Below, one piece after another: positions 1-55,940 of a DNA stretch of 55,940 nucleotides (position 1 is the first letter of the stretch; each line of letters begins with the position of its first letter). Source of the DNA: a virus. Lineage: Duplodnaviria > Caudoviricetes. The stretch is from the IMG/VR virus record IMGVR_UViG_3300009184_005738, positions 1-55,940 of that record. The stretch is one strand, 5' to 3'. Below the pieces are notes generated by a model, which saw only the letters and a list, made by a program, of their open reading frames with translations, was not told the origin of the DNA and made no database searches. The translations under genes were made by a program, and so were the position numbers.

Positions 1-242
1 AACAGCAGAAGCTTTTATTATTTTAAATGCCCAGGGTGCAAGTTGTCCGGTAAGTGGCTAGATCTAGCAAGAGGCTATTTTGAGTATAGAAAACGAACGT
101 CTTGAAAAAAGAAATTGGCTTATTAATAATTTCCAATTAATATTTAACCAAGGATCTTATTACAGGTCACACAAGGAAATGTTTAAGCTGAAAAAGCAAG
201 TTTTATTTAACATCAACGAAGAACAGGGTAGCGTGGCAATAG

Positions 243-1445
243 ATGAGACTTCCTGATTCGGGAGATAAGTACACTAACCAATGGAAATACGTAGAGGTCG
301 CCAGGTATGTTGCGAATCTGAGTAGAGTTATTAGAGATAAGAAAAACGACAAACCTGTTTTCTATGAGTTCAATAATATGCACGAGTATTCAGAGCTTCA
401 TGAAAACCAGGGTATATACACGTCCGTATTCCAATATAACAAACCAAGTATAGACAATAGCATAAGACTAGGCTCCTTGTACTTTGACTTAGATTCTTCC
501 GATCTTGATGCTTCTCACACTGAGGTTAAGAATCTTTACTCTTACTTTAAGGAGTTTATGCCCGAAAATTCCATCAGGGTATACTTCACTGGGTTTAAGG
601 GTTTTCACATAGAGCTGGAAGCGCTAACCCTAGGTATCACGCCGAGCAACTCACTACATGAAGTTTTTAGGTACATAGCTAATCACCTTAAGTCTGAGAT
701 GAGTTTAGAGACAATTGATTTTGCTGTATACGATCTAAGGCGGATGTGGAGATTGCCTGGATCTATGCATCAAAAAACGGGACTATACAAAAACGATTTG
801 TCCTCGGACGAAGGCTTAATATTTGGAAGTCTTTCAGACATAAAGAAATACTGCCAGGAGCCTAGGCCAATCCAGGTGCCGGAGCAAGAGTTCAGCCTGA
901 AGTCTAATGAGTGGTATAGGAACTTCATATATAAGCGGGAAGAAGAAAAGCAAGGAAACAAATATACGCAGGAGTATCTGCTTGAAAGATTTAGGAAGCA
1001 GGGAACGTCCGTCCTTAAGACGATTGAGCAAGAAAAGATGTTTGATCCACATAGGCTTTTTGACAGCTGCCCATCAATAATGAGGATTTGGGGAAAGGCG
1101 GAAAAAGAAAAACACCTTGAGCATGAAGAGAGATTATTCCTCTGTTCATTACTAACATACTCAGATGATGCACTGTTCTACTTGCACGAGATACTGAAAA
1201 ACTGCTCTGATTACAACTTCGAGAAGTCCCAAGCACACATAGACGATTGGATCAAGAGGAGAGAGATAGGTATTGGTGGTAGACCCTATACGTGCGAAAG
1301 GGCCAACTCTGTAGGTATTGGGTGTGGAAACTGCGATTTAGAGAAAAAAAAGAAATGGGTTAAAGTAGGGGACTCATTCATAGAAACTGACGAGGAATCT
1401 TCCCCGTCTCCTATACGGTTCGCTTATAGAAAGGCCGCAGATTGA
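243..1445 (+). CDS. Archaeo-eukaryotic-type DNA primase with fused PriL-like (Fe-S) C-terminal domain
   Basis: AEP motifs LYFDLD, YFTGFKGFHI and IDFAVYDLRRMWRLPGS; C-terminal CP...LEHEERL...YTCE...GCGNC...SPI resembles the PriL-CTD. Confidence 0.8.
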   Translation: MRLPDSGDKYTNQWKYVEVARYVANLSRVIRDKKNDKPVFYEFNNMHEYSELHENQGIYTSVFQYNKPSIDNSIRLGSLYFDLDSSDLDASHTEVKNLYSYFKEFMPENSIRVYFTGFKGFHIELEALTLGITPSNSLHEVFRYIANHLKSEMSLETIDFAVYDLRRMWRLPGSMHQKTGLYKNDLSSDEGLIFGSLSDIKKYCQEPRPIQVPEQEFSLKSNEWYRNFIYKREEEKQGNKYTQEYLLERFRKQGTSVLKTIEQEKMFDPHRLFDSCPSIMRIWGKAEKEKHLEHEERLFLCSLLTYSDDALFYLHEILKNCSDYNFEKSQAHIDDWIKRREIGIGGRPYTCERANSVGIGCGNCDLEKKKKWVKVGDSFIETDEESSPSPIRFAYRKAAD

Positions 1446-1657
1446 TGGCTCAACAAGAAGATTATATACATGGTTTTTGTACAGACTGTAGAAACAAAGT
1501 GTCCGATAAATGGATGATGAATAGCCCATTTGCTCAAGGGGGAAAACCCCCTGCCTGTCCCGTTTGCGGCGGTGTCGTTGCAGTTATGGACTCAAGAAAA
1601 GCAAAGAAGGAAATAGATAAGGCGCAAAGACAGAGAGGAATACCGGTGGTCGACTAA
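1442..1657 (+). CDS. small zinc-ribbon protein
   Basis: CxxC...CPxCGG; translationally coupled to both neighbours. Confidence 0.6.
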   Translation: MMAQQEDYIHGFCTDCRNKVSDKWMMNSPFAQGGKPPACPVCGGVVAVMDSRKAKKEIDKAQRQRGIPVVD

Positions 1658-1869
1658 TGCCGAAATATGACTTTAAGTGCATAAAATGTGGTAAGATAGA
1701 AGAATCCACCGTCAACTCACCAAGCCCAGCTTGTGATTGCTCTGGAACAAGTTTGGAAATGAAAAGGATCTACGCTTTTGCTGGATCAGTATTAAAAGGC
1801 TCCGGTTGGTATTCCGTAGATAGGCGGAAGACCGATGGTGGCACTATAGGGATAGAAGACCCAACATAA
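1657..1869 (+). CDS. FmdB-family zinc ribbon protein
   Basis: MPKYDFKCIKCG...C.C...MKRIY...KGSGWYS.D pattern. Confidence 0.8.
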   Translation: MPKYDFKCIKCGKIEESTVNSPSPACDCSGTSLEMKRIYAFAGSVLKGSGWYSVDRRKTDGGTIGIEDPT

Positions 1870-1880
1870 AGAGAGAGCAA

Positions 1881-4800
1881 GTGAAAAACTGGTGTAACCT
1901 ACACGTCCATACGACATTCTCAATGTTGGATGGGCACGGTAAGGTTGATAAGTATGCGGAGCGTGCAGCAGAATTGGGCATGACCGCATTAGCCCAAACA
2001 GATCATGGCAACGTGCATGGCTGGTTAGATTTCTACGAGGCTTGCAAGAAGGTGGATATTAAGCCCATATTGGGGCTTGAGGCATATCAGGCTAGGAAAT
2101 CTAGGTTCGATAGGGACCCGGAAGAGAGGTCTGGACCAGCACAGAACGAGTGGGACCAAAGAGGCCCATACCACTTAACGGTTCTAGCTAGTAACAAAGT
2201 GGGTTACAAGAACTTAATTAAGTTATCTTCTAAGGCTTACACCGAAGGTTTCTATGTAAAACCTAGGATTGACCACCAACTGGTGTCACAGTATAGCGAT
2301 GGTCTCATAGTCTTATCGGGCTGCCTAAACGGCGAGTTGCAGCAAGCTTTGCTGCGTGGCGATTATGCTAAGGCGTTAAAGCACGCATCGACTATGCAAG
2401 ACATTGTCGGTAAAGAAAATTACTTTGTAGAGATACAAGACCATGGGCTGGCAGAGCAGAAGAGCGTAAAGCAGCAGACGTTAGAAATCGCTAAAGCTAT
2501 AGGGGCTAAAGTGGTAGTTACAGGTGACTGCCACTACGTCAACAAAGCCGATGCCCACTACCATGACGTAATGCTTTGTTCTGGAACTAAGTCTTTGATG
2601 GACCAAGAAAATAGGTTCAGGTTTAGTGGGGATGAGTTTTATCTCAAGTCCTATGCGGAAATGGAATCTACATTCGAGCCGGAATGGTTAGAAAACACAC
2701 TGCTTGTCGCCGAAATGGTGAACATAGAGTTGGAGTTTAATGAATTCCATTTCCCCGAGTTCCCAGATGTCCCCAAAGATATTTCCGTCGAAGACCACCT
2801 GGAAGAGTTGGTCTGGGATGGCATTAGAAATAGGTATGGTGACCCTATCCCAAGTGAAGTAATAGCTAGGACAACTCACGAGCTCGGGGTTGTAAATAGA
2901 ATGGGGTTCCCTCACTACTTTCTCGTGGTTTCCGACATCGTTAGGTGGGCTAAGGAAAACGATATACGGGTTGGTTGGGGTAGGGGATCTGCGGCCGGCT
3001 CAATCCTTTCCTATGCATTGGAGATTACAAATTTAGATCCGCTAAAGTTCGGATTGCTCTTCGAGAGATTTCTAGTAGAAGGAAGAAAGTCGATGCCTGA
3101 TATCGACTTAGATTTTGATGACAGGTACAGAGACAAGGTCATAGAGTATGTAAGAAACCGTTACGGCAATGACCACGTGGCGCACATCTGCACATTTGGT
3201 ACTGTCGGAGCTAGGAGTGCAATTAGAGACACCACTAGAGTACTTGGCTACGAGTACAAGGTGGGGGACGACTTGGCTAAGCTTGTTCCTCCTGATGTTC
3301 TGGGCGTAGCAAAATCCCTTGATGAAGCGCTTAAGTCACCCGAGATGCTGAAAAAGTATGAATCAGATCCAGACGCTAAGATTATCATGGATACAGCAAA
3401 AGGCATAGAGGGCATACACAGGCAAACCGGAATACACGCTGCTGGAGTAGTGATCTCTAGAAAACCTTTGATCGAATACATACCAGTTATGCAAAAAGGA
3501 GAAAATGCTCCAGTTGTTACCCAATGGGACATGAATCGCGTAGAGCAAAACGGACTACTTAAGATTGACTTCCTAGGCTTAAGAAACCTAGGTGTTGTTG
3601 ATATGGCCGAAAAGCTAATCAACGAAAGGCATGGTACATCTGTAGATTGCTACAACCTACCACTGGACGACGAAGGCGTGTACAAATATCTTAGTAAAGG
3701 TAATTCTATGGGTATATTCCAGGTTGAATCTAGGGGCATGAGAGACATGATGCTATCTATGCGCCCAGATAGGATCGAAGATATAATGGGTCTCATATCC
3801 CTCTACAGACCGGGGCCCCTAGGTTCTGGTATGGATAAGATATATATCGACAGGAAGCACGGCCGAAAAAATTCCCAGGTTCCCCACCCTAAGCTAGAGG
3901 ATGTTCTCCAGAAGTCTCGTGGGGTAATGCTCTATCAGGAGGATGTTATAAATGTTGCTAGGGTCTTAGCCAACTTTAGTGCTTCGGAAGCCGACGACCT
4001 GCGTAAGGTCATAGGTAAGAAGCAGATGGACAAGGTACATCTATTTAGGGATAAGTTTGTAGACGGCTGCAAAAAGCATAGCGATGTAGATAGTCATCTT
4101 GCGAATAAGATATATTCCGATATAGAGTATTTTGCAGGGTATGGCTTCAATAAAGCTCACGCAGCATCCTATGCTGTGCTGTCTTACATTACAGCTTGGC
4201 TCAAGTACTACTACCCGTTGGAGTATATGACAGCTCTACTGACCTCTGTGGCCACGAATAAGGACAAGCTATCCCCATACCTCAACGAGTGCAGGAAAAT
4301 GTCCATTAACGTCTTGCCTCCCTCTATGAAAGATTCATCTTCGGACTTCACTATATCGGATGAGGATGAAATTATCTTTGGCTTTTCCGCTATAGATGGC
4401 ATTGGAGAGTCAAAGGTGCAGGAGATGCTAGCCAATAGGGGATCATCTAATATATGGGAATTCTTAAGGACTTGCGAGTCCGGGGTTATTAATAGGGCTA
4501 CCCTAGAGCACCTGATCAAGTCGGGAGCTTTCGATGAACTATCTCCTGGTAGCAAAAAAATAAATCGTTCAGATAAGCTTAACATTCTTGAGATGGAAAA
4601 GGATGAGTTAGGCCTATACGTGACAGACCACCCATTGCTTGGTATCTGGGATTTTATTACACCAAAGATTTCGTGTGAGATCGAAGACTTGAAAAATGTC
4701 TCAGAAGGAGAACTAGTCACCATAGGCGGAATCGTAGCAAAGAAGCAGTCAATAATCACTAAAGCCAATAAACAGATGTACCGTTTACAGGTAGATGACG

Positions 4801-5207
4801 TAACGACTACAGCCGAAGTGGTTGTTTTTCCTAAGTACTCATCAAAGATAAGCGAGCACGATATAGAGTCGGGGTCTCTGGTGACAGTATCGGGGAACGT
4901 AGCGTTTGAGGGTGATGAGGAAAACCTAATTATTAAGATATTATTAACAGATATAGAAAAACTCGATATATCTATATTGCATGGGGGTAAACCAATCAGG
5001 TTGAAGGCCGCTCATAAACCTTCCTATGGTCAGGTATCGAAGATTTATGGTATAATATCCAATGTGTCTGGTGATTCTCCCGTTTATTTAGAGTTTCCTG
5101 ATGGTAGCAACACAATGACTATGAAGTTCAACAACAGCACTTCCGACAGGATTGAAGAAGAGCTGCAACAGATAATACAGATTTTCGAACTTGAAAGAGA
5201 GCTTTGA
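1881..5207 (+). CDS. dnaE: DNA polymerase III alpha subunit (family C)
   Basis: PHP domain LHVHT/TDHG, GRGSAAGS, catalytic MPDIDLDF, KIDFLGL, YGFNKAHA and a C-terminal OB fold; no intein seen. Confidence 0.97.
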   Translation: MKNWCNLHVHTTFSMLDGHGKVDKYAERAAELGMTALAQTDHGNVHGWLDFYEACKKVDIKPILGLEAYQARKSRFDRDPEERSGPAQNEWDQRGPYHLTVLASNKVGYKNLIKLSSKAYTEGFYVKPRIDHQLVSQYSDGLIVLSGCLNGELQQALLRGDYAKALKHASTMQDIVGKENYFVEIQDHGLAEQKSVKQQTLEIAKAIGAKVVVTGDCHYVNKADAHYHDVMLCSGTKSLMDQENRFRFSGDEFYLKSYAEMESTFEPEWLENTLLVAEMVNIELEFNEFHFPEFPDVPKDISVEDHLEELVWDGIRNRYGDPIPSEVIARTTHELGVVNRMGFPHYFLVVSDIVRWAKENDIRVGWGRGSAAGSILSYALEITNLDPLKFGLLFERFLVEGRKSMPDIDLDFDDRYRDKVIEYVRNRYGNDHVAHICTFGTVGARSAIRDTTRVLGYEYKVGDDLAKLVPPDVLGVAKSLDEALKSPEMLKKYESDPDAKIIMDTAKGIEGIHRQTGIHAAGVVISRKPLIEYIPVMQKGENAPVVTQWDMNRVEQNGLLKIDFLGLRNLGVVDMAEKLINERHGTSVDCYNLPLDDEGVYKYLSKGNSMGIFQVESRGMRDMMLSMRPDRIEDIMGLISLYRPGPLGSGMDKIYIDRKHGRKNSQVPHPKLEDVLQKSRGVMLYQEDVINVARVLANFSASEADDLRKVIGKKQMDKVHLFRDKFVDGCKKHSDVDSHLANKIYSDIEYFAGYGFNKAHAASYAVLSYITAWLKYYYPLEYMTALLTSVATNKDKLSPYLNECRKMSINVLPPSMKDSSSDFTISDEDEIIFGFSAIDGIGESKVQEMLANRGSSNIWEFLRTCESGVINRATLEHLIKSGAFDELSPGSKKINRSDKLNILEMEKDELGLYVTDHPLLGIWDFITPKISCEIEDLKNVSEGELVTIGGIVAKKQSIITKANKQMYRLQVDDVTTTAEVVVFPKYSSKISEHDIESGSLVTVSGNVAFEGDEENLIIKILLTDIEKLDISILHGGKPIRLKAAHKPSYGQVSKIYGIISNVSGDSPVYLEFPDGSNTMTMKFNNSTSDRIEEELQQIIQIFELEREL

Positions 5208-5620
5208 TGGAGTATTTAGCGCCGAAAGGGACTTATAGAGACCCTTTCGCAAAGAGCTGCTGGAAGACATGCGGATCATGCGGCAGGTGTTCCAATAAGG
5301 GAACTAGACCCGAATGCCGAAGCTGTAGCGGTAGGGTCGATGAATATGGGCAAAAAGTGCCTCATGTTGACGATTTGTGTAGGTGTGCGGAGGGTATTCT
5401 CCAGCTGGTCAATAAAGAGGGTAAGATGTATCAGGTAAGAATGCCGAATGACCCCTTCAAAGGCAAGGTTACTCACGAGGGCAAAACGGAAGACGAAAGG
5501 GATTACGAATCCTATCTTAGCGAGCAGAGGGAGATTAGGGATGATCCCACCTGGGATGCGGTCACATTTGATGACGGCAGTAGCGCACAGGACTGGTCTA
5601 ATTCTGGGAGAATAATTTGA
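5204..5620 (+). CDS. Cys-rich hypothetical protein
   Basis: CxxxCxxCxxC...CxxC...CxC; overlaps the dnaE stop. Confidence 0.6.
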   Translation: MMEYLAPKGTYRDPFAKSCWKTCGSCGRCSNKGTRPECRSCSGRVDEYGQKVPHVDDLCRCAEGILQLVNKEGKMYQVRMPNDPFKGKVTHEGKTEDERDYESYLSEQREIRDDPTWDAVTFDDGSSAQDWSNSGRII

Positions 5621-5802
5621 TGATAAAAGAATTGTACCAGAACAATAGGATTACAATTGAGTCAAGAACTTATAAAACTGGCCATGTAGAGTACTGGGTG
5701 CAGGCTGGTCAAGCTGGCATATTTGTTGATAGTGACGATTTGGCAGACCTTAACGAACTGTTGTCTGCCCTACTAGAAGAATTGAGTCAAAATGAACATT
5801 GA
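5617..5802 (+). CDS. hypothetical protein
   Basis: coupled ORF within the operon. Confidence 0.55.
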   Translation: MMIKELYQNNRITIESRTYKTGHVEYWVQAGQAGIFVDSDDLADLNELLSALLEELSQNEH

Positions 5803-5932
5803 AGATGACTTCATGGAGATTGGCGAAACAGGCCTAATACCTATTGGTGAAGGTCTTTTTTGGGACAAGGTAAACAATTGCATAGTAGACCTACACGAGG
5901 GAGATGATGATGGCTTACCGGAAGATGCCTAA
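5792..5932 (+). CDS. small acidic hypothetical protein (not in ORF track)
   Basis: MNIEDDFMEIGETGLIPIGEGLFWDKVNNC..., 46 aa, fills the gap between neighbours. Confidence 0.5.
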   Translation: MNIEDDFMEIGETGLIPIGEGLFWDKVNNCIVDLHEGDDDGLPEDA

Positions 5933-6266
5933 AGAGGTAACTGTTGGACCTTACACGTTTCAAATTAAGGGTGACAAAGTATCGATGGATGCAGCAAAAG
6001 TAAAGTTTGAGTGTCTAGAGGCTATTGGTTTTACATCTACTCACGAGCAATGTATCTATATAGATCCTGATCTCAATGAAGATATGCGTTCTGAGGTCTT
6101 ATTGCATGAGATAATGCATACTATTTGTGAAGCCACGGGAATAAATTCCTCTTTTGAAGAAAAAGAAGAAGAGCAGTTTATAGCAACAGTATCACCAACG
6201 CTGCTGGATACACTTAGAAGGAATGAAGCTGTTCTGTCATACCTGCTTGGAGATGTTATAGAATGA
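5904..6266 (+). CDS. HExxH zinc metallopeptidase-like protein (ImmA/IrrE-like fold)
   Basis: IYIDPDL...EVLLHEIMH...EEE motif. Confidence 0.7.
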   Translation: MMMAYRKMPKEVTVGPYTFQIKGDKVSMDAAKVKFECLEAIGFTSTHEQCIYIDPDLNEDMRSEVLLHEIMHTICEATGINSSFEEKEEEQFIATVSPTLLDTLRRNEAVLSYLLGDVIE

Positions 6267-7051
6267 AGGTTAGATCGGTAGAGGAACTATCGGATCTGGA
6301 AAAGCTATCATTAATACCGGTTAGCTACTCTAGGCTCAATACATTAAGCATGTGCGAGGCTAAGTACTTTTTCTCGTATATTCTTAAGGAGCCGCAAATT
6401 TTCGGACCTGCGGCAACATTGGGCAATATAATACATAAGGTATTAGAAGAAAAGTTGGAACCAGATAAAGCTATTGGTAGAGAGGATCTAGAATCCTTCG
6501 TACAGGAATACCACAATCAAATACCTAATTACGATCCTAAATCTGAAATCCCAGAAAATCTATTGATCGATGGAGAGAATATGCTGATGCAGTTTCTCGA
6601 TAGGCACGATGGTGAATCGTTTGAGATAGAAGACAAGGAACGTGGCTTTTCTATAGTCATAGGAAATGCGCTAGTAAACGGTTACATTGACCGTGTAGAT
6701 ATTGTGGGCGATACCCTTTATATTGTCGATTACAAGTCTGGCAAGCGCGAAGAAGCACAAAAGAACATACATAAAAATATACAACTCGGCATATATGCTT
6801 TAGCCATGAAGAAGGCATACCCAGATAAGCAAATTCATGCTTCACTTTACTATTTGCGTTCGGGCAAGCAAAAAGGCCATCTCTTTACAGATGATGACCT
6901 TTTTGAGATAGAGGTTCTTATAATAGGGCTTATCGATAAGTTGATCAATAAGAACAACTTCTCTTACACCCCTAATTCTTTTATCTGCTCGTTTTGTGAT
7001 TACGCCCAGAATGGGGTATGTCACGTTGGAGCAAAAAGAAATCGTCGTTAG
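6263..7051 (+). CDS. Cas4/RecB-family PD-(D/E)XK exonuclease
   Basis: SYSRL...C; GYIDRVD, IVDYKSG, QLGIYA; C-terminal CxxC...C completes a 4-Cys Fe-S staple. Confidence 0.88.
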   Translation: MKVRSVEELSDLEKLSLIPVSYSRLNTLSMCEAKYFFSYILKEPQIFGPAATLGNIIHKVLEEKLEPDKAIGREDLESFVQEYHNQIPNYDPKSEIPENLLIDGENMLMQFLDRHDGESFEIEDKERGFSIVIGNALVNGYIDRVDIVGDTLYIVDYKSGKREEAQKNIHKNIQLGIYALAMKKAYPDKQIHASLYYLRSGKQKGHLFTDDDLFEIEVLIIGLIDKLINKNNFSYTPNSFICSFCDYAQNGVCHVGAKRNRR

Positions 7052-7212
7052 AAGGATGCTCCTTCAAAGCTTACGCTTTCCATAACTTCGACTGGGTCAA
7101 TGTCTACGTGTGAGAGTTCGTAGGCTTCCCCGGCTGGGGTTCCATAGTCTACTAGTTCACAGAAGATGCTGTCTTTTACTGACTGGATGAGTTTTTCGTT
7201 TAATGTGTTCAT
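7048..7212 (-). CDS. hypothetical protein
   Basis: short ORF convergent on the nuclease gene; ATG start at 7212 preferred. Confidence 0.4.
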   Translation of the reverse strand: MNTLNEKLIQSVKDSIFCELVDYGTPAGEAYELSHVDIDPVEVMESVSFEGASF

Positions 7213-7254
7213 GTGGGGTAGATTACCATTCTGTTCTTGTGATTTCAACTTTTG

Positions 7255-7283
7255 TTGATTTTTTTTGTTTTTTCCTATAGAAT
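7255..7283 (+). promoter_or_regulatory. sigma70/SigA-like promoter
   Basis: TTGATT-N17-TAGAAT upstream of AGGAG RBS and the ATG at 7302. Confidence 0.55.
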
Positions 7284-7301
7284 TGTATTGATAGGAGTTT
7301 C

Positions 7302-8213
7302 ATGGGAGAAAATTGGTCCCCCGTAGAAGATACTTTCCTCTTAGAGAACGCATCTAGGCTTTCTTACGAGGAGTTGTCATTATACTTAGGGAAAACAGAC
7401 AAGTCAATTCGTGAGAGAAGTTTCTCTCTAGGCTGCCACTCGCAGGTCTCGGGTAACCAAAAGGTTCATCGGGTCTGTAGGTACGCCGAATGTAGGAGAC
7501 TGTACAGGGTTAGGTATTCACTGTATAAGAAGCAAAAAAAGTTATTCTGCTCTCAAGAATGCGAAGATTTATACTCGGTTCTTTTTTACCCAACACGACA
7601 AGAAATTGAAAGTAAGATATCCTCTGATCTAAGTTTCGAAGAGATTTGCAAATCATTCAAGCTAATGCCCGGGGTCCTGTATGACTTGTATCTTGATTAC
7701 AATCTTCCTGGTAGAGATAGTTCTATAGAGAAAATTTTAATTCAAGATAAGGCAAAAGAACTTAAAAGAGATAAACTAGTCAAGCAAACTGGTGGTACCC
7801 CAATGAATAAGTTTAGAGGCGGCTACAAGCCATGCCTAGGAGTTTCGGTGCGTAGTGGATGGGAGAACAATGTTCTTCTATGGCTCAACGAAAAAAAGAT
7901 TAAGTGGGATTACGAACCAAAATCATTCTATTTTGAAGAAGTTAAGCGCGGGACAAAAGGATACATACCAGACATATGGCTAGAAAAAGAGCAAGTGTGG
8001 ATAGAAGTAAAGGGCTACATGTCGTCAGTTGATAAAACTAAGATTAAGAGGTTTAAGAAATACTATCCAGAAGAATTCCAAAAGCTGCAAGCAATAACTA
8101 AAAATGATAAAGTAGATAGTACAAAGTTTTTTAAAGATTTCGGTGTGCCAGTATACGCCTATTATGATGATATAGCGGAAGCGTACGCACACCTACCTAA
8201 CTGGATAAGATAG
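7302..8213 (+). CDS. PD-(D/E)XK endonuclease (T7 endo I-like motifs) with N-terminal DNA-binding/Zn modules
   Basis: RSGWE...WDYEP...YIPDIWL...IEVKG; N-terminal WSPVED Myb-like motif and CxxxxC...FCSxxC. Confidence 0.75.
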   Translation: MGENWSPVEDTFLLENASRLSYEELSLYLGKTDKSIRERSFSLGCHSQVSGNQKVHRVCRYAECRRLYRVRYSLYKKQKKLFCSQECEDLYSVLFYPTRQEIESKISSDLSFEEICKSFKLMPGVLYDLYLDYNLPGRDSSIEKILIQDKAKELKRDKLVKQTGGTPMNKFRGGYKPCLGVSVRSGWENNVLLWLNEKKIKWDYEPKSFYFEEVKRGTKGYIPDIWLEKEQVWIEVKGYMSSVDKTKIKRFKKYYPEEFQKLQAITKNDKVDSTKFFKDFGVPVYAYYDDIAEAYAHLPNWIR

Positions 8214-8219
8214 AGGATT

Positions 8220-9077
8220 ATGCCTAGAACTAAGTCTAAAATAAAAAAAGATGTATCAAGCCAGTACTATATTCTATCTGAAGAAGAGATACAAGGATTA
8301 ATATCGAAAGCTAAAGCTGGTGATGGTTTTTCTCAGATTGAACTTCTCAAAATCTTTGAACCATTCCTTAATAAATACGTAAACTTACTCCACTATGGTA
8401 GGTACAAGCTCTCTGATTACGATATAAGACAATTCATAAACTTATTTGTTCCAGATAAAACTGTAGGCTTTTACCTAAAGAGAAATAAGCTTAACTCGAC
8501 AGGTTCAGCTAAAGTTCAGGAAACCATGCAAGGCATAAGATACATGGTGGAGAGGTACGGAGATGAAGAGGATACTCGCCAGACTGTCAACTTAGCATTC
8601 CTTCAATGCCTGATGAACTATAAGAGGACTGAATCAAAAGCTGGCGGTTATGTTCCATTTAGCGGATACATATACAGCTACTTTTATTTCATCTTAAGTA
8701 AGCATGTAAAGGTTTTCTTAATTGATCAGCTTGGTAGAAAAACATTTCCATTGATAAGCGATGATGATTTTGGGGATTCAGATTCCGAGGATAAGCCACA
8801 GGGCTTTACTGCACCTCCGGAACCTTCCGTAGAAGATCTTTTTGGTCCTGAAGTAATAGATGAGTTTTGGGTGGCTGGTGATACAACTATATTCCCATTT
8901 GATAGGTTAACCATTCAGGAGCGCCAGCTGGTAAAATGGCGATTTGTTGATGGATATAAATCTAGTGAAATAGCCCAAAGAATAACAGAACACCCTAATA
9001 CAGTAAGAGAACATTTCAACAAGATTCGTTTAAAGTTGATGGAAATTTTGATGGAAGATGACCTTGTTGGCCGGTGA
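8220..9077 (+). CDS. phage RNA polymerase sigma factor
   Basis: KAKAGD...region 2-like helices; C-terminal region 4 HTH LTIQERQLVKWRFVDGYKSSEIAQRI...TVR. Confidence 0.75.
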   Translation: MPRTKSKIKKDVSSQYYILSEEEIQGLISKAKAGDGFSQIELLKIFEPFLNKYVNLLHYGRYKLSDYDIRQFINLFVPDKTVGFYLKRNKLNSTGSAKVQETMQGIRYMVERYGDEEDTRQTVNLAFLQCLMNYKRTESKAGGYVPFSGYIYSYFYFILSKHVKVFLIDQLGRKTFPLISDDDFGDSDSEDKPQGFTAPPEPSVEDLFGPEVIDEFWVAGDTTIFPFDRLTIQERQLVKWRFVDGYKSSEIAQRITEHPNTVREHFNKIRLKLMEILMEDDLVGR

Positions 9078-9098
9078 AATAATGATATGGAGATTACT

Positions 9099-9260
9099 AT
9101 GATAAATGATATTTCTTTCGGAAGAGACTTTTGTATAAACTGTGGGCATTACCACCACAGGGAGCGCAGCAATAAACCATTTGATTGCATGCTTGGGCAT
9201 GACTGTAAGTGTAAAGAAAAAGACTTCTTACCCAGAAAAAACAAAAGCAGTTTCTCTTGA
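9099..9260 (+). CDS. small Cys/His-rich protein (not in ORF track)
   Basis: GGAG RBS; MINDISFGRDFCINCGHYHH...C...CKC, 53 aa. Confidence 0.55.
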   Translation: MINDISFGRDFCINCGHYHHRERSNKPFDCMLGHDCKCKEKDFLPRKNKSSFS

Positions 9261-9273
9261 TAGGATTTTATAA

Positions 9274-10275
9274 GTGGCTTTAGATTTCCCTAACTCACCA
9301 AGCGTAAATCAAACACATACCTCGGGCACCAGAACCTGGCAGTGGGATGGCACTGCGTGGGGGTTAACCGCCTCCGGCATAGTCGGACCGACTGGCGATA
9401 GTTCTCCGCCTGGTCTTATTTCGCCCTACGCAGGATTATCTGCACCATCTGGCTGGCTTTTCTGTGATGGTTCATCTGTAAGTAGAACTACTTACGCTAA
9501 CCTGTGGGCAACCCTTGCAGTATCTAAGGGTGCAGTAACCAGCATTGCTAATGGCGCTTCTGCCATAGTCAACAAACCATCTCACGGGCTAGTTGAGGGT
9601 GATGCCGTCTACCTCACCACGACTGGCGCATTACCCACCGGCTTATCAATCAATACTACTTATTACGTTAAGTTGATTGATGCCAATAACTTTAGATTGT
9701 CAACAGGTAGAACGGCTACGACCACCGTATCAAATGCAGCAGCCTCATTTACAACAGGCACTGCCATAACTACCAGTACTGCTGGAAGTGGCACTCATAC
9801 GGTTTACCTTGCCCCTTACGGCATTCCAGCAGCATCTACAACAAACTTTTTGCTACCCGATATGCGTGGTCGAACCCCCATGGGCCTTGACAACATCAAT
9901 GGTACTGACGCTGGTATTCTCACTATTCCCAATGCTATTGGTGCCAAATCAGGTGAAGAGAAGCATCTTCTTATTACTTCTGAAATGCCAAGTCATCTTC
10001 ACGATAATGGAACGCTTGCAAACTCAACCGATTCAACACACACACATACCGCTGGCAAATATGATGCACTTGGTATTGGCAATAATGGGGTGGCAGCCGG
10101 TGGTGATTATCAAGCCCTAATCGCTTCGGGTGCCAGTGCGACTACTCGCGTACTCACCAATGCTGGGACCAGCCATGGTCACACGATATCGGGGAATACC
10201 GGTTTAACCGGTGGGGATGACTATCACAATATCCTTCCACCGTTTATGCTCGTCAACTACATCATTAAAACTTAA
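9274..10275 (+). CDS. tail fibre/minor tail protein with phage collar domain
   Basis: PPGLISPYAG.SAPSGWLFCDG...FLLPDMRGR; HxH repeats; ends HNILPPFMLVNYIIKT. Confidence 0.85.
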   Translation: MALDFPNSPSVNQTHTSGTRTWQWDGTAWGLTASGIVGPTGDSSPPGLISPYAGLSAPSGWLFCDGSSVSRTTYANLWATLAVSKGAVTSIANGASAIVNKPSHGLVEGDAVYLTTTGALPTGLSINTTYYVKLIDANNFRLSTGRTATTTVSNAAASFTTGTAITTSTAGSGTHTVYLAPYGIPAASTTNFLLPDMRGRTPMGLDNINGTDAGILTIPNAIGAKSGEEKHLLITSEMPSHLHDNGTLANSTDSTHTHTAGKYDALGIGNNGVAAGGDYQALIASGASATTRVLTNAGTSHGHTISGNTGLTGGDDYHNILPPFMLVNYIIKT

Positions 10276-10302
10276 TATCTACTAAATTTAGAAAAGGAAA
10301 AA

Positions 10303-11370
10303 ATGGAATTTTATTTATTAAACAACCCACCCGCAACACAACAGTTTTACCCATCAAGGAATAGTGGCCTAAGTGGTGGCGTAGTTATTCACACCACAGA
10401 GGGATCTGGTGGCTACAGCGCTGCAGAGAACACTGCAGGATTTATATCGAGGCGTTCCGATCCGGGCAGCTATCACATGATAGTTGACGTCGATTCATCC
10501 GTAGCGATGATGCCAGATGACTACACTGCTTTTGGTGTGGCAGCTTCTGGCTATAACAGCCGATGCTGGATGATCGCAATTGGGGCAAGGTCATCTGATC
10601 TTGATGGCAATAGCCCAGACACGCAGGCAGAAATTGACCGAATGGGTGCTGAAATCGTTGCTTTCTGGCAGCGCAATAATATCGATATTGCATCGGCTTC
10701 ACAGTTCATTGGCGAAGAGGTAAAGAACCGACCAGGACTCGCTCACCATGGTGATGTCCAGCCTCAAGACCGTAGCGATGCGTGGAGCCGCCGAGAAGAC
10801 CGCTGGGTCTTCGATTCGTTACTCCTCCAGGCTATTGGGCGCCATAGCGGAGCAGCCCCAGTTGCACCGCCCACCCCTACGCAACCAGTCCCTGTGCCTC
10901 CACAGTCGGTTTGGCACCTCGGATCCAGCGGCGATAAGGTCAGCGAGATCCAGAAGGTTGTAGGAGTCACTCAGGACGGCATATACGGCCCTCAGACCGC
11001 CTCAGCAGTGAGCCAATGGCAGACTAACCTAAGTCTACCACCAGACGGGGTATGGGGCCCTCAGACGGAAGAGGCGACACACAACCTATTCGTATTCCTA
11101 AGTAACCTCCCTGCCGTACAGGAGACAGCTCCAGATAACCAATTCTTTGCCGCACTAGATGAAGCAACTAAGCAGGTCCTTCGTCAGGGCTCAAGTGGTG
11201 GAGCAGTGAAGATACTTCAAGGTGGTCTCAATGGGATCGGTTACCGGCTCGTGGCTGATGGCGTATTCGGTCCAGCAACCGATAATATGGTGCGCAGATT
11301 CCAATCGGACCGTGGACTTGAGTCTGATGGCATAGTAGGCCCACAGACTTGGAAGGCATTGCTTTCCTAG
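10303..11370 (+). CDS. endolysin: N-acetylmuramoyl-L-alanine amidase with two peptidoglycan-binding domains
   Basis: VIHTTEG, SYH, H...D zinc ligands; Pro-rich linker; repeated DGxxGPxT PG_binding_1 motifs. Confidence 0.88.
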   Translation: MEFYLLNNPPATQQFYPSRNSGLSGGVVIHTTEGSGGYSAAENTAGFISRRSDPGSYHMIVDVDSSVAMMPDDYTAFGVAASGYNSRCWMIAIGARSSDLDGNSPDTQAEIDRMGAEIVAFWQRNNIDIASASQFIGEEVKNRPGLAHHGDVQPQDRSDAWSRREDRWVFDSLLLQAIGRHSGAAPVAPPTPTQPVPVPPQSVWHLGSSGDKVSEIQKVVGVTQDGIYGPQTASAVSQWQTNLSLPPDGVWGPQTEEATHNLFVFLSNLPAVQETAPDNQFFAALDEATKQVLRQGSSGGAVKILQGGLNGIGYRLVADGVFGPATDNMVRRFQSDRGLESDGIVGPQTWKALLS

Positions 11371-11410
11371 AGCTTATATAAACTAACTTAATTCTATATA
11401 TCTATGCGGA

Positions 11411-11440
11411 ATAAGGCCTCTTAACAGGGGTCTTATTTTT
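11411..11440 (+). terminator. rho-independent terminator after endolysin
   Basis: ataaggcctct-taac-aggggtcttat stem (with G-U pairs) followed by a T-run. Confidence 0.7.
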
Positions 11441-11510
11441 ATATTCTTTGTTCGGAATAAAAATACATTATTACTAATAAACATATCGTTCAAGCGGAAA
11501 GGCGAACCCA

Positions 11511-11984
11511 ATGCTCTCTAACGTATTTGCTGAATTGCCGCAGTGGCTAGAAACAATTGCCAGTGATCTCTCTACACTATGGCCAATCGTACTATTTGTT
11601 GGCGCAGGTTACGGTCTAATAAAATGGTTAAGCAGTAGGTTTAGAGATGAGGTAAGAGACCTTATCGTTGGTGAAGTGGAACCAATTAAGGCTGAATTCA
11701 AGAATAATGGCGGTTCTTCGTTCAGAGACGCTATAGACCGCTTAGATAACAACTTTAAAGACTTAAAAAATGATGTTAACCATATAAAGTCAGATGTTGA
11801 CTTGATGAGATTAGACCTGACTAGGACAGATAAAAATTCGCGCGATGCACATAAAGCCCTATCCGATAAGATAGGGCTCATAAGTGATAAGAATGATTCT
11901 ATTTGGGACGAGATGCAAAGACGACGTCCAGCTCACGATTATTACGACAGTGAGATGAAGAAGAGAAATAAAAACGAGTTTTAG
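11511..11984 (+). CDS. holin-like/membrane protein
   Basis: single TM helix, NNGGSSFRD motif and coiled coil; directly downstream of the endolysin. Confidence 0.55.
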   Translation: MLSNVFAELPQWLETIASDLSTLWPIVLFVGAGYGLIKWLSSRFRDEVRDLIVGEVEPIKAEFKNNGGSSFRDAIDRLDNNFKDLKNDVNHIKSDVDLMRLDLTRTDKNSRDAHKALSDKIGLISDKNDSIWDEMQRRRPAHDYYDSEMKKRNKNEF

Positions 11985-12307
11985 GCTCTTCCCTCATTTT
12001 GGGCGTCTTTTACTATAATATACCGCTGGAAAGTCTCGCTAGAAGTTATAGCGAAGCCTAGTTCGGCTGCTTTTGTAATAGCATCTCTGAGTGATTCTAT
12101 GTCGGTAATTGACTCACCATCCAATGGCAGGGCTAAGCCCGAATAGATATCAATGTTCTCAAAGTTACCTATGTTTGCTTTTCTATTTACTCCACATATA
12201 AAAACTGGTGTGGTAGTAATGGATATGTTCGCTAATGCCTGCTCTACGGCACTTCCAATTGGTGAATCTTCTGTTTGTTCTTTTGCGCTTTTTGATATAT
12301 TAGGCAT
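11981..12307 (-). CDS. hypothetical protein
   Basis: ORF coupled to the kinase; stop overlaps the convergent gene. Confidence 0.65.
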   Translation of the reverse strand: MPNISKSAKEQTEDSPIGSAVEQALANISITTTPVFICGVNRKANIGNFENIDIYSGLALPLDGESITDIESLRDAITKAAELGFAITSSETFQRYIIVKDAQNEGRA

Positions 12308-13088
12308 TGATCCTACTAATCTCTTTCCTGATTACGTTTAATGAGGCTTTTGCTTGTTCTGATATAGACATATTATCAGTGTTGATAACGCAATCTATAA
12401 TTTCTTCCCTGATTAATTCCACTTGTTCGGACTTGTGGTTCAGCTCACTATCGGGCATAGTATAGCCGTCCCTCTTCTGTAGCCTGTTCATCCTTATGTC
12501 GTTAGACGCATCAAACCTTATAAGAATTCCGCCAGGAAGAGACTTAATCATTTCAGCTTCGTTCTCATATCTTACGTCAGATATAATACATACGTAGCGG
12601 TCAATGTTTTCGTTTGCCTCATCTTTGTCTGACAGGATAGTAGCAGACCTTTGGTAGGCTTTCTTCTTAGCCCATTGAGTGAAGCAGTTTTCGTACTCTC
12701 TCCGACACAGTTCGCCGGCCTTCTGTAAGAACATTCTCGGCTTCATATCCTCATCTACCGGCATGGGTATCTCGGCAATCTCTTTAGTGAGATTCACAAA
12801 CTGGTCGTAAGAAGGAGCGCCGTATAGTGGACTACCGCCAAAAAGATCAAAAAGAACATCGTGCAGCTGGAAGAGTACCCTATCTTCTTCCTTGTCGCCC
12901 TTAGTCATTCTCTTGATTGATGCCATTTCGTAAAGCGGCATAGCAAAGAAGCTGTGATCCCATACCACACCATTTTCGTGGTCAAATTTAACTGCGTGCG
13001 ACGGCACAATAGCGTTGGCGACACTGGTTTTTCCGGTACCTGCCCTTCCGCAAAGGCCTATTATGATTGGGTAATTTTCTGAATTCAT
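12300..13088 (-). CDS. deoxynucleoside monophosphate kinase
   Basis: IIGLCGRAGTGKT P-loop, FAMPLYE, RMFLQ, IISDVRYENE, HKSE. Confidence 0.85.
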   Translation of the reverse strand: MNSENYPIIIGLCGRAGTGKTSVANAIVPSHAVKFDHENGVVWDHSFFAMPLYEMASIKRMTKGDKEEDRVLFQLHDVLFDLFGGSPLYGAPSYDQFVNLTKEIAEIPMPVDEDMKPRMFLQKAGELCRREYENCFTQWAKKKAYQRSATILSDKDEANENIDRYVCIISDVRYENEAEMIKSLPGGILIRFDASNDIRMNRLQKRDGYTMPDSELNHKSEQVELIREEIIDCVINTDNMSISEQAKASLNVIRKEISRINA

Positions 13089-13094
13089 AGATGT

Positions 13095-13103
13095 ATTATA
13101 TCA
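13095..13103 (-). promoter_or_regulatory. extended -10 promoter for a probable leaderless mRNA
   Basis: TGaTATAAT 6 nt before the ATG of the dNMP kinase; no SD. Confidence 0.6.
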
Positions 13104-13169
13104 TTCCTTGTAGGAGTTTATTGTATTTTTGTCATATATTATTAGCTAAATCCTTAGAAGGATATTGCG

Positions 13170-13238
13170 CTGTGATCTAAAACCCTAGTTAAAAACCTGT
13201 GATCTAAGGCACTAATAAAATCTGTGATCTAAAGCACC
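13170..13238. repeat. three direct repeats CTGTGATCTAA
   Basis: copies start at 13170, 13197 and 13222; a further copy lies at 52560. Confidence 0.8.
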
Positions 13239-13282
13239 AAACTAAAAAACGCGTACGCCTTTTTAAAAAAAGACAAAGAGAA

Positions 13283-13519
13283 TTACTTTGATTCGGCGCG
13301 CCATGTTCTCATGTTGTAGTAGTTCATAGCCCACCACATAAGCGACATAGCTATAAATCCCGGCTTGCCGTAAATAAAGCTATAGATAAACCAAGGAATA
13401 GAGTGTAAAAGGATAATCAGCCATCCCCACCAGTACTTTTTTCCGACAAAAAAGGTACCAGTTATGCCAAAAATCTCAAAGACGAATAGCACCCAAGTCC
13501 AAGTTGTTTCTGCATCCAT
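13283..13519 (-). CDS. small 3-TM membrane protein (PnuC-like half)
   Basis: three hydrophobic helices, KYWWGW, ends NMRTW. Confidence 0.55.
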   Translation of the reverse strand: MDAETTWTWVLFVFEIFGITGTFFVGKKYWWGWLIILLHSIPWFIYSFIYGKPGFIAMSLMWWAMNYYNMRTWRAESK

Positions 13520-13610
13520 ACCGGTACCTTACTATAGTATATTAGGGGTAATTATATACTAGCATATTGGCGCATGTTTTGGCCAACAAAGTTCTCCGAT
13601 AGGCATTTAG

Positions 13611-13964
13611 TCAAGGTTCAGGGTAGAACTCATAGTCTTCTTCACTGAAAGGGCTTCCGTATACACGGCCACTTTCTATGTCAAAGTAGCTTTCATCAAT
13701 TTCGAAGAAATTAAGAATTTCCTCAGAAAAATCTTCTTTAGCTAGTTCGTCCTTGTCAACTTCCACAACTGTCCAAAGGTGACATATGGATGAGTTGGAT
13801 TCAAGGTTGTCCAAGTCAACCACTAGCTCAGTAACGTCCTTATCGGACCAGTCTTTATCAGAATAAATAACTATTGTAGATTTATAGAGGTGACCCATGA
13901 TAGCTCCATTTACTTCAACGTTTGTTTTATCAAATATAATATCACAAGTTATAAAAATATTCAA
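13611..13964 (-). CDS. acidic hypothetical protein
   Basis: ORF track. Confidence 0.55.
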   Translation of the reverse strand: MNIFITCDIIFDKTNVEVNGAIMGHLYKSTIVIYSDKDWSDKDVTELVVDLDNLESNSSICHLWTVVEVDKDELAKEDFSEEILNFFEIDESYFDIESGRVYGSPFSEEDYEFYPEP

Positions 13965-14012
13965 CTATAAGATTAGCATACTGCGGCAAGGCAAAGCTAA
14001 TGGTGGATTGAA

Positions 14013-14822
14013 CTACGTCCAGATAGTCTTATAAATGCCCGGATTATCTGCTACTACTTTGTTTTCGGCCACGACTTCCATATCTCTGATTGTGTCACGT
14101 AGTTCTGCGTTAGCATTTTGGATTTTCGTCAATGCTGTACTGGTGATTAGCGAATGTTCTCTATATTTTTCTGTTTCACGCTTAGCGTTTTTTAGTTCTG
14201 CCCTTAGCCTAGCTACTTCTTCTAGAATGGCGTTTGGGGTCCCGTTTTCCAATTCCTTGAGAAGGTGGTCTATTTCTATATCTTTATCATAGACTTTTTT
14301 GCGTAACTTAGCATTTTCCTTGAGCACATCTACCCCCCTAGGGGCGCCTTGCTTCGTTACGCCTATGGGCCTTACTGCCGTAAAACCTCTCTCCATAGAA
14401 GCCTCTAAGTAGCCTTCCTCAACGATACCGGCTGAAGCTAGGGCCTTAAGGATCCTAGTATACTGGGCCCAGGTGATCTCTTTGTCTATATAGAGATGAC
14501 CATGTCCAAGCTTTGAGGAAGGCACTACATACATGGGGACGTCTATGTCTATAACTGGGGCATGTTTGCCGCTAGTGCAGCGAGAAGAAATTAAGTTAGC
14601 TCCATGACTATTCTCAGGGCTGATAACCTTATAGTCATAAAGCTTTTCCCCATTTTCTAAGGTTATATTAATATCATACTCGTTGCTATTGCTTTGGCTC
14701 GCAACGTATTCTTTTAGTGCGTTAAGCCCTTCTTCGGTCATATCTACTTTGGAGGAGTAGAGATAGATTCTTTGAGGTGGAATCTTATGTTTTACTGGCT
14801 TTGGTAACTTTAGCCTTGCCAT
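14013..14822 (-). CDS. hypothetical protein with Prim-Pol-like DxD/HLY motifs and a C-terminal coiled coil
   Basis: HAPVIDID...PSSKLGHGHLYID. Confidence 0.55.
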   Translation of the reverse strand: MARLKLPKPVKHKIPPQRIYLYSSKVDMTEEGLNALKEYVASQSNSNEYDINITLENGEKLYDYKVISPENSHGANLISSRCTSGKHAPVIDIDVPMYVVPSSKLGHGHLYIDKEITWAQYTRILKALASAGIVEEGYLEASMERGFTAVRPIGVTKQGAPRGVDVLKENAKLRKKVYDKDIEIDHLLKELENGTPNAILEEVARLRAELKNAKRETEKYREHSLITSTALTKIQNANAELRDTIRDMEVVAENKVVADNPGIYKTIWT

Positions 14823-14833
14823 TTTTTACCTAT

Positions 14834-15178
14834 TCATTTGCTAGTAGTTTTGCAGGCATACGTTTCTTCTAGGTATAAGCGTAAATCATCTTCAAAATCT
14901 GGGTTTACAGTATATAATTCATCTGTTTCCCAGGCAAAGGCATGAAAAATATCTCCTAGAAAATCAACTGCTTCCAATTGGTATCCGACCTTATTGCCGG
15001 GAACCACAACTTTACTTGTTATTTTCAAAAAGTATATATCAAAAACAATATCATCAATAGCTATTTCCCCTACCCTACAAGGGTAGAGGTTGCCATCTTG
15101 CTTTAAGCTATTGACGTAAGCATACTTGGGGATACATTCTGAGCTATCTTTTTTTGGGTCATTTCTAAAAAATAACAT
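14834..15178 (-). CDS. hypothetical protein
   Basis: start moved to MLFF (AAGGA RBS); the longer ORF runs through a structured RNA region. Confidence 0.55.
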   Translation of the reverse strand: MLFFRNDPKKDSSECIPKYAYVNSLKQDGNLYPCRVGEIAIDDIVFDIYFLKITSKVVVPGNKVGYQLEAVDFLGDIFHAFAWETDELYTVNPDFEDDLRLYLEETYACKTTSK

Positions 15179-15204
15179 AATATAATTTTCCTTAATAAGA
15201 AAGA

Positions 15205-15312
15205 GGCTGGCACCCCCAACACTAGGTGCCAGCCAAGCCACTTGCGTTACCACTAAACGCAATGGCTAAGAGGCCTTCCGGGAATCGAACCCGGAAGTAA
15301 TCCAATAGGCCT
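15205..15312 (-). ncRNA. structured RNA: anticodon-less tRNA-like minihelix followed by two hairpins
   Basis: AGGCCU/AGGCCU acceptor-like stem, CCGGG-UUCGAUU-CCCGG T arm; hairpins at 15236-15267 and 15205-15234. Confidence 0.55.
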
Positions 15313-15523
15313 ATTTATAATCCATGACTGGTATAATTTTTTCTACTTTATTCCAAAGGTTTTTGCTAAGAATGTATCTCTCATCGTTATGGGGAACTGG
15401 CGTGTCCGCCTCACATGCATGACGCATACCGTGAAAGAACTCGACAACCGCAGCATTAAGGTAGCATGCTTCCATATAGTTCAGATTAAGAGTGTATTCT
15501 TGCTCACCCTCGAATTGCTCCAT
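15311..15523 (-). CDS. hypothetical protein
   Basis: coupled ORF. Confidence 0.55.
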   Translation of the reverse strand: MEQFEGEQEYTLNLNYMEACYLNAAVVEFFHGMRHACEADTPVPHNDERYILSKNLWNKVEKIIPVMDYK

Positions 15524-15753
15524 CAGTCTTCTTCGTCCTCTGCTGGTGGGTTCATTTTGTAGTCATAGTCTAGAGCTGCAGTTTTATTGAGGAACATCAT
15601 ATCTTTATATTGCCACGCAAAGCCCCTCTTAGGGAGGAGTCGATGGGTTTGGGTGCAATACATGGGTTCGTCACTCATATTTAGTATCTGAACCGTATTA
15701 CCGATGTCAGTTTTTCTTGTTGTTGTTGTTTTTCCGCTTCTGCCTTTACCCAT
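15523..15753 (-). CDS. hypothetical protein
   Basis: AAGGA RBS, basic N-terminus. Confidence 0.6.
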   Translation of the reverse strand: MGKGRSGKTTTTRKTDIGNTVQILNMSDEPMYCTQTHRLLPKRGFAWQYKDMMFLNKTAALDYDYKMNPPAEDEED

Positions 15754-15776
15754 TTTTTCCTTTAATATAGATACAG

Positions 15777-15843
15777 TACTCCCGGAAGGGTTTACACCTT
15801 CACCCCTACATTATGTAGGTGCTCTATCTTAAACTACGGGAGT
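15777..15843 (-). tRNA. atypical tRNA-like cloverleaf (5-nt anticodon loop AUAAU); pseudo-tRNA
   Basis: ACUCCCG/CGGGAGU acceptor, GUUU/GAGC D stem, CCUAC/GUAGG stem, GAAGG-UGUAAAC-CCUUC T arm. Confidence 0.55.
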
Positions 15844-15904
15844 CGGATATGGTTAGGTCCCATACCTGATATGTAGTTTTATTTACTAACTTTCAATTAC
15901 CTTA

Positions 15905-16126
15905 CTACAAATCCGAAGATATGGCTTTGATTTCTCTAACTTCTTTTTCGGAAATGTCAAAGATTTTTGAAAGATCTTTATTAGATTTTCCTTTAAGGAA
16001 ATTCATAAGAATTGATTCAAGTCGTTTCAGTCTACTATCTAGCAGAGCTAATTCTTCAGGCTTACTGCCCTGACTTGCGGAGATCACTTTGGCTTCTATC
16101 GCGTTACTATTAACGTCACTGGTCAA
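15905..16126 (-). CDS. small HTH protein
   Basis: GKSNKDLSKIFDISEKEVREI HTH-like C-terminus. Confidence 0.55.
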   Translation of the reverse strand: MTSDVNSNAIEAKVISASQGSKPEELALLDSRLKRLESILMNFLKGKSNKDLSKIFDISEKEVREIKAISSDL

Positions 16127-16602
16127 GACGCCTCCTTAGAGTTCTTTCTCTCAAACTGCCTACGCTTTAGCGTATATAAGCTTGGATTCATTTTTTTGTA
16201 CGCTGCCCAACAGCCTTCGCAGTCATGTCTAGGCACTTTAACGGCACCATAGTAGGGGTGATCGCGACATAGGTCCGACTTAGGCCTAGCAACTTTGACG
16301 CTGTTAGGGTTCTTAGGGGCTTTGGTCGGTCTATTTTTTGCCTTCGGGATTTCTTTAGAGCCTTCAGCAACTGCGTCCTCTTGTGCGGGAGAAGAATCCG
16401 CTACATGGAGTGCGTCATATATTCTCATCACTGTCGCCGACTGTTCGATATCTAGTACAGATATTTCTTTGCGTATTCTTCCTCTAGCTCTTTCGAACAT
16501 ATTGAGAAGAAATGTAAAATCATCATCTTCTTCTATTTTAATATATTTAGCCATTTTCGCCAGCCTTAAGTCCGTAGCGGTCACCAAATATATCTTCCGC
16601 AA
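16123..16602 (-). CDS. hypothetical protein with C-terminal CxxH...CxxC
   Basis: ORF track; start may be MAKY. Confidence 0.55.
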   Translation of the reverse strand: MRKIYLVTATDLRLAKMAKYIKIEEDDDFTFLLNMFERARGRIRKEISVLDIEQSATVMRIYDALHVADSSPAQEDAVAEGSKEIPKAKNRPTKAPKNPNSVKVARPKSDLCRDHPYYGAVKVPRHDCEGCWAAYKKMNPSLYTLKRRQFERKNSKEAS

Positions 16603-16735
16603 TATTTCTTATATCTTCGGTAGAAGCTTGCACATAGTGGTAAGATTGGGTATTGGATTGTGCTGCGGTTGAATACCAGTGGTCATCTCTATAGTTGGTA
16701 AAGTAGGTAGATCTTCTTTTTCTCTTCTTACTCAT
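16547..16735 (-). CDS. hypothetical protein
   Basis: ORF directly downstream of tRNA-Arg. Confidence 0.5.
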   Translation of the reverse strand: MSKKRKRRSTYFTNYRDDHWYSTAAQSNTQSYHYVQASTEDIRNIAEDIFGDRYGLKAGENG

Positions 16736-16748
16736 TTTACTCTCTTTG

Positions 16749-16823
16749 TGCCCCCTGAGGGACTCGAACCCCCGGCCTAGTGGGTAGAAACCACTTGCTC
16801 TAGTCCAGCTGAGCTAAGAGGGC
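16749..16823 (-). tRNA. tRNA-Arg(TCT)
   Basis: cloverleaf, anticodon loop TTTCTAC, T loop TTCGAGT. Confidence 0.92.
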
Positions 16824-16828
16824 GTTGC

Positions 16829-17230
16829 TCAAACCTGCTTTAAGTCTTCAGGTTTTGGGATCGAATAAAGCTCTACTGTTTTCTTGTCTATCCAAACATG
16901 AATTATCATACCTTCATTTACCTGATCTATGCAAATCGCGCCGTTTGAATAGATCGCCGCCGTACTAAATGTCGCGTTGAAGGGTTGTTGAAATTTCAGT
17001 ATGTGGATTGGAGTAGACGTGTGCATTTCAAAACCGTAAACCTCCACATAAGCCAAGGAATTTATATAAAACTCCATAAGTTGAACTATGAAAGTTTCAT
17101 TTATTGCCGCAGTATAGAAGTAAAACTTGTCTTCCAAGTCTAACGCATAATACAAGCTAAGGGTGAAAGACTCTTCATCGTCGAATAGCGAGCGCTGCGA
17201 TGCTAGTATTTCTTTCACCACTTTGCTCAT
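16829..17230 (-). CDS. hypothetical protein
   Basis: coupled ORF. Confidence 0.6.
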   Translation of the reverse strand: MSKVVKEILASQRSLFDDEESFTLSLYYALDLEDKFYFYTAAINETFIVQLMEFYINSLAYVEVYGFEMHTSTPIHILKFQQPFNATFSTAAIYSNGAICIDQVNEGMIIHVWIDKKTVELYSIPKPEDLKQV

Positions 17231-17571
17231 GATGCTGACATATTCTTTTTAGCTCTTAAAGTTTTTACGAACCTTATTCTTTCCTCTACAGAGGCTTTAA
17301 ATCTTAAGGCTGTAACTTTCCATTTGTCTTCTGTTGCTTTAAACTTGTACCAATCATTATTGTTCCACTGAGGGCCTAGTTCTACTTTCTTTTCAGAAAT
17401 ACGTCCCCTTTGCGCTGCTAGTTGAATTTCAACATCACGCAAAAGAACATTGAGCTCATCTAGCCAAAGCCTAAAGTCGCTAGACAAGTCCTCAACTAAA
17501 TCGTCAGAATCTCTCCTGACGTCTTTGGCTACTAAGCCTTTAAAGTCTTCCTTTGAAATATTAGCTATCAT
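17227..17571 (-). CDS. hypothetical coiled-coil protein
   Basis: coupled ORF. Confidence 0.6.
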   Translation of the reverse strand: MIANISKEDFKGLVAKDVRRDSDDLVEDLSSDFRLWLDELNVLLRDVEIQLAAQRGRISEKKVELGPQWNNNDWYKFKATEDKWKVTALRFKASVEERIRFVKTLRAKKNMSAS

Positions 17572-18332
17572 TTTTCACCGTAGACAAAGTTGTATGCTCT
17601 TCCAAAATCTTGTTCAAATAAGGAAGGCAGATTTCCGCTTCCGCGTAAAACGTAGGCGGGAGAATACGTCGGTAATACAGGCCAAGGCCCAAGCCATATA
17701 ATCTTACCTCGTTCTTCATTCATATGCAATTTAGCTGGAAGTATAGAGCATGTTGCTACTAGTCCCATAGTTACTATGAGTTTAGGCTTAAGTGTCTGTA
17801 TCTCATTCAGTAGGTATGGTATGCAGTTTTCTATTTCTTCCATCGTATGTTTGACTCTAGATTTTTTGCTGCATCTATTTACAAACGACATGCATATTCT
17901 TGAAGAGGTAAAACCAGCCTCAGATGCAGTCCTAGTGAAGTAATCCAAACTGTTTGGGTCAGACATTGGAACTTCAGATATAAAGACTACATCTGGGTCA
18001 GCTACGTTCCAAAATGGTATAGTAGCTCCAGGTTGTGTTTCTGGGCATTTCCTGCAATTCTTAGTGACAATGTGAAGCTGTTCTAAAGTTTGTTCTTTTT
18101 CGAAATCATCGAGCTGAGAACTCCTTAGCTCATGCAACACCATCTGAACATCTGCTTTGTTCAAGTATGGAGTTAAAACTGAATCCAGTTTCTCTAGTAG
18201 CGCTGAGTCACCAAAGGATAAGGGGATTTTTGAAGATACCCTGAAGGCATTGCCCCCCTTATCCCTTAACGCCTGCTCGACTAGCTGAAGAACTTCATCT
18301 TCGTCAAAGTCTTGCTGGATTTCCTCGTCCAT
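17568..18332 (-). CDS. family-4 uracil-DNA glycosylase-like protein (degenerate active site)
   Basis: CRKC...RC...EIENCIPYL..EI...KPKLIVTMG...PTYSPAYVLR. Confidence 0.78.
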   Translation of the reverse strand: MDEEIQQDFDEDEVLQLVEQALRDKGGNAFRVSSKIPLSFGDSALLEKLDSVLTPYLNKADVQMVLHELRSSQLDDFEKEQTLEQLHIVTKNCRKCPETQPGATIPFWNVADPDVVFISEVPMSDPNSLDYFTRTASEAGFTSSRICMSFVNRCSKKSRVKHTMEEIENCIPYLLNEIQTLKPKLIVTMGLVATCSILPAKLHMNEERGKIIWLGPWPVLPTYSPAYVLRGSGNLPSLFEQDFGRAYNFVYGEK

Positions 18333-18739
18333 CAGAATGAGCTAGGAGCTACGCTCTCTGCGCTAGTGGCCGCCGGGGCAGCACCCTCTGGCTTGCTACG
18401 TGAGGCGTATGTAATATTTTCGGCCACAATCACTACCTTTGAAGACTTCTTGTCGTCTGTGGACCAACGCTCCTGGACAAGGCGTCCTATCAAGCGAATC
18501 TGGCTACCCTTGGAGAGCTTGCCACTTGAGATTTGATTGCGAACGAATTCACAGTTGCGCTTATTCTCATCGCTATTCAAATAATAGGTAACATCAAAGT
18601 ACCCCGTGCTATTATCTGAACCCTTTTCGGAACCAGCATAATCGACGGCAACTCGGAACTTAGCGATGTTCTCTGTAGGCATTTCGGGATCTGCGACAAC
18701 GCCGCATGTAAGGTTTAGGTTATTGTTTGGATCTATCAC
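18332..18739 (-). CDS. ssb: single-stranded DNA-binding protein
   Basis: N..L.G.VVADPE...FRVAV...YFDV...KGSQI...GRL....W OB-fold pattern; tail ends in F. Confidence 0.85.
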   Translation of the reverse strand: MIDPNNNLNLTCGVVADPEMPTENIAKFRVAVDYAGSEKGSDNSTGYFDVTYYLNSDENKRNCEFVRNQISSGKLSKGSQIRLIGRLVQERWSTDDKKSSKVVIVAENITYASRSKPEGAAPAATSAESVAPSSF

Positions 18740-18740
18740 T

Positions 18741-18950
18741 TCACTTACTTTCTAATGGGTTTTTACTAATTGTTCTTAGGCCAGCTGATATAGAGTCTAG
18801 CCATTTAGCTGTTTCTTCTTTAGCTTGCTCCATAGGAACAAACTGGGATAGGTGCTGACACATGGAAACTGATAGGTTAAATATACCATTTCTTAGTTCT
18901 TCACTATAGTTTTTGGTAAATTCGTTCTGTTTTTCTTCCTCTTCCATCAT
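18741..18950 (-). CDS. hypothetical protein
   Basis: coupled ORF. Confidence 0.55.
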   Translation of the reverse strand: MMEEEEKQNEFTKNYSEELRNGIFNLSVSMCQHLSQFVPMEQAKEETAKWLDSISAGLRTISKNPLESK

Positions 18951-19273
18951 ACACCCACTTTCTTTGACAGCGCTGTATCCATAATCCTGCCAAGTTCCTT
19001 GGAATCTTTATAACCTTTATCGTATAGTATCGATATGACTGGTTTTGGGTCTAGGGACTTATAGGTCAGTAGCTGTAGGTTTAGTACATCGTTCACAGTG
19101 TATATCCTGTAGTTATTTAAATCACGTTTTGCTTCTGGGTATTTTCCAGATCGTTCCCTATTAGCAATAGTTAGCGGCGTAACATTTAGTATCTTAGCTA
19201 CTTCACCCCTACTTAAAATTGGGTTCGAGATTGATGTTGCTGTTCTCATAAAATAGTCCTCACTATATGACAA
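18947..19273 (-). CDS. MerR-family HTH DNA-binding protein
   Basis: SRGEVAKILNVTPLTIANRERSG...RDLNNYRIYT. Confidence 0.8.
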   Translation of the reverse strand: MSYSEDYFMRTATSISNPILSRGEVAKILNVTPLTIANRERSGKYPEAKRDLNNYRIYTVNDVLNLQLLTYKSLDPKPVISILYDKGYKDSKELGRIMDTALSKKVGV

Positions 19274-19316
19274 TATATACCTATATTATAGTAAAGCCTA
19301 TATATTATTATTAAAA

Positions 19317-20186
19317 CTATGCAACAGAAAAACTATTTACAATTTTGACCATAGCTTCACGGATGTCCATACCCGAGTGCTGGCCTGCGTCATTTACGAA
19401 TGCATCTAGGGTATTTTTGAAAGTAGTTTCAACTTCAAAATCGCCACCAGAGGTATTGCGCTTAGGGTCCGACCATCTAGTTTCAAGTACGTTAAGAAGA
19501 GATAGTTTTTCCCAACTTTTGAAAAAGTTAAGATGATTCTTGATACTCGTACCGCTTGATAAGGCGGAAGGGATACCTGTGCGCATACTGTATTCGATAG
19601 TATCTGATAGGTCTAGGTTCCAGCCAGAATTCCATACCATATTGTAGGCGGCGTGAATTCCGTCTGCAAACGTTTCGCATGGTTCAAAATTTTCAAAGAT
19701 AGGGTTACACAAGGTGGAGTCGTAGTAAAGGTTTAGCATAGGTAGCATGTAAACCTTATCGCCCCAAGAGTATAGGGGTTCGTTTCTGCAGTAAACCCTA
19801 ACAGTTACCGGATTATTGTAGTCGTCGAATAAGACGTAGTAGATGGTCCACGGTATAGGGAGACTAAAGGATAGTACAGACGTACTGCTATTGATATTAT
19901 CTTTTTTATCAAAAGCAATTTCCACAAATTGAACAGTTGGTGGTCTCTCGAATACTGCTATCCGCTGGTTGTCAGATATCCACCTAACAGCTGGGGGTAG
20001 TAAGCCTAGGTCTTTCCTGTCTAGATTAACCATGCTTTTATATATATCTTCGCAATTTTTTTTTGCTAAAGGTATATTAGGGCTACCTGGCCCAGACTGA
20101 AAATAACCATCAACAGTATTGTTTGAGTCGTGTATATTTAAGTTAATTTTCATAGTAGGACAATTCCTTTTGTTGTCAAGATACAA
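19317..20186 (-). CDS. prokaryotic E2-like protein (Prok-E2 family D-like), paralogue 3
   Basis: LLPPAVRW...ERPP...LPIPWT...LPMLNLYYDSTLC. Confidence 0.62.
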   Translation of the reverse strand: MYLDNKRNCPTMKINLNIHDSNNTVDGYFQSGPGSPNIPLAKKNCEDIYKSMVNLDRKDLGLLPPAVRWISDNQRIAVFERPPTVQFVEIAFDKKDNINSSTSVLSFSLPIPWTIYYVLFDDYNNPVTVRVYCRNEPLYSWGDKVYMLPMLNLYYDSTLCNPIFENFEPCETFADGIHAAYNMVWNSGWNLDLSDTIEYSMRTGIPSALSSGTSIKNHLNFFKSWEKLSLLNVLETRWSDPKRNTSGGDFEVETTFKNTLDAFVNDAGQHSGMDIREAMVKIVNSFSVA

Positions 20187-21090
20187 TCTCTTTAAAGAAT
20201 CGACTTAGAGTGTTTTTATTTACGGCAACTTGTTGTGCATTTCCACTTAGGTTTAATGAATTACACTGCTGCCCAACTGTCCTTACTTCTTGAGAAAAAC
20301 TTTCACTCATGACATCTTCCATAGACATTTTTGACCACTCAGAAAGGTAGCTGTCTGCAGTGTCACATCTTCCGCGCGCTTCGTACGGGAGTAGTATGTC
20401 CCCACTTAGGTAGGTTAGGTCGTTGTTAAACCATCCAGTCCAGAAACCGTTTATCGAATCAAGTAGATAGGCACCAAGACTGGCATATGATGTTCTGGGC
20501 ATGTTGTAAAGAACATCGCCCCAGCAGATTTTTGCGTCCTCATAAAGGTTTGGTAGCGGCAAGCTATACAGCATGTCGTCCATACTTGTCACCATTGTTG
20601 GTCTGGAATAAGCTTGGCAAGATGAAATGTGAACCAAATCTTTATCTAATTCGAAAAACCACAAAGTCCACGGCACGTTGAGGGTATATTCTGCCCGGAA
20701 CAGTTCACGGTTTTCTTCTTCCCAGCCGCATTGGCATTCATCAAGTTCATTAGAGTAACATTCGTCACACCTGTCTGATTCTTCTGCATGGTCGCCGTGT
20801 ATGTCTATGTACTTGACGGTTACCACGAATGGTGGTCGTTCAACCATGATGTGCATCATGTCCTTGGATACCCATCTAGTCACTGGAGGTAAGATATCTG
20901 TATCTTGGGAAGCTTTAGAGAAAAATTTCTTCGCAACTAAGCTAACGTCTAATTGCTCTATTTCAAAGATCCCATACGAGAATGAAGCCCTGGACGTAGT
21001 AATACTTACGGACTGAGCGATTGAGTCGACCGGCTCTTCTTCTAGTACTTTATTGGCTATTGATTGAATTTGATAATCTGTTGTTGTCAT
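20176..21090 (-). CDS. prokaryotic E2-like protein (Prok-E2 family D-like), paralogue 2
   Basis: ILPPVTRW...ERPP...LNVPWT...LPLPNLYEDAKICWG...FWTGWFNNDL. Confidence 0.72.
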   Translation of the reverse strand: MTTTDYQIQSIANKVLEEEPVDSIAQSVSITTSRASFSYGIFEIEQLDVSLVAKKFFSKASQDTDILPPVTRWVSKDMMHIMVERPPFVVTVKYIDIHGDHAEESDRCDECYSNELDECQCGWEEENRELFRAEYTLNVPWTLWFFELDKDLVHISSCQAYSRPTMVTSMDDMLYSLPLPNLYEDAKICWGDVLYNMPRTSYASLGAYLLDSINGFWTGWFNNDLTYLSGDILLPYEARGRCDTADSYLSEWSKMSMEDVMSESFSQEVRTVGQQCNSLNLSGNAQQVAVNKNTLSRFFKEIVS

Positions 21091-21110
21091 GATAAAACCT
21101 ATCTATCGAG

Positions 21111-22328
21111 TTAAACGTTAGCTACATACTGAGAGTATGTATCTAGGGGTTTTTCTTCTGGGTTTATCGGGGTAAAACCATTAAAACCTGGAGATTCATA
21201 AATAGCTTTTATAAGACTCAGGTTTTCTATCGGTTCATGGTCCACATCGTTGTCGCTTTTGATTACGCGCCAGAACATTACTCCTAAACCATACCTACGA
21301 CTTTGTAGAGTGTATACTTTTTCGCTATCAATTGCTACGGTAGTGGAGTGGTCTTCCCAGGTTTCTGGAACGTAAGATTTACACAGGTACTGAGAACCCG
21401 AATCAGTATACTTGCAGCTAGGATTAGGGGTGTTTTCGGCAAGCATCACTATGGGACTTGAACAGTTGGATACATATTTTGGTGGAGTATCAAACTTATA
21501 GTGAGAGCTGGGCGCTGACCCATTCGACTCGGAAGGGTCGTGTTTGGGTGTGTAAAATTTACAGCTGACTGTCTTTTTGGTATCTTTAGCGATAATGCAT
21601 ATATCTTTGATATCAAAAACATCTTGACCAAGTAAAGTATATGAATCAAAAATGCCCTTAAAGTCTACTGATAAAATTTCCTGACCCTCATAGATGAATA
21701 TATCTATTTTGATTTCTGGACTATCAGAATCTTTTTCGGCTATAAAAGCTTTTTGTGATTTATCATTATTTGATTCATCAACTGTTACGACGTTGTATTT
21801 AACAACTTCTTTTGGGTCAAGCCCAAAACTGTCAGTGTTTTCAACATCTTTAACATTAACAAATAGACCTGAACCGTCAGTGAAGTATTGCTCACCATCT
21901 GGGGCTGTTACGATTGTGGTGCTATTGCTGGAGGGGATAGTGGTGGGAGGGATAATGCCGCCGTTTGCTCCGCTTAAGGGAGATATATGAAATTTACCGG
22001 TGTCACCAGCGGGGCCTGACGGGCCAATTAGGCTATGTACCGAAATTTTTGGGGTCAGGTGTTTTAGGATTTTCGTTGATGTGTTCTCTCCGAAGGATTG
22101 TAAGAGTTTCCACAACTCTTCATCCTTCCACGAGTCATCCTCCTCAGGGTTGCTCGATGATGCTTCGGCCACCAGCTTCCCCAGTAGCTCCATAGCTTGC
22201 TGAGCGTCCGCCTGAGCCGCTGCTTGCTCCATAATGGAGTCATCTACGTCTGAGCCCCCCAAATTGAACTGGGGCTGTTCAGGCTGTTCGTTTTCGTTGG
22301 TTATTTTAGAAAAGATATCCATGTTCAA
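21111..22328 (-). CDS. hypothetical protein with low-complexity N-terminus
   Basis: 405-aa ORF. Confidence 0.65.
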   Translation of the reverse strand: MNMDIFSKITNENEQPEQPQFNLGGSDVDDSIMEQAAAQADAQQAMELLGKLVAEASSSNPEEDDSWKDEELWKLLQSFGENTSTKILKHLTPKISVHSLIGPSGPAGDTGKFHISPLSGANGGIIPPTTIPSSNSTTIVTAPDGEQYFTDGSGLFVNVKDVENTDSFGLDPKEVVKYNVVTVDESNNDKSQKAFIAEKDSDSPEIKIDIFIYEGQEILSVDFKGIFDSYTLLGQDVFDIKDICIIAKDTKKTVSCKFYTPKHDPSESNGSAPSSHYKFDTPPKYVSNCSSPIVMLAENTPNPSCKYTDSGSQYLCKSYVPETWEDHSTTVAIDSEKVYTLQSRRYGLGVMFWRVIKSDNDVDHEPIENLSLIKAIYESPGFNGFTPINPEEKPLDTYSQYVANV

Positions 22329-22930
22329 CTCCAGTTAAACGATGCCCTGTTGTTTACCAGTGCATCTTGGTTTTCATAAGTGGTCTTTAGGGTATGAAAA
22401 GATTCTGTAATTTCTTCATTAACTTTTCTAAGTTGTTGATTTTCCGCTCTCATTTTTTGTACTGATTGCAAAAGTGCATAATTTTTTGAATCATTTATGC
22501 CGATTTCCGCGCCAGAAATTTTTAAATTGCTTCTGAGGCAGGTTACGTTGAGTGTGGTGGTTGACATGTGGTCTATGGTGATTCTGTATATTCTTTTGTC
22601 TTCTACGAGTTTTATTGCTTTGTATATTTCTTTGATTGGTGTGTTGGTGTTGGTTGTGGCCATGAATGTGTCGAGGATGTCTTTAAATAGCAGGTCTTTG
22701 TCGCTGAGGTATCCGTAGATGGTTGTGTCTTCGTATTTGTTTTGGAGTGCTTCTGCTATGTTGGCTTCGAATGTTCCTGTTAGCCATTTGTCCATGCCTG
22801 GGTATTCGTTGGTGAAGTTGGAGAGTTTGTTGTTTGTCATCCAACTTTGTGTCCATACTGCTCGTTCTGTATATATTTTTAGAAGTAGGTTTGCTAGATA
22901 CAAAACTTTTTGTTCTTGCAGTTCATTCAT
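22325..22930 (-). CDS. hypothetical protein
   Basis: coupled ORF, AGGA RBS. Confidence 0.6.
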   Translation of the reverse strand: MNELQEQKVLYLANLLLKIYTERAVWTQSWMTNNKLSNFTNEYPGMDKWLTGTFEANIAEALQNKYEDTTIYGYLSDKDLLFKDILDTFMATTNTNTPIKEIYKAIKLVEDKRIYRITIDHMSTTTLNVTCLRSNLKISGAEIGINDSKNYALLQSVQKMRAENQQLRKVNEEITESFHTLKTTYENQDALVNNRASFNWS

Positions 22931-22944
22931 TTGTTGTCCTATTA

Positions 22945-23226
22945 TCAGGCGGTAAAGTTAATTTTAATGTCGTGAATAGTGACGTGTCCTTCGAGGAGTA
23001 GTTTGTAGACGTCTCCTTGGAGGACTGCTATTGACGATAGTTGTGGGTGGAGCTTCTTGGCTACTATGTAGGCTTTTCCAAGGAGTTCTAGGCTGTTGTA
23101 GATGTCGAATTCTTCGTCGTCTACTACGAGTAGTCCTACGTTGTTTTCTGCTATGTAGAACTCAGTTTTCTGGAGCCACGTTTTCCATGGGTTTTTCAGG
23201 CTCTGGGTTTCCGTTTTCCATGACAT
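22945..23226 (-). CDS. hypothetical protein (start uncertain)
   Basis: overlaps the upstream ORF by about 65 nt. Confidence 0.45.
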   Translation of the reverse strand: MSWKTETQSLKNPWKTWLQKTEFYIAENNVGLLVVDDEEFDIYNSLELLGKAYIVAKKLHPQLSSIAVLQGDVYKLLLEGHVTIHDIKINFTA

Positions 23227-23536
23227 CTGACGTGTACTCCAGGGTTTCTAGCATTATCGTTCTTAGTTCCATTACTTTTTCTTGGAAGGACTTTTGTCTT
23301 TCTTCGTTTTCGTATTGGAGTTGGAACAGTAGGGCTTCTAGGAGGACGGCTTGTTCTGCAAAGCCTACGGTAACTGTTGCTAGTTGTTGTTCTAATGCTT
23401 CTACTTTTGAGCTGTGTAGCTCTAGTTCTTCTGTAAATAGTCTTTGGTGGGATCTGAATGATCCGTCTACTTTGGAGTAGAATAGGTCGAGGTCTTCTTG
23501 GGAGACTGACCTTGGGATTTGTGATTCTTCTGTCAT
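23162..23536 (-). CDS. hypothetical coiled-coil protein
   Basis: coupled ORF. Confidence 0.6.
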   Translation of the reverse strand: MTEESQIPRSVSQEDLDLFYSKVDGSFRSHQRLFTEELELHSSKVEALEQQLATVTVGFAEQAVLLEALLFQLQYENEERQKSFQEKVMELRTIMLETLEYTSDVMENGNPEPEKPMENVAPEN

Positions 23537-24144
23537 TATTCAACAAACCATTCTAAGTTTGAGTTGGCATTTGAAGCAAGGCATAGGTCTACTCTGTATG
23601 ATATTTCAGCCATTTCTACTCTTGTTATTTTGATTGAGTCGGTAGATAGTGGGCTTGACATGTCTGGTAGGAATGCGCCGGAGGATGATTTGTTTGCTTT
23701 GAAGTGTCCGCATTTGAATATGAATGCACTGTTGTCGTATTCGGTTTCGCCTTTGCGCCAGTAGTGTGATTTGAATATGCGTGATATTGGTTTTCCGTCT
23801 GGTCCTGTTCCTCCACCGTAGAAGGCTACGCCTTCGTCGGTTGGTACACCGAGTTTTGCGTTGGTTTTGTACAGGTTTTTTCCGTATCCTGCGGTTACTG
23901 CTTTGCAGTAGGTGGCGAATAGGATTGAGTCGACGAATGTTTCGGTGTGTGATTTGAGGCTTGCGTCTGAACCGGTTGCGCCTATGTCTATTCTGAATTT
24001 ACCTATTTTGAGCAGTGGTTTGATTGATACGAATCCACTGGCTGATGGTGATTTAAACCATTTTTTGTATAGGTCAGGAATAATTTTTTTGTCGGCGCTT
24101 GAATCGCTTGCGATTATTGGTTCTTGGTCTAAGTTTAGGTCCAT
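23536..24144 (-). CDS. hypothetical protein
   Basis: AAGGA RBS; directly downstream of the AAA ATPase. Confidence 0.65.
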   Translation of the reverse strand: MDLNLDQEPIIASDSSADKKIIPDLYKKWFKSPSASGFVSIKPLLKIGKFRIDIGATGSDASLKSHTETFVDSILFATYCKAVTAGYGKNLYKTNAKLGVPTDEGVAFYGGGTGPDGKPISRIFKSHYWRKGETEYDNSAFIFKCGHFKANKSSSGAFLPDMSSPLSTDSIKITRVEMAEISYRVDLCLASNANSNLEWFVE

Positions 24145-24152
24145 TGATTTCC

Positions 24153-25730
24153 TTAGAATGATTGCATTACTGGTTTACGTTTTTTGCTGGTTGGTCCGTT
24201 GAGTAGGGTTTGTGCGTCTGCGAGTTGGGCGGAACTGGCCCAGTCCCATTCGGCTATTGCCCTTTGGTACATTTCGACGACTGTGGCACGATGTTTTACC
24301 CACATGCGGTTTTGTTGTGTTGGGATGAGTGTTTCTACATCTTCTTGGCTGATCTTGCGCTTTTCTCTGACAGAGATTTTGAAACGGGCTTCACGGATGA
24401 GGGCTTTTATTTCTGCACCCGTGAAGGTTTCCGTCATTGCAGCAAGTGTGTCTAGGTTGAAGCGTTCTGCATCTTTGTCTAAGTGTATGTTGAAGATGCT
24501 GAGACGTTCTTCGAATGATGGTAGGCCGACAAACATGATTTTGTCGAACCTGTCGGCACGGAGCATTTCTGGGCTGATGTGCCCAATCTGATTTGCTGCG
24601 GCCATGAGTAGTACGTTGTCTGGAAGTTCTTGTATGCCGGTTAGGAATTCACCGTGAACACGAGAGGTTGTACCTCCGTCGCCTTGGTAGTCTCCGGCGG
24701 AGAGGTCACGTCCGAGCTCGTCCATCCATACAACTAGTGGAGCCATTGCCCGTAGTTGTGCGAATGCTGAGCGCATACGCTTTTCTGATTCACCGATAAA
24801 CTTATCCATCATCTGGCTTACGCCAAATTTGGCAAGGTCAAGATTTAGTGTGCTGGCTGTGGCTTCGCAGATGGCTGATTTTCCAGTACCTGGCACACCA
24901 ACGAACAGTATGCGCCTTAGCGGCATGATGTCTAGTTCTGCAGCTTCTTGAGGGTTGTTCCATGTCCATACAACATTCTCGATTAGCTCTTTGGCAAGGT
25001 CGAGTCCGCCTATTTGGTCTAGGGAGATTGATGGCCGGCGGATTTCTAGGATCCCACCTTCTTTGACGCGATCCATCTTCCACTTAGCTATGTAAGCTGG
25101 GTCTACAGTCTTTTCGGTGTTGAGGCTCATTAGCGATACTTGGATGAACTCTTGCTCGGTTAGCCCTAGGCCAGCTTTTACGATTTGGCTGAGGTCTATG
25201 TTCCCTGAGTCTAGGATTGGGTCTTGCGAGAACATGGAGGCGCATAGGTGTGCGAGTTCTGCTTCGGATGGGTATCCGGGGGAGGACACAACGAAGTGCT
25301 TGATGAGTTCTTTGGGCACTTCTTCTGTGCACGACAGTAGGATAAACTGTGGGCCTATTTTGGTTTTATCGTTTTGGATTACCGCAGAGCGATATTTATT
25401 GTAGACTCCACTGAATAACCCTATAAGGTTTTCTGCTATTATATGGCCATTTTCTAAGATGATGCAAGCATTCTTGTCGATGACATACTGAATAGCAACT
25501 TCTAAATTGCTTGTTGGAACTTCCCTGAGGTCGCCTTCTTCTGCGGAACCCATCTCAATGAGAACGGTTTTCCAAGAATTGTCCCGCCAAACACTTAATC
25601 CTTCGAAAGGGTCTAGGTGGTAAACTTCATTGACACTTGTGCTGCAAATGATTTCCGTGACCCGTTCGGGCTCGACGGTGTTGACCCATATTAGCGGGGA
25701 GCCAATACGGAGGTGTTGGATGAGTTCCAT
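24153..25730 (-). CDS. AAA+ ATPase (Ycf46/Cdc48-like, degenerate N-terminal AAA domain)
   Basis: IGGLD, Walker A GVPGTGKS, pore loop KFIGESE, Walker B VWMDE, Arg finger LRADRFD, FTGAEI. Confidence 0.9.
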   Translation of the reverse strand: MELIQHLRIGSPLIWVNTVEPERVTEIICSTSVNEVYHLDPFEGLSVWRDNSWKTVLIEMGSAEEGDLREVPTSNLEVAIQYVIDKNACIILENGHIIAENLIGLFSGVYNKYRSAVIQNDKTKIGPQFILLSCTEEVPKELIKHFVVSSPGYPSEAELAHLCASMFSQDPILDSGNIDLSQIVKAGLGLTEQEFIQVSLMSLNTEKTVDPAYIAKWKMDRVKEGGILEIRRPSISLDQIGGLDLAKELIENVVWTWNNPQEAAELDIMPLRRILFVGVPGTGKSAICEATASTLNLDLAKFGVSQMMDKFIGESEKRMRSAFAQLRAMAPLVVWMDELGRDLSAGDYQGDGGTTSRVHGEFLTGIQELPDNVLLMAAANQIGHISPEMLRADRFDKIMFVGLPSFEERLSIFNIHLDKDAERFNLDTLAAMTETFTGAEIKALIREARFKISVREKRKISQEDVETLIPTQQNRMWVKHRATVVEMYQRAIAEWDWASSAQLADAQTLLNGPTSKKRKPVMQSF

Positions 25731-25741
25731 TTTTTTAAATC

Positions 25742-25972
25742 CTAATAGTTAAGAGTAACGTTGATTTCTATATTGGAGTCTTCAGCCCAGTTAAGTAGAT
25801 TAACTATTTGGCTTGGAGTGGATGCTCGGTAGTATCGGATGAATCGATAGCTACTTTCATTATAGAATATTCCCGGTGGGAACCTAGTACTGTCCTGCGC
25901 TACTGACATGATGGACACAGAAACTGCGCCAATCATAGTTGAGTAAAGTCCGTAATAACTTACATTATCCAT
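25742..25972 (-). CDS. hypothetical protein
   Basis: coupled ORF. Confidence 0.5.
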   Translation of the reverse strand: MDNVSYYGLYSTMIGAVSVSIMSVAQDSTRFPPGIFYNESSYRFIRYYRASTPSQIVNLLNWAEDSNIEINVTLNY

Positions 25973-26492
25973 ACGAATAATCGCTTTCTTGATGCCAGCC
26001 TTTTTCTTCTCGCGAAGAAGCGATTTGTATCGCTTGGACCTTATCTAATAGTTTTCTTGCAGATTCAGAAGCTATTCTGGCTGCTACTTCTTGCGCTTCT
26101 GCTAATTCGATTACTGCTTCAAGAGTTGACATTTCTATAAACTCTTTTTCTGCAACCGCTATTGCATTAGCTTCTCGTTCTTGTGCGTTTTTGGCTGAAC
26201 CGCCAAGTGCAGCTTTGTACTTGCGTTTGTATCTTCCTTCAGCAAGTTTGTAGTGGGCTCTTGCGATACCACCAAATCTCGCGATCCTGCCATAGTTGTT
26301 GGATGTTCTTGCAACCATGGACATCAAAGAACCTACAGTTAAGTCTATATCATCAGCTGTTGGCAATTCTATAAATGATGAACCACTACTGCCTGGATCA
26401 GCTACTATAAGTGATATAATTTGCTCTAACTCTGGTCCAAGAATTTCTATTAAAAGCGTTTCCGCTTGATGTACTGGGCTCACTGTAGACAT
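25965..26492 (-). CDS. helical coiled-coil protein
   Basis: AAGGAG RBS before MSTVS; Ala/Glu-rich helices. Confidence 0.6.
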   Translation of the reverse strand: MSTVSPVHQAETLLIEILGPELEQIISLIVADPGSSGSSFIELPTADDIDLTVGSLMSMVARTSNNYGRIARFGGIARAHYKLAEGRYKRKYKAALGGSAKNAQEREANAIAVAEKEFIEMSTLEAVIELAEAQEVAARIASESARKLLDKVQAIQIASSREEKGWHQESDYSYG

Positions 26493-26569
26493 GGTTCTCC
26501 TTGAGTATAGTCCCAGCTTACACTCACGGAGCATAGAGTGCAAGCCGGGACGCATACTAGTTACCTAGT

Positions 26570-26878
26570 TCAGGCGAAAAGCTCGTTGACTTCAACGGTT
26601 GAAAGCTTGTAGATGCTGTCGGTCTCAGTGTCGAGAACTCGAGTACCATCGGTGCGGCCTGGGTGGAACGACTTGATAGCCGATTCACGGTTAGGTGCTT
26701 CTACCCAGAAAGTTCCAGTGATCTCGAAAACGCTAGGTTCAGCGTTACGGGTCCAGTTTGCCTTCATTGCTGCAGCGGACGGAGCAGTGATCTTGAGCGC
26801 CTTAGCGACATCCTGACTGCTCTTGCCCTTTGCGAACATGGCGTGAGCCTTCTCACGCATTGCGTTAGTTAGTGCCAT
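26570..26878 (-). CDS. HTH-containing protein
   Basis: AAGGAG RBS; GKSSQDVAKALKIT HTH; more GC-rich codon usage. Confidence 0.6.
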   Translation of the reverse strand: MALTNAMREKAHAMFAKGKSSQDVAKALKITAPSAAAMKANWTRNAEPSVFEITGTFWVEAPNRESAIKSFHPGRTDGTRVLDTETDSIYKLSTVEVNELFA

Positions 26879-26895
26879 TACTTTTCTCCTTGAAA

Positions 26896-27948
26896 TTATT
26901 TGTTGTTATTTATGCTTTGGTTATCGTAGAAGTTAGAGTTTGCGTTGTTTAAGAGAAGAACCATCTCGGATAGTGAATACTTTACCCATGATTTAGGGTC
27001 ATTATTTGGAAGTATACTAAACCAATACGATTCCATTGGCGTAGAGGTAGAATTACCCCTGTAATGCACAATGCCTCTTGGTATAACGGCCATGTTTGAT
27101 TCAATGTGGGTTTTAACTAGACAGGACCAACTCATCCATGCGCTGTGCAACATATTGTTATTGCAATACAGCAAATAGTGCCTAAGATGATCGTAGTCTA
27201 GGTAACCTGTGTCGTGCAAGTCTAATAGGTTTTCGGGGACTATGTTCCATAATGATTGTCTGGAGCTCCAGTTGTCCCTAAAAGACATCGCAGTATTTGT
27301 TAATCTGAACCAGCAGCCTTTTGATGTCAGTTTATTCTTTGTTGATTTTATTAATTGAATCGTTTCTTCACCGAATATTGACATTAAGTCGGCATGCATG
27401 TAACTAAGTGAGCCAGGAGCTAGTGCCGAAACAGCTTCTGTTAAGTCGCCATTCCAGGTTTTAGCTTCTGGCCATTTCTTCTCAATTTGCTGATAGGTTG
27501 AAAGTTGTTTTTCTACTAGCAGCATTTGAGTTTTGCTTACGGATTTAATATCCATAAGTTCTTGTGGCTCATTGGATAACTCTGGTAATAATACACAGAA
27601 TCCAGAGCCGAGATCTGTATCTATAGAAGATTTCTCGTTAAAAGATATTTGTCTTTTAATCGGGATGTTGTATGAAGATTCTTCTATGTAGTCTGCTGGG
27701 GTTTCCATCCCAACGAGGTCTAAACCCAGTTTGGTTACAACCCATAGGTCGGCTCGCCTGCCACGTTTAGCTCTTGGGTGGTGATCTTGTTTTCTCTTAA
27801 TAAGCTTTTCAACTAATAACTCTTTACGAGAATGCAAAAATTCATGTTGTGTGGTTAATTTTGCGCGACGAAGATCGGTTGAAGTTACAGTCTTATGTTC
27901 GGCAATATAGTGCAGCATTTTGGTGGCACTATCAGAAACTTTTATCAT
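26896..27948 (-). CDS. winged-helix N-terminus plus uncharacterised C-terminal domain
   Basis: LLVEKLIKR...RGRRADLWVVT wHTH wing. Confidence 0.55.
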   Translation of the reverse strand: MIKVSDSATKMLHYIAEHKTVTSTDLRRAKLTTQHEFLHSRKELLVEKLIKRKQDHHPRAKRGRRADLWVVTKLGLDLVGMETPADYIEESSYNIPIKRQISFNEKSSIDTDLGSGFCVLLPELSNEPQELMDIKSVSKTQMLLVEKQLSTYQQIEKKWPEAKTWNGDLTEAVSALAPGSLSYMHADLMSIFGEETIQLIKSTKNKLTSKGCWFRLTNTAMSFRDNWSSRQSLWNIVPENLLDLHDTGYLDYDHLRHYLLYCNNNMLHSAWMSWSCLVKTHIESNMAVIPRGIVHYRGNSTSTPMESYWFSILPNNDPKSWVKYSLSEMVLLLNNANSNFYDNQSINNNK

Positions 27949-27968
27949 AAAGACCTTTTCTTGATGCC

Positions 27969-28012
27969 CCCTGCGGTAGAGAGCTATTTTTTAAATACCC
28001 CCTACCGCAGGG
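27969..28012. other. stem-loop downstream of the Ubl gene
   Basis: ccctgcggtag / ctaccgcaggg perfect 11-bp inverted repeat; no U-tract. Confidence 0.6.
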
Positions 28013-28028
28013 AAAACCATGGCTTTTG

Positions 28029-28274
28029 TCAGCCCTTTTCGCCTGCTCGACGATGGAACTCGACGTTGTCGCCGGGCTGAATGACATAAGAGTCATCCAA
28101 CTTCTCTTTACCCTTGTAGGCGTTAGCGTCTGTTGGGATTCCCCACATTGCGCTGAACTGTCCACGAAGATCTGACACACTCTTGCCTGCGTGGCTACCT
28201 GGGTTGTTGTATACGCCGTAACGGATCTGGGCAGACCCATTGCTTTCGGCGCTAGACGATGATGCTTGCTGCAT
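28029..28274 (-). CDS. ubiquitin-like beta-grasp protein (Ubl)
   Basis: 81 aa, GKSVSDLR...YVIQPGDNVEF...AGEKG with C-terminal Gly; adjacent to ThiF. Confidence 0.82.
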   Translation of the reverse strand: MQQASSSSAESNGSAQIRYGVYNNPGSHAGKSVSDLRGQFSAMWGIPTDANAYKGKEKLDDSYVIQPGDNVEFHRRAGEKG

Positions 28275-28275
28275 T

Positions 28276-29058
28276 TTAAGCTCCTTGATATACTATATCG
28301 TTAATGTTAATACTGCGATCAAAACTTTGGGCTAGACCGGCTTCCAAGTCAAAGAAATACTCAGAATTAAAAGCCGGATCTTTACCTTCAACAATGACCA
28401 TGTTGAACCGCGCTAGCAATGCTGCTGTTACGGCCATATTCGTGGCTAGAAGTTGCGTCCCTCCATCTAGTTGGGCTCTTTCTTGACACGAAAGTTCACC
28501 AGGGTTACGGTCAGGAGGATCAACATATTCCTCATGCCATACCGAAGGATGATCTACCAGCTCTACACCATCACGCTTTGCGTAGTGATAGGTGGAGCCA
28601 AAATATCTTTCATCATTACCGCCAAGGAATACATCAACATCATTAAGCTCACTAGCAGCATCAATGAGTTGCTTCCTTGCTTTGAAGTTATCTACTACCG
28701 CAAAGATTACGTCGCCCTCAGCTATTAGATCGCAAGCAGCGATCTTACCTGCAGATGGCGTTCCGTCTTCTTCCTTGTCTTCCTTACCATTTTCTGCCAC
28801 TTTGTCAACAACCCAGTAGGGCATTGGTATGATAAAGGTTTTATCAAATTGCGGTATCAATTCGTTAGCTAAAACTTCTGCTTTATTTCCAACACCATTA
28901 AAGAATTGGCGTTGTTTGTTTTTAGCTTCGAAATTATCGCCATCAACAATTAGCAGGGCCGAACCTGGCATGGTCCATTCTAGTGTCATAGCAATAGAGC
29001 GAGACAGTAAAGAACCTATACCGCCTGCCCCAACGATGACTACTCTTTTTTCTTGCAT
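28276..29058 (-). CDS. ThiF/E1-like Ubl-activating enzyme
   Basis: VVIVGAGGIG, DGDNFE.KN..RQ, AVVDNFKAR; candidate catalytic Cys in ELSCQE. Confidence 0.9.
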   Translation of the reverse strand: MQEKRVVIVGAGGIGSLLSRSIAMTLEWTMPGSALLIVDGDNFEAKNKQRQFFNGVGNKAEVLANELIPQFDKTFIIPMPYWVVDKVAENGKEDKEEDGTPSAGKIAACDLIAEGDVIFAVVDNFKARKQLIDAASELNDVDVFLGGNDERYFGSTYHYAKRDGVELVDHPSVWHEEYVDPPDRNPGELSCQERAQLDGGTQLLATNMAVTAALLARFNMVIVEGKDPAFNSEYFFDLEAGLAQSFDRSININDIVYQGA

Positions 29059-29763
29059 TTAAAATTCCTTGTAATCAATAAACAGTTTTTCGCTGTTGGT
29101 GGAAGATTTCTCAAAAGTATTTTCAACGACTAAGTGATCGTAGTCGAAGGATTCGCAAGTGATTATTTTTTCGCCTATAACACCGTGATACAGAAAATCT
29201 GCTACAGATTTCCTTATCTCAGGACATTTCTCGGTATAATAATTGACGCAATCTTTACAGAGACTGTATTGGTCGTCTTCATTGTACAAACTATCCCAAA
29301 TACCGGGAGGTACATCTGACGTATCTTCCCATGATAATGGCTTCACACAAAGGCATGCTGCCCATGTTTGGTCGCAGCAGATCATCCAAGGATCGTCATC
29401 AGAATAGAATGCGTCAATTTTTTGCACTGTTTCGGGGCTTGCCGAAGCATAGAAATCATCCCAATCTGTTTCCACAAATTTAACTCCACAGTCCTCACAG
29501 CTAGAGTCTAAATACTCTATATAGCTGATACAGTTGGGGTTAAGGCATTCAATGACTAAGGCTTCTTGCTTTTCTATCAATGTTTCATTGACGGAAATAT
29601 CAAGATTACCTAGCGGGTGGTAGCAATATGGGCATGAACTGTACTTAGCTTCTGTTTCGTCCAACTCTTGGTAACATTCATAACAGAATGCCGCAGATGT
29701 TGAACGTTCAGCTATTTTCCCGCAACACCACCTACTCCGCCTGCACCGTGGAAAAGTTCGCAT
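29059..29763 (-). CDS. Cys-rich multi-zinc-finger ORF; probably translated as a -1 frameshift extension of the JAB gene
   Basis: many CxxC pairs; weak independent start; in the -1 frame of the GGGAAAA heptamer at 29715-29721. Confidence 0.65.
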   Translation of the reverse strand: MRTFPRCRRSRWCCGKIAERSTSAAFCYECYQELDETEAKYSSCPYCYHPLGNLDISVNETLIEKQEALVIECLNPNCISYIEYLDSSCEDCGVKFVETDWDDFYASASPETVQKIDAFYSDDDPWMICCDQTWAACLCVKPLSWEDTSDVPPGIWDSLYNEDDQYSLCKDCVNYYTEKCPEIRKSVADFLYHGVIGEKIITCESFDYDHLVVENTFEKSSTNSEKLFIDYKEF

Positions 29764-30971
29764 TCTTCTTTTTCGCCGCGACGCCAGATGTAAACATCCC
29801 TAGAAACACCCATTTCTATATCGATCTCTGTAGAGTAAAGACCTTTGCTCTTTCGCTCAATACAGATATCATTTAGTGTTTCACCGGGTAGCATTATGTA
29901 ATTGTGGCAGCCGAGGCAACGTCGTTTTTCGTAGTCAGCTTTGATAAACTTAGTTAGACAAAATGGACATTCTTTTTCTTTGTCTTCTTTAAGTTCTGCA
30001 ACAATAGTATTCTTATTTGGATCTGGAAAACCTGCTGGAAGCTTTACTGAAACGCTTCCGTAGCTAGTGGAATACTTATTGCCGGAGCTTGTGCTGGGAG
30101 CATAGCTCGTAGAGCCATACCCATAACTATAGCCAGAGGGGGTAACTACTGGGGCTTTTTTGGATACCTTTTCCATCCACTGATCTACAACTGGTGAAGG
30201 TTCTGGTTTTGGAAAAGATTCAAATACTTGGCTTGGTTCCATAGTGAAAACTCCGCCAGGTGTTTGAAGCTCAATATAGTATTCTGTGGCGTTGTTATTG
30301 TGGCTTTTGCGCCAACCATAAGTTATATGAATTCCCGGAAAATCTGCTTGATCTTTATGATCAGTTCCGGAAGCAAAGGCTGACATTGCCGGATGAGAAT
30401 GTGCGGATCCTACGACATAAACATGCTCTTCTTTTTGTTGAGCAATAGATTCGTGATCATACAAGCAATCTGCGGCAGTATTTACTTGATCGGGAACTAA
30501 GATGCCCCAGCCTTCGCTTGGGTTATCTTTTTCAAGGTAGTCTGGATCGTAAGTAAGCAGGACTATAGACTCGGTGCCATGCTTAGCTTCTACTGCCCTA
30601 AAGAAATCGTCCATCATTTGAACATGGCTATAAGGGATGGCCGGAAGCTTGTAATTGGCTTCGACAGTCATTTGATCTAGGCCGAGTTCGTCAGGGTCTG
30701 CTACGGTTACAGACCTAGATATAATGGTATTAACAACCTTGAAAATTGTAGGCCTCTCTGAGGCTTTAGTCACTTTACCATCATTGTGATTATACTTCTC
30801 TACGCACATAACGTAGTAGAAACTATAACCATGAGCTTCGATGTGGCTACAAATTTTGTCTATATCACCAACAAAGCATGGTAAACCGTTAGGCAGATCA
30901 AACTGCTTAATTTGATCTAGCGGTATTAGTTCCACTATATCTTCTTCTATTACATCTTTTTCTGTGGTCAT
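29712..30971 (-). CDS. JAB/MPN+ metallo-isopeptidase with C-terminal zinc ribbon
   Basis: HGTE (Glu), GSAHSHPAMSAFASGTD (HxH...S..D); C-terminal CPFC...CLGC. Confidence 0.88.
   Translation of the reverse strand: MTTEKDVIEEDIVELIPLDQIKQFDLPNGLPCFVGDIDKICSHIEAHGYSFYYVMCVEKYNHNDGKVTKASERPTIFKVVNTIISRSVTVADPDELGLDQMTVEANYKLPAIPYSHVQMMDDFFRAVEAKHGTESIVLLTYDPDYLEKDNPSEGWGILVPDQVNTAADCLYDHESIAQQKEEHVYVVGSAHSHPAMSAFASGTDHKDQADFPGIHITYGWRKSHNNNATEYYIELQTPGGVFTMEPSQVFESFPKPEPSPVVDQWMEKVSKKAPVVTPSGYSYGYGSTSYAPSTSSGNKYSTSYGSVSVKLPAGFPDPNKNTIVAELKEDKEKECPFCLTKFIKADYEKRRCLGCHNYIMLPGETLNDICIERKSKGLYSTEIDIEMGVSRDVYIWRRGEKEECELFHGAGGVGGVAGK
29715..29721 (-). other. -1 ribosomal frameshift slippery site G-GGA-AAA
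   Basis: X XXY YYZ heptamer in frame immediately before the JAB TAG stop; -1 frame open for 218 more codons. Confidence 0.7.
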
Positions 30972-31017
30972 TGTTGTGCTCCAGATTAGATTAGAATCTT
31001 ATCGATTCTTCAATTAT

Positions 31018-32355
31018 TTAAACGGACTGAGCAGTCGCTGCGTAATTAGTCGAACAACTAACGCATGAGTTATTTTCTTCTAATATCGTAAATTCGTTGC
31101 ATTTAACGCAATAACTTGCATTTGCGCAGTCAGTGCAGTGGAAGTTAAAAATTCCTTCATACTGATAATAATACAAATAGGAAAAGTGCTTTTTACTTAA
31201 ACAAGAAGCGCATGTTTCGTACTCTACTTCAAAACAACTAGTGCATACATTGCCGTCGTCGGTTTCTATGCAGTGCTCGTAACCATAAAAACCTTTACAT
31301 GCATAACAGCAAAATGACGGGCCAGCTATGGGAATTATTGGTTCGTTTTGATTTAATGGTTGTACTTCTTTATGTTTTGTATTCGTAAATGCTTTTTTGA
31401 TATTACTCAGAACGTCTTTGCCGCTTGGATTCTCCAGATCAGATCTAGAAAAAGATTGGTAAGATTTTATTGGTTCTGAATCAGTATAATAAGCTTTATA
31501 TTTTCCGTCCATAGCGGAACCAATGGTGAGGTGCTCTCCATTTTCATGGTGTTTACCTTGAGAGTCAAGTCCTTCCACCATTACCGGCAGCCAGATTGAG
31601 GGATCTAGTGTCCATTGGAATCCTTCAGTTTCGCTTTTTTGTTCCCAGTCTTCTGGGTTCCAAAGGTAAGAATATGATTGGAACTCTTCATCGTTTTCGA
31701 CGTTGTAAGTTCCTTTATATTCGCAAAATTCTTTTGTATAGCATTCGTGGTAAAACCTTGGGCCATCAGTTTCGCTCATGTTAGAGTCGTTATAGGCTTC
31801 TGTTCCACCAGATCGTTCTAAAAGGTGAGATATTTTGTGCCCTATATCTAGTTTAGATATGGAAGGTTGATTATGGTACAAGCATATCCATCCAACTCCT
31901 ACACCACCACCAGCGTGGCTTTGGCTATAGCCTTTACAGTTTAGGTTTGGAAGATTTACGTGGAATAATATTTGATTTTTGCTTGTTATTGGACTAATAC
32001 TATAGAAGTGTCTTGCACCATAAAATTCATTGTTAAGGAAATCTCCAATGACAATTCTATATGGCATTGCTAGATCGTAATGGATTGCTTCTTGATCGCC
32101 TTCGTTTTTGCCCCAAATAACCCTGTATATTTCTGGCTTGTGCTGAAATACAACCTGCATTCTATCGAAAGATTTGCGTATAGATAGAACACCAGAGCCG
32201 TCTAAGGGTAACAATCCCGTTTCGAAAAAGGATACTTCCGACAGGGACAAGAAGAAGTCGCTAAGGTCAACTTCTTCTATTTTAGACTGATTTCCGGCAT
32301 TGATTGTTAATTGAGCTTTTTGTTCATTCAGCAATAAATAAGAATCAATACTCAT
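31018..32355 (-). CDS. prokaryotic E2-like protein with C-terminal zinc-finger array, paralogue 1
   Basis: FETGLLP...DLAMPY...LFHVNLPNLN...GWICL; eight or more C-terminal CxxC motifs; in the operon with JAB, E1 and Ubl. Confidence 0.68.
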   Translation of the reverse strand: MSIDSYLLLNEQKAQLTINAGNQSKIEEVDLSDFFLSLSEVSFFETGLLPLDGSGVLSIRKSFDRMQVVFQHKPEIYRVIWGKNEGDQEAIHYDLAMPYRIVIGDFLNNEFYGARHFYSISPITSKNQILFHVNLPNLNCKGYSQSHAGGGVGVGWICLYHNQPSISKLDIGHKISHLLERSGGTEAYNDSNMSETDGPRFYHECYTKEFCEYKGTYNVENDEEFQSYSYLWNPEDWEQKSETEGFQWTLDPSIWLPVMVEGLDSQGKHHENGEHLTIGSAMDGKYKAYYTDSEPIKSYQSFSRSDLENPSGKDVLSNIKKAFTNTKHKEVQPLNQNEPIIPIAGPSFCCYACKGFYGYEHCIETDDGNVCTSCFEVEYETCASCLSKKHFSYLYYYQYEGIFNFHCTDCANASYCVKCNEFTILEENNSCVSCSTNYAATAQSV

Positions 32356-32367
32356 ATATAATCCTTG

Positions 32368-32766
32368 TTATTTATCTTCGGATTGAAGAAGTTTTTTGAC
32401 TGCATCATCAATTTCATCATCAAAATCACCAAAAGCCCAAGCGAGCCAATTTGGATCTTTTTCTGCAATATCTACTAAAGATTTGCGTTTCAATAATTCA
32501 TCGTAGGGTTCTATTATTTCGGATAAACGACCTAGACCTTTAGATAGTCCAGCTAGTTCACCTTTATCATGAGATAATTGAAGGATTGCACCAAGGATGG
32601 GGTTCCCATCTATTGTAAACCTTTTTATAATTGTGTCTATCCGAGTCTCAAGTGCCTCTATCTGCAATTCCATTTCTTGCTTTGCAAAAGAGGCACTTGT
32701 AGTACTGAATTTAAACGACTTAATAGGGCTTACTGGCAAACCTTCATGGGAAGGTTGATTCGTCAA
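32368..32766 (-). CDS. hypothetical protein
   Basis: ORF track. Confidence 0.55.
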   Translation of the reverse strand: MTNQPSHEGLPVSPIKSFKFSTTSASFAKQEMELQIEALETRIDTIIKRFTIDGNPILGAILQLSHDKGELAGLSKGLGRLSEIIEPYDELLKRKSLVDIAEKDPNWLAWAFGDFDDEIDDAVKKLLQSEDK

Positions 32767-32992
32767 AGTTTAATCCCTTACTGGTTTTGCTTCTATTTTG
32801 TAAGTAGTCTATTAATTCCTTAGCAGACCACCAAGCAGTGCAGAAAGCTACAATGCTTCGGGTAATAAGTTTAATGATATACTCTTCTTTCGTACCGTCA
32901 AAAAGTCTTGCTCCGCCTGGACTTTGAAAATCGAAATAAATGTTATCTAAGAATAGTTGTATTTGATTTGCGAAGTTGTCTTTGTTGTCCAT
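32744..32992 (-). CDS. hypothetical protein
   Basis: ORF track. Confidence 0.45.
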   Translation of the reverse strand: MDNKDNFANQIQLFLDNIYFDFQSPGGARLFDGTKEEYIIKLITRSIVAFCTAWWSAKELIDYLQNRSKTSKGLNFDESTFP

Positions 32993-33079
32993 AACTCGGT
33001 TCGTGTCTTACTTTTGGTTGATGTTTGTTTTTTACTCAAATTGTAATTAAGCATTATTGGTTCGCTCCTGTTAATATAA

Positions 33080-33580
33080 CTATAGTTTTAGTTCAGCTAA
33101 TCGTGTTTCAATTTTTTCTACACGATTTATTTTAATGTCGCTTATTTCATTCTCATTAATCCCATTTTTTTCCATAAAAGAATCATGCAATAATTCAATG
33201 GTTTCAGAGATTATATATTCGCTTCGATCATTCCACTGTACCCAGACATTTCCATACTCTGAAATAATATCTTTTGTTACAGCTTGAATTTCTCTAGCAC
33301 TGTACCCGCCCCACACCCCATATTCTTCTCGGTTCACCAAAGCTAGCCTAAGGCATTGCTTTACTGTAGGGCATGTGGTGCAAACGGTAGAAGCTACACC
33401 TAGCTCCTGGACGTTGCTCCTGGGATACATAACAGATACTTCAAGGTCCCAGCAGGAAGCCAATGGTGCCCAGCTTTTTTTGTGGGATTGAAGATATCTA
33501 GAATAGTGCTCCACCTCTTTGTATGGTGGAAGAAGATCAACTACTGGTTCTTCCTCAGTAGTTGCTTGAGTGTTCTCCAT
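33080..33580 (-). CDS. whiB: WhiB-family Fe-S transcription regulator
   Basis: C...CxxCPxxxxC...EEYGVWGG. Confidence 0.88.
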   Translation of the reverse strand: MENTQATTEEEPVVDLLPPYKEVEHYSRYLQSHKKSWAPLASCWDLEVSVMYPRSNVQELGVASTVCTTCPTVKQCLRLALVNREEYGVWGGYSAREIQAVTKDIISEYGNVWVQWNDRSEYIISETIELLHDSFMEKNGINENEISDIKINRVEKIETRLAELKL

Positions 33581-34217
33581 GTATTTTCTTTTCCTTACCG
33601 GCCAAGATGTTGATTACTTCTAACATTCTTGAGGACTTATAGAATTTACTAGAAATAAAATCTTCAGTTACGCCAAATTCAAGTAGCCCTTCTTCTGGTT
33701 CTTTATTTAGATCTGAGCATATTCTTAAGTATTGTTTTTTTAGATCTGCCATTTTCCAGTCAAAGAATCCTAAGAAAACACCAGTTATCATACTTAAGTA
33801 ATTATTTTCATCTTCTAGGTTAGGCACAAACCGTTCATTTATAGTGATATCAGAGTAGTTGCGCAAAACATGCATAGAAGATATAGCGTACCTAACTTCG
33901 TGGAGTTCTAGATACTTTGTCAGTAGACCTTCTGTTAAGTCATTCACTACATCATATAGAGCGGCAAGTTCGGGTTCGTAATTTTCACTGGTAAGTACCC
34001 TGCCGTAAAATGATATTAGCTCACTGGCAAATATAATCTCTTCAGGCAAAGTGCTTTCAACTAGCCAAGCTGATTCGTCGATTCCAAAAAGTTCTCTAAA
34101 TTTATCTGCTATCTGAGAAGGAGCAGAAGTATTTGGATTCTTATTATTCGAATTAGTTGCGTCTTCAAATAGATCTGCGTCTTCATCCCCGGTAAGATAC
34201 GGATTTGATATACTCAT
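33555..34217 (-). CDS. hypothetical protein
   Basis: 220-aa ORF with RBS. Confidence 0.65.
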   Translation of the reverse strand: MSISNPYLTGDEDADLFEDATNSNNKNPNTSAPSQIADKFRELFGIDESAWLVESTLPEEIIFASELISFYGRVLTSENYEPELAALYDVVNDLTEGLLTKYLELHEVRYAISSMHVLRNYSDITINERFVPNLEDENNYLSMITGVFLGFFDWKMADLKKQYLRICSDLNKEPEEGLLEFGVTEDFISSKFYKSSRMLEVINILAGKEKKIHGEHSSNY

Positions 34218-34223
34218 TTTCCC

Positions 34224-34658
34224 TCACTTAATTGAGTTTGCTATTTTATCTTTTTGCAATTCATTCAAAAAAATATTAGCTAGTTTATCGGCTTCGTGAA
34301 CAAAAGCTCTAGGCACGTGTTGAATCCTAAACCTAAATTGCTCTTGTATAATTCTTATAGATTTCAACAACGTAAAAAGGTTGTCATTTTTACATTGCCA
34401 CTTTCCATTTACTTGATTCACCACAACTGCAGAATCCGAATATATAATTGGATCATTCAATTGAGCCATAGAGCATATCAATAAGCTTGTTATGACCGCC
34501 TCGTATTCTGCTTCGTTGTTTGTGCGTTTGCCTAAGCCTCTAGCGTATTTGGCTATTTCTTTTTTGTTTTTATAAACAACAATGCCACAGGCAGCTTCTC
34601 CAGTTTTTTTCTGGCCTTGACCTCTTGCAGCACCATCACAAACAACTTCTATTAACAT
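34224..34658 (-). CDS. rnhA: ribonuclease HI
   Basis: DGAARG, TNNEAEYEA, YSDSAVVVNQVNG.W, HVPR...ADKLAN. Confidence 0.92.
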   Translation of the reverse strand: MLIEVVCDGAARGQGQKKTGEAACGIVVYKNKKEIAKYARGLGKRTNNEAEYEAVITSLLICSMAQLNDPIIYSDSAVVVNQVNGKWQCKNDNLFTLLKSIRIIQEQFRFRIQHVPRAFVHEADKLANIFLNELQKDKIANSIK

Positions 34659-34664
34659 GAGGAC

Positions 34665-35000
34665 CTATTCTACGTCTCCGTATACTTCTTTCTTAAATAC
34701 CTCTAATAGTGGTTCTAATTTAGATTGAATAAAAATTGAACTACTTGAATAAATATTTAATACTTTATCTAGTTCACCTACGCTGTAGAATGTTCTACTA
34801 GTCCAGTGAATCTTCCCTGAGATAAGGTAAGAAAATATCTTTACTAGATAACCTTCACTTAATCTAGTGTTTGATATGAAATTTTTCTCTGATTCTTTAG
34901 CAATAAAATCAAGTATTTCGTAACGCTCTTCGTTGTTAAGTGACATCACGTCATTAACTGGTAGCTCTTCGGAAGCTACCGATTCAATCATAGTTGACAT
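34665..35000 (-). CDS. hypothetical protein
   Basis: ORF track. Confidence 0.55.
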   Translation of the reverse strand: MSTMIESVASEELPVNDVMSLNNEERYEILDFIAKESEKNFISNTRLSEGYLVKIFSYLISGKIHWTSRTFYSVGELDKVLNIYSSSSIFIQSKLEPLLEVFKKEVYGDVE

Positions 35001-35179
35001 CAGTTTACCTCTGGTGTTGTTATTGAGCTAACTATTATATTTCTAATATCCAGGAAAGCATTGGTAACTTTATCTGAGTCACAAAGTTTTTGGTTAGTAA
35101 ATTCCTGCATATTAATATCTATCATAGATATAATTTCTTCCAAATTTGGTGTTGCTGACGCTATCATAAGTCCTTCGGT

Positions 35180-35695
35180 CTAAAGCTCATGCCAATAGAA
35201 ATTTTTGCTTGTGACATCGTACGCAAAAAGGAGTCTATTGGCTCCAAAATGGTCAACTATAATACTAGCAATTAATCGATTAGAATCAATTGAGTTCTTT
35301 AGATTAATTAAGGCATCCATAAGATCTTCATCTAATATGCACTGCTTATACATTTCATGGATTGGAACAAATTTATAAAAATTACTTGCATTAATTTCTT
35401 GATCTACAGGCATTTTGTCAGCCCAGGAATCTTCAAGAATTGAAGGGTCAGTTTTTGCAAGTATAGAGTTTATGTAAGGGCGACCATGTTCGTCGGTATC
35501 TTCGTTGTAATCTGCTTCGATCATTATTCCTAACCCAAGGAACATTGGATGGTTGGCGTGAATCTGTTCGCACTCAAGTGCCAAACTATCCTTGAGGTTT
35601 AACGCCATATCATTAAGGGAATTGTTGAGACCGTTAATGTAGCTAGATAGCGTCCTTTTTAGCTTGGGAGTTGAACTTATTGTGTTGGTTGACAT
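35180..35695 (-). CDS. hypothetical protein
   Basis: coupled to the DUF6915-like gene. Confidence 0.6.
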   Translation of the reverse strand: MSTNTISSTPKLKRTLSSYINGLNNSLNDMALNLKDSLALECEQIHANHPMFLGLGIMIEADYNEDTDEHGRPYINSILAKTDPSILEDSWADKMPVDQEINASNFYKFVPIHEMYKQCILDEDLMDALINLKNSIDSNRLIASIIVDHFGANRLLFAYDVTSKNFYWHEL

Positions 35696-36045
35696 TAGTC
35701 GACTACCTCCATAATTTTATGATTTTTTACTTTTCCGCCAAGCCAATCATACATTGGCATATCGCCAAGGTAATCTTGTACGGTTGGGATAAAACCTAAA
35801 TCTTCCAAGATATGGTTTTCACATATATCTCTTACTTGGTAATCTTTACCATTAGAGTTTGTGCGGTAGATTCCGAAGAGCTCTTGGGCTATATAAGCGC
35901 CAAAACTACTGTGAAGTATTGCGCGGTGCCTCATGTCTGGAACATGCGCTTTAGATGAATCCAGAAATTCATGTATATCTATATAGTCATCTATAGTTCC
36001 GCTAAATTTAACTACAGACAATTTTGCGTGAACTAGTGGTTTCAT
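35695..36045 (-). CDS. DUF6915-like His-rich protein
   Basis: P..HA..S..KF.G...Y..IH.FLDSSK....RHRA.LH..FG...E.HI.EDLG.IPT..D. Confidence 0.7.
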   Translation of the reverse strand: MKPLVHAKLSVVKFSGTIDDYIDIHEFLDSSKAHVPDMRHRAILHSSFGAYIAQELFGIYRTNSNGKDYQVRDICENHILEDLGFIPTVQDYLGDMPMYDWLGGKVKNHKIMEVVD

Positions 36046-36053
36046 ATTTTAGC

Positions 36054-36647
36054 TTAAAGCTCGCTAAATTCTATGCCACTAGAATATATTGTTTTAGTAA
36101 CTTGTTCTCCATCTTCGCCCGGAGCTACGCATACGAAAGATGCTCCGAAGTCAACAGAGCTAATAATAATAGGCTTATGAGATTCAAGCTTATCAGGGTT
36201 TGGTACAATCGTAACGCCATTTAAGAAGTTTCTTGGAAAAGAGATTTTTTCTTCATTAGAGACATTGTAATTAATCATGCCAGGCATGCAGGAAAGCCAG
36301 TAGCAAAGAATCTTTTCTCTTAATGTGACATTGCTAGTATTTTTAAAAACTTTATTTAGATACTTAACCGACAAACTATTTCCTGTAATGTTTGAAGGTA
36401 AAAACGCACAGTATTCAGGTATAAAGTTTTTGTTATTAAGAAAAATTTCTATCTTTTTAAATAAGTCAAATTCTTTTTTCTTGTCTAGCTTCCCTATTAT
36501 GTAATAATCGTTATCAAGATCGGTGAGAAAGCATTCTACAGAGCAGAATGTCCCACTAATTACCCGATTTTCTACTGGATTACTTAAGGTGTAATAAACA
36601 GCTTGGTCAGCATTGATGCTGGCACATTCTGGGCATTCTTGCTCCAT
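36054..36647 (-). CDS. hypothetical protein with N-terminal CxxC...FCSxxC
   Basis: GGAGG RBS before MEQEC. Confidence 0.6.
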   Translation of the reverse strand: MEQECPECASINADQAVYYTLSNPVENRVISGTFCSVECFLTDLDNDYYIIGKLDKKKEFDLFKKIEIFLNNKNFIPEYCAFLPSNITGNSLSVKYLNKVFKNTSNVTLREKILCYWLSCMPGMINYNVSNEEKISFPRNFLNGVTIVPNPDKLESHKPIIISSVDFGASFVCVAPGEDGEQVTKTIYSSGIEFSEL

Positions 36648-36734
36648 TGTTCCTCCTTGTAGAAACAACAATTCCCCCCCCTTTTACCTGTTAGGGTGGG
36701 TGATTACTAAACGCAGCTTAAACATCGCCCTCCG

Positions 36735-36782
36735 GCCGAATGGAAAGAATCGAACTTCCAGAATATCTCACCATGCATTCGC
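36735..36782 (-). ncRNA. second anticodon-less tRNA-like minihelix
   Basis: CGAAUG/CAUUCG acceptor-like stem, GG-containing linker, GGAAG-UUCGAUU-CUUUC T arm. Confidence 0.5.
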
Positions 36783-36783
36783 T

Positions 36784-37554
36784 TTAGACTAGTTCCATTA
36801 AAGCTATATTTGCTGGAACTAATTTATATTCATTAAAAATTGAATCAAAACTGCGAATAAATTGTTTGTCGTCTTGATATGACCCTCCTAACTGCAATGG
36901 TATTTCATCCATAAGAGAATAAATTTCTGCATTTTCTGACGGCCAAAAATTAATTGGATCAACAGTAAGTTTTTCCCATTTTTTGAAAAAACTAGGCCAG
37001 TTTTTAGTATTCCATATTTTAGCTAAATAACGTGCTAATGGAACTTTTGTAATTGTACCGGAAACTTTGTGGATCAATGGGTAGTCATTATTGCCAACAT
37101 CATAAGAAAAAGTTGAGTAAGCTCTATTAAAAATGTCAATATAGTTATAATCAAATAACATTGATTTTTCTGAATTTCTTTTAAATTCTTTATAAGAAGC
37201 ACCACAAAGGCTTCCGTTCATATCCATATTTGAAAATGGGGCATCCATCATACATTTGGAGTCATCCATTTTTTCGCCACAAAAAAATATTCTATTTATT
37301 TTAATATCATAACTATGACTATAAGAAAGATTGCCATCGCTTGCTTTATAGCCGTAGTTATAGCAAGAGTAATTTTCTGATACTAAAAAATATGTCCAAG
37401 GAACAGGCAATGAATATTGTGTTCTGGCATAGGTGTAGCGCATTAAATGTGGCGGAGTCTCGTAAAGAAACCAATTACTTTTGAAAGCGCTATAATTATT
37501 ATTGTTTTCTTTTATTAAGTTTTTTTCATCTGTTTTTGCTATTAAATTTAACAT
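36784..37554 (-). CDS. prokaryotic E2-like protein, paralogue 4
   Basis: YETPP...SLPVPWTYF...APFSNMDMNGSLCG...GNND...FFKKWEKL; start moved out of the tmRNA. Confidence 0.58.
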   Translation of the reverse strand: MLNLIAKTDEKNLIKENNNNYSAFKSNWFLYETPPHLMRYTYARTQYSLPVPWTYFLVSENYSCYNYGYKASDGNLSYSHSYDIKINRIFFCGEKMDDSKCMMDAPFSNMDMNGSLCGASYKEFKRNSEKSMLFDYNYIDIFNRAYSTFSYDVGNNDYPLIHKVSGTITKVPLARYLAKIWNTKNWPSFFKKWEKLTVDPINFWPSENAEIYSLMDEIPLQLGGSYQDDKQFIRSFDSIFNEYKLVPANIALMELV

Positions 37555-37560
37555 AGTTAA

Positions 37561-37951
37561 GTGGAGCTGGGGTGAATCGAACCCCCGTCTTTCGGACGAG
37601 TTTCTATTGTGATACAACTATTCCCGCTAAACGGCGGGTCGCTAGGGCCGATCGGCTCATTTGAGCTTCACGTATTCCACCAGTTATTCTTTCATAACAG
37701 TCAAGTAGTCTTTCCTATTAGCCCACCTGTCTATCCAGGTTGTCCGCCTAGTTTCCGTTGATAGGCACTAGGCAAGCCCCGGGACACTAGTTAGACTAGT
37801 GCACCCTCCTCAGCGAGAAGAGTGGCCATAGCGGCATCCCAATCGACGATGTTAGTATCGGCGTTTATTTTTTGTGCCCGCTTTAACGTCTCTGAGCTAG
37901 ACGAGTTGCACGCCAGAACTTCTGACCCCGAAATCGAAACCAGTCAGCCCC
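37561..37951 (-). ncRNA. ssrA: tmRNA (tag ADTNIVDWDAAMATLLAEEGALV)
   Basis: 5' GGGGCTGACTGGTTTCGA; 3' GGGGGTTCGATTCACCCCAGCTCCA; G3-U70; resume context ATAAAC-GCC. Confidence 0.93.
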
Positions 37952-37994
37952 TTGAAAATCTTGGATAACTATTTATAGTACCAAGAAAGTTAAT

Positions 37995-38267
37995 TTAGAA
38001 GGAATTTTTCTCTCTACCAAGGTCATAAGCACCGCTGGGTAAGAAGAATTCTATTTCATCTTCATCTCTTATTACATAGTCCCAACTAACTTGTATACAC
38101 CTGGAGGGTATTGAGTTTGAGGGATTCCTTTTCAGAACTTTCATTGGGGAGAAGTTAAGGGATATCCCTTCAAAATATTCTTTATATTCAACAATTGCTT
38201 TCTGTATAGTCATTCCAGCAGCATTTTGAATATTGTATGTTTTTTTATCCCAAACTATTTTTGGCAT
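37995..38267 (-). CDS. candidate second ubiquitin-like beta-grasp protein
   Basis: AGMTI...DYVIRDEDEIEF matches the Ubl AGKSV...SYVIQPGDNVEF; C-terminal extension after SG. Confidence 0.5.
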   Translation of the reverse strand: MPKIVWDKKTYNIQNAAGMTIQKAIVEYKEYFEGISLNFSPMKVLKRNPSNSIPSRCIQVSWDYVIRDEDEIEFFLPSGAYDLGREKNSF

Positions 38268-38670
38268 CTTGGTCCTTTCCCCTATTTAATCTTTCTTCAA
38301 ACACTTTAAAAAGTTGTTCTATTTTGTCTTCAGCTTTTTTAACTTCGGACTTTTTCTTTTTGATCTTTTTCATATTCCGAATCTTTCCATAGCCTAAGTC
38401 CGGAGTTGTGGGTATCGCTGTCGTGACCCCATGGTAGCATACAATTGTCTTTACCTCCATAAGGTAAAGCGCCACATCTGCAAGATTTCATTCTACATCC
38501 TAGTATTTAGAGTAATAATAATTGGCTAACTAATAAAAAAGATAGTTATACCATTATAAAAATGCTTTTTATTGATACGTATATTGACGAGCTCAACAGT
38601 AGATAGTAGCAAATTTTCTTATTGAGACTTAGTGATTTCCACCAGTATATAATAAATTCTTTATCTTCTA

Positions 38671-39084
38671 TCAAAAGAATTCGGCTCTATAAACAAAATC
38701 TTTTGCTACCCAAAGATTTATCCTATCCTTCACAAAACCTGGCCCTATTAAATCCCCGATCCCATCGCGCATAACAACTCTGCACTGATGGCCGGATTGT
38801 ATGGCCAAATCAAACGCCCTATCTTCTGTTTTATCTATAAAATCTATAGCTATTTCAAAACTTTGCGCTAACATTACCGACACTATCCTTACGCCTGGCC
38901 TTTGATAAAACCAGCTTTTAAAGGTGTTCACAACCTCACTAGAAGATAATACCTCTAACGGCCAGGAATCGCCTTCAACGAAGGGAATATAAACTCTTTC
39001 GTAAAGCGGAAAATCTTGATTAAATTCCTCGACAAAGACTAAACCTTCGCCACTACTTGTTTCTATGTTGACAATGTATTCCAT
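38671..39084 (-). CDS. hypothetical protein with C-terminal I78 peptidase-inhibitor-like segment
   Basis: RVVMRDG....KDRINLWV..DFV. Confidence 0.45.
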   Translation of the reverse strand: MEYIVNIETSSGEGLVFVEEFNQDFPLYERVYIPFVEGDSWPLEVLSSSEVVNTFKSWFYQRPGVRIVSVMLAQSFEIAIDFIDKTEDRAFDLAIQSGHQCRVVMRDGIGDLIGPGFVKDRINLWVAKDFVYRAEFF

Positions 39085-39085
39085 A

Positions 39086-39478
39086 TTATTGATTTTCTAC
39101 TAATTTCTTGATAGAGAAAAAATCAGGCAAGTATTTGAGAGTTTCTTTTTTTGTTAGCCCGTAATTTTCTAAGGATGTTATAAATTGGTTAATGTTAAAA
39201 TTGTAGAAATCATCGCCATGTATTGCTTTTAATTTTTCTGTGTATAAAGAATCAGGAAACATATAGTCTAGCTCGTAGATTCTTAGGTCCCCATACGTAT
39301 CGGAATAGGTTGTTGCTACAGCTTCTTTAGCTTCTTCTAGTGTCTCGTAGTACCGACCATGTGATACAGCTTCGCCATAGCAACTGTATGTCTCATCGTT
39401 ATACTCTAAGTTAGTAGCTAACACAACAAAAACTTCTTTTGGTTTAGATGCGCTTTCACTAGCCAGATAATGCTTCAT
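39086..39478 (-). CDS. hypothetical protein
   Basis: coupled ORF. Confidence 0.6.
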   Translation of the reverse strand: MKHYLASESASKPKEVFVVLATNLEYNDETYSCYGEAVSHGRYYETLEEAKEAVATTYSDTYGDLRIYELDYMFPDSLYTEKLKAIHGDDFYNFNINQFITSLENYGLTKKETLKYLPDFFSIKKLVENQ

Positions 39479-39681
39479 TGAGCAAACTCATCTTCTTTGT
39501 TTGGTCGAAAAAGTTTATAGAATGAGTAAATTTCCTCATTGAACATTGCTTTCTTATAATTTTTAGCAATAGATATAACTGCAGAACCTATCAAGAAGGA
39601 ATAAAGTAAAGACTTACCAAAGTACGTCATTGTTTCTTTTATGTCTATCTTAGTCTGTTCATCTAAGTCTTTTACATTCAT
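39475..39681 (-). CDS. small membrane protein
   Basis: one hydrophobic segment; AAGGA RBS. Confidence 0.5.
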   Translation of the reverse strand: MNVKDLDEQTKIDIKETMTYFGKSLLYSFLIGSAVISIAKNYKKAMFNEEIYSFYKLFRPNKEDEFAQ

Positions 39682-39694
39682 AACTTAATCCTTT

Positions 39695-40144
39695 TTATGT
39701 GAAACTTATTTGTTTATCTATCTCGTGGGTCGGCCACCAATAGTCTATCGTATCAGGTTCTTCCCAGTTAAATCTACAATAATGATCATAGTCTTTGCGG
39801 AGCAGGTTACTTCTATGCGATGAGTGCATTTTTTCGTTGCCAAGCCATTCAGGCACGGTAAAGTCATCGTCTAAATTATTGAAAGCTTCTAAGGTTTTTT
39901 GTAAACATACAATGTCTTTATATCCTCTGCTCACCCACTCTGCCACGATTGCTCTCTGATAGTCCATTAGAGCGCCTTCGTGGTTCTCCCACATCCTAAC
40001 TGCAGGGTGGTTGGCCCAGCCATCGCTAAGGCCACACAGGGTATTCATTATCTGCATTGTTTCTACGCGCTGTTTACCTAAACGCCTATAGTCTAAGCAC
40101 TGCGCGGTTTTTTCAAAATTGCTGTACGGAAGGAAAGTTTGCAT
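39695..40144 (-). CDS. pyrimidine-dimer glycosylase (DenV)/MSMEG_6728-like protein
   Basis: MQTFLPY...LD.RRLGKQRVE...GW.NHPAV.MW...H.SH.SNLLRKD. Confidence 0.85.
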   Translation of the reverse strand: MQTFLPYSNFEKTAQCLDYRRLGKQRVETMQIMNTLCGLSDGWANHPAVRMWENHEGALMDYQRAIVAEWVSRGYKDIVCLQKTLEAFNNLDDDFTVPEWLGNEKMHSSHRSNLLRKDYDHYCRFNWEEPDTIDYWWPTHEIDKQISFT

Positions 40145-40150
40145 AAATAC

Positions 40151-40657
40151 TCAACGTTCGTTATAATAATGCCATTTTGCTAATGGAAGTTTTATTGGTT
40201 GATTATTGCTATAAAAAACAACATACCTTACATAAGCTTCCGCCAGTAAAGATTTACAATGAATACAGGGGGAAGTATTTGGCATTCTTGTTTTAGTTTT
40301 ATTTCGTGTTCCGGCGATATAAACTGTACCACCCTTCAAAGAAGGAGTACGGTAGAACAAGTCTAGTTCGGCGTGAACGCCGCATATTTCTGGATAAGCC
40401 TCATCTATGGTATTCGCTCGTCTAGTGAGCCTATTCAATCCTAAGTGCGAGCGACTTCCCTTTACCCATTTAGCCACCATATTATAGCTACCGCCAGACT
40501 TATGGTGTAATGACTGCTCGGAAAGTTTATCCAATATGCTTATGTCGCTCTTTGTCATTCCTAGGTCAGTCGTCAACTCTAAGATTGCTGGACTACGTAA
40601 CTCTAAGAGTTTATCGTATTGAACAGCATTAATGCCCATATTAGATTGACGTTTCAA
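40151..40657 (-). CDS. cytidine/deoxycytidylate deaminase-family protein
   Basis: HAE...PCxxC zinc-dependent deaminase motif. Confidence 0.75.
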   Translation of the reverse strand: MKRQSNMGINAVQYDKLLELRSPAILELTTDLGMTKSDISILDKLSEQSLHHKSGGSYNMVAKWVKGSRSHLGLNRLTRRANTIDEAYPEICGVHAELDLFYRTPSLKGGTVYIAGTRNKTKTRMPNTSPCIHCKSLLAEAYVRYVVFYSNNQPIKLPLAKWHYYNER

Positions 40658-40817
40658 AAGTTTTTATTAAAAAGTCTAAACTATGCACGTTTTTAAATCC
40701 ATTTTCTACGATATCAGACATAATAGAGAATGGTATTTTTACGTAAGTATAAGGTTGCACTTGGGCTTCACACCAACAATCAAGTGTAGCACAAAGTTCA
40801 AAATTTTCATTATCCAT
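40641..40817 (-). CDS. hypothetical protein
   Basis: AGGAG RBS before MDNENF; the longer ORF runs through tRNA-Leu. Confidence 0.5.
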   Translation of the reverse strand: MDNENFELCATLDCWCEAQVQPYTYVKIPFSIMSDIVENGFKNVHSLDFLIKTFETSI

Positions 40818-40834
40818 AAGGACTCCTTTGTAAG

Positions 40835-40916
40835 TGCGGGTAGTGGGACTTGAACCCACAAGTCCGAAGACGGAGGCTTTTAAGGCCTCTGCGTATGCCG
40901 ATTCCGCCATACCCGC
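40835..40916 (-). tRNA. tRNA-Leu(TAA)
   Basis: cloverleaf with variable arm, anticodon loop CTTAAAA. Confidence 0.93.
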
Positions 40917-40921
40917 TAGAA

Positions 40922-41647
40922 CTAAACGGTAGCTGAGTTGGTAGAACCGTAGAACTTGAGTTCGTCAATTAAATTATCTTGAGCAATGCAGTGCAGTTTC
41001 CCAGAGGATGGATCTGACTCATAAAGTGCTTCTGTATGAAAAAGGGAATCAGCAACGAGTGCACTGTGAACCCATTCTCGCCTATGGTCTATCCACTCTA
41101 TGCTTTTAAACTTTGATTCTAAGGCCATATTTTCTATAACGTTCATGTAGCGATTGCCTTCATATGTTAACCAGACATAGTTTGCGTCACGAAACAAGTG
41201 ATAATGGAAAGATTTATTAGGATCAAACGTCAATGGGTCAGCTAAGCTACATATTAGGCTATATACAAGGCGACTATCTTTTTCTAATAGATCTAAGTAT
41301 TGTATAATTTCTAATGCGTCTTCTGCTGATTTTTCAAAACAAGAGTCATCAAACGGTTGATAGTGTAAAAAGCTAAAGAAACAACTAAAAATCAATACAT
41401 CTAGTACATCTATGCTTAGTTTTTTTGTTTCTTGATCTAGTTTGTCTACCGCTTTAATTGATCTTTCTACAAGCAACCAGTTAGAAAATGGTCTGGCATT
41501 ATTGGTATAGTATTCATCAAGTAGATTGAACCATTTATCTGTTAGGTTTTTATCCTTAATGAATTCATTTTTATAGATGCAATCATTCCAAGCAAAGTAA
41601 AGATAATCTATATCGTACGGAAGTCTAACGCTATTTGCATTTGACAT
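40922..41647 (-). CDS. hypothetical helical protein
   Basis: AAGGA RBS before MSNANS. Confidence 0.6.
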   Translation of the reverse strand: MSNANSVRLPYDIDYLYFAWNDCIYKNEFIKDKNLTDKWFNLLDEYYTNNARPFSNWLLVERSIKAVDKLDQETKKLSIDVLDVLIFSCFFSFLHYQPFDDSCFEKSAEDALEIIQYLDLLEKDSRLVYSLICSLADPLTFDPNKSFHYHLFRDANYVWLTYEGNRYMNVIENMALESKFKSIEWIDHRREWVHSALVADSLFHTEALYESDPSSGKLHCIAQDNLIDELKFYGSTNSATV

Positions 41648-41831
41648 ATTAGTCCTTTTTGTAAATAACTCTGACAGGGCTAGATCCATGTTCCCAAGTA
41701 GGATCTATTTCAGCAAAAACAGAAGCGTCTAAGGAATAATGGAAAGGATCTTCGGTTTTTCCGACTAAAATTTCTTCAACTTCATTAATTTCATTTTTAC
41801 GTTGTAGAAAAACCTTAAACATTTTCCACCT

Positions 41832-42416
41832 TTAAAACATTAGTAGTCTGTCTATTTTTTCTATTGTTAGACCCTGATAAAAGTCTAAATCAAAACCATC
41901 TTCTAGTAACCATTTCATCACATCGGATGGCTTACCTATACCGCTGCTTAGCTTCATACCAAAGGCAATAATATCGCTTACGCTTTTTGGGTAACACAGT
42001 GTATCTTTTGCCAGCTCAATGGTTTCATCGTATACTACTTCGCCGGAAACTATACTATAGGGAAAAGGCTCAGCAAGCGCGGAGACACTATTGGCCATAA
42101 TGGTTATTATGGAATCTTTTACGCTTCCATCTTCATAAGTTACCGTATTGCCAAAAGTTATTAAGCATTCAGATGAAGCAATAGAGCTTCCTAGCATCAT
42201 AATCTTAGCAATTTGTTCTATAAGATTTTGTTCGCTTTCGAAAAAAGTCCCGTTCACTCTACACAAGTTACCCAGATTATTGTAGAAAACTACGGAAGGG
42301 GTTATTTGTCTGCCATTAATGATAGATTCTCTGTAATCATCAAGTGCTTGTTTTTTTGCTGTGTTGCTTTCATCTTCATCAAACAACGAAACACTAAATC
42401 TAAGTGGTGAATCCAT
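41832..42416 (-). CDS. hypothetical protein
   Basis: AAGGAG RBS. Confidence 0.65.
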   Translation of the reverse strand: MDSPLRFSVSLFDEDESNTAKKQALDDYRESIINGRQITPSVVFYNNLGNLCRVNGTFFESEQNLIEQIAKIMMLGSSIASSECLITFGNTVTYEDGSVKDSIITIMANSVSALAEPFPYSIVSGEVVYDETIELAKDTLCYPKSVSDIIAFGMKLSSGIGKPSDVMKWLLEDGFDLDFYQGLTIEKIDRLLMF

Positions 42417-42463
42417 TTATGGCTCCTTTATTTTACACCGACATGTTTTCTTTCTCCCCTTTT

Positions 42464-42676
42464 TCACTGAGAGATAGACACAACGTGAATTTTATCAGAA
42501 GCGTCTATGATTACTTCTACTTCTTTTATCATTGATAAATCTATTCTTTTCCCATTACCGATACAACCTGAACAATCATACATTCCAGCGCGAACTTTGT
42601 TTATACATGAGGCTTCAAGAATGCAATCGGCTAATGGTGCTAGTATCCAATTGTTGCTAGTTTCCATTATTACCAC
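42464..42676 (-). CDS. small Cys-containing hypothetical protein
   Basis: ORF track. Confidence 0.45.
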   Translation of the reverse strand: MVIMETSNNWILAPLADCILEASCINKVRAGMYDCSGCIGNGKRIDLSMIKEVEVIIDASDKIHVVSISQ

Positions 42677-42685
42677 CTACTTAAG

Positions 42686-42716
42686 AATAAAAGCCCACCT
42701 TTTTCAAGGTGAGCTT
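42686..42716 (-). terminator. rho-independent terminator after the Rpf gene
   Basis: aagctcacctt/aaggtgggctt stem followed by TTATT on the minus strand. Confidence 0.6.
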
Positions 42717-42764
42717 CTATTACCGATAAATTTAGCTTTAAAGAATGCTCCTATAGGCCATATA

Positions 42765-43355
42765 TTACGACCAGTTAAATTTGCTACTACACCCTGGCCA
42801 AGCTTTCCAACCAGAACTAGCTAATATCCGTTCAGCAACTACGATTTGCTGTTCACGGGATGCTTCCCAAGGGTGTGGCGCAAATTCGCCGCCTCCATAA
42901 GAAAGCCATGTAGAATAAGAAGATTGATGCATGAATTGCAGACCTCCACCGAAACCATTTCCGGTATTGCAACCCCAGTTTCCACCACACTCGCACTTTG
43001 CAAGCTGATCCCAACGAGAACCGTCTCCTGGATCATAATTAGACTTATCTACTAGTCTTGCGGGTGGATTAGCTGCAGCATCAGCAGCAGCCTGTTCTTG
43101 GCGCTTAACTTCTTCAACGTACGCAACAACTTTATTTACTTCAGCTGCCACTATAGCGTTGACATCATAACTAACATAAGAATCTTCAATTTTTTTAGCT
43201 TCTACCGTAGTCTCATTTTCGACTACTTTTAATGTTTCACTGTTTGAAGAAATTGTTTCACTACCAGTTACTTCTACTGCAAATACTATACTAACTATAA
43301 AGAATACTGCTACAAACAATACTATTAATTTAATATGCTTTCTGAAAATAGACAC
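42765..43355 (-). CDS. resuscitation-promoting factor (Rpf)-like transglycosylase, secreted or membrane-anchored
   Basis: WDQLAKCECGGNW..NTGNGF.GGLQF...TW...GG...ASREQQI.VAERIL...GW.AWPGCS; N-terminal hydrophobic signal. Confidence 0.92.
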   Translation of the reverse strand: MSIFRKHIKLIVLFVAVFFIVSIVFAVEVTGSETISSNSETLKVVENETTVEAKKIEDSYVSYDVNAIVAAEVNKVVAYVEEVKRQEQAAADAAANPPARLVDKSNYDPGDGSRWDQLAKCECGGNWGCNTGNGFGGGLQFMHQSSYSTWLSYGGGEFAPHPWEASREQQIVVAERILASSGWKAWPGCSSKFNWS

Positions 43356-43387
43356 AATAGTTTCTCCTTATTGGATGAATATAACTA

Positions 43388-43774
43388 TTAGCCTCCTTCC
43401 GGGTTGTTTATCGATGAAAGCGGTCGCTTGAAGAAATCGAGCATATTGCCCTTAATAATTTTTTCAAGTAAAAGAGCTTCTTCTCTTTTTAGAAAACCGC
43501 TAGACTTATCTACGGCAACGCTATGCTGAGCATCTTCACCTTTGTGAAGCTCAAGATATACTTTACTTAAAACACCTTCCATAGCAATTGCCGTCTCAAT
43601 CAATCCTTTACAAGCATTGACTAGATCTATGGTTGTTAGATGGATCTCTTCTGGAACGATTTGAGCGATTTGTACAAGCCAAATTTTCTCTAAGGCTTCA
43701 ATCCAGGTCATACTTTCGAAGACAGACTTCAAATCGTTTTCAGTTAGATCGTTGTTAAATGAATTTTCACTCAT
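43388..43774 (-). CDS. hypothetical protein (probably leaderless)
   Basis: TGaTATAAT 6 nt upstream of the ATG. Confidence 0.6.
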   Translation of the reverse strand: MSENSFNNDLTENDLKSVFESMTWIEALEKIWLVQIAQIVPEEIHLTTIDLVNACKGLIETAIAMEGVLSKVYLELHKGEDAQHSVAVDKSSGFLKREEALLLEKIIKGNMLDFFKRPLSSINNPEGG

Positions 43775-43780
43775 TAGACA

Positions 43781-43789
43781 ATTATATCA
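43781..43789 (-). promoter_or_regulatory. extended -10 promoter for a probable leaderless mRNA
   Basis: TGaTATAAT-N6-ATG, same geometry as at 13095. Confidence 0.6.
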
Positions 43790-43795
43790 GATGAT

Positions 43796-44161
43796 TCAAG
43801 CAGTTTCATCTTCTGGGTCATCATCTGGACCCATCATTTGTTTAGTGGCATTTACTACGCCATCTGGTATTGCAGCTAGACGGCAGTAACCATTGGGCTC
43901 TATACTTCTGGCTACAATATGGCACATATTTTCACTTTCATAGTGCGCACAATTGCTGCACTTAACGCCTATTTCGACATTATCATTATCTTCAGCAGAT
44001 ACATAGCCGACCCATATACCTTTACCGTCATTATCTGCAAGTTTTCCATGACGCTCAACAATGCCCTCCATAGCCTGAACAAATTCTTTTTCAGGTTGAG
44101 GCATTGTTGTCTCTATTAGTTTTACGAATTCTGCAAGCCATATGCTATGATTGGGGTTCAT
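43796..44161 (-). CDS. HiPIP-like 4-Cys iron-sulfur protein
   Basis: GY......KCSNCAHY....CHIV...IEPNGYC. Confidence 0.6.
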   Translation of the reverse strand: MNPNHSIWLAEFVKLIETTMPQPEKEFVQAMEGIVERHGKLADNDGKGIWVGYVSAEDNDNVEIGVKCSNCAHYESENMCHIVARSIEPNGYCRLAAIPDGVVNATKQMMGPDDDPEDETA

Positions 44162-44386
44162 TTTATTCCTTACTTAGATCTACGGATAGTTATTATCCAT
44201 GTCGATACACTGATAGTAACCTACATAACTGGAATTATTCTGATTTGAGATAGAAAACTCATCAAATATATATAGCTTTTTAATACCTTGTTCAGTAAGT
44301 TGTGGATATCTTTCGCAAAAACTGCAATGATATTTCCTGTTTTTATCGGCCACACCAACACCTTTCTTATAACTGTATTTTCTTTG

Positions 44387-44458
44387 TACCCCCGAGTGGA
44401 CTCGAACCACCGCACATGGTTTAGGAAACCAATGCTCTATCCCCTGAGCTACGAGGGC
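44387..44458 (-). tRNA. tRNA-Arg(CCT)
   Basis: cloverleaf, anticodon loop TTCCTAA. Confidence 0.92.
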
Positions 44459-44463
44459 GAGAT

Positions 44464-44802
44464 TTATAGTGAGCTTTTAACGCCAGAACCCGTAACAAGC
44501 CATTTATCGCCTAGGTCATCTTCTTCTATTCCCCACCAGTAATTGCAGCACTTTACGTTTCCGATAGTTGAATGTGATGCTTTTCCACTATTTTTTAGCT
44601 TTGGAATTGAATCCCATATCTCTTTACTGCAATCGTGGCAAAGTTTAATGAGTATAGAATTGTCATTCATATCATCAAAAAATCCGCTGTAGTATCCAAA
44701 AACCTCAAATTCAAGACCATTTTCAATCATATGGTCTTTTTCGTCAAGATGAAGATTCATGCTGGATCCTTCAGCTTCTTTTTCGCATTTATCGCAAATC
44801 AT
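44464..44802 (-). CDS. zinc-finger hypothetical protein
   Basis: CDKC...GYYSGFFD...LCHDC; AGGAG RBS. Confidence 0.65.
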   Translation of the reverse strand: MICDKCEKEAEGSSMNLHLDEKDHMIENGLEFEVFGYYSGFFDDMNDNSILIKLCHDCSKEIWDSIPKLKNSGKASHSTIGNVKCCNYWWGIEEDDLGDKWLVTGSGVKSSL

Positions 44803-44817
44803 TTTTCTCCTTTTAAG

Positions 44818-44890
<73 letters not shown>

Positions 44891-44891
44891 A

Positions 44892-44976
44892 TGGTGGACG
44901 CGGTAGGATTCGAACCTACGAACTCTGAGAGGTCGGGTTTACAGCCCGAAGCATTTGGCCGCTTTGCTACACGTCC
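44892..44976 (-). tRNA. tRNA-Tyr(GTA)
   Basis: cloverleaf with variable arm, loop CTGTAAA, encoded CCA. Confidence 0.93.
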
Positions 44977-45614
44977 GAGTTTGTTAAGGTATGAGGTTTT
45001 CTGTTAAATCTAGAAATTCAAGGGCGCTAATAAAAGTTTCTTTATCAACAGCTATTTCTGCAACTGTACTATATGACTTGTTGTCGCCTGTCTCAGTGTA
45101 GTGAGATACAGTTATGCACAAAATATCATTTACTCTGTCAAGACCAATACATTTTGTATCATGCTTGTCTACGTCTTCTATCCACACGGTTGTATGGTTG
45201 TTGTTCATTGACTTAACACTCCTTTTAAAGATGTTTGATTTGGTTAATTTCTTTTTGAAGTTCATTCATCTTGTTCACTAGTGCGACTATAACTTCCATC
45301 GAACAAGGAAAAATTGAAGACTCCTTAGCTTTATCTGGAAGAGTTACATTAAAAGTTCCATCTGGTAGTTGATTAACTACTGGGCTGGCAAATTTATGAG
45401 TACATATGCATCCGTACATTAGTTGCTATCACGCATTTAAGTGCTCTTTCCATAATAGATCATTATTTATGGACAGTAATTGATATGAATCAGCCCCATA
45501 AATCAAGAATCCTTCGCCAATCTTTTCTGCATGTTCTATCGCTGCAGACTCGTCGCCATCTACGCACATGGATATAACAAGGGTGTATTGAGTTTTCATT
45601 AATTGTCCTTTTTG

Positions 45615-45706
45615 TGGCGGAGAGAGTGGGATTTGAACCCACGGATGGTTTAACCCATCACCTCCTTAGCAGGGAGGCACATTCAACCGGACTCTGCCAT
45701 CTCTCC
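45615..45706 (-). tRNA. tRNA-Ser(GCT)
   Basis: long variable arm, loop CTGCTAA, encoded CCA. Confidence 0.94.
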
Positions 45707-46101
45707 TAAACCTTTATTTTTAATTTTATATTAGAATCAGATTTTTTACGGTCTTGCCAAGATTCGATCAGGCCAAACATCTTCGTGACCGCCCATTGCG
45801 AGACTGTGTGGAGATCGACATTCCTGTCGAAGAAGGTGCCAGCATTCTCGGGCCACCACTCCGCATCGTGCTCTACGTTCCCATTATCGTCAGGCCCGTA
45901 AAAAGTCACGACTACGAGGTAAGAGACAACAGATGTTGACCCTTCTACGATTTCGAGCAGGTACCCCATCAAGTAGTCTTGATCAAGAGTAAGGATAACC
46001 GCATTTATATAGGTATCCCCATCGACATCCCAGTAGTCCGGGGCTGGATGCTTGGGCGTCGTTAAGAACGTATCAATAACTTCTGCTCTTGTTGCGGTCA
46101 T
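45706..46101 (-). CDS. hypothetical protein
   Basis: coupled ORF, more GC-rich than its neighbours. Confidence 0.6.
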   Translation of the reverse strand: MTATRAEVIDTFLTTPKHPAPDYWDVDGDTYINAVILTLDQDYLMGYLLEIVEGSTSVVSYLVVVTFYGPDDNGNVEHDAEWWPENAGTFFDRNVDLHTVSQWAVTKMFGLIESWQDRKKSDSNIKLKIKV

Positions 46102-46439
46102 AGTTGCGCCTTTGCTAGTTCACACGAAGAAACTACTGTAGACAAGATTTCATCTATTTTGCTTGCGCTCATCAAAGCGCCGGGATTAGTAAGAGTTGAT
46201 ACTACCCACCTTGGAAGAGCTACCTGAATGCTATCTTCGTTAGGTATGGGCGTAATTTTCTTTGCTAAATGTCCTAAACGATCTAATAAATACTTATTGT
46301 CTAAATCTTTAATTCTAATCCTACGATTAAGATCCTCTAGTTCATCAGCAGCTGCATACATCAATGCTCTGTAGCATTCATCTGGTTTACTATCAATTAC
46401 CCCATCTGCTTCGTCCCGAAGTTCCTTAATCAGATCCAT
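46098..46439 (-). CDS. hypothetical protein (AADEIE-type module)
   Basis: DLIKELR...AAADELEDL. Confidence 0.6.
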   Translation of the reverse strand: MDLIKELRDEADGVIDSKPDECYRALMYAAADELEDLNRRIRIKDLDNKYLLDRLGHLAKKITPIPNEDSIQVALPRWVVSTLTNPGALMSASKIDEILSTVVSSCELAKAQL

Positions 46440-46668
46440 TGATAAGACTCCAAGTTTTTATACATGCTTGATGAATAGTCCTTAAATCTTCTTCAACCAA
46501 TTCAAAAGACTGATTGACTTCACGCTCTATAAGATCTTTAGGAAGATAAACAGCTATTAAATACTCTTCGTTTTCGGTATCCTCATTTGATTTAGCTGCT
46601 TTTAATTCCGCTTCACGGGCCATTAGCGCACCGATACTAGCAACCGACTGTGAACCATAACTACCCAT
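46426..46668 (-). CDS. hypothetical protein
   Basis: coupled ORF. Confidence 0.55.
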   Translation of the reverse strand: MGSYGSQSVASIGALMAREAELKAAKSNEDTENEEYLIAVYLPKDLIEREVNQSFELVEEDLRTIHQACIKTWSLINGSD

Positions 46669-46673
46669 TTATA

Positions 46674-47027
46674 TCAATCGCCTTCTTTAATCATTTTTTG
46701 ATATTCTACAATTTTCAATTGAAGCTGTTCAATTTCATCTGCAGCTTGATGATGGAGCCAGCAATCTGTATGGCCATGATCCTCTTTAGGATTATCTCCG
46801 GTATGAGGAAGCCCCGATGGACAGGCTCGTTCCCTCAACATTTCAACAAGGGTGAACGGAGAATTATACCGATCAACTTTAGTCGAAGATTGCTTTAACT
46901 GCCTTACTTCCGACTCTAGTGCCTCAATGCGGTCGGCACCGGTCAGCAATAACAATTGATAACGATATTCGGGTTCTCGACCATAAACGCCGGTTGCTTC
47001 ATTGCGAAGTTCTAATGCTACGTTCAT
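46674..47027 (-). CDS. hypothetical protein (two AADEIE-type modules)
   Basis: GADRIEAL and QAADEIEQL. Confidence 0.6.
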   Translation of the reverse strand: MNVALELRNEATGVYGREPEYRYQLLLLTGADRIEALESEVRQLKQSSTKVDRYNSPFTLVEMLRERACPSGLPHTGDNPKEDHGHTDCWLHHQAADEIEQLQLKIVEYQKMIKEGD

Positions 47028-47173
47028 CGCCCGACCGCCCTACGAAGTGCGAGCCATGCTGCGTGGTACGGCCCGTCAATATTTTCAGGGTCATCATCTG
47101 CATCGACCCATGAGGTGATTAGCGCGCGCAAGCTATGCAGCTCAGCTTTTAAGAATTCTATTTCATCAGCCAT
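47024..47173 (-). CDS. small hypothetical protein (not in ORF track)
   Basis: MADEIEFLKAELHSLRALITSW..., 49 aa, overlaps both neighbours. Confidence 0.55.
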   Translation of the reverse strand: MADEIEFLKAELHSLRALITSWVDADDDPENIDGPYHAAWLALRRAVGR

Positions 47174-47639
47174 TGAGCCTATCACTGTTTTCCTTTTTAT
47201 CTATGGAATTTTTAAGTGCTTTCCAAGCATTTTTCATGCGAAAACTTAATTCATTCTTGGCATCAAGGTTATGCCAGCTTGCAGCTCGATCCCGCGCTTC
47301 CCTACTTTCAACTGCTTCTTGAATGATTAGACGAAGATGTTCTATTTCTTTTGCCGCTTCTAGAAACAGGCCACCAGATAACATTGTTACAACAATGGCA
47401 TCAGAATCAGCTGCTTCAGCAAAGAAAAGTAGCTCTTCAACTATATCTAATTCTCTTGATGAATCAGTTGAATTTTGATTTAATTCTTTATTCAAGTTTT
47501 CTGAGTTTTTAAAAACCGCAGAATATGAATTAGATAATTGTTTTTTAAGGTTCTCAATTTCTTCAGCCGCTTCAGAAAAAAGAGTGTCTCCGGTGTGCAT
47601 GGACCAAGACCACAAACGACTTGCTAAATCTTTTTTCAT
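47166..47639 (-). CDS. hypothetical protein (two AADEIE-type modules)
   Basis: EAAEEIENL and DIVEEL...EAAKEIEHL. Confidence 0.6.
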   Translation of the reverse strand: MKKDLASRLWSWSMHTGDTLFSEAAEEIENLKKQLSNSYSAVFKNSENLNKELNQNSTDSSRELDIVEELLFFAEAADSDAIVVTMLSGGLFLEAAKEIEHLRLIIQEAVESREARDRAASWHNLDAKNELSFRMKNAWKALKNSIDKKENSDRLNG

Positions 47640-47878
47640 TATAAAACTTCATACCATTGAACTTGATTAGGGTTTGCTTGTTGTATATGAAGATCCTTGG
47701 GAGGATGCAATTTACTTACTTCCAAGGTCTCATTAGGGCAGTTCCATCCATTGAATCTTGTATAAGATCCATGTTTAGCCACATTGAATTCTTCTTCGCA
47801 ACAAACTAGCCAAGGCAGATTGTTGTCAGACCAACCATCTTGATGGTGGACTACATCTACTTCGATTTCTGTTTCCAT
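47639..47878 (-). CDS. hypothetical protein
   Basis: coupled ORF. Confidence 0.55.
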   Translation of the reverse strand: METEIEVDVVHHQDGWSDNNLPWLVCCEEEFNVAKHGSYTRFNGWNCPNETLEVSKLHPPKDLHIQQANPNQVQWYEVL

Positions 47879-47880
47879 TG

Positions 47881-48033
47881 TTAACCTTCCAAAGCGTTAT
47901 TCATAGCTTCATCAAAAATTTCACCACTGTACCATTCGCCTTCGGGGTTACTCATAGCCTGAGCTACAACCCGTGGCAACACTATTGTTACTAAATCGTT
48001 TAATTCTTCTTCTGTAGGATTCTCTGCTGACAT
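47881..48033 (-). CDS. hypothetical protein
   Basis: AAGGAG RBS before MSAENP; the longer ORF overlaps a tRNA. Confidence 0.5.
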   Translation of the reverse strand: MSAENPTEEELNDLVTIVLPRVVAQAMSNPEGEWYSGEIFDEAMNNALEG

Positions 48034-48047
48034 ATTATTCTCCTTAG

Positions 48048-48121
48048 TCCGCCAGGGTGGAATTGAACCACCGACCGCATGTATATAAGACATGTGCTCG
48101 AACCGACTGAGCTACTGGCGG
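48048..48121 (-). tRNA. tRNA-Ile(TAT)
   Basis: CCGCCAG/CTGGCGG acceptor, CATGT-CTTATAT-ACATG anticodon arm, TTCAATT T loop. Confidence 0.88.
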
Positions 48122-48182
48122 TAATTGTGGGATCAATAAAGTTGTAAATGGGGCAGTTTGATGACATACCCCAGGTCGTAGT

Positions 48183-50774
48183 TCATATCCCACCCATTTT
48201 TGCCAGTGAACCGGCAGCCTTCTCGACATAGGTTACGCCGTATGGCAGGGGGAATCTTTTACTAAGTTCATCTATAGTTGCGTCAGGGTATTGCTTTTTG
48301 AAAGATTCTCTTTGTTCGTACGTTTGTTGACGTTTTAATTCGTATTCCCTATTTGCTTGCATGTGCTCTTCAGATAGGAATCCGCCAATTTTATGTACTG
48401 TTGGTCCAGAAGAAACTATTTCAACTGGTGTTTCCGCAACTGTAGACGTTGTACCACCAGACAAGTCATTCAAAGTAATGACACTGCTCTGGGTGTTAAG
48501 CCTCCAATTAGGACAAAGGTTTGCGTAGAGCATTTGCTTTTGCCTCATAGAGTCATTATCCATGACTAAAGCATTGCCAATTCCACCTGTTGCTCTTGCA
48601 TTATAGCCAACTCGACTCATATGGTTTTTATACAAAGCGTGGCCACATTCGCAGGTTGGTGATAACCAGTTAACTATTTCAACTTGATCATAATTTCTAT
48701 CACAGTTAACGCAACGCCAAGCGTCTGTTGCATCAATCTGGTCTGGTTCACCTTGATCCTCGAAGATTACCATTTCCTCGTCAAACGCTGGCATGTGTGT
48801 TTTATCTGACCCACGGCGCTTTCCGTAATAGCCTCTAGACAGCTGATAGCCGTAAAGTTGTTGACGCACAGATACGTTTCTGCTAACTTCGCCGGCCATA
48901 CCAAGTGCGACTTCATCGTCAAGTCTATTTACAAATTCTTCTGTACTAGTTACGGGATTACCTGACTCGTCATACATTCCGCCAATTGCCGGTATGTTAG
49001 TGGTATACATTTCTTCAGGCCAGATAACACTTGATTCCACCACGCCACCAAGTTCTTCCCTATATCTTGGGTGAGAAGTCAAAGTTGCCAACATTTCTTC
49101 TTGCAACCTTTGTGGAGTTTGTGCATGTTGTCGCTTACCTACCCGCAACTCTTCTTCCACTATAGCTGTATTATATGGGCCAAGGTCAAAATCAATATCG
49201 GTTCTTTCTGAACCAAAAGAATCCATAAAGACTTTGCGCAAATCAAGCCCAACAGGGCTAGAGCATCTTGGCTTAGATGGTTCTTCCGTAGAAGTCCTCA
49301 ACCAACTTGGCCGAACTTTAACTGGGCTAGTAAAGTGTAGCATGCTCGTAACTTGATGATACTGTTTAGTTATACTCGTTGCAGCACTATTTCCATACTT
49401 AGCTTTTGCTACTCTGATTAATTCTGGAAGATAGATTCGAAAAACTGTAGCATTAGCTGCATTATCTGAGTATGCTTCCGGCAAATTCCCATTACCATCA
49501 ACTGCTATATAATCACCAAATCGTTTCTCTACATGCATTATACCATGAGCTGGGAATACATATTCAGTTCTTGTCTGATGCCCTTTGGTAAATTCTATTG
49601 AGCCTTGAACTATGTTTTGACGCGGCGCTTTAGAATGGTAGTAGCATGGTTGGTTCTTCCCAACGCTGCACCTTGGGCATTCGCTGTTCACTAGATCACC
49701 CCATATAGGGTTTTCTATTGCTATTTTATCTGGAAGTTGTGGCCATTTGCGTTTAACTACTTTGAGATTGTCAGGTAGATTAAACTGTTTATGAAATGGA
49801 TACATAATTTCTGCTACACCACGACGGACATCAGTATAGTCGTGGTCGTGATTATATCCTATTTCTGTATCATCGTTGATGTAAACACGAGCATCGTAAG
49901 CGGCAATGATAGCTACCGTATTATTGGTCTCAAAGCGCACTTTATATTTAAGTTGTCCTTGATGATAATCTTTACGTAGAATTTGCACAGTAAACGACAA
50001 TACGCGCCCATTACCTTGGGTTTGTTTTTTCCACAGGGCAAGTCCAAGCGACTGCCACGTAGGTATATCAAGCGCTTCTGATTCTTTCAGCGCAATTTCT
50101 TTTTCCCATGGTGTCAGTGCAGCGTTATCATTCAGCTCTAAGTAGTTGAATTGCCATTGATCTCCCGCATAATCAAGGTAGTAGCAGTTAGCACAACTAG
50201 GAGATTCTACACGCTTACCCTTTGGAGAGAAGTCACAGTAAAGTCTATTACCATTCTTTTCTATTCCCTCTACGGGCAGAGAACAAGATCCGCCTACTGC
50301 GACTTTCCACTTCCTTACAGGGGAACCATCAGAAGAAAAAGGTTCAAGTACTAACTTACCATTTTTCTCTACAGGTTTAAAAAGTATTTCAGAATCCACC
50401 TTACCAGGCGGAGCTACATCAACTTCTATAGGTAGGAAATGGTCACACGATAGGCATTGGCGCCTTACATCATGGCCACAAGTTTCTACAAATGCTCTTG
50501 TTTTGTATTGCGATTCTTGATCTATCGCAACTACTCGATTATTATGGTCAGTAGTATTTAGTACCTTTACTTCATCCCAGATTTTACTGGGGGAGCATGC
50601 ATAGTCTGATGCTTCAAAGTCATTAGATGACTTAGCTTTTACTATTTCTACTTTGTTGTGAGCCCAAAACTTATCACTAGTTTTAGTACAGGTACGACAC
50701 ACTAGTTCTTGTGGGCGGGATGAATACTGTTCACATAAAGAAATTTCTTCAATGAAAATTGCTTGCTGCTTCAT
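48183..50774 (-). CDS. large Cys-rich hypothetical protein (about 860 aa)
   Basis: long ORF with dispersed CxxC motifs; MKQQ start preferred. Confidence 0.75.
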   Translation of the reverse strand: MKQQAIFIEEISLCEQYSSRPQELVCRTCTKTSDKFWAHNKVEIVKAKSSNDFEASDYACSPSKIWDEVKVLNTTDHNNRVVAIDQESQYKTRAFVETCGHDVRRQCLSCDHFLPIEVDVAPPGKVDSEILFKPVEKNGKLVLEPFSSDGSPVRKWKVAVGGSCSLPVEGIEKNGNRLYCDFSPKGKRVESPSCANCYYLDYAGDQWQFNYLELNDNAALTPWEKEIALKESEALDIPTWQSLGLALWKKQTQGNGRVLSFTVQILRKDYHQGQLKYKVRFETNNTVAIIAAYDARVYINDDTEIGYNHDHDYTDVRRGVAEIMYPFHKQFNLPDNLKVVKRKWPQLPDKIAIENPIWGDLVNSECPRCSVGKNQPCYYHSKAPRQNIVQGSIEFTKGHQTRTEYVFPAHGIMHVEKRFGDYIAVDGNGNLPEAYSDNAANATVFRIYLPELIRVAKAKYGNSAATSITKQYHQVTSMLHFTSPVKVRPSWLRTSTEEPSKPRCSSPVGLDLRKVFMDSFGSERTDIDFDLGPYNTAIVEEELRVGKRQHAQTPQRLQEEMLATLTSHPRYREELGGVVESSVIWPEEMYTTNIPAIGGMYDESGNPVTSTEEFVNRLDDEVALGMAGEVSRNVSVRQQLYGYQLSRGYYGKRRGSDKTHMPAFDEEMVIFEDQGEPDQIDATDAWRCVNCDRNYDQVEIVNWLSPTCECGHALYKNHMSRVGYNARATGGIGNALVMDNDSMRQKQMLYANLCPNWRLNTQSSVITLNDLSGGTTSTVAETPVEIVSSGPTVHKIGGFLSEEHMQANREYELKRQQTYEQRESFKKQYPDATIDELSKRFPLPYGVTYVEKAAGSLAKMGGI

Positions 50775-51186
50775 TGATTGTCTCGCTTTCGATTGAGCGT
50801 TTATATAAAGAAAGCATTTCAATTGTTTCTGCCAAAAACAAAGACCTAGCATCATCAGGCAAAGCCCGAGCAGATGCCAATATTAATTCTGCAGGTCGTT
50901 CCTTTAGTGTTGCTGCCACTACAAGAACATTCATTCTTATTATTTCACTCAGCTCTGACACTAAAGCGTCTGCGTCGCCTAAGGTATTTCTGAGTTGTGT
51001 CGCTGCAGTATAAGCTTCTATTAAAAACTCATCTGTTGTTAATGATTTTACTTTATCTTTTGCATTTTGAATTGAGTTAGCATTTTGATTAGTGATTTCC
51101 CCAGATGATATTGAAGCATAGTTTGATTCTATTTCGTAAACATCTTCTAACTCTTCCGACTCAAACACATCAGCATTATCTATCAA
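50749..51186 (-). CDS. hypothetical protein
   Basis: GGGAG RBS, TTG start. Confidence 0.6.
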   Translation of the reverse strand: MIDNADVFESEELEDVYEIESNYASISSGEITNQNANSIQNAKDKVKSLTTDEFLIEAYTAATQLRNTLGDADALVSELSEIIRMNVLVVAATLKERPAELILASARALPDDARSLFLAETIEMLSLYKRSIESETINEAASNFH

Positions 51187-51198
51187 GAACTACTCCCT

Positions 51199-51468
51199 TT
51201 ATGAGTGCCAATAGAACCTTACATTACCTTTGCTTCTAAACTTGGTTTGTATAGCTCCAGAAGATATTGGAACACCACCCGAGAGCACTTTTCCGCCCCA
51301 TACTCCATTATTTGTGCACGACGATTGACCCTCTTTAAGGCAATCTTCTTGGATACTGCAATGTTTGCATATTTCAGCTGCTCTGACTAGATCCCTAACT
51401 TTGCTAGAGAAAAAGTAGTCTTTTTTATCTTGAGGTAAAGATTTACAAGTTGCTTTTGAATAATCCAT
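51199..51468 (-). CDS. whiB: second WhiB-family protein
   Basis: ATC...YFF....AAEICKHCSIQEDCL...GVWGG. Confidence 0.85.
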   Translation of the reverse strand: MDYSKATCKSLPQDKKDYFFSSKVRDLVRAAEICKHCSIQEDCLKEGQSSCTNNGVWGGKVLSGGVPISSGAIQTKFRSKGNVRFYWHS

Positions 51469-51711
51469 CTTAACCTTTTCTTTTAATTGAGTAGATTTCC
51501 ATTAGTTCGGGTACAGCAACCGAAAAGGAGTATAGAAACGGTTGCTGTACCCGAACACTGGGCCTAACCTTAGCGGGGGGACTAAGATCAGGCATCTGAG
51601 ATTTGTCTACAACGAAACTATGGCTCTCACTGGAGTCCTTAATAGCCCAGATGAACTGTGCTGTAGGTTCAACAACCAAGATAAGGGTGACTTGGCACTC
51701 AGATTTTCTAG

Positions 51712-52029
51712 TTATGATATGGACTTTCGTATCTGTTTTACTTTTGATTTAGAAAGTTTTTGATATTTATAAAATGTAACTACAATATCACATTTGTCCG
51801 ATAGCACGAAGACATTGTCTTCATTGCGAAAATGTTTGCGATTGTGAGAACCTTTTGATAGTGGATTTTGAAAGCACATAGCGAATAATTCATTTCTTAT
51901 CCTACCTTCTACGTTAAGGTAGTCTGACTTAGTTATTGCTGACTTTACTTTCAGATCATTTCTTTCAAGATATCTTGTTTTTGCGTGGTGTGATATTTTT
52001 ACTTCATAAGGATTAAACTTAGCATTCAT
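51712..52029 (-). CDS. HAxxR-motif protein (RelE/DUF4258-like fold candidate)
   Basis: ISHHAKTRYLER...IVVTFY. Confidence 0.45.
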   Translation of the reverse strand: MNAKFNPYEVKISHHAKTRYLERNDLKVKSAITKSDYLNVEGRIRNELFAMCFQNPLSKGSHNRKHFRNEDNVFVLSDKCDIVVTFYKYQKLSKSKVKQIRKSIS

Positions 52030-52033
52030 AATG

Positions 52034-52240
52034 TCAGTTTTCACACCAGTTATTGCTAATAACATTTATAGATTTCAGCATTAAACGCGCATACCATATA
52101 TCGTTGCAGCACTCTGCGCATAAATCTTGTGATTCTTCTATATCATACAAGCTGGCAATATCACTCTTACACACGTCACAGTTTGCTCGATAACTAGGGT
52201 GGAAATCTATAAAACCATCAAAGATTCTTGCGGAAAACAT
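52034..52240 (-). CDS. small zinc-finger protein
   Basis: CDVC...LCAEC. Confidence 0.5.
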   Translation of the reverse strand: MFSARIFDGFIDFHPSYRANCDVCKSDIASLYDIEESQDLCAECCNDIWYARLMLKSINVISNNWCEN

Positions 52241-52523
52241 TTTTATTCCATTCTCCTAAAGTTGGAACATGTACGAGATCGCTTGGTTCATCCCAATAGC
52301 AATCTCTAACTATGCCACTAGTAACGAACCTAAGGTTTTCAATTTCATCAAATGGGATTACCCACAAAGAACCAAACTCATCTATTTCCCTAATTGATAC
52401 TTCTGAATCAGAGAGGTTAACAGAAGCTATACCTGTAATCTGTGCGTCAGAATTTTTCACAAGTGCAGAAACTTTACTATTATCAAATCTTTCTATAGGA
52501 ATATTCCTAGTGAAAGTAACCAT
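52218..52523 (-). CDS. hypothetical protein
   Basis: AGGAG RBS before MVTFTR. Confidence 0.55.
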   Translation of the reverse strand: MVTFTRNIPIERFDNSKVSALVKNSDAQITGIASVNLSDSEVSIREIDEFGSLWVIPFDEIENLRFVTSGIVRDCYWDEPSDLVHVPTLGEWNKNVFRKNL

Positions 52524-52787
52524 TTTTACTCCTTTGTAGAAACGATAATTGACTAAAACCTGTGATCTAAGCAGGCCATAGAAAAAATTCTTAGGCCTTT
52601 GGATCACCTTGGGCATTCGTAAAATAGATGCATTCTGGTAGATGCACGAATACCAAGAAAGAATATAACTCCATTGAAACCCCCAATGTCGTGGTGAATG
52701 ATACTGTATGTGATACTCCAGCTTCTCTGGGCCAGAAGGAAACGCTCTATCCTTCCGACCCAGATCAGCTTTGGAGTATCATTCACG

Positions 52788-53423
52788 CTAGGGAATGTCG
52801 AGTGCGACGGCAGCTTCGAACCCTTCCATTTCCCTCTCTTTTCTTAAAGCCGCAATTTCAAACATCGCAGCCCAAGAATCAATCATTCCATTATTGTCCA
52901 ATTCAGTGCTGTCAATGATTTCATCTAGTTCATCTTTACTTAAGAATGTAAGTTTATGGTTATCTAAAAGTATTTGCAGTAACGTTATGTCTACTTTTGA
53001 TCTATGTGAAGCGGCTATTCTATCCGCAAGGTAAAGGGGACCTTCACGGTCTTCGTAGCGCCAGACTATTTCAGGAAAATTGTCAGTAAGCCAATTTATA
53101 TGGTAGATTACTTCGTCTTCGGTGAGTTCATCATTATCTTTTGTATGATTTGGAAAAATGTTTGAAACAAAATTACTTATTTGAACTCTTTGGCCGGCAA
53201 CTTCGTTCTGAGCTTGCTTCTTAATGTCGCGATAACTACAGAGATCACATTTGCAATCTGATTCATGTTCTGGTTCGCCAGTTATTTTCCCGATAATTGC
53301 TGCAAGTAAAACTTTAGGTGATACCATCATGCCGGCACCGGCAACTCGGGGAGTTAAGATTGGCACAGTGGTTATAAAGCAATCTGATTTAAATTGTTTA
53401 AGATTATTTAGATACCTGCCCAT
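52788..53423 (-). CDS. hypothetical protein
   Basis: 211-aa ORF with H.SDC.C..C. Confidence 0.6.
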   Translation of the reverse strand: MGRYLNNLKQFKSDCFITTVPILTPRVAGAGMMVSPKVLLAAIIGKITGEPEHESDCKCDLCSYRDIKKQAQNEVAGQRVQISNFVSNIFPNHTKDNDELTEDEVIYHINWLTDNFPEIVWRYEDREGPLYLADRIAASHRSKVDITLLQILLDNHKLTFLSKDELDEIIDSTELDNNGMIDSWAAMFEIAALRKEREMEGFEAAVALDIP

Positions 53424-53803
53424 GCGTGATCCTTTTCATTTAGCGGATCAGCAATGTAGCCTTTAATTAGTTGACCAAGACCACTTACAAAATCTTCATC
53501 AAAGAAGTCAGTTTTGTTAGAACCCCAGTCGTGGATTACTAAATCGAAACGTTCGTCTTGATATGCGTAATATTCTTGATTAACTGGTCTTGGTCGTTCA
53601 ATGTTTGATGATTTTGTTTTATTGTTGCTTGATTTTTCTTCTTTATCAAACAGGGAACTGAGGATTGCTAACGGACCAACTTGCATAAGATCTCCACCAG
53701 ACCCTGCACCAAAGATGGGTGCTACAGAAAGATAGGTGGATTTGCGCCAATTCTCAAACCTAACAAATGGATTACCCAATTGGATTATCTGCTGTTGGGT
53801 CAA
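53408..53803 (-). CDS. hypothetical protein
   Basis: ORF track. Confidence 0.5.
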   Translation of the reverse strand: MTQQQIIQLGNPFVRFENWRKSTYLSVAPIFGAGSGGDLMQVGPLAILSSLFDKEEKSSNNKTKSSNIERPRPVNQEYYAYQDERFDLVIHDWGSNKTDFFDEDFVSGLGQLIKGYIADPLNEKDHAWAGI

Positions 53804-54081
53804 TCATCGGCGGCATATGCATAGTGTATGTGGGCTGCAGCATTGGCGCATACTGTGGCTGTGAATACGTTGTTGGTTGATGATATGCGTACGGTGATGA
53901 ACGTTGCTTAAACAAATCGTCTACAGGCTTACAAACACTGCGCGCACAATCGCATGCAGTGACCGCCCCTTTCTTCAAAGCATTCGAGCTGAGTTGCATC
54001 GCCCTGATTGAAGTAGACATATTGTTAAGCGAGGCCATAGGCCCGATAATGCCAGGGAGTCCAGTCGTAATAAAGAATGTC

Positions 54082-54594
54082 TCAGACTGGAACTGTTGCA
54101 GTTGCAAACGCAGAGAAATCAGTAGCTTCTTTGGATTCATTCTTGTGCCTCCTGAAACGACGCCCATCAGCGCCAAAAGTACCGGACCATACCTGGAAAA
54201 GCAGCATCCACATTGACGCCCACGCCATTGGCGTGAAACGCATTGCGATAGCAGCTAGCATCATGACAACAGCAATGATAGACCCAACCACTGGTCCCGC
54301 CAAGGCGACCGACTGAAGATGGGTTGGATCTTTACCTTTTACTGTGGTACCACCTAGCACCCCATATATCAATGGGATGAAGAATGGCAGCAAAGGCATT
54401 TGCCCTGTTGTTGCAGCAGCAAAATAATGTCCAAACTCATGTGCTGCAACAATAATCATGATAAGCATGCCTAGCCAAAGTGGCAACATGGCATATAGTA
54501 CAGCAGCGGTTGCAGCAGCACTACCGACACAATAGGTAGCTTGCCAAGCAGCTCGCTTTACTTTCTTAGCATTAATCTTTTTAAACCAACTCAT
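54082..54594 (-). CDS. site-2 (M50) intramembrane metalloprotease, minimal
   Basis: TM helices, HEFGH, PFFIP..GG.T, ALAGP, GADG. Confidence 0.82.
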   Translation of the reverse strand: MSWFKKINAKKVKRAAWQATYCVGSAAATAAVLYAMLPLWLGMLIMIIVAAHEFGHYFAAATTGQMPLLPFFIPLIYGVLGGTTVKGKDPTHLQSVALAGPVVGSIIAVVMMLAAIAMRFTPMAWASMWMLLFQVWSGTFGADGRRFRRHKNESKEATDFSAFATATVPV

Positions 54595-54781
54595 ATGCCA
54601 ACCCCATTTCCGTAGCAACAGAACGGCTACGGCGGTTGACACTAGCAAGCCATTTCTCAGCGAAAGGGCTAACTACAGCATCGAAAGTTTGCTTGAACAA
54701 CCAGCCCAAGAAACTAAGTACGAACCACTTCAACATGCCTTTAAGCATGAACGACGCAACCCTCATTGCGCTACCCTCCAA
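54581..54781 (-). CDS. small membrane protein
   Basis: hydrophobic helix; lies between the two S2P genes and overlaps both. Confidence 0.5.
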   Translation of the reverse strand: MEGSAMRVASFMLKGMLKWFVLSFLGWLFKQTFDAVVSPFAEKWLASVNRRSRSVATEMGLAYELV

Positions 54782-55278
54782 TTAGTATGTTCGTGCAGGT
54801 CCCATGCTACAGAAACTGTCGAGACGTTTTTAGTGTTTGCACTTCGCTTTCTAGCTTTACGGAATTTGCGCCCATCTCCACCAAAGGTGGCATTGAGCAG
54901 TTCTCTTATTGCCATACCACCTGAGAACCAAGCACCTAGTGGAGATCCAGCTAGCAAGAATGCGATAAACATCGCAAGACTAACTAGGAGACCTGCTATA
55001 GGGCCGGCCATGGAGATGGCACGGATCTTCTCAGCATCCTTTGTTGGTATCCAAGTCGCACCTACTGCGATAGGACCTAATGGAATAAACAAAGGCAATG
55101 CTGCTTTTGCGTTAAGGAGTTTGGCTGCACCAAAATGACCAAGTTCATGGGCTATTAGAACAGCCATAAGCATGACAATCAACCAGTAAGGATAGAACAT
55201 AAGCATGACTGCTGCAGATGCAGCAACTGTGCCCATAAACCATCCAATTTGGGTTAAGGACCAGCTTATTTTACTCAT
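54763..55278 (-). CDS. site-2 (M50) intramembrane metalloprotease, minimal (paralogue)
   Basis: HELGH, PLFIP..GAT, SMAGP, N.TFGGDG. Confidence 0.82.
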   Translation of the reverse strand: MSKISWSLTQIGWFMGTVAASAAVMLMFYPYWLIVMLMAVLIAHELGHFGAAKLLNAKAALPLFIPLGPIAVGATWIPTKDAEKIRAISMAGPIAGLLVSLAMFIAFLLAGSPLGAWFSGGMAIRELLNATFGGDGRKFRKARKRSANTKNVSTVSVAWDLHEHTNWRVAQ

Positions 55279-55640
55279 TTGATCTCAAATGTCTGGTTGA
55301 TAAGTTCATGCGTTTTACCTTTAGGGTAGAAACGAAGAACTTGGAGACGTAGCTGATTATCATCTTGGGTTGTCAAAATTTTGCCTTGAATGCCACCATA
55401 TTTTGCGTTATGCAGCCACGATATTTGACGAGTCTCTGGGCTTTCAAGAACCCATTTTGTATTAGGGGAATCTTTTCGAAGGTTTTGTGTAGCGATAGCA
55501 AACGCTCCGAAAAAGGTTCTACGAAACAAAGAATACTGGTCGTCTACGTTTTCAATAACTAGAGTGTCTTTACCGATTCTTCCGATACGGGACGGACCGT
55601 AAAGAGCATTGTGGATAGTCACCATTACATCAGCGTTCAT
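55275..55640 (-). CDS. hypothetical protein
   Basis: AGGAG RBS. Confidence 0.65.
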   Translation of the reverse strand: MNADVMVTIHNALYGPSRIGRIGKDTLVIENVDDQYSLFRRTFFGAFAIATQNLRKDSPNTKWVLESPETRQISWLHNAKYGGIQGKILTTQDDNQLRLQVLRFYPKGKTHELINQTFEIK

Positions 55641-55830
55641 ACTATGATACTCCTATTCATGGTATAAACCTATATAAATTAAGTGGAAAATTTACATAGA
55701 TTTTGGATGTTTTGTGTGTTTTAAGATGTTAACGGTTACATTATTGGATTTTTATTTATAAAACGTCATACATATACAAAATAGCACCGTTAACATTTTT
55801 GTGATTTAAGATCTTATAAAAGCAAGGGTT

Positions 55831-55860
55831 GTGGAAGCCGGCCCGCAGGCCGACCCCCAC
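55831..55860 (-). terminator. GC-rich hairpin after the partial gene
   Basis: gtgg...cggcc-tgcg-ggccg...ccac stem just downstream of the stop at 55872. Confidence 0.5.
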
Positions 55861-55871
55861 GTCCCAGTGGT

Positions 55872-55940
55872 TCAGAAAGGATCCTCTTCAAGCGATCCAT
55901 CAGTTGAAGCAGTGGTGTCGATGACCGATGAGGTGGTCAT
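55872..55940 (-). CDS. 3' end of a gene with an SSB-like acidic tail (partial)
   Basis: reads ...TTSSVIDTTASTDGSLEEDPF*. Confidence 0.55.
   Translation of the reverse strand: MTTSSVIDTTASTDGSLEEDPF

What the first reader, a model, noticed from the sequence alone, without database searches (positions are those of the whole stretch)
28029..32355. Phage-encoded complete ubiquitin-like conjugation operon (E2-like, JAB, Zn-finger ORF, E1, Ubl)
Seen in sequence: five co-oriented genes encode an E2-like protein (LPNLN...GWICL plus a CxxC array), a JAB peptidase (E...HSH...S..D), a Cys-rich ORF, a ThiF/E1 enzyme (GAGGIG, candidate catalytic Cys in LSCQE) and an 81-aa beta-grasp protein ending AGEKG. 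Established knowledge: ThiF + Prok-E2_D + Prok-JAB + a Ubl ending GxKG is the PRTRC-type prokaryotic ubiquitin-like cassette, and related bacterial systems such as Bil and CBASS Cap2/Cap3 act in anti-phage defence. Inference: here the phage itself carries the machinery, which may tag host or phage proteins for host takeover or counter-defence. The zinc-finger arrays could act as E3-like substrate adaptors. No sulfur-carrier or cofactor-biosynthesis genes are nearby.
Basis: partly seen in the sequence, partly recalled or inferred. Interest (0 to 1): 0.92.

Follow-up and report, generated by a model that had tools for sequence, protein, structure and literature searches.

The report
Jumbo-phage ubiquitin-like protein tagging cassette
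A large freshwater phage carries its own set of genes for activating, attaching and removing a small ubiquitin-like protein tag, a distant and expanded relative of an uncharacterised bacterial cassette, which suggests that phages as well as their hosts use ubiquitin-style tagging.

Summary
Window 28029-32355 (minus strand) holds five tightly packed genes. They encode a ThiF-type E1 (Pfam 1.5e-10; every adenylation residue and Cys191 invariant in 28 of 28 relatives) and a JAMM peptidase with an intact E...HxHx7SxxD motif. There is also an 81-aa ThiS-like protein whose ...RRAGEKG end is invariant (36 of 36) and is terminal in 33 of 36. A Cys-rich ORF turns out to be the split-off C-terminal module of the peptidase. 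The fifth gene is a 445-aa E2-like protein.

The E2 call is the weakest link. It rests on a chain of profile matches to Prok-E2_D/PRTRC_B-like proteins and on weak fold matches (Z up to 4.5), not on a clean UBC hit.

New here:
- Two further E2-like paralogs lie 8-9 kb downstream.
- The cassette is syntenic in 46 of 49 IMG/VR jumbo-phage loci and almost absent from cellular genomes.
- Three cultured Bacillus jumbo phages carry a homologous cassette with a polyubiquitin-like precursor that scores above cut-off as PRTRC_C.
- Seven of eight relatives' records (not the window's clade) also encode an HslV/proteasome-like peptidase in the same block.

It is a remote relative of the PRTRC/'6d' system, not a member by curated cut-offs. 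Targets and biological role are unknown.

The parts
31018..32355 (-). E2-like protein (445 aa). It has a small N-terminal beta/alpha unit, then a UBC-like core (about residues 28-262) with LPN135-137, C140, GWIC158LYH161. A conserved helical region follows up to about residue 325, then a LIM-like array of six CxxC (residues 347-440).
   Evidence: No Pfam, NCBIfam, PHROG or PADLOC hit. 366 homologs at E <= 1e-3. hhalign against the g304/g289 family: prob 93.6, E 2.1e-7. Atlas: 28 of 30 named hits are Prok-E2_D clusters, score 0.93. AF2 models pLDDT 88.8 and 81.1. VIA-align: 14 of 50 and 21 of 50 rows are E2 enzymes, Z <= 4.5. The tail matches LIM domains in PDB at E 0.0096.
29712..30971 (-). 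JAMM/JAB metallopeptidase (419 aa) with an N-terminal extension, a catalytic Glu (HGTES), HSHPx7SGTD, a low-complexity linker and a CxxC...CxxC zinc ribbon.
   Evidence: Pfam Prok-JAB 3.4e-5, 24.1 bits (cut-off 25). 5 of 5 long relatives match Prok-JAB, 2 of them above cut-off. Motif conserved in alignment A5. 9 of 9 relatives hit PRTRC_A weakly.
29059..29763 (-). Cys-rich ORF (234 aa): a zinc ribbon plus a Cys-rich domain (CC..C.C..CxxC..C..C). It is the split-off counterpart of the C-terminal module of the long JAB proteins.
   Evidence: In alignment A5 its C-terminal half aligns with the C-terminal domain of the 542-590-aa JAB proteins. 34 of 36 distinct JAB proteins in the loci are long and fused; only L001 and L002 (and the window) are split. 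No family hit.
28276..29058 (-). Minimal ThiF/MoeB/UBA5-like E1 (260 aa): GAGGIG, DGD, N..RQ, K59, VVDNF..AR and the invariant Cys191 (GELSCQER).
   Evidence: Pfam ThiF 1.5e-10, 41.1 bits (cut-off 28.1). Invariant residues in 28 of 28. Best PDB match by profile is UBA5, 6.5e-4. PRTRC_ThiF 21 bits against 144.75. Predicted complex with the Ubl passes.
28029..28274 (-). Ubiquitin-like modifier (81 aa), ThiS/MoaD-like, with a free C-terminal Gly (...EFHRRAGEKG).
   Evidence: No family hit. Atlas nearest clusters are ThiS, score 0.95, 11 of 30 hits. Tail invariant in 36 of 36 and terminal in 33 of 36. Residues 74-81 are placed in the E1 nucleotide pocket in the predicted complex, score 0.65 against best control 0.35. 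hhalign to a Bacillus-phage PRTRC_C repeat: E 6.5e-4, prob 27.5.
20176..21090 (-). Second E2-like paralog (g304, 304 aa) with LPLPN181LYEDAKIC189WG.
   Evidence: Pfam Prok-E2_D 2.1e-4, 21.5 bits (cut-off 25). N181 and C189 are invariant in 32 of 32 family members. The family matches the E2-like protein of the operon and the Bacillus phage E2-like gp214 (prob 93.6, E 2.1e-7).
19317..20186 (-). Third E2-like paralog (g289, 289 aa) with LPMLNLYYDSTLC.
   Evidence: Member of alignment A3, 21% identical to g304, sharing the invariant Asn and Cys. tblastn finds g304 and g289 at the same places in some loci.
24153..25730 (-). Classic-clade AAA+ ATPase (Cdc48/PAN/FtsH-like). It is a neighbour; its link to the cassette is unproven.
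   Evidence: Pfam AAA 8e-25; NCBIfam CDC48 4.1e-38. It directly follows the Ubl gene in 47 of 49 loci. However, homologs exist in cultured phages that lack the cassette (29% identity, E 2e-38 to Rhizobium phage L338C).
32368..32766 (-). Conserved upstream neighbour (132 aa), function unknown.
   Evidence: Syntenic directly upstream of the E2-like gene in most loci. Only weak coiled-coil-type Pfam hits in relatives.
23536..24144 (-). Conserved neighbour after the AAA+ gene (202 aa), function unknown. Most relatives end in ...DWY[DEN]x.
   Evidence: Syntenic in 48 of 49 loci (L001 ends before this position). No family hit. C-terminal tails listed.

Best explanation
This is a working, phage-encoded ubiquitin-like conjugation and deconjugation cassette. 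It is a remote, expanded relative of the bacterial PRTRC / Iyer-2006 'type 6d' system.

Proposed cycle:
1. The 81-aa ThiS-like Ubl is made with a ready C-terminal Gly.
2. The minimal E1 binds its tail in the ATP pocket, adenylates Gly81 and takes it onto Cys191.
3. The Ubl passes to the conserved Cys of an E2-like protein: C158 of the operon's E2, or the Cys of the two downstream paralogs.
4. The E2 transfers it to lysines of target proteins.
5. The variable Zn-finger tails of the E2s probably choose the targets.
6. The JAMM peptidase, with its Cys-rich Zn module (split off in this phage), trims the rare extended precursors and removes the tag.

Shown here: the identity and conservation of the parts, phage restriction, and E1-Ubl docking in silico.
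Inferred: thioester transfer, protein targets, adaptor role. The genes sit in the replication/early block, so the most likely use is to modify host or phage proteins during infection.
For: - E1: Pfam ThiF above cut-off. All adenylation residues and C191 are invariant in 28 of 28.
- Ubl: nearest Atlas clusters are ThiS (0.95). The tail is invariant in 36 of 36 and terminal in 33 of 36. The three exceptions carry 1-11 extra residues, and three loci carry 2 extra residues, which is what a processing peptidase would remove.
- E1 with Ubl: predicted complex score 0.65 (runs 0.65, 0.65, 0.49) against best control 0.35. That mark was reached by 116 of 157 solved complexes and 2 of 215 mismatched pairs. 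The runs agree in at least 80% of contacts and the partner pLDDT is at least 79. Ubl residues 74-81 touch E1 residues 10, 12-15 and 121-125. E1-Ubl is a textbook pair, so the pass may reflect likeness to solved MoeB-MoaD-type complexes.
- JAB: intact JAMM motif. Prok-JAB in 5 of 5 long relatives, 2 above cut-off.
- E2: hhalign of the operon's E2 family against the g304/g289 family gives prob 93.6, E 2.1e-7. That family against Bacillus phage gp214 gives prob 93.6, E 2.1e-7 including the Cys region. Prok-E2_D is sub-threshold in 4 of 32 members. Atlas gives 28 of 30 Prok-E2_D clusters. E2 enzymes make up 21 of 50 VIA rows for the core model. The Cys is invariant in 53 of 53 and 32 of 32.
- Synteny: E2-JAB-E1-Ubl in the same order in 46 of 49 IMG/VR loci; the other 3 are cut at a contig end.
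- Kinship with a recognisable system: Bacillus phage poly-Ubl scores 74.6 and 61 bits as PRTRC_C (cut-off 45.95), and its E1 scores 103-107 bits as PRTRC_ThiF.
- No Rhodanese or ATP_bind_3 in 5 of 5 near-complete relatives.
Against: - The E2 fold is not cleanly shown. Foldseek found no match at E <= 1e-3 for either model. The best VIA Z values are 4.1 and 4.5, below the Z 7-8 the tool reports as typical best for models without a clear match.
- No member reaches the Prok-E2_D cut-off. hhalign of the operon's E2 family against Bacillus gp214 directly gave only prob 1.9.
- The Ubl fold was never searched as a structure, and its profile hits nothing in PDB (best E 0.25). Its end is KG, not the GG of most modifiers.
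- All 49 loci belong to one phage lineage, so conserved order is partly inherited order.
- No biochemical data exist for this or for PRTRC (literature searches).
- RNA evidence is thin. Short metatranscriptome contigs from runs of two studies cover parts of E1, the Ubl-E1 junction and the E2 gene, but DNA carry-over cannot be excluded.
- MoaE, ThiG and cysteine desulfurase families were not searched.
Confidence: 0.72

Rival explanations
1. E2-independent tagging. The Ubl, E1 and JAB form a real activation/removal trio that conjugates without an E2, as recalled for archaeal SAMP, Urm1 and Thermus TtuB. On this reading the three 'E2-like' proteins are scaffolds, RWD-like adaptors or unrelated enzymes that only resemble E2s locally.
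For: - No clean UBC fold match.
- All Prok-E2_D hits are below cut-off.
- RWD and kinetochore RWD-like chains and FANCL appear among the VIA rows at the same Z as E2s.
- The conserved core of the 445-aa protein (about 325 aa) is twice the size of a UBC domain, with a second invariant block (E186, Y188, N189, D190) of unknown role.
Against: - The Cys in the G-x-[IL]-C context after the [LH]PN-like motif is invariant in all three paralog groups (53 of 53 and 32 of 32). Inactive RWD-type domains, as described in Iyer 2006 section 14 (read in full), have lost that Cys.
- The His three residues after C158 (at least 90% conserved) fits the 'downstream histidine' that the same section describes for the 6d-type E2s.
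Confidence: 0.12
2. Sulfur carrier. The Ubl is thiocarboxylated by the E1 and donates sulfur to a phage tRNA or nucleotide modification. On this reading JAB and the E2-like proteins are accessory.
For: - The Ubl's nearest clusters are ThiS.
- The E1 hits ThiF/MoeB models as well as it hits any others.
- The phage carries 7 tRNAs and a tmRNA.
Against: - No Rhodanese (0 of 5) and no PP-loop ATP_bind_3 (0 of 5) in near-complete relatives, although the same searches ring in 13 and 14 of 14 control genomes.
- No such family among the window ORFs scanned.
- The E1 has no rhodanese domain (260 aa).
- The tail is KG, not GG.
- A JAMM peptidase, three Cys-bearing E2-like proteins and poly-Ubl precursors in the Bacillus phages make sense for conjugation, not for sulfur transfer.
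Confidence: 0.05
3. Virion-assembly role. The Ubl is attached to, or is itself, a structural component of the particle. The cassette would then serve capsid or tail maturation rather than host manipulation.
For: - The poly-Ubl of Bacillus phage vB_BceM_WH1 is annotated 'virion structural protein gp211' and lies next to another 'virion structural protein'. This is the depositors' label; its basis was not seen, and no paper was found.
- Iyer 2006 describes a Ubl plus JAB in lambdoid tail-assembly clusters (passages).
Against: - In the window and its 49 relatives the cassette sits among replication and nucleotide-metabolism genes on the same strand (RNase H, WhiB, SSB, UDG), not in a structural module.
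- The tail-fibre and endolysin genes are on the other strand, about 17 kb away.
Confidence: 0.1

Closest known systems
PRTRC system (NCBIfam TIGR03735-03738) = 'type 6d' operon of Iyer, Burroughs and Aravind 2006 (PMC1779556, section 14 read in full)
   Same: A separate JAB with an N-terminal extension, a ThiF-type E1 without rhodanese, a small Ubl with a C-terminal Gly, and an E2-like protein that lacks the classical HPN His but has a conserved Cys and a downstream His. Relatives' JAB proteins (9 of 9) and E1s (3 of 3) hit PRTRC_A and PRTRC_ThiF weakly, and PRTRC_ThiF is the top E1 hit in 2 of those 3.
   Different: Every score is far below the curated cut-offs. The Ubl and all three E2-like groups have no PRTRC hit. 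No ParB-type family was found among the window ORFs scanned. It sits on a roughly 200-kb phage rather than a plasmid or ICE, has three E2 paralogs with variable Zn-finger tails, and has a Cys-rich Zn module on the JAB.
Cassette of Bacillus jumbo phages vB_BceM_WH1 (gp211-gp216), Edson and vB_BauM_KLEB27-3 (gp199-gp194)
   Same: Phage-borne Ubl, E2-like, JAB and E1. JAB hhalign prob 95.7, E 9.3e-9. E2-like prob 93.6 against the g304/g289 family. E1 about 25% identical. The Ubl units end in AG-x-KG, as in the window.
   Different: The Ubl is a head-to-tail array of 5 or 4 repeats of 57 aa, with a 7-aa cap in KLEB27-3. There is one E2-like gene, no Zn-finger arrays were seen, and the Ubl gene comes first rather than last. 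The cassette is much closer to PRTRC (PRTRC_C above cut-off). The operon's 445-aa E2 family itself does not match gp214 (prob 1.9).
Bacterial anti-phage Ubl systems: CBASS Cap2/Cap3, Bil, Bub (abstracts and search listings seen; Bil details recalled)
   Same: The E1 / E2 / JAB-type peptidase / Ubl logic in prokaryotes. The Bub Ubl is also released from a precursor by a peptidase (abstract and section headings).
   Different: Those systems are host defences. Here the carrier is the phage. PADLOC gives only weak E1 hits to the E1-E2 fusion models (best 8.2e-5, 19.6 bits) and nothing for the other four proteins. Here E1 and E2 are separate, and Cys (not Ser) is the conserved residue.
ThiS-ThiF / MoaD-MoeB sulfur-carrier pairs
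   Same: The Ubl is ThiS-like. The E1 has the ThiF fold and a crossover-loop Cys. The tail-in-pocket geometry was predicted.
   Different: No sulfurtransferase partners. There is a JAMM peptidase and E2-like proteins. The tail is KG.
Ubl-unfoldase-protease pathways (eukaryotic and archaeal Ub/SAMP with Cdc48/PAN and proteasome; actinobacterial Pup-Mpa-proteasome; recalled)
   Same: A Cdc48/PAN-like AAA+ gene directly follows the Ubl gene in 47 of 49 loci. Seven of eight relatives' records encode an HslV/proteasome-beta-like peptidase 10-16 kb downstream.
   Different: The AAA+ also occurs in cultured phages without the cassette. The peptidase is missing from the window and its closest relative. 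No C-terminal Hb-Y-X docking motif is seen on the AAA+. No functional link has been tested.

Membership tests
PRTRC system (NCBIfam TIGR03735-03738) | E1 scores above the PRTRC_ThiF cut-off (144.75 bits) | tested here: not met
   Window E1 21.1 bits. Three relatives 25.9-34 bits. Bacillus phage E1s 103-107 bits, also below cut-off.
PRTRC system (NCBIfam TIGR03735-03738) | JAB protein scores above the PRTRC_A cut-off (101.8 bits) | tested here: not met
   Window JAB has no hit at E <= 0.01. 9 of 9 long relatives score 15.5-23.5 bits.
PRTRC system (NCBIfam TIGR03735-03738) | Ubl matches PRTRC_C and E2 matches PRTRC_B | tested here: not met
   Window Ubl and E2-like protein: no family. Ubl relatives 0 of 3, E2-like relatives 0 of 4, g304/g289 relatives 0 of 8. 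By contrast the Bacillus phage poly-Ubls score 74.6 and 61 bits against a cut-off of 45.95.
PRTRC system (NCBIfam TIGR03735-03738) | ParB-related partner protein in the cassette (feature recalled from the system's name) | tested here: not met
   No ParB-type Pfam family among the window ORFs scanned at E <= 0.01 or 0.001. Not searched as a family across the relatives' genomes.
E2 / UBC-like superfamily (Prok-E2_D branch) | UBC-like fold (helix, beta-meander, active-site loop, C-terminal helices) | tested here: inconclusive
   Core model pLDDT 81.1. 21 of 50 VIA rows are E2 enzymes with 113-140 residues aligned, Z 3.2-4.4, rmsd 4.1-6.5 A. 14 of 50 rows are E2s for the full model. Foldseek found nothing at E <= 1e-3. 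The sheet has six strands, not four.
E2 / UBC-like superfamily (Prok-E2_D branch) | Conserved catalytic Cys after an [HL]PN-type motif | tested here: met
   LPN135-137 and GWIC158L. C158 is invariant in 53 of 53, and GW.CLY occurs in 118 of 120. The paralog family has N181 and C189 invariant in 32 of 32.
E2 / UBC-like superfamily (Prok-E2_D branch) | Pfam PF14460 at or above the gathering score (25 bits) | tested here: not met
   The operon's E2 has no hit. g304 scores 21.5 bits. 4 of 32 family members hit at E <= 0.01, none above cut-off. Genome-wide in 5 relatives the best is 17.1 bits.
JAMM/MPN+ metallopeptidases (Prok-JAB) | E ... HxHx7SxxD zinc site | tested here: met
   HGTES and HSHPAMSAFASGTD in the window, conserved in the 24 JAB-bearing rows of A5. 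Window Prok-JAB 24.1 bits against 25. Two of five relatives score 27.3 and 28.8 bits.
E1 / ThiF-MoeB adenylyltransferases | ThiF domain with the nucleotide-binding Gly motif, Arg finger, Mg-binding Asp, and a conserved Cys for a thioester | tested here: met
   Pfam ThiF 41.1 bits against 28.1. G10, G12, G13, G15, R50, D123 and C191 are invariant in 28 of 28. Thioester chemistry itself cannot be tested with these tools.
Ubiquitin-like beta-grasp modifiers (ThiS/MoaD-like) | Beta-grasp fold | tested here: inconclusive
   No structure search was run on the Ubl. Atlas nearest clusters are ThiS, 0.95. Partner pLDDT 80-83 in the complex. The profile finds nothing in PDB. No Pfam or NCBIfam hit.
Ubiquitin-like beta-grasp modifiers (ThiS/MoaD-like) | Exposed, conserved C-terminal Gly that enters the E1 active site | tested here: met
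   G81 is invariant in 36 of 36 and terminal in 33 of 36. Residues 74-81 contact E1 residues 10, 12-15 and 121-125 in the predicted complex, 0.65 against control 0.35 (in silico only).

The most novel reading that the evidence does not exclude
This jumbo-phage lineage carries a self-contained ubiquitin-proteasome-like pathway in one co-directional block. It comprises a Ubl, an E1, three E2s with built-in Zn-finger target selectors, a JAMM deubiquitinase and a Cdc48/PAN-like AAA+ unfoldase next to the Ubl gene. In 7 of 8 relatives' records there is also an HslV/proteasome-beta-like peptidase. The phage would use the pathway to mark chosen host (or defence) proteins and destroy them. The window's own clade would have lost the peptidase and would feed a host protease instead.
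Probability: 0.13. Interest if true: 0.95.

Novelty: new variant of a known kind. Interest (0 to 1): 0.74.

Why it matters
All experimentally studied prokaryotic ubiquitin-like conjugation systems (CBASS Cap2/3, Bil, Bub) are host weapons against phages. A conserved, complete and expanded cassette that is nearly confined to phages suggests the same chemistry is also used from the viral side. It occurs in 49 IMG/VR loci and had one full-length hit in a scan of one genome for each of 185,579 species.

Several features point to selectable targets: multiple E2 paralogs with swappable Zn-finger tails, a peptidase with its own Zn module, and poly-Ubl precursors in Bacillus phages.

The link found here to three cultured Bacillus jumbo phages makes the question directly testable at the bench. 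It would also give the first functional handle on the PRTRC/6d family, for which I found no experimental work.

Tried and rejected
- Foldseek against PDB with the full E2-like model and with its core gave no match at E <= 1e-3.
- Profile searches of the E2-like family and the Ubl family against PDB sequences gave only a LIM-like hit for the Zn tail (0.0096) and nothing for the cores. A single long JAB found nothing. The JAB profile gave only Rpn11/AMSH-type hits at E 0.09-0.9 and zinc-ribbon hits.
- blastn and tblastn of the region, the E2-like protein and the Ubl against GenBank phages: no match.
- The first IMG/VR scan with the single E2-like protein found nothing. The scan with the Ubl alignment worked.
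- PADLOC: only weak E1 and IetA-type AAA hits.
- Promoter and terminator scan: counts at the level of shuffles, so not used.
- Bacillus phage gp213 (509 aa) is not E2-like.
- g202 is not similar to the gene after the AAA+ in Rhizobium phage L338C.
- ClpP: 0 of 5 relatives.
- The window ORF at 16123-16602, near where relatives have the HslV-like gene, is unrelated to it.
- C-terminal tails of the AAA+ show no Hb-Y-X motif.
- Metatranscriptome contigs cover only a few hundred bases of the cassette, and uncovered parts say nothing.

Full report
**What is there.** Window 28029-32355 carries five co-oriented minus-strand ORFs exactly as described:
- E2-like: 31018-32355, 445 aa.
- JAB: 29712-30971, 419 aa.
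- Cys-rich ORF: 29059-29763, 234 aa, overlapping the JAB gene by 52 nt.
- E1: 28276-29058, 260 aa.
- Ubl: 28029-28274, 81 aa.

The last three are nearly contiguous.

The window is a phage fragment. It is an IMG/VR record of 55,940 bases that CheckV rates 24% complete. It has a DnaE-type polymerase, primase, tail fibre and endolysin, and 7 tRNAs and a tmRNA. The cassette sits among replication-type genes on the same strand: RNase H, WhiB, SSB and UDG.

**E1.** Pfam ThiF scores 41.1 bits, above the cut-off of 28.1. In 28 aligned relatives the residues G10, G12, G13, G15, D39, D41, N47, R50, Q51, K59, D123, N124, R128 and C191 (GELSCQER) are invariant. The adenylation site and a candidate thioester Cys are therefore intact. 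The nearest solved relative by profile is UBA5 (6.5e-4).

**JAB.** Prok-JAB scores 24.1 bits, just under the cut-off of 25. All 5 of 5 long relatives match, two of them above cut-off. The motif Glu ... HSHPx7SGTD is conserved.

**Ubl.** There is no family hit. The protein-atlas neighbours are ThiS clusters (0.95; 11 of 30 hits). The tail EFHRRAGEKG is invariant in 36 of 36, and the protein ends at that Gly in 33 of 36. Three further loci have two extra residues after the Gly.

A predicted E1:Ubl complex passed. The score was 0.65 (runs 0.65, 0.65, 0.49) against a best control of 0.35. That mark was reached by 116 of 157 solved complexes and 2 of 215 mismatches. The runs agreed in at least 80% of contacts and the partner pLDDT was at least 79. 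Ubl residues 74-81 lay on E1 residues 10, 12-15 and 121-125. This is a textbook pair, so the pass may reflect likeness to solved MoeB-MoaD-type complexes. It shows the likeness, not binding.

**The Cys-rich ORF.** It is not a gene family of its own. In 34 of 36 distinct JAB proteins from related loci, the JAB is 542-590 aa. These long forms carry, after a low-complexity linker, a zinc ribbon and a Cys-rich C-terminal domain. The C-terminal half of the window's ORF aligns with that domain. Only the window, L001 and L002 have it as a separate ORF.

**The E2 candidate.** This is the weakest link.

Negative results:
- No Pfam, NCBIfam, PHROG or PADLOC hit.
- No PDB sequence hit for the core.
- No Foldseek match at E <= 1e-3 for a confident full-length model (pLDDT 88.8) or for a core-only model (residues 28-262, pLDDT 81.1).

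Positive results:
- VIA-align lists E2 enzymes in 14 of 50 rows (full model) and 21 of 50 rows (core). They cover 113-140 residues, most of each UBC domain, but only at Z 3.2-4.4 and rmsd 4.1-6.5 A. That is below what the tool calls a typical best score for unmatched models.
- A search of neighbouring ORFs found a sub-threshold Prok-E2_D hit in g304 (20176-21090; 2.1e-4, 21.5 bits).
- g304 and its neighbour g289 (19317-20186) form a family of 32 sequences with invariant Asn and Cys in ...PNxYxxGxLC. Of these 32 members, 4 hit Prok-E2_D at E <= 0.01.
- The 445-aa family matches this family by hhalign at prob 93.6, E 2.1e-7, over 110 columns ending at the LPN motif.
- The atlas places the core among Prok-E2_D clusters (28 of 30 named hits, share 14-19%, score 0.93).
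- C140 and C158 are invariant in 53 of 53, and H161 is conserved in at least 90%. This fits the 'downstream histidine' that Iyer et al. 2006 describe for their type 6d E2s (section 14 read in full).

I read this as a divergent, enlarged UBC-like protein (about 80% sure). The phage then has three E2-like paralogs, not one.

**Distribution.**
- The Ubl alignment retrieved 49 IMG/VR loci on contigs of up to 268 kb.
- In 46 of them, tblastn finds E2-JAB-E1-Ubl in the same order. The other three are cut at a contig end.
- GenBank phages have no match to the E2-like protein or the Ubl.
- A scan of one genome for each of 185,579 species gave one full-length Ubl hit, on a 22-kb MAG contig, and one 19-residue partial hit.
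- Runs that hold most of the region are freshwater metagenomes.
- Short contigs from metatranscriptome runs of two studies cover parts of E1, the Ubl-E1 junction (28076-28482) and the E2 gene. This is only a hint of expression.

All 49 loci are one phage lineage, so the conserved order is partly inherited.

**Link to known systems.** The E1 has distant relatives in two Bacillus jumbo phages, and the neighbourhood there turned out to be a homologous cassette:
- A JAB: hhalign prob 95.7, E 9.3e-9.
- An E2-like protein: prob 93.6, E 2.1e-7 against the g304/g289 family, including the Cys region. It scores only prob 1.9 against the 445-aa family.
- A head-to-tail poly-Ubl of five 57-aa repeats, each ending ...AGTKG.

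A third phage, KLEB27-3, has four repeats ending ...AGVKG plus a 7-residue cap. TRF reports the WH1 array as 4.2 copies of a 171-base unit.

NCBIfam scores for the Bacillus cassette:
- Poly-Ubls as PRTRC_C: 74.6 and 61 bits, above the cut-off of 45.95.
- E1s as PRTRC_ThiF: 103-107 bits.
- JABs as PRTRC_A: 30-33 bits.
- One E2 as PRTRC_B: 18 bits.

In the window's lineage only weak echoes remain. The JAB hits PRTRC_A in 9 of 9 relatives at 15-23 bits. The E1 hits PRTRC_ThiF in 3 of 3 at 26-34 bits. The Ubl (0 of 3) and the E2 groups (0 of 12) do not hit.

The cassette is therefore a remote relative of PRTRC / type 6d, not a member by curated thresholds.

**Neighbours.** A Cdc48/PAN-like AAA+ gene (24153-25730; CDC48 model 4.1e-38) directly follows the Ubl gene in 47 of 49 loci. 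In the window, L001 and L002, four extra genes are inserted between them. The same AAA+ type occurs in cultured phages that lack the cassette, so the link is unproven.

A 204-aa HslV/proteasome-beta-like protein begins MTTIVG. It scores 36.8 bits as Pfam Proteasome against a cut-off of 22.4, and HslV is its best PDB match at 3e-4. It lies 10-16 kb downstream of the Ubl gene on the same strand in 7 of 8 relatives' records. It was not found in the closest relative G001 or in the window.

ClpP (0 of 5), Rhodanese (0 of 5) and ATP_bind_3 (0 of 5) are absent from near-complete relatives.

**Literature.** Full-text searches found no description of a phage-encoded E1/E2/JAB/Ubl cassette and no experimental work on PRTRC.
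- In the 2021 jumbo-phage survey (PMC7824862) I searched the main text for ubiquitin, JAB, ThiF, Cdc48 and proteasom and saw no such system. Its supplementary tables were not seen and may list these domains.
- A 2026 preprint (10.64898/2026.10.01.756045, passages only) reports a PRTRC protein B in a Phocaeicola prophage as a mutational hotspot tied to a diversity-generating retroelement. That fits a target-recognition role for the E2-like component.
- The KLEB27-3 GenBank record already notes 'PRTRC_A domain' on its JAB.
- Bub was seen as abstract and outline. CBASS papers were seen as search listings. Bil is recalled.

**Verdict.** I rate it a new variant of a known kind, of high interest because the carrier is a phage and cultured relatives now exist for experiments.

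Noticed in passing
L054:1754-2680 (Bacillus phage vB_BceM_WH1) and L055:3038-3745 (vB_BauM_KLEB27-3): Polyubiquitin-like genes in cultured Bacillus jumbo phages. They hold 5 or 4 head-to-tail repeats of 57 aa, each ending AG-x-KG, and KLEB27-3 has a 7-residue cap. Both score above cut-off as PRTRC_C. The WH1 copy is annotated 'virion structural protein'.
   Followed up: partly
L056:728-1342 (record G002); also G003-G008: An HslV/proteasome-beta-like peptidase (204 aa, starts MTTIVG; Pfam Proteasome 36.8 bits) lies 10-16 kb downstream of the Ubl gene in 7 of 8 relatives' records. It was not found in the closest relative G001 or in the window.
   Followed up: partly
window 37559-37951 (-): Phage-encoded tmRNA (Rfam RF00023, 76.6 bits, E 5e-28). 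ARAGORN reads an unusual 23-residue tag ending ...EEGALV. This is another protein-tagging device in the same genome.
   Followed up: partly
window 25742-27948 (-): Four genes (350, 102, 196 and 76 aa; no family hits) are inserted between the Ubl and AAA+ genes only in the window, L001 and L002. The deepest metatranscriptome contigs of two runs lie here (26564-27534).
   Followed up: no
E2-like homologs P0001-P0120: 47 of 120 homologs end in an acidic stretch plus Pro-Phe (for example ...DDEPF). This recalls the C-terminal tip of bacterial SSB (recalled, not tested). The window's own copy ends ...ATAQSV. Lengths run from 349 to 761 aa, with 0 to 9 CxxC motifs in the tail.
   Followed up: partly
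window 33080-33580 (-), 42765-43355 (-), 1881-5207 (+): WhiB (5.6e-14), an Rpf-type transglycosylase domain (6.3e-28) and a DnaE-type polymerase closest to actinophage ones point to an actinobacterial host. Against this, MAG labels on relatives' contigs say Cyclobacteriaceae and Flavobacterium. The host is unresolved.
   Followed up: partly
window 54082-54648 (-) and 54763-55278 (-); L003:4536-4994, L013:4808-5269: Small Peptidase_M50-like proteins (about 150-190 aa) recur in this phage lineage. In relatives, one sits three genes upstream of the E2-like gene.
   Followed up: no
window 23536-24144 (-) and relatives: The conserved 202-aa gene after the AAA+ ends in ...DWY[DEN]x in nearly all relatives. 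This is a conserved aromatic C-terminal tail of unknown meaning. Many long JAB proteins end in Tyr-rich acidic tails (YYD, YYE, YYN).
   Followed up: no
window 35695-36045 (-), 39695-40144 (-), 5904-6266 (+): Other annotated neighbours: DUF6915 (8.4e-37), a pyrimidine-dimer DNA glycosylase (6.5e-23) and a small IrrE/M78-like metallopeptidase domain.
   Followed up: no

Follow-up and report, generated by a model that had tools for sequence, protein, structure and literature searches.

The gene for a JAB/JAMM metallopeptidase and the Cys-rich open reading frame that follows it in this phage DNA very probably form a single gene, recoded by a programmed −1 ribosomal frameshift. The window analysed here is the entire 55,940-base record, and all of the features described lie on its minus strand. 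The JAB gene (29712..30971) encodes a protein of 419 aa in the 0 frame and ends ...GGT GTT GCG GGA AAA TAG. A slippery heptamer, G_GGA_AAA (29715–29721), is therefore in the JAB frame directly 5′ of the stop codon TAG (29712–29714), which adjoins its 3′ side and terminates the short form. Read in the −1 frame the same bases become GGG AAA ATA GCT GAA..., giving GKIAERSTSAAFCYECY..., and the frame is open from the GGG AAA of the heptamer to a TAA at 29059–29061 (coding region 29059..29721). The first-pass annotation had described this junction and had suggested products of 419 and about 637 aa; the junction reads the same when taken again from the window sequence and its open frames, and computed translation yields a −1 product of 637 aa beside the 419-aa JAB.

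In the proposed mechanism most ribosomes would read GGA-AAA, reach TAG, and release the 419-aa JAMM peptidase. A fraction would stall with tRNA-Gly and tRNA-Lys on G_GGA_AAA, a predicted stem-loop that starts 8 nt downstream probably holding them there, and the two tRNAs would re-pair one base back on GGG_AAA, bypassing the stop. We infer that ribosomes slipping in this way add a multi-zinc domain of 218 residues, producing a 637-aa JAB–zinc-domain enzyme, and that the slip rate would set the share of peptidase that carries the zinc domain.

Its motifs identify the 419-aa protein as a JAB/JAMM (MPN+) metallopeptidase. The signature E134...H191-x-H193-x7-S201-x2-D204 is intact, all five residues are invariant in an alignment of 39 sequences, and a zinc ribbon, CPFC...CLGC, lies toward the C terminus. 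The match to Pfam PF14464 (E=3.4e-5, 24.1 bits) falls marginally below the cut-off of 25, and precomputed matches assign this family to many JAB homologues. A JAB profile also matches the Rpn11-like chains 6fjv and 6fju (6fjv, E=1.8e-4). A tblastn search of GenBank phage records with JAB returned no match, nor did scans of viral contigs with single proteins; alignment queries were needed to find relatives.

The domain encoded in the −1 frame consists, in order, of two zinc ribbons, a CC-x6-C-x-C motif, a CxxC, and two further single cysteines. Nine Cys columns are invariant across 30 sequences, and the AlphaFold2 model has a mean pLDDT of 80.1. Foldseek comparison of this model with the PDB gave no fold match with E<0.4; small matches to NZF/RanBP2-type zinc fingers, covering 28–31 residues, were too weak to be relied on. 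The domain belongs to no family in Pfam, PHROG, or PADLOC, has no tblastn match in GenBank phage records, and in the Atlas reaches scores of ≤0.85 only. A second scan of viral contigs with the zinc domain recovered only two contigs, both already in the locus set. Its sequence retains 37–38% identity where E1 and the ubiquitin-like protein (Ubl) keep 85–88%. Because it evolves so much faster than these neighbors, the zinc domain more likely serves for targeting or for binding a partner than for catalysis.

The sequence GGGAAAA is not rare in the window, which contains 12 copies when both strands are counted; what distinguishes the copy considered here is its position at the JAB stop. When the last 30 codons of all 137 open frames of at least 80 codons were screened, 26 in-frame XXXYYYZ heptamers were counted, and a long −1 extension was present only at the JAB junction, where it runs 217 codons past the stop (the runner-up has 83). 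A wider screen covered 658 distinct frames of at least 100 codons from the window and L001–L133. A heptamer 0–1 codon before the stop was found in 21 of these frames, 11 of which are JAB junctions; the −1 frames of the other ten are no longer than 19 codons.

Whether homologous phage loci conserve the junction was asked of 14 distinct loci with DNA in which the JAB and zinc-domain genes are separate. An in-frame canonical heptamer lies 0–1 codon before the JAB stop in 13 of the 14: the window, L054, L002, L003, L004, L005, L057, L058, L059, L065, L110, L137, and L139. In each of the 13 the X_XXY_YYZ phasing was checked and found to be in the upstream (0) frame. Ten loci have GGGAAAA, and three (L110, L137, and L139) have AAAAAAA, read as A_AAA_AAA, at the same place. 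The −1 frames are open for 192–270 codons, and a conserved CxxC...CPxC zinc ribbon appears 8–30 codons 3′ of the heptamer. JAB identity to the window ranges among these loci from 96% down to 35%, and the heptamer is retained at identities of 35–60%. Left out of the split and fused counts were L053 and L140–L143, distant JABs in which E1 comes directly next and no zinc-domain frame is present (as judged by tblastn for L053 and from frames and translations for L140–L143), and L009 and L111, which are cut by contig ends. The junction is bridged without an indel by contigs from four runs of four studies, two of them representing diverged strains, and is therefore not an assembly error.

The choice of codons at the junction indicates that the heptamer is conserved beyond what the protein sequence needs, that is, under synonymous constraint. 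The codon preceding GGA varies (GCG, CTG, TCG, ATG), but its third base is invariably G. GGA and AAA are retained despite their rarity in these genes; in L065 they account for 11% of Gly codons and 6% of Lys codons, respectively, and in the window GCG is used for 3% of Ala codons. With nine loci treated as independent, the summed log10 probability of the codon choice in the heptamer is −18.5. At the protein level, 36 of the 53 short homologues listed end in GK or GKx, and seven of the 53, known from protein sequences alone, have no GK, KK, or PK ending. A KK ending was dropped as evidence for A_AAA_AAA, since L136 has a JAB ending SKK but no slippery site.

Most relatives other than the split loci are natural in-frame fusions of JAB and the zinc domain, so that both of the outcomes to be looked for among homologues, a conserved heptamer–stop junction and in-frame fusion, do occur. 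Sixty-seven of the 120 homologues listed are at least 500 aa long. One of them, P0044 (655 aa), is colinear with the computed product from residues 7–634 (8–655 of P0044) at 31% identity, both zinc ribbons included, and P0062, P0064, and P0101 likewise align through the junction. P0044 lacks a GK where it aligns to the junction, and GK is thus not required at the protein level. In the tree 65 fused forms make up one clade (support 100), and two other fused forms fall among the split ones. This placement indicates that the split junction is old and has been resolved to fusion more than once.

Downstream of the heptamer a stem-loop is predicted (29646..29714), composed of a conserved 8-bp stem, an inner hairpin, and an outer 5-bp helix. 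In the 8-bp stem, which begins 8 nt after the heptamer, 29699–29706 pairs with 29658–29665. The fold of the window sequence has a predicted energy of −22.6 kcal/mol and a z score of −2.39, with 7 of 200 shuffles equally good. Across ten loci z is −1.7 or lower in seven, and in four none of 200 shuffles is as stable; L057 and L004 give only a modest signal, and L059 (z −0.63) and L110 (z −0.36) a weak one. A stem 5–8 nt downstream of the heptamer is common to five sequences, in which 93.3% of stem cells are paired, as opposed to 20–40% when the stem is slid. Compensatory changes occur in three of nine stem pairs, a count from five sequences only that 13 of 500 shuffles reach. No Rfam family matches at the junction. 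Upstream of the heptamer the first-pass annotation had pointed to two Shine–Dalgarno-like (SD-like) motifs. GGAG and AGGTGG are indeed present 17–8 nt upstream in the window, and such motifs occur in some relatives; they are absent from L004, L059, and L005. Since they are not conserved among relatives, a stimulatory role is unsupported, and the motifs were dropped as a candidate conserved stimulator.

The two reading frames might instead be ordinary genes, with the Cys-rich protein made only from a start of its own (the ATG at 29763, a downstream TTG, or a near-cognate codon), perhaps coupled to termination of JAB, and with the heptamer incidental. Gene callers in public data do treat the Cys-rich frame as separate, and the start they choose is an in-frame ATG inside JAB (29761..29763), 14 codons upstream of the heptamer. 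This ATG is probably not a real start. As had been remarked from the window alone, it has no clear ribosome-binding site: the 25 nt upstream contain no AGGA/GGAG-type motif, whereas the 445-aa gene, JAB, E1, and Ubl nearby each have AAGGA or GGAG within that distance. Among loci with DNA an ATG at this position is found only in the window and L054 (protein P0002 also starts there), and it is missing from L002, L003, L004, L005, L057, L065, L110, and L137. In five of the 13 heptamer loci (the window, L054, L058, L059, and L139) a possible start codon lies upstream of the first CxxC, and independent initiation may occur there; in the other eight the open −1 frame contains no ATG, GTG, or TTG upstream of the first zinc ribbon, so that no canonical start could include this conserved element, and in L005 and L065 there is none within 70 codons of −1 frame. 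Public starts for the Cys-rich frame are scattered from query residue 1 to 114, which argues that no start is conserved. A separate zinc-domain gene does exist in L136. In this locus the JAB gene ends TCC AAG AAA TAG, which is not slippery, and the zinc-domain frame, in +1, has a strong SD sequence, AAGGAG, then 7 nt and a GTG. Among the split loci such a start was found in L136 alone. An independent start would leave unexplained the conservation of a heptamer of rare codons, the in-frame fusions, and the linkers, whose 181 codons are free of stops (composition-based P ~5e-5). It is improbable that the zinc domain is made in this way only.

Polymerase slippage would place the event in transcription, a base being added or dropped in the A run so that some mRNAs join both frames. 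Two products are known to arise by slippage as well, for example from Thermus dnaX (Atkins et al. 2016), and seven consecutive A residues are present at the junction in L110, L137, and L139. However, 10 of the 13 loci have only GGG followed by AAAA, and the exact X_XXY_YYZ frame, which slippage does not need, is conserved. Runs of this length are too short for efficient slippage by polymerase. The contigs of four DNA runs reveal no indel heterogeneity at the site, although contigs hide rare variants. This explanation is very improbable, and a decaying gene is less probable still. Because most relatives are fused, a frameshift mutation that broke an ancestral JAB–zinc-domain fusion and silenced its downstream part would be the simplest single event. 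Yet 13 diverged loci retain the split form, the break always coincides with a slippery heptamer, and the downstream frame preserves its 192–270 open codons, its nine invariant Cys columns, and a domain predicted to fold confidently.

The recoded JAB gene would act within a ubiquitin-like cassette. Directly downstream of the zinc-domain frame is an E1-like gene of the ThiF family (28276..29058), which matches Pfam PF00899 (E=1.5e-10, 41.1 bits against a cut-off of 28.1) and, weakly, E1–E2 families of PADLOC (best E=8.2e-5), with no match in a sequence search of the PDB. The next gene (28029..28274) encodes a Ubl of 81 aa ending ...HRRAGEKG. Its AlphaFold2 model (pLDDT 81.5) finds ubiquitin, ISG15, and SUMO as best PDB matches, with probability 1.00 and TM ~0.6. 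Most of 45 distinct homologues end at GEKG, and in several 2–3 or more residues follow it. Upstream of JAB lies a conserved gene (31018..32355) for a protein of 445 aa with a Cys-rich C terminus; no family in Pfam, PADLOC, or PHROG matches it, and its Atlas matches are unnamed viral hypothetical clusters only. No recognizable E2 was found in the cassette, and to cast the 445-aa protein as the E2 is no more than a guess. Also encoded nearby are a WhiB-like regulator and an AAA ATPase. Among 133 loci JAB is present in all, E1 is syntenic in 128, and the 445-aa gene is syntenic in 120; the first two counts point to a widespread phage-borne E1/JAB/Ubl cassette. JAB, the zinc domain, Ubl, and the 445-aa protein match no PADLOC family, and the cassette is therefore not classed as Bil; the comparison extends only to the way it would work.

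The likeness to Bil and related bacterial operons lies in the ThiF-family E1, the JAMM peptidase, and a small β-grasp protein ending in Gly. Some homologues of the phage Ubl have a short C-terminal extension after the Gly, resembling the Ubl precursors processed by the Bil DUB, as described in the preprint by Chambers et al. (10.1101/2023.09.26.559546); the word “frameshift” does not occur in that preprint. Unlike Bil, the present cassette is found on large phage contigs rather than in a bacterial defence island, and its JAB has zinc ribbons and a zinc domain proposed to be appended by frameshifting.

As recoding, the putative event is of a known type, the −1 frameshift of phages, in a new gene family. 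In IS3-family elements two domains are joined into an active long protein when ribosomes slip by −1 on an A-rich heptamer where the first open frame ends; OrfA/OrfAB thus share with the present junction the joining of two domains at the end of a first frame, but they are transposases of mobile elements, and their short product is a regulator. The gpG/gpGT proteins of lambda and their counterparts in other tailed phages resemble the proposed JAB products in that the minor, long product comprises the whole of the short one plus a C-terminal domain, and in that the position is conserved across very diverged phages. The differences are that JAB is a JAMM peptidase belonging to an E1/Ubl cassette rather than a tail-assembly protein, and that many of its relatives are constitutive fusions. 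There are no tail genes near JAB, and a tail assembly chaperone G/GT pair was rejected as an identification, the locus having no pair of small frames between major tail and tape-measure genes. Like the tau and gamma products of bacterial dnaX, the two proposed JAB forms would be isoforms of an enzyme that differ by a C-terminal domain. A 3′ stem-loop stimulates in dnaX, and one is predicted here; in E. coli dnaX, however, A_AAA_AAG is accompanied by an upstream SD sequence and shifting leads to the shorter product, whereas the JAB junction has no conserved SD. Closer in layout are candidate dnaX variants described by Atkins et al. 2016, in which the shift site is followed at once by a zero-frame stop and the long form is made only by shifting.

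The same source (PMC5009743) gives a ratio of 30:1 for lambda, classes G_GGA_AAG as highly shift-prone in E. coli, and states that the highly shift-prone heptamers of this species end in AAG, A_AAA_AAA shifting much less than A_AAA_AAG. The rate of frameshifting at GGGAAAA and AAAAAAA may thus be low. In some organisms thiolation of tRNA-Lys uses sulfur relays of E1-like and Ubl proteins. It is conceivable, but very doubtful, that the modification state of host tRNA, or the cassette itself, tunes the ratio of the two forms through the tRNA-Lys that reads AAA. Frameshifting in lambda G/GT is sensitive to tRNA modification and to the sulfur metabolism of the host (PMC3296357).

For studies of recoding the JAB junction would add a phage frameshift that is new, deeply conserved, and located in neither a tail nor a capsid gene, and one that offers natural controls at a single site: two interchangeable heptamers, repeated in-frame fusion, and one lineage with a separate start. 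It also bears on public annotation, which gives the Cys-rich frame arbitrary, shortened starts; the proposed correct product is the 637-aa fusion. A broader picture can be drawn tentatively, with somewhat less than even confidence. Large freshwater phages may carry a full Ubl cassette whose JAMM enzyme comes in two forms through an ancient −1 frameshift, the zinc domain serving as a targeting module and the slip rate setting the balance between free and targeted enzyme. No report of frameshifting in a JAB or Ubl system was found in the openly accessible papers searched; if true, this would be the first recoding event linked to any prokaryotic or viral Ubl pathway. The dose of zinc domain appears to be set at translation, which may provide a handle on what these phages tag and untag.

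The window spans the whole of a virus record, and every gene in this region is encoded on the minus strand. The 419-residue JAB reading frame (29712-30971, minus strand) ends in GTT GCG GGA AAA TAG, and rereading of the sequence agrees with the first-pass annotation that GGGAAAA at 29715-29721 is read as G_GGA_AAA in the JAB frame, with the stop directly after it. From the heptamer, the -1 frame (GGG AAA ATA GCT and onward) is open to 29059, encoding a Cys-rich zinc domain (29059-29721, minus strand). A backward slip of one base on the heptamer would give a product of 637 residues, as computed. In all likelihood the junction is a programmed -1 frameshift site that yields 419- and 637-residue forms of the peptidase; site, frame, conservation and natural fusions are established here, while the slip, its rate and the part played by a 3' stem are presumed.

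An assembly artefact at the junction was considered and rejected: contigs of four runs from four studies span it without an indel; two match the window exactly at this place, and the other two represent strains with 14 and 56 substitutions. Coincidence is a further consideration, and GGGAAAA by itself is indeed common: the two strands of the window contain it 12 times. Yet among 137 open frames of at least 80 codons in the window, screened for an in-frame slippery heptamer near the end, JAB alone combines one with a long -1 frame (217 codons beyond the stop; the runner-up has 83). Across 658 distinct long frames from the window and loci L001-L133, 21 carry a slippery heptamer 0-1 codon before the stop; JAB junctions account for 11, and in the remaining 10 the -1 frame has no more than 19 codons. 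The placement of the heptamer, unlike the heptamer itself, is not common. The zinc domain might instead be translated from its own start, the candidate being ATG 29763. This codon is kept only in the window and L054 among the homologous loci with DNA, and the homologous protein P0002 also begins there. As the first-pass annotation had suspected of its ribosome-binding site, it lacks the AAGGA/GGAG motif present at four neighbouring genes; in public gene calls the start positions of the zinc-domain frame are scattered.

Sampling of homologues bears on the frameshift reading. The best 120 of 440 database relatives of JAB comprise 67 proteins of at least 500 residues and 53 short ones; the C-termini of these 53 are GK/GKx (36), KK(x) (7), PK(x) (3) or other (7). 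DNA was drawn from three collections that share many contigs; the loci counted as fused have frames of at least 542 codons. Viral contigs gave 52 loci (4 split between frames, 46 fused, 1 cut by the contig end and 1 distant JAB without a zinc-domain frame), metagenome contigs 80 (8 split, 2 of them repeats of viral contigs; 71 fused; 1 cut by the contig end) and genome contigs 8 (3 split, 1 fused, 4 distant). Of 14 distinct split loci, window included, 13 conserve the heptamer-stop junction: G_GGA_AAA in the JAB frame at ten (the window, L054, L002, L003, L004, L005, L057, L058, L059 and L065) and A_AAA_AAA at the same place in three (L110, L137 and L139). At each of these 13 the stop follows within 0 or 1 codon and the open -1 frame spans 192-270 codons; JAB identity to the window drops as low as 35-39% in several. 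The preceding codon is Ala, Leu, Ser or Met, with G as its third base in every case, and GGA and AAA are retained even at loci that seldom use them, such as L065 (59% G+C), where GGA accounts for 11% of Gly codons and AAA for 6% of Lys codons. At the more distant split loci the bases right after heptamer and stop are often TAGGAGG, TAGGTGG or TAAGGTGG, read in the -1 frame as Leu/Val-Gly-Gly or similar; such stretches lie at L004:3743-3760, L059:2686-2700, L005:3704-3720, L065:1427-1440 and L057:1520-1530. Any role they have might lie in the RNA, in an SD-like pause site or in the peptide.

A zinc ribbon of the form [FYW]-C-x-x-C ... C-P-x-C starts 8-30 codons past the heptamer in 13 of 13 loci. 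At eight of them the open -1 frame ahead of this ribbon contains no ATG, GTG or TTG (none for 70 codons in L005 and L065), so that the first ribbon could be translated only by ribosomes coming from JAB. No stop codon interrupts the 181 linker codons (base-composition P about 5e-5, a value that overstates independence because window/L054 and L110/L137 are close relatives). Judged from the sequence, the downstream frame codes for protein right from the heptamer. Two stand-alone gene calls, P0133 and P0134, representatives of 50%-identity clusters, have upstream starts and contain ...KGKISS... and ...AGKIEGG..., respectively, some 15-20 residues ahead of the first CxxC. GGG AAA in the -1 frame would give such readings, so the two likely mark further heptamer-bearing loci.

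Long homologues likewise carry the Cys-rich domain at the C-terminus. The in-frame fusions sought as counterparts of the frameshift product exist: P0044 (655 residues) spans the computed product end to end, aligning residues 7-634 with 8-655 at 31% identity and covering both N-terminal zinc ribbons, and the alignments of P0062, P0064 and P0101 likewise cross the junction. P0044 lacks Gly-Lys at the aligned position; thus the GK that the split forms conserve is not a requirement of the protein. The zinc domain's first two ribbons are absent from fused forms of roughly 550 residues, whose region at about residues 337-410 aligns both to the CPFC...CLGC ribbon of JAB (29712-29970, minus strand, at the C-terminus) and to the first zinc-domain ribbon (29620-29721, minus strand), which suggests that a ribbon module was duplicated internally in the window's lineage. 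In a FastTree analysis of the first 300-310 residues (121 rows; support local only, several long branches), 65 fused forms make up a single clade with support 100, P0044 and P0062 are placed among split sequences, and the tree requires no fewer than three split/fused changes.

The exception among split loci is L136, a MAG contig labelled Saccharibacteria, where JAB ends in the non-slippery TCC AAG AAA TAG. Here the zinc-domain gene (L136:3710-4250), which has no first zinc ribbon, is shifted to the +1 frame of JAB; an AAGGAG motif and a seven-base spacer precede its start codon, GTG 3723. A genuine independent start looks quite unlike the other junctions of the family. The separate gene indicates that the zinc domain can work as a separate protein.

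Sequences flanking the heptamer may stimulate slippage. The 90 nt past it are more stable than shuffles in most of 10 loci folded (z-scores -2.39 in the window, -4.79, -4.58, -5.15, -3.24, -2.51, -1.78 and -1.70; only -0.63 in L059 and -0.36 in L110). Within the clade that includes the window, a stem of 8-11 bp begins 5-8 nt after the heptamer; in a five-sequence alignment 93.3% of cells are paired, against 20-40% with the partner slid. Covariation for this predicted 3' stem is suggestive: compensatory changes occur in 3 of 9 pairs, a number reached by 13 of 500 shuffles, and the arms are also coding. The GGAG and AGGTGG motifs noted upstream of the heptamer do exist in the window, but comparable motifs do not recur consistently at other loci.

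On sequence grounds the protein encoded ahead of the heptamer belongs to the JAB/JAMM peptidases. Its match to Pfam PF14464 (24.1 bits) is slightly below the cut-off of 25; the E...HxHx7Sx2D residues show no variation across 39 homologues, and the family profile matches Rpn11-like structures. Downstream lie a ThiF-family E1 (28276-29058, minus strand) and then an 81-residue ubiquitin-like protein (Ubl; 28029-28274, minus strand) ending in GEKG, whose structure model matches ubiquitin, ISG15 and SUMO. Upstream, a 445-residue protein of no known family (31018-32355, minus strand), with a Cys-rich C-terminal tail, is syntenic in 120 of 133 loci, and Pfam, PADLOC and PHROGs yielded no family for it; its gene occupies the slot expected for an E2, a candidacy by position. 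An AAA-type ATPase of 525 residues (24153-25730, minus strand; phrog_8638, E=8.9e-66) is also encoded. The nearby WhiB-like regulator (33080-33580, minus strand; several PHROGs, E about 1e-13) hints at an actinobacterial host; L139 is a related 210-kb contig within a MAG labelled Iamiaceae.

The Ubl ends in ...HRRAGEKG in the window and most relatives. Several loci extend past GEKG by 2-3 residues (SL, NI, SK, LA) and L142 by 12, and these forms look like precursors in need of C-terminal processing; in L141 the Ubl is apparently fused to a 426-residue frame. Residues after the terminal Gly would fit a processing role for JAB, as in the bacterial Bil operons, where processing of Ubl precursors by the JAB deubiquitinase is described (10.1101/2023.09.26.559546). 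PADLOC Bil models gave no match to the cassette.

As described by Atkins et al. (2016, PMC5009743), lambda gpG/gpGT shows a two-product arrangement that works alike, and variants of dnaX whose long form depends on the shift, with a stop right after the site, are similar; JAB belongs to neither gene family. A search of the openly available literature, at the level of abstracts and text passages, turned up no description of recoding in JAB or Ubl systems. Frameshifting there is apparently new, whereas phage -1 frameshifting as such is already known.

Evolutionary rates are very uneven within this single cassette, to judge by identities of the window to L002 and L003: 86-88% for E1, 85-88% for Ubl, 59-60% for JAB and 37-38% for the zinc domain. 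The model of the 218-residue zinc domain is confident (pLDDT 80.1), and a structure search with it matched no solved fold. We read the domain as a putative targeting or partner-binding module, which the frameshift would append to the longer form of the peptidase.
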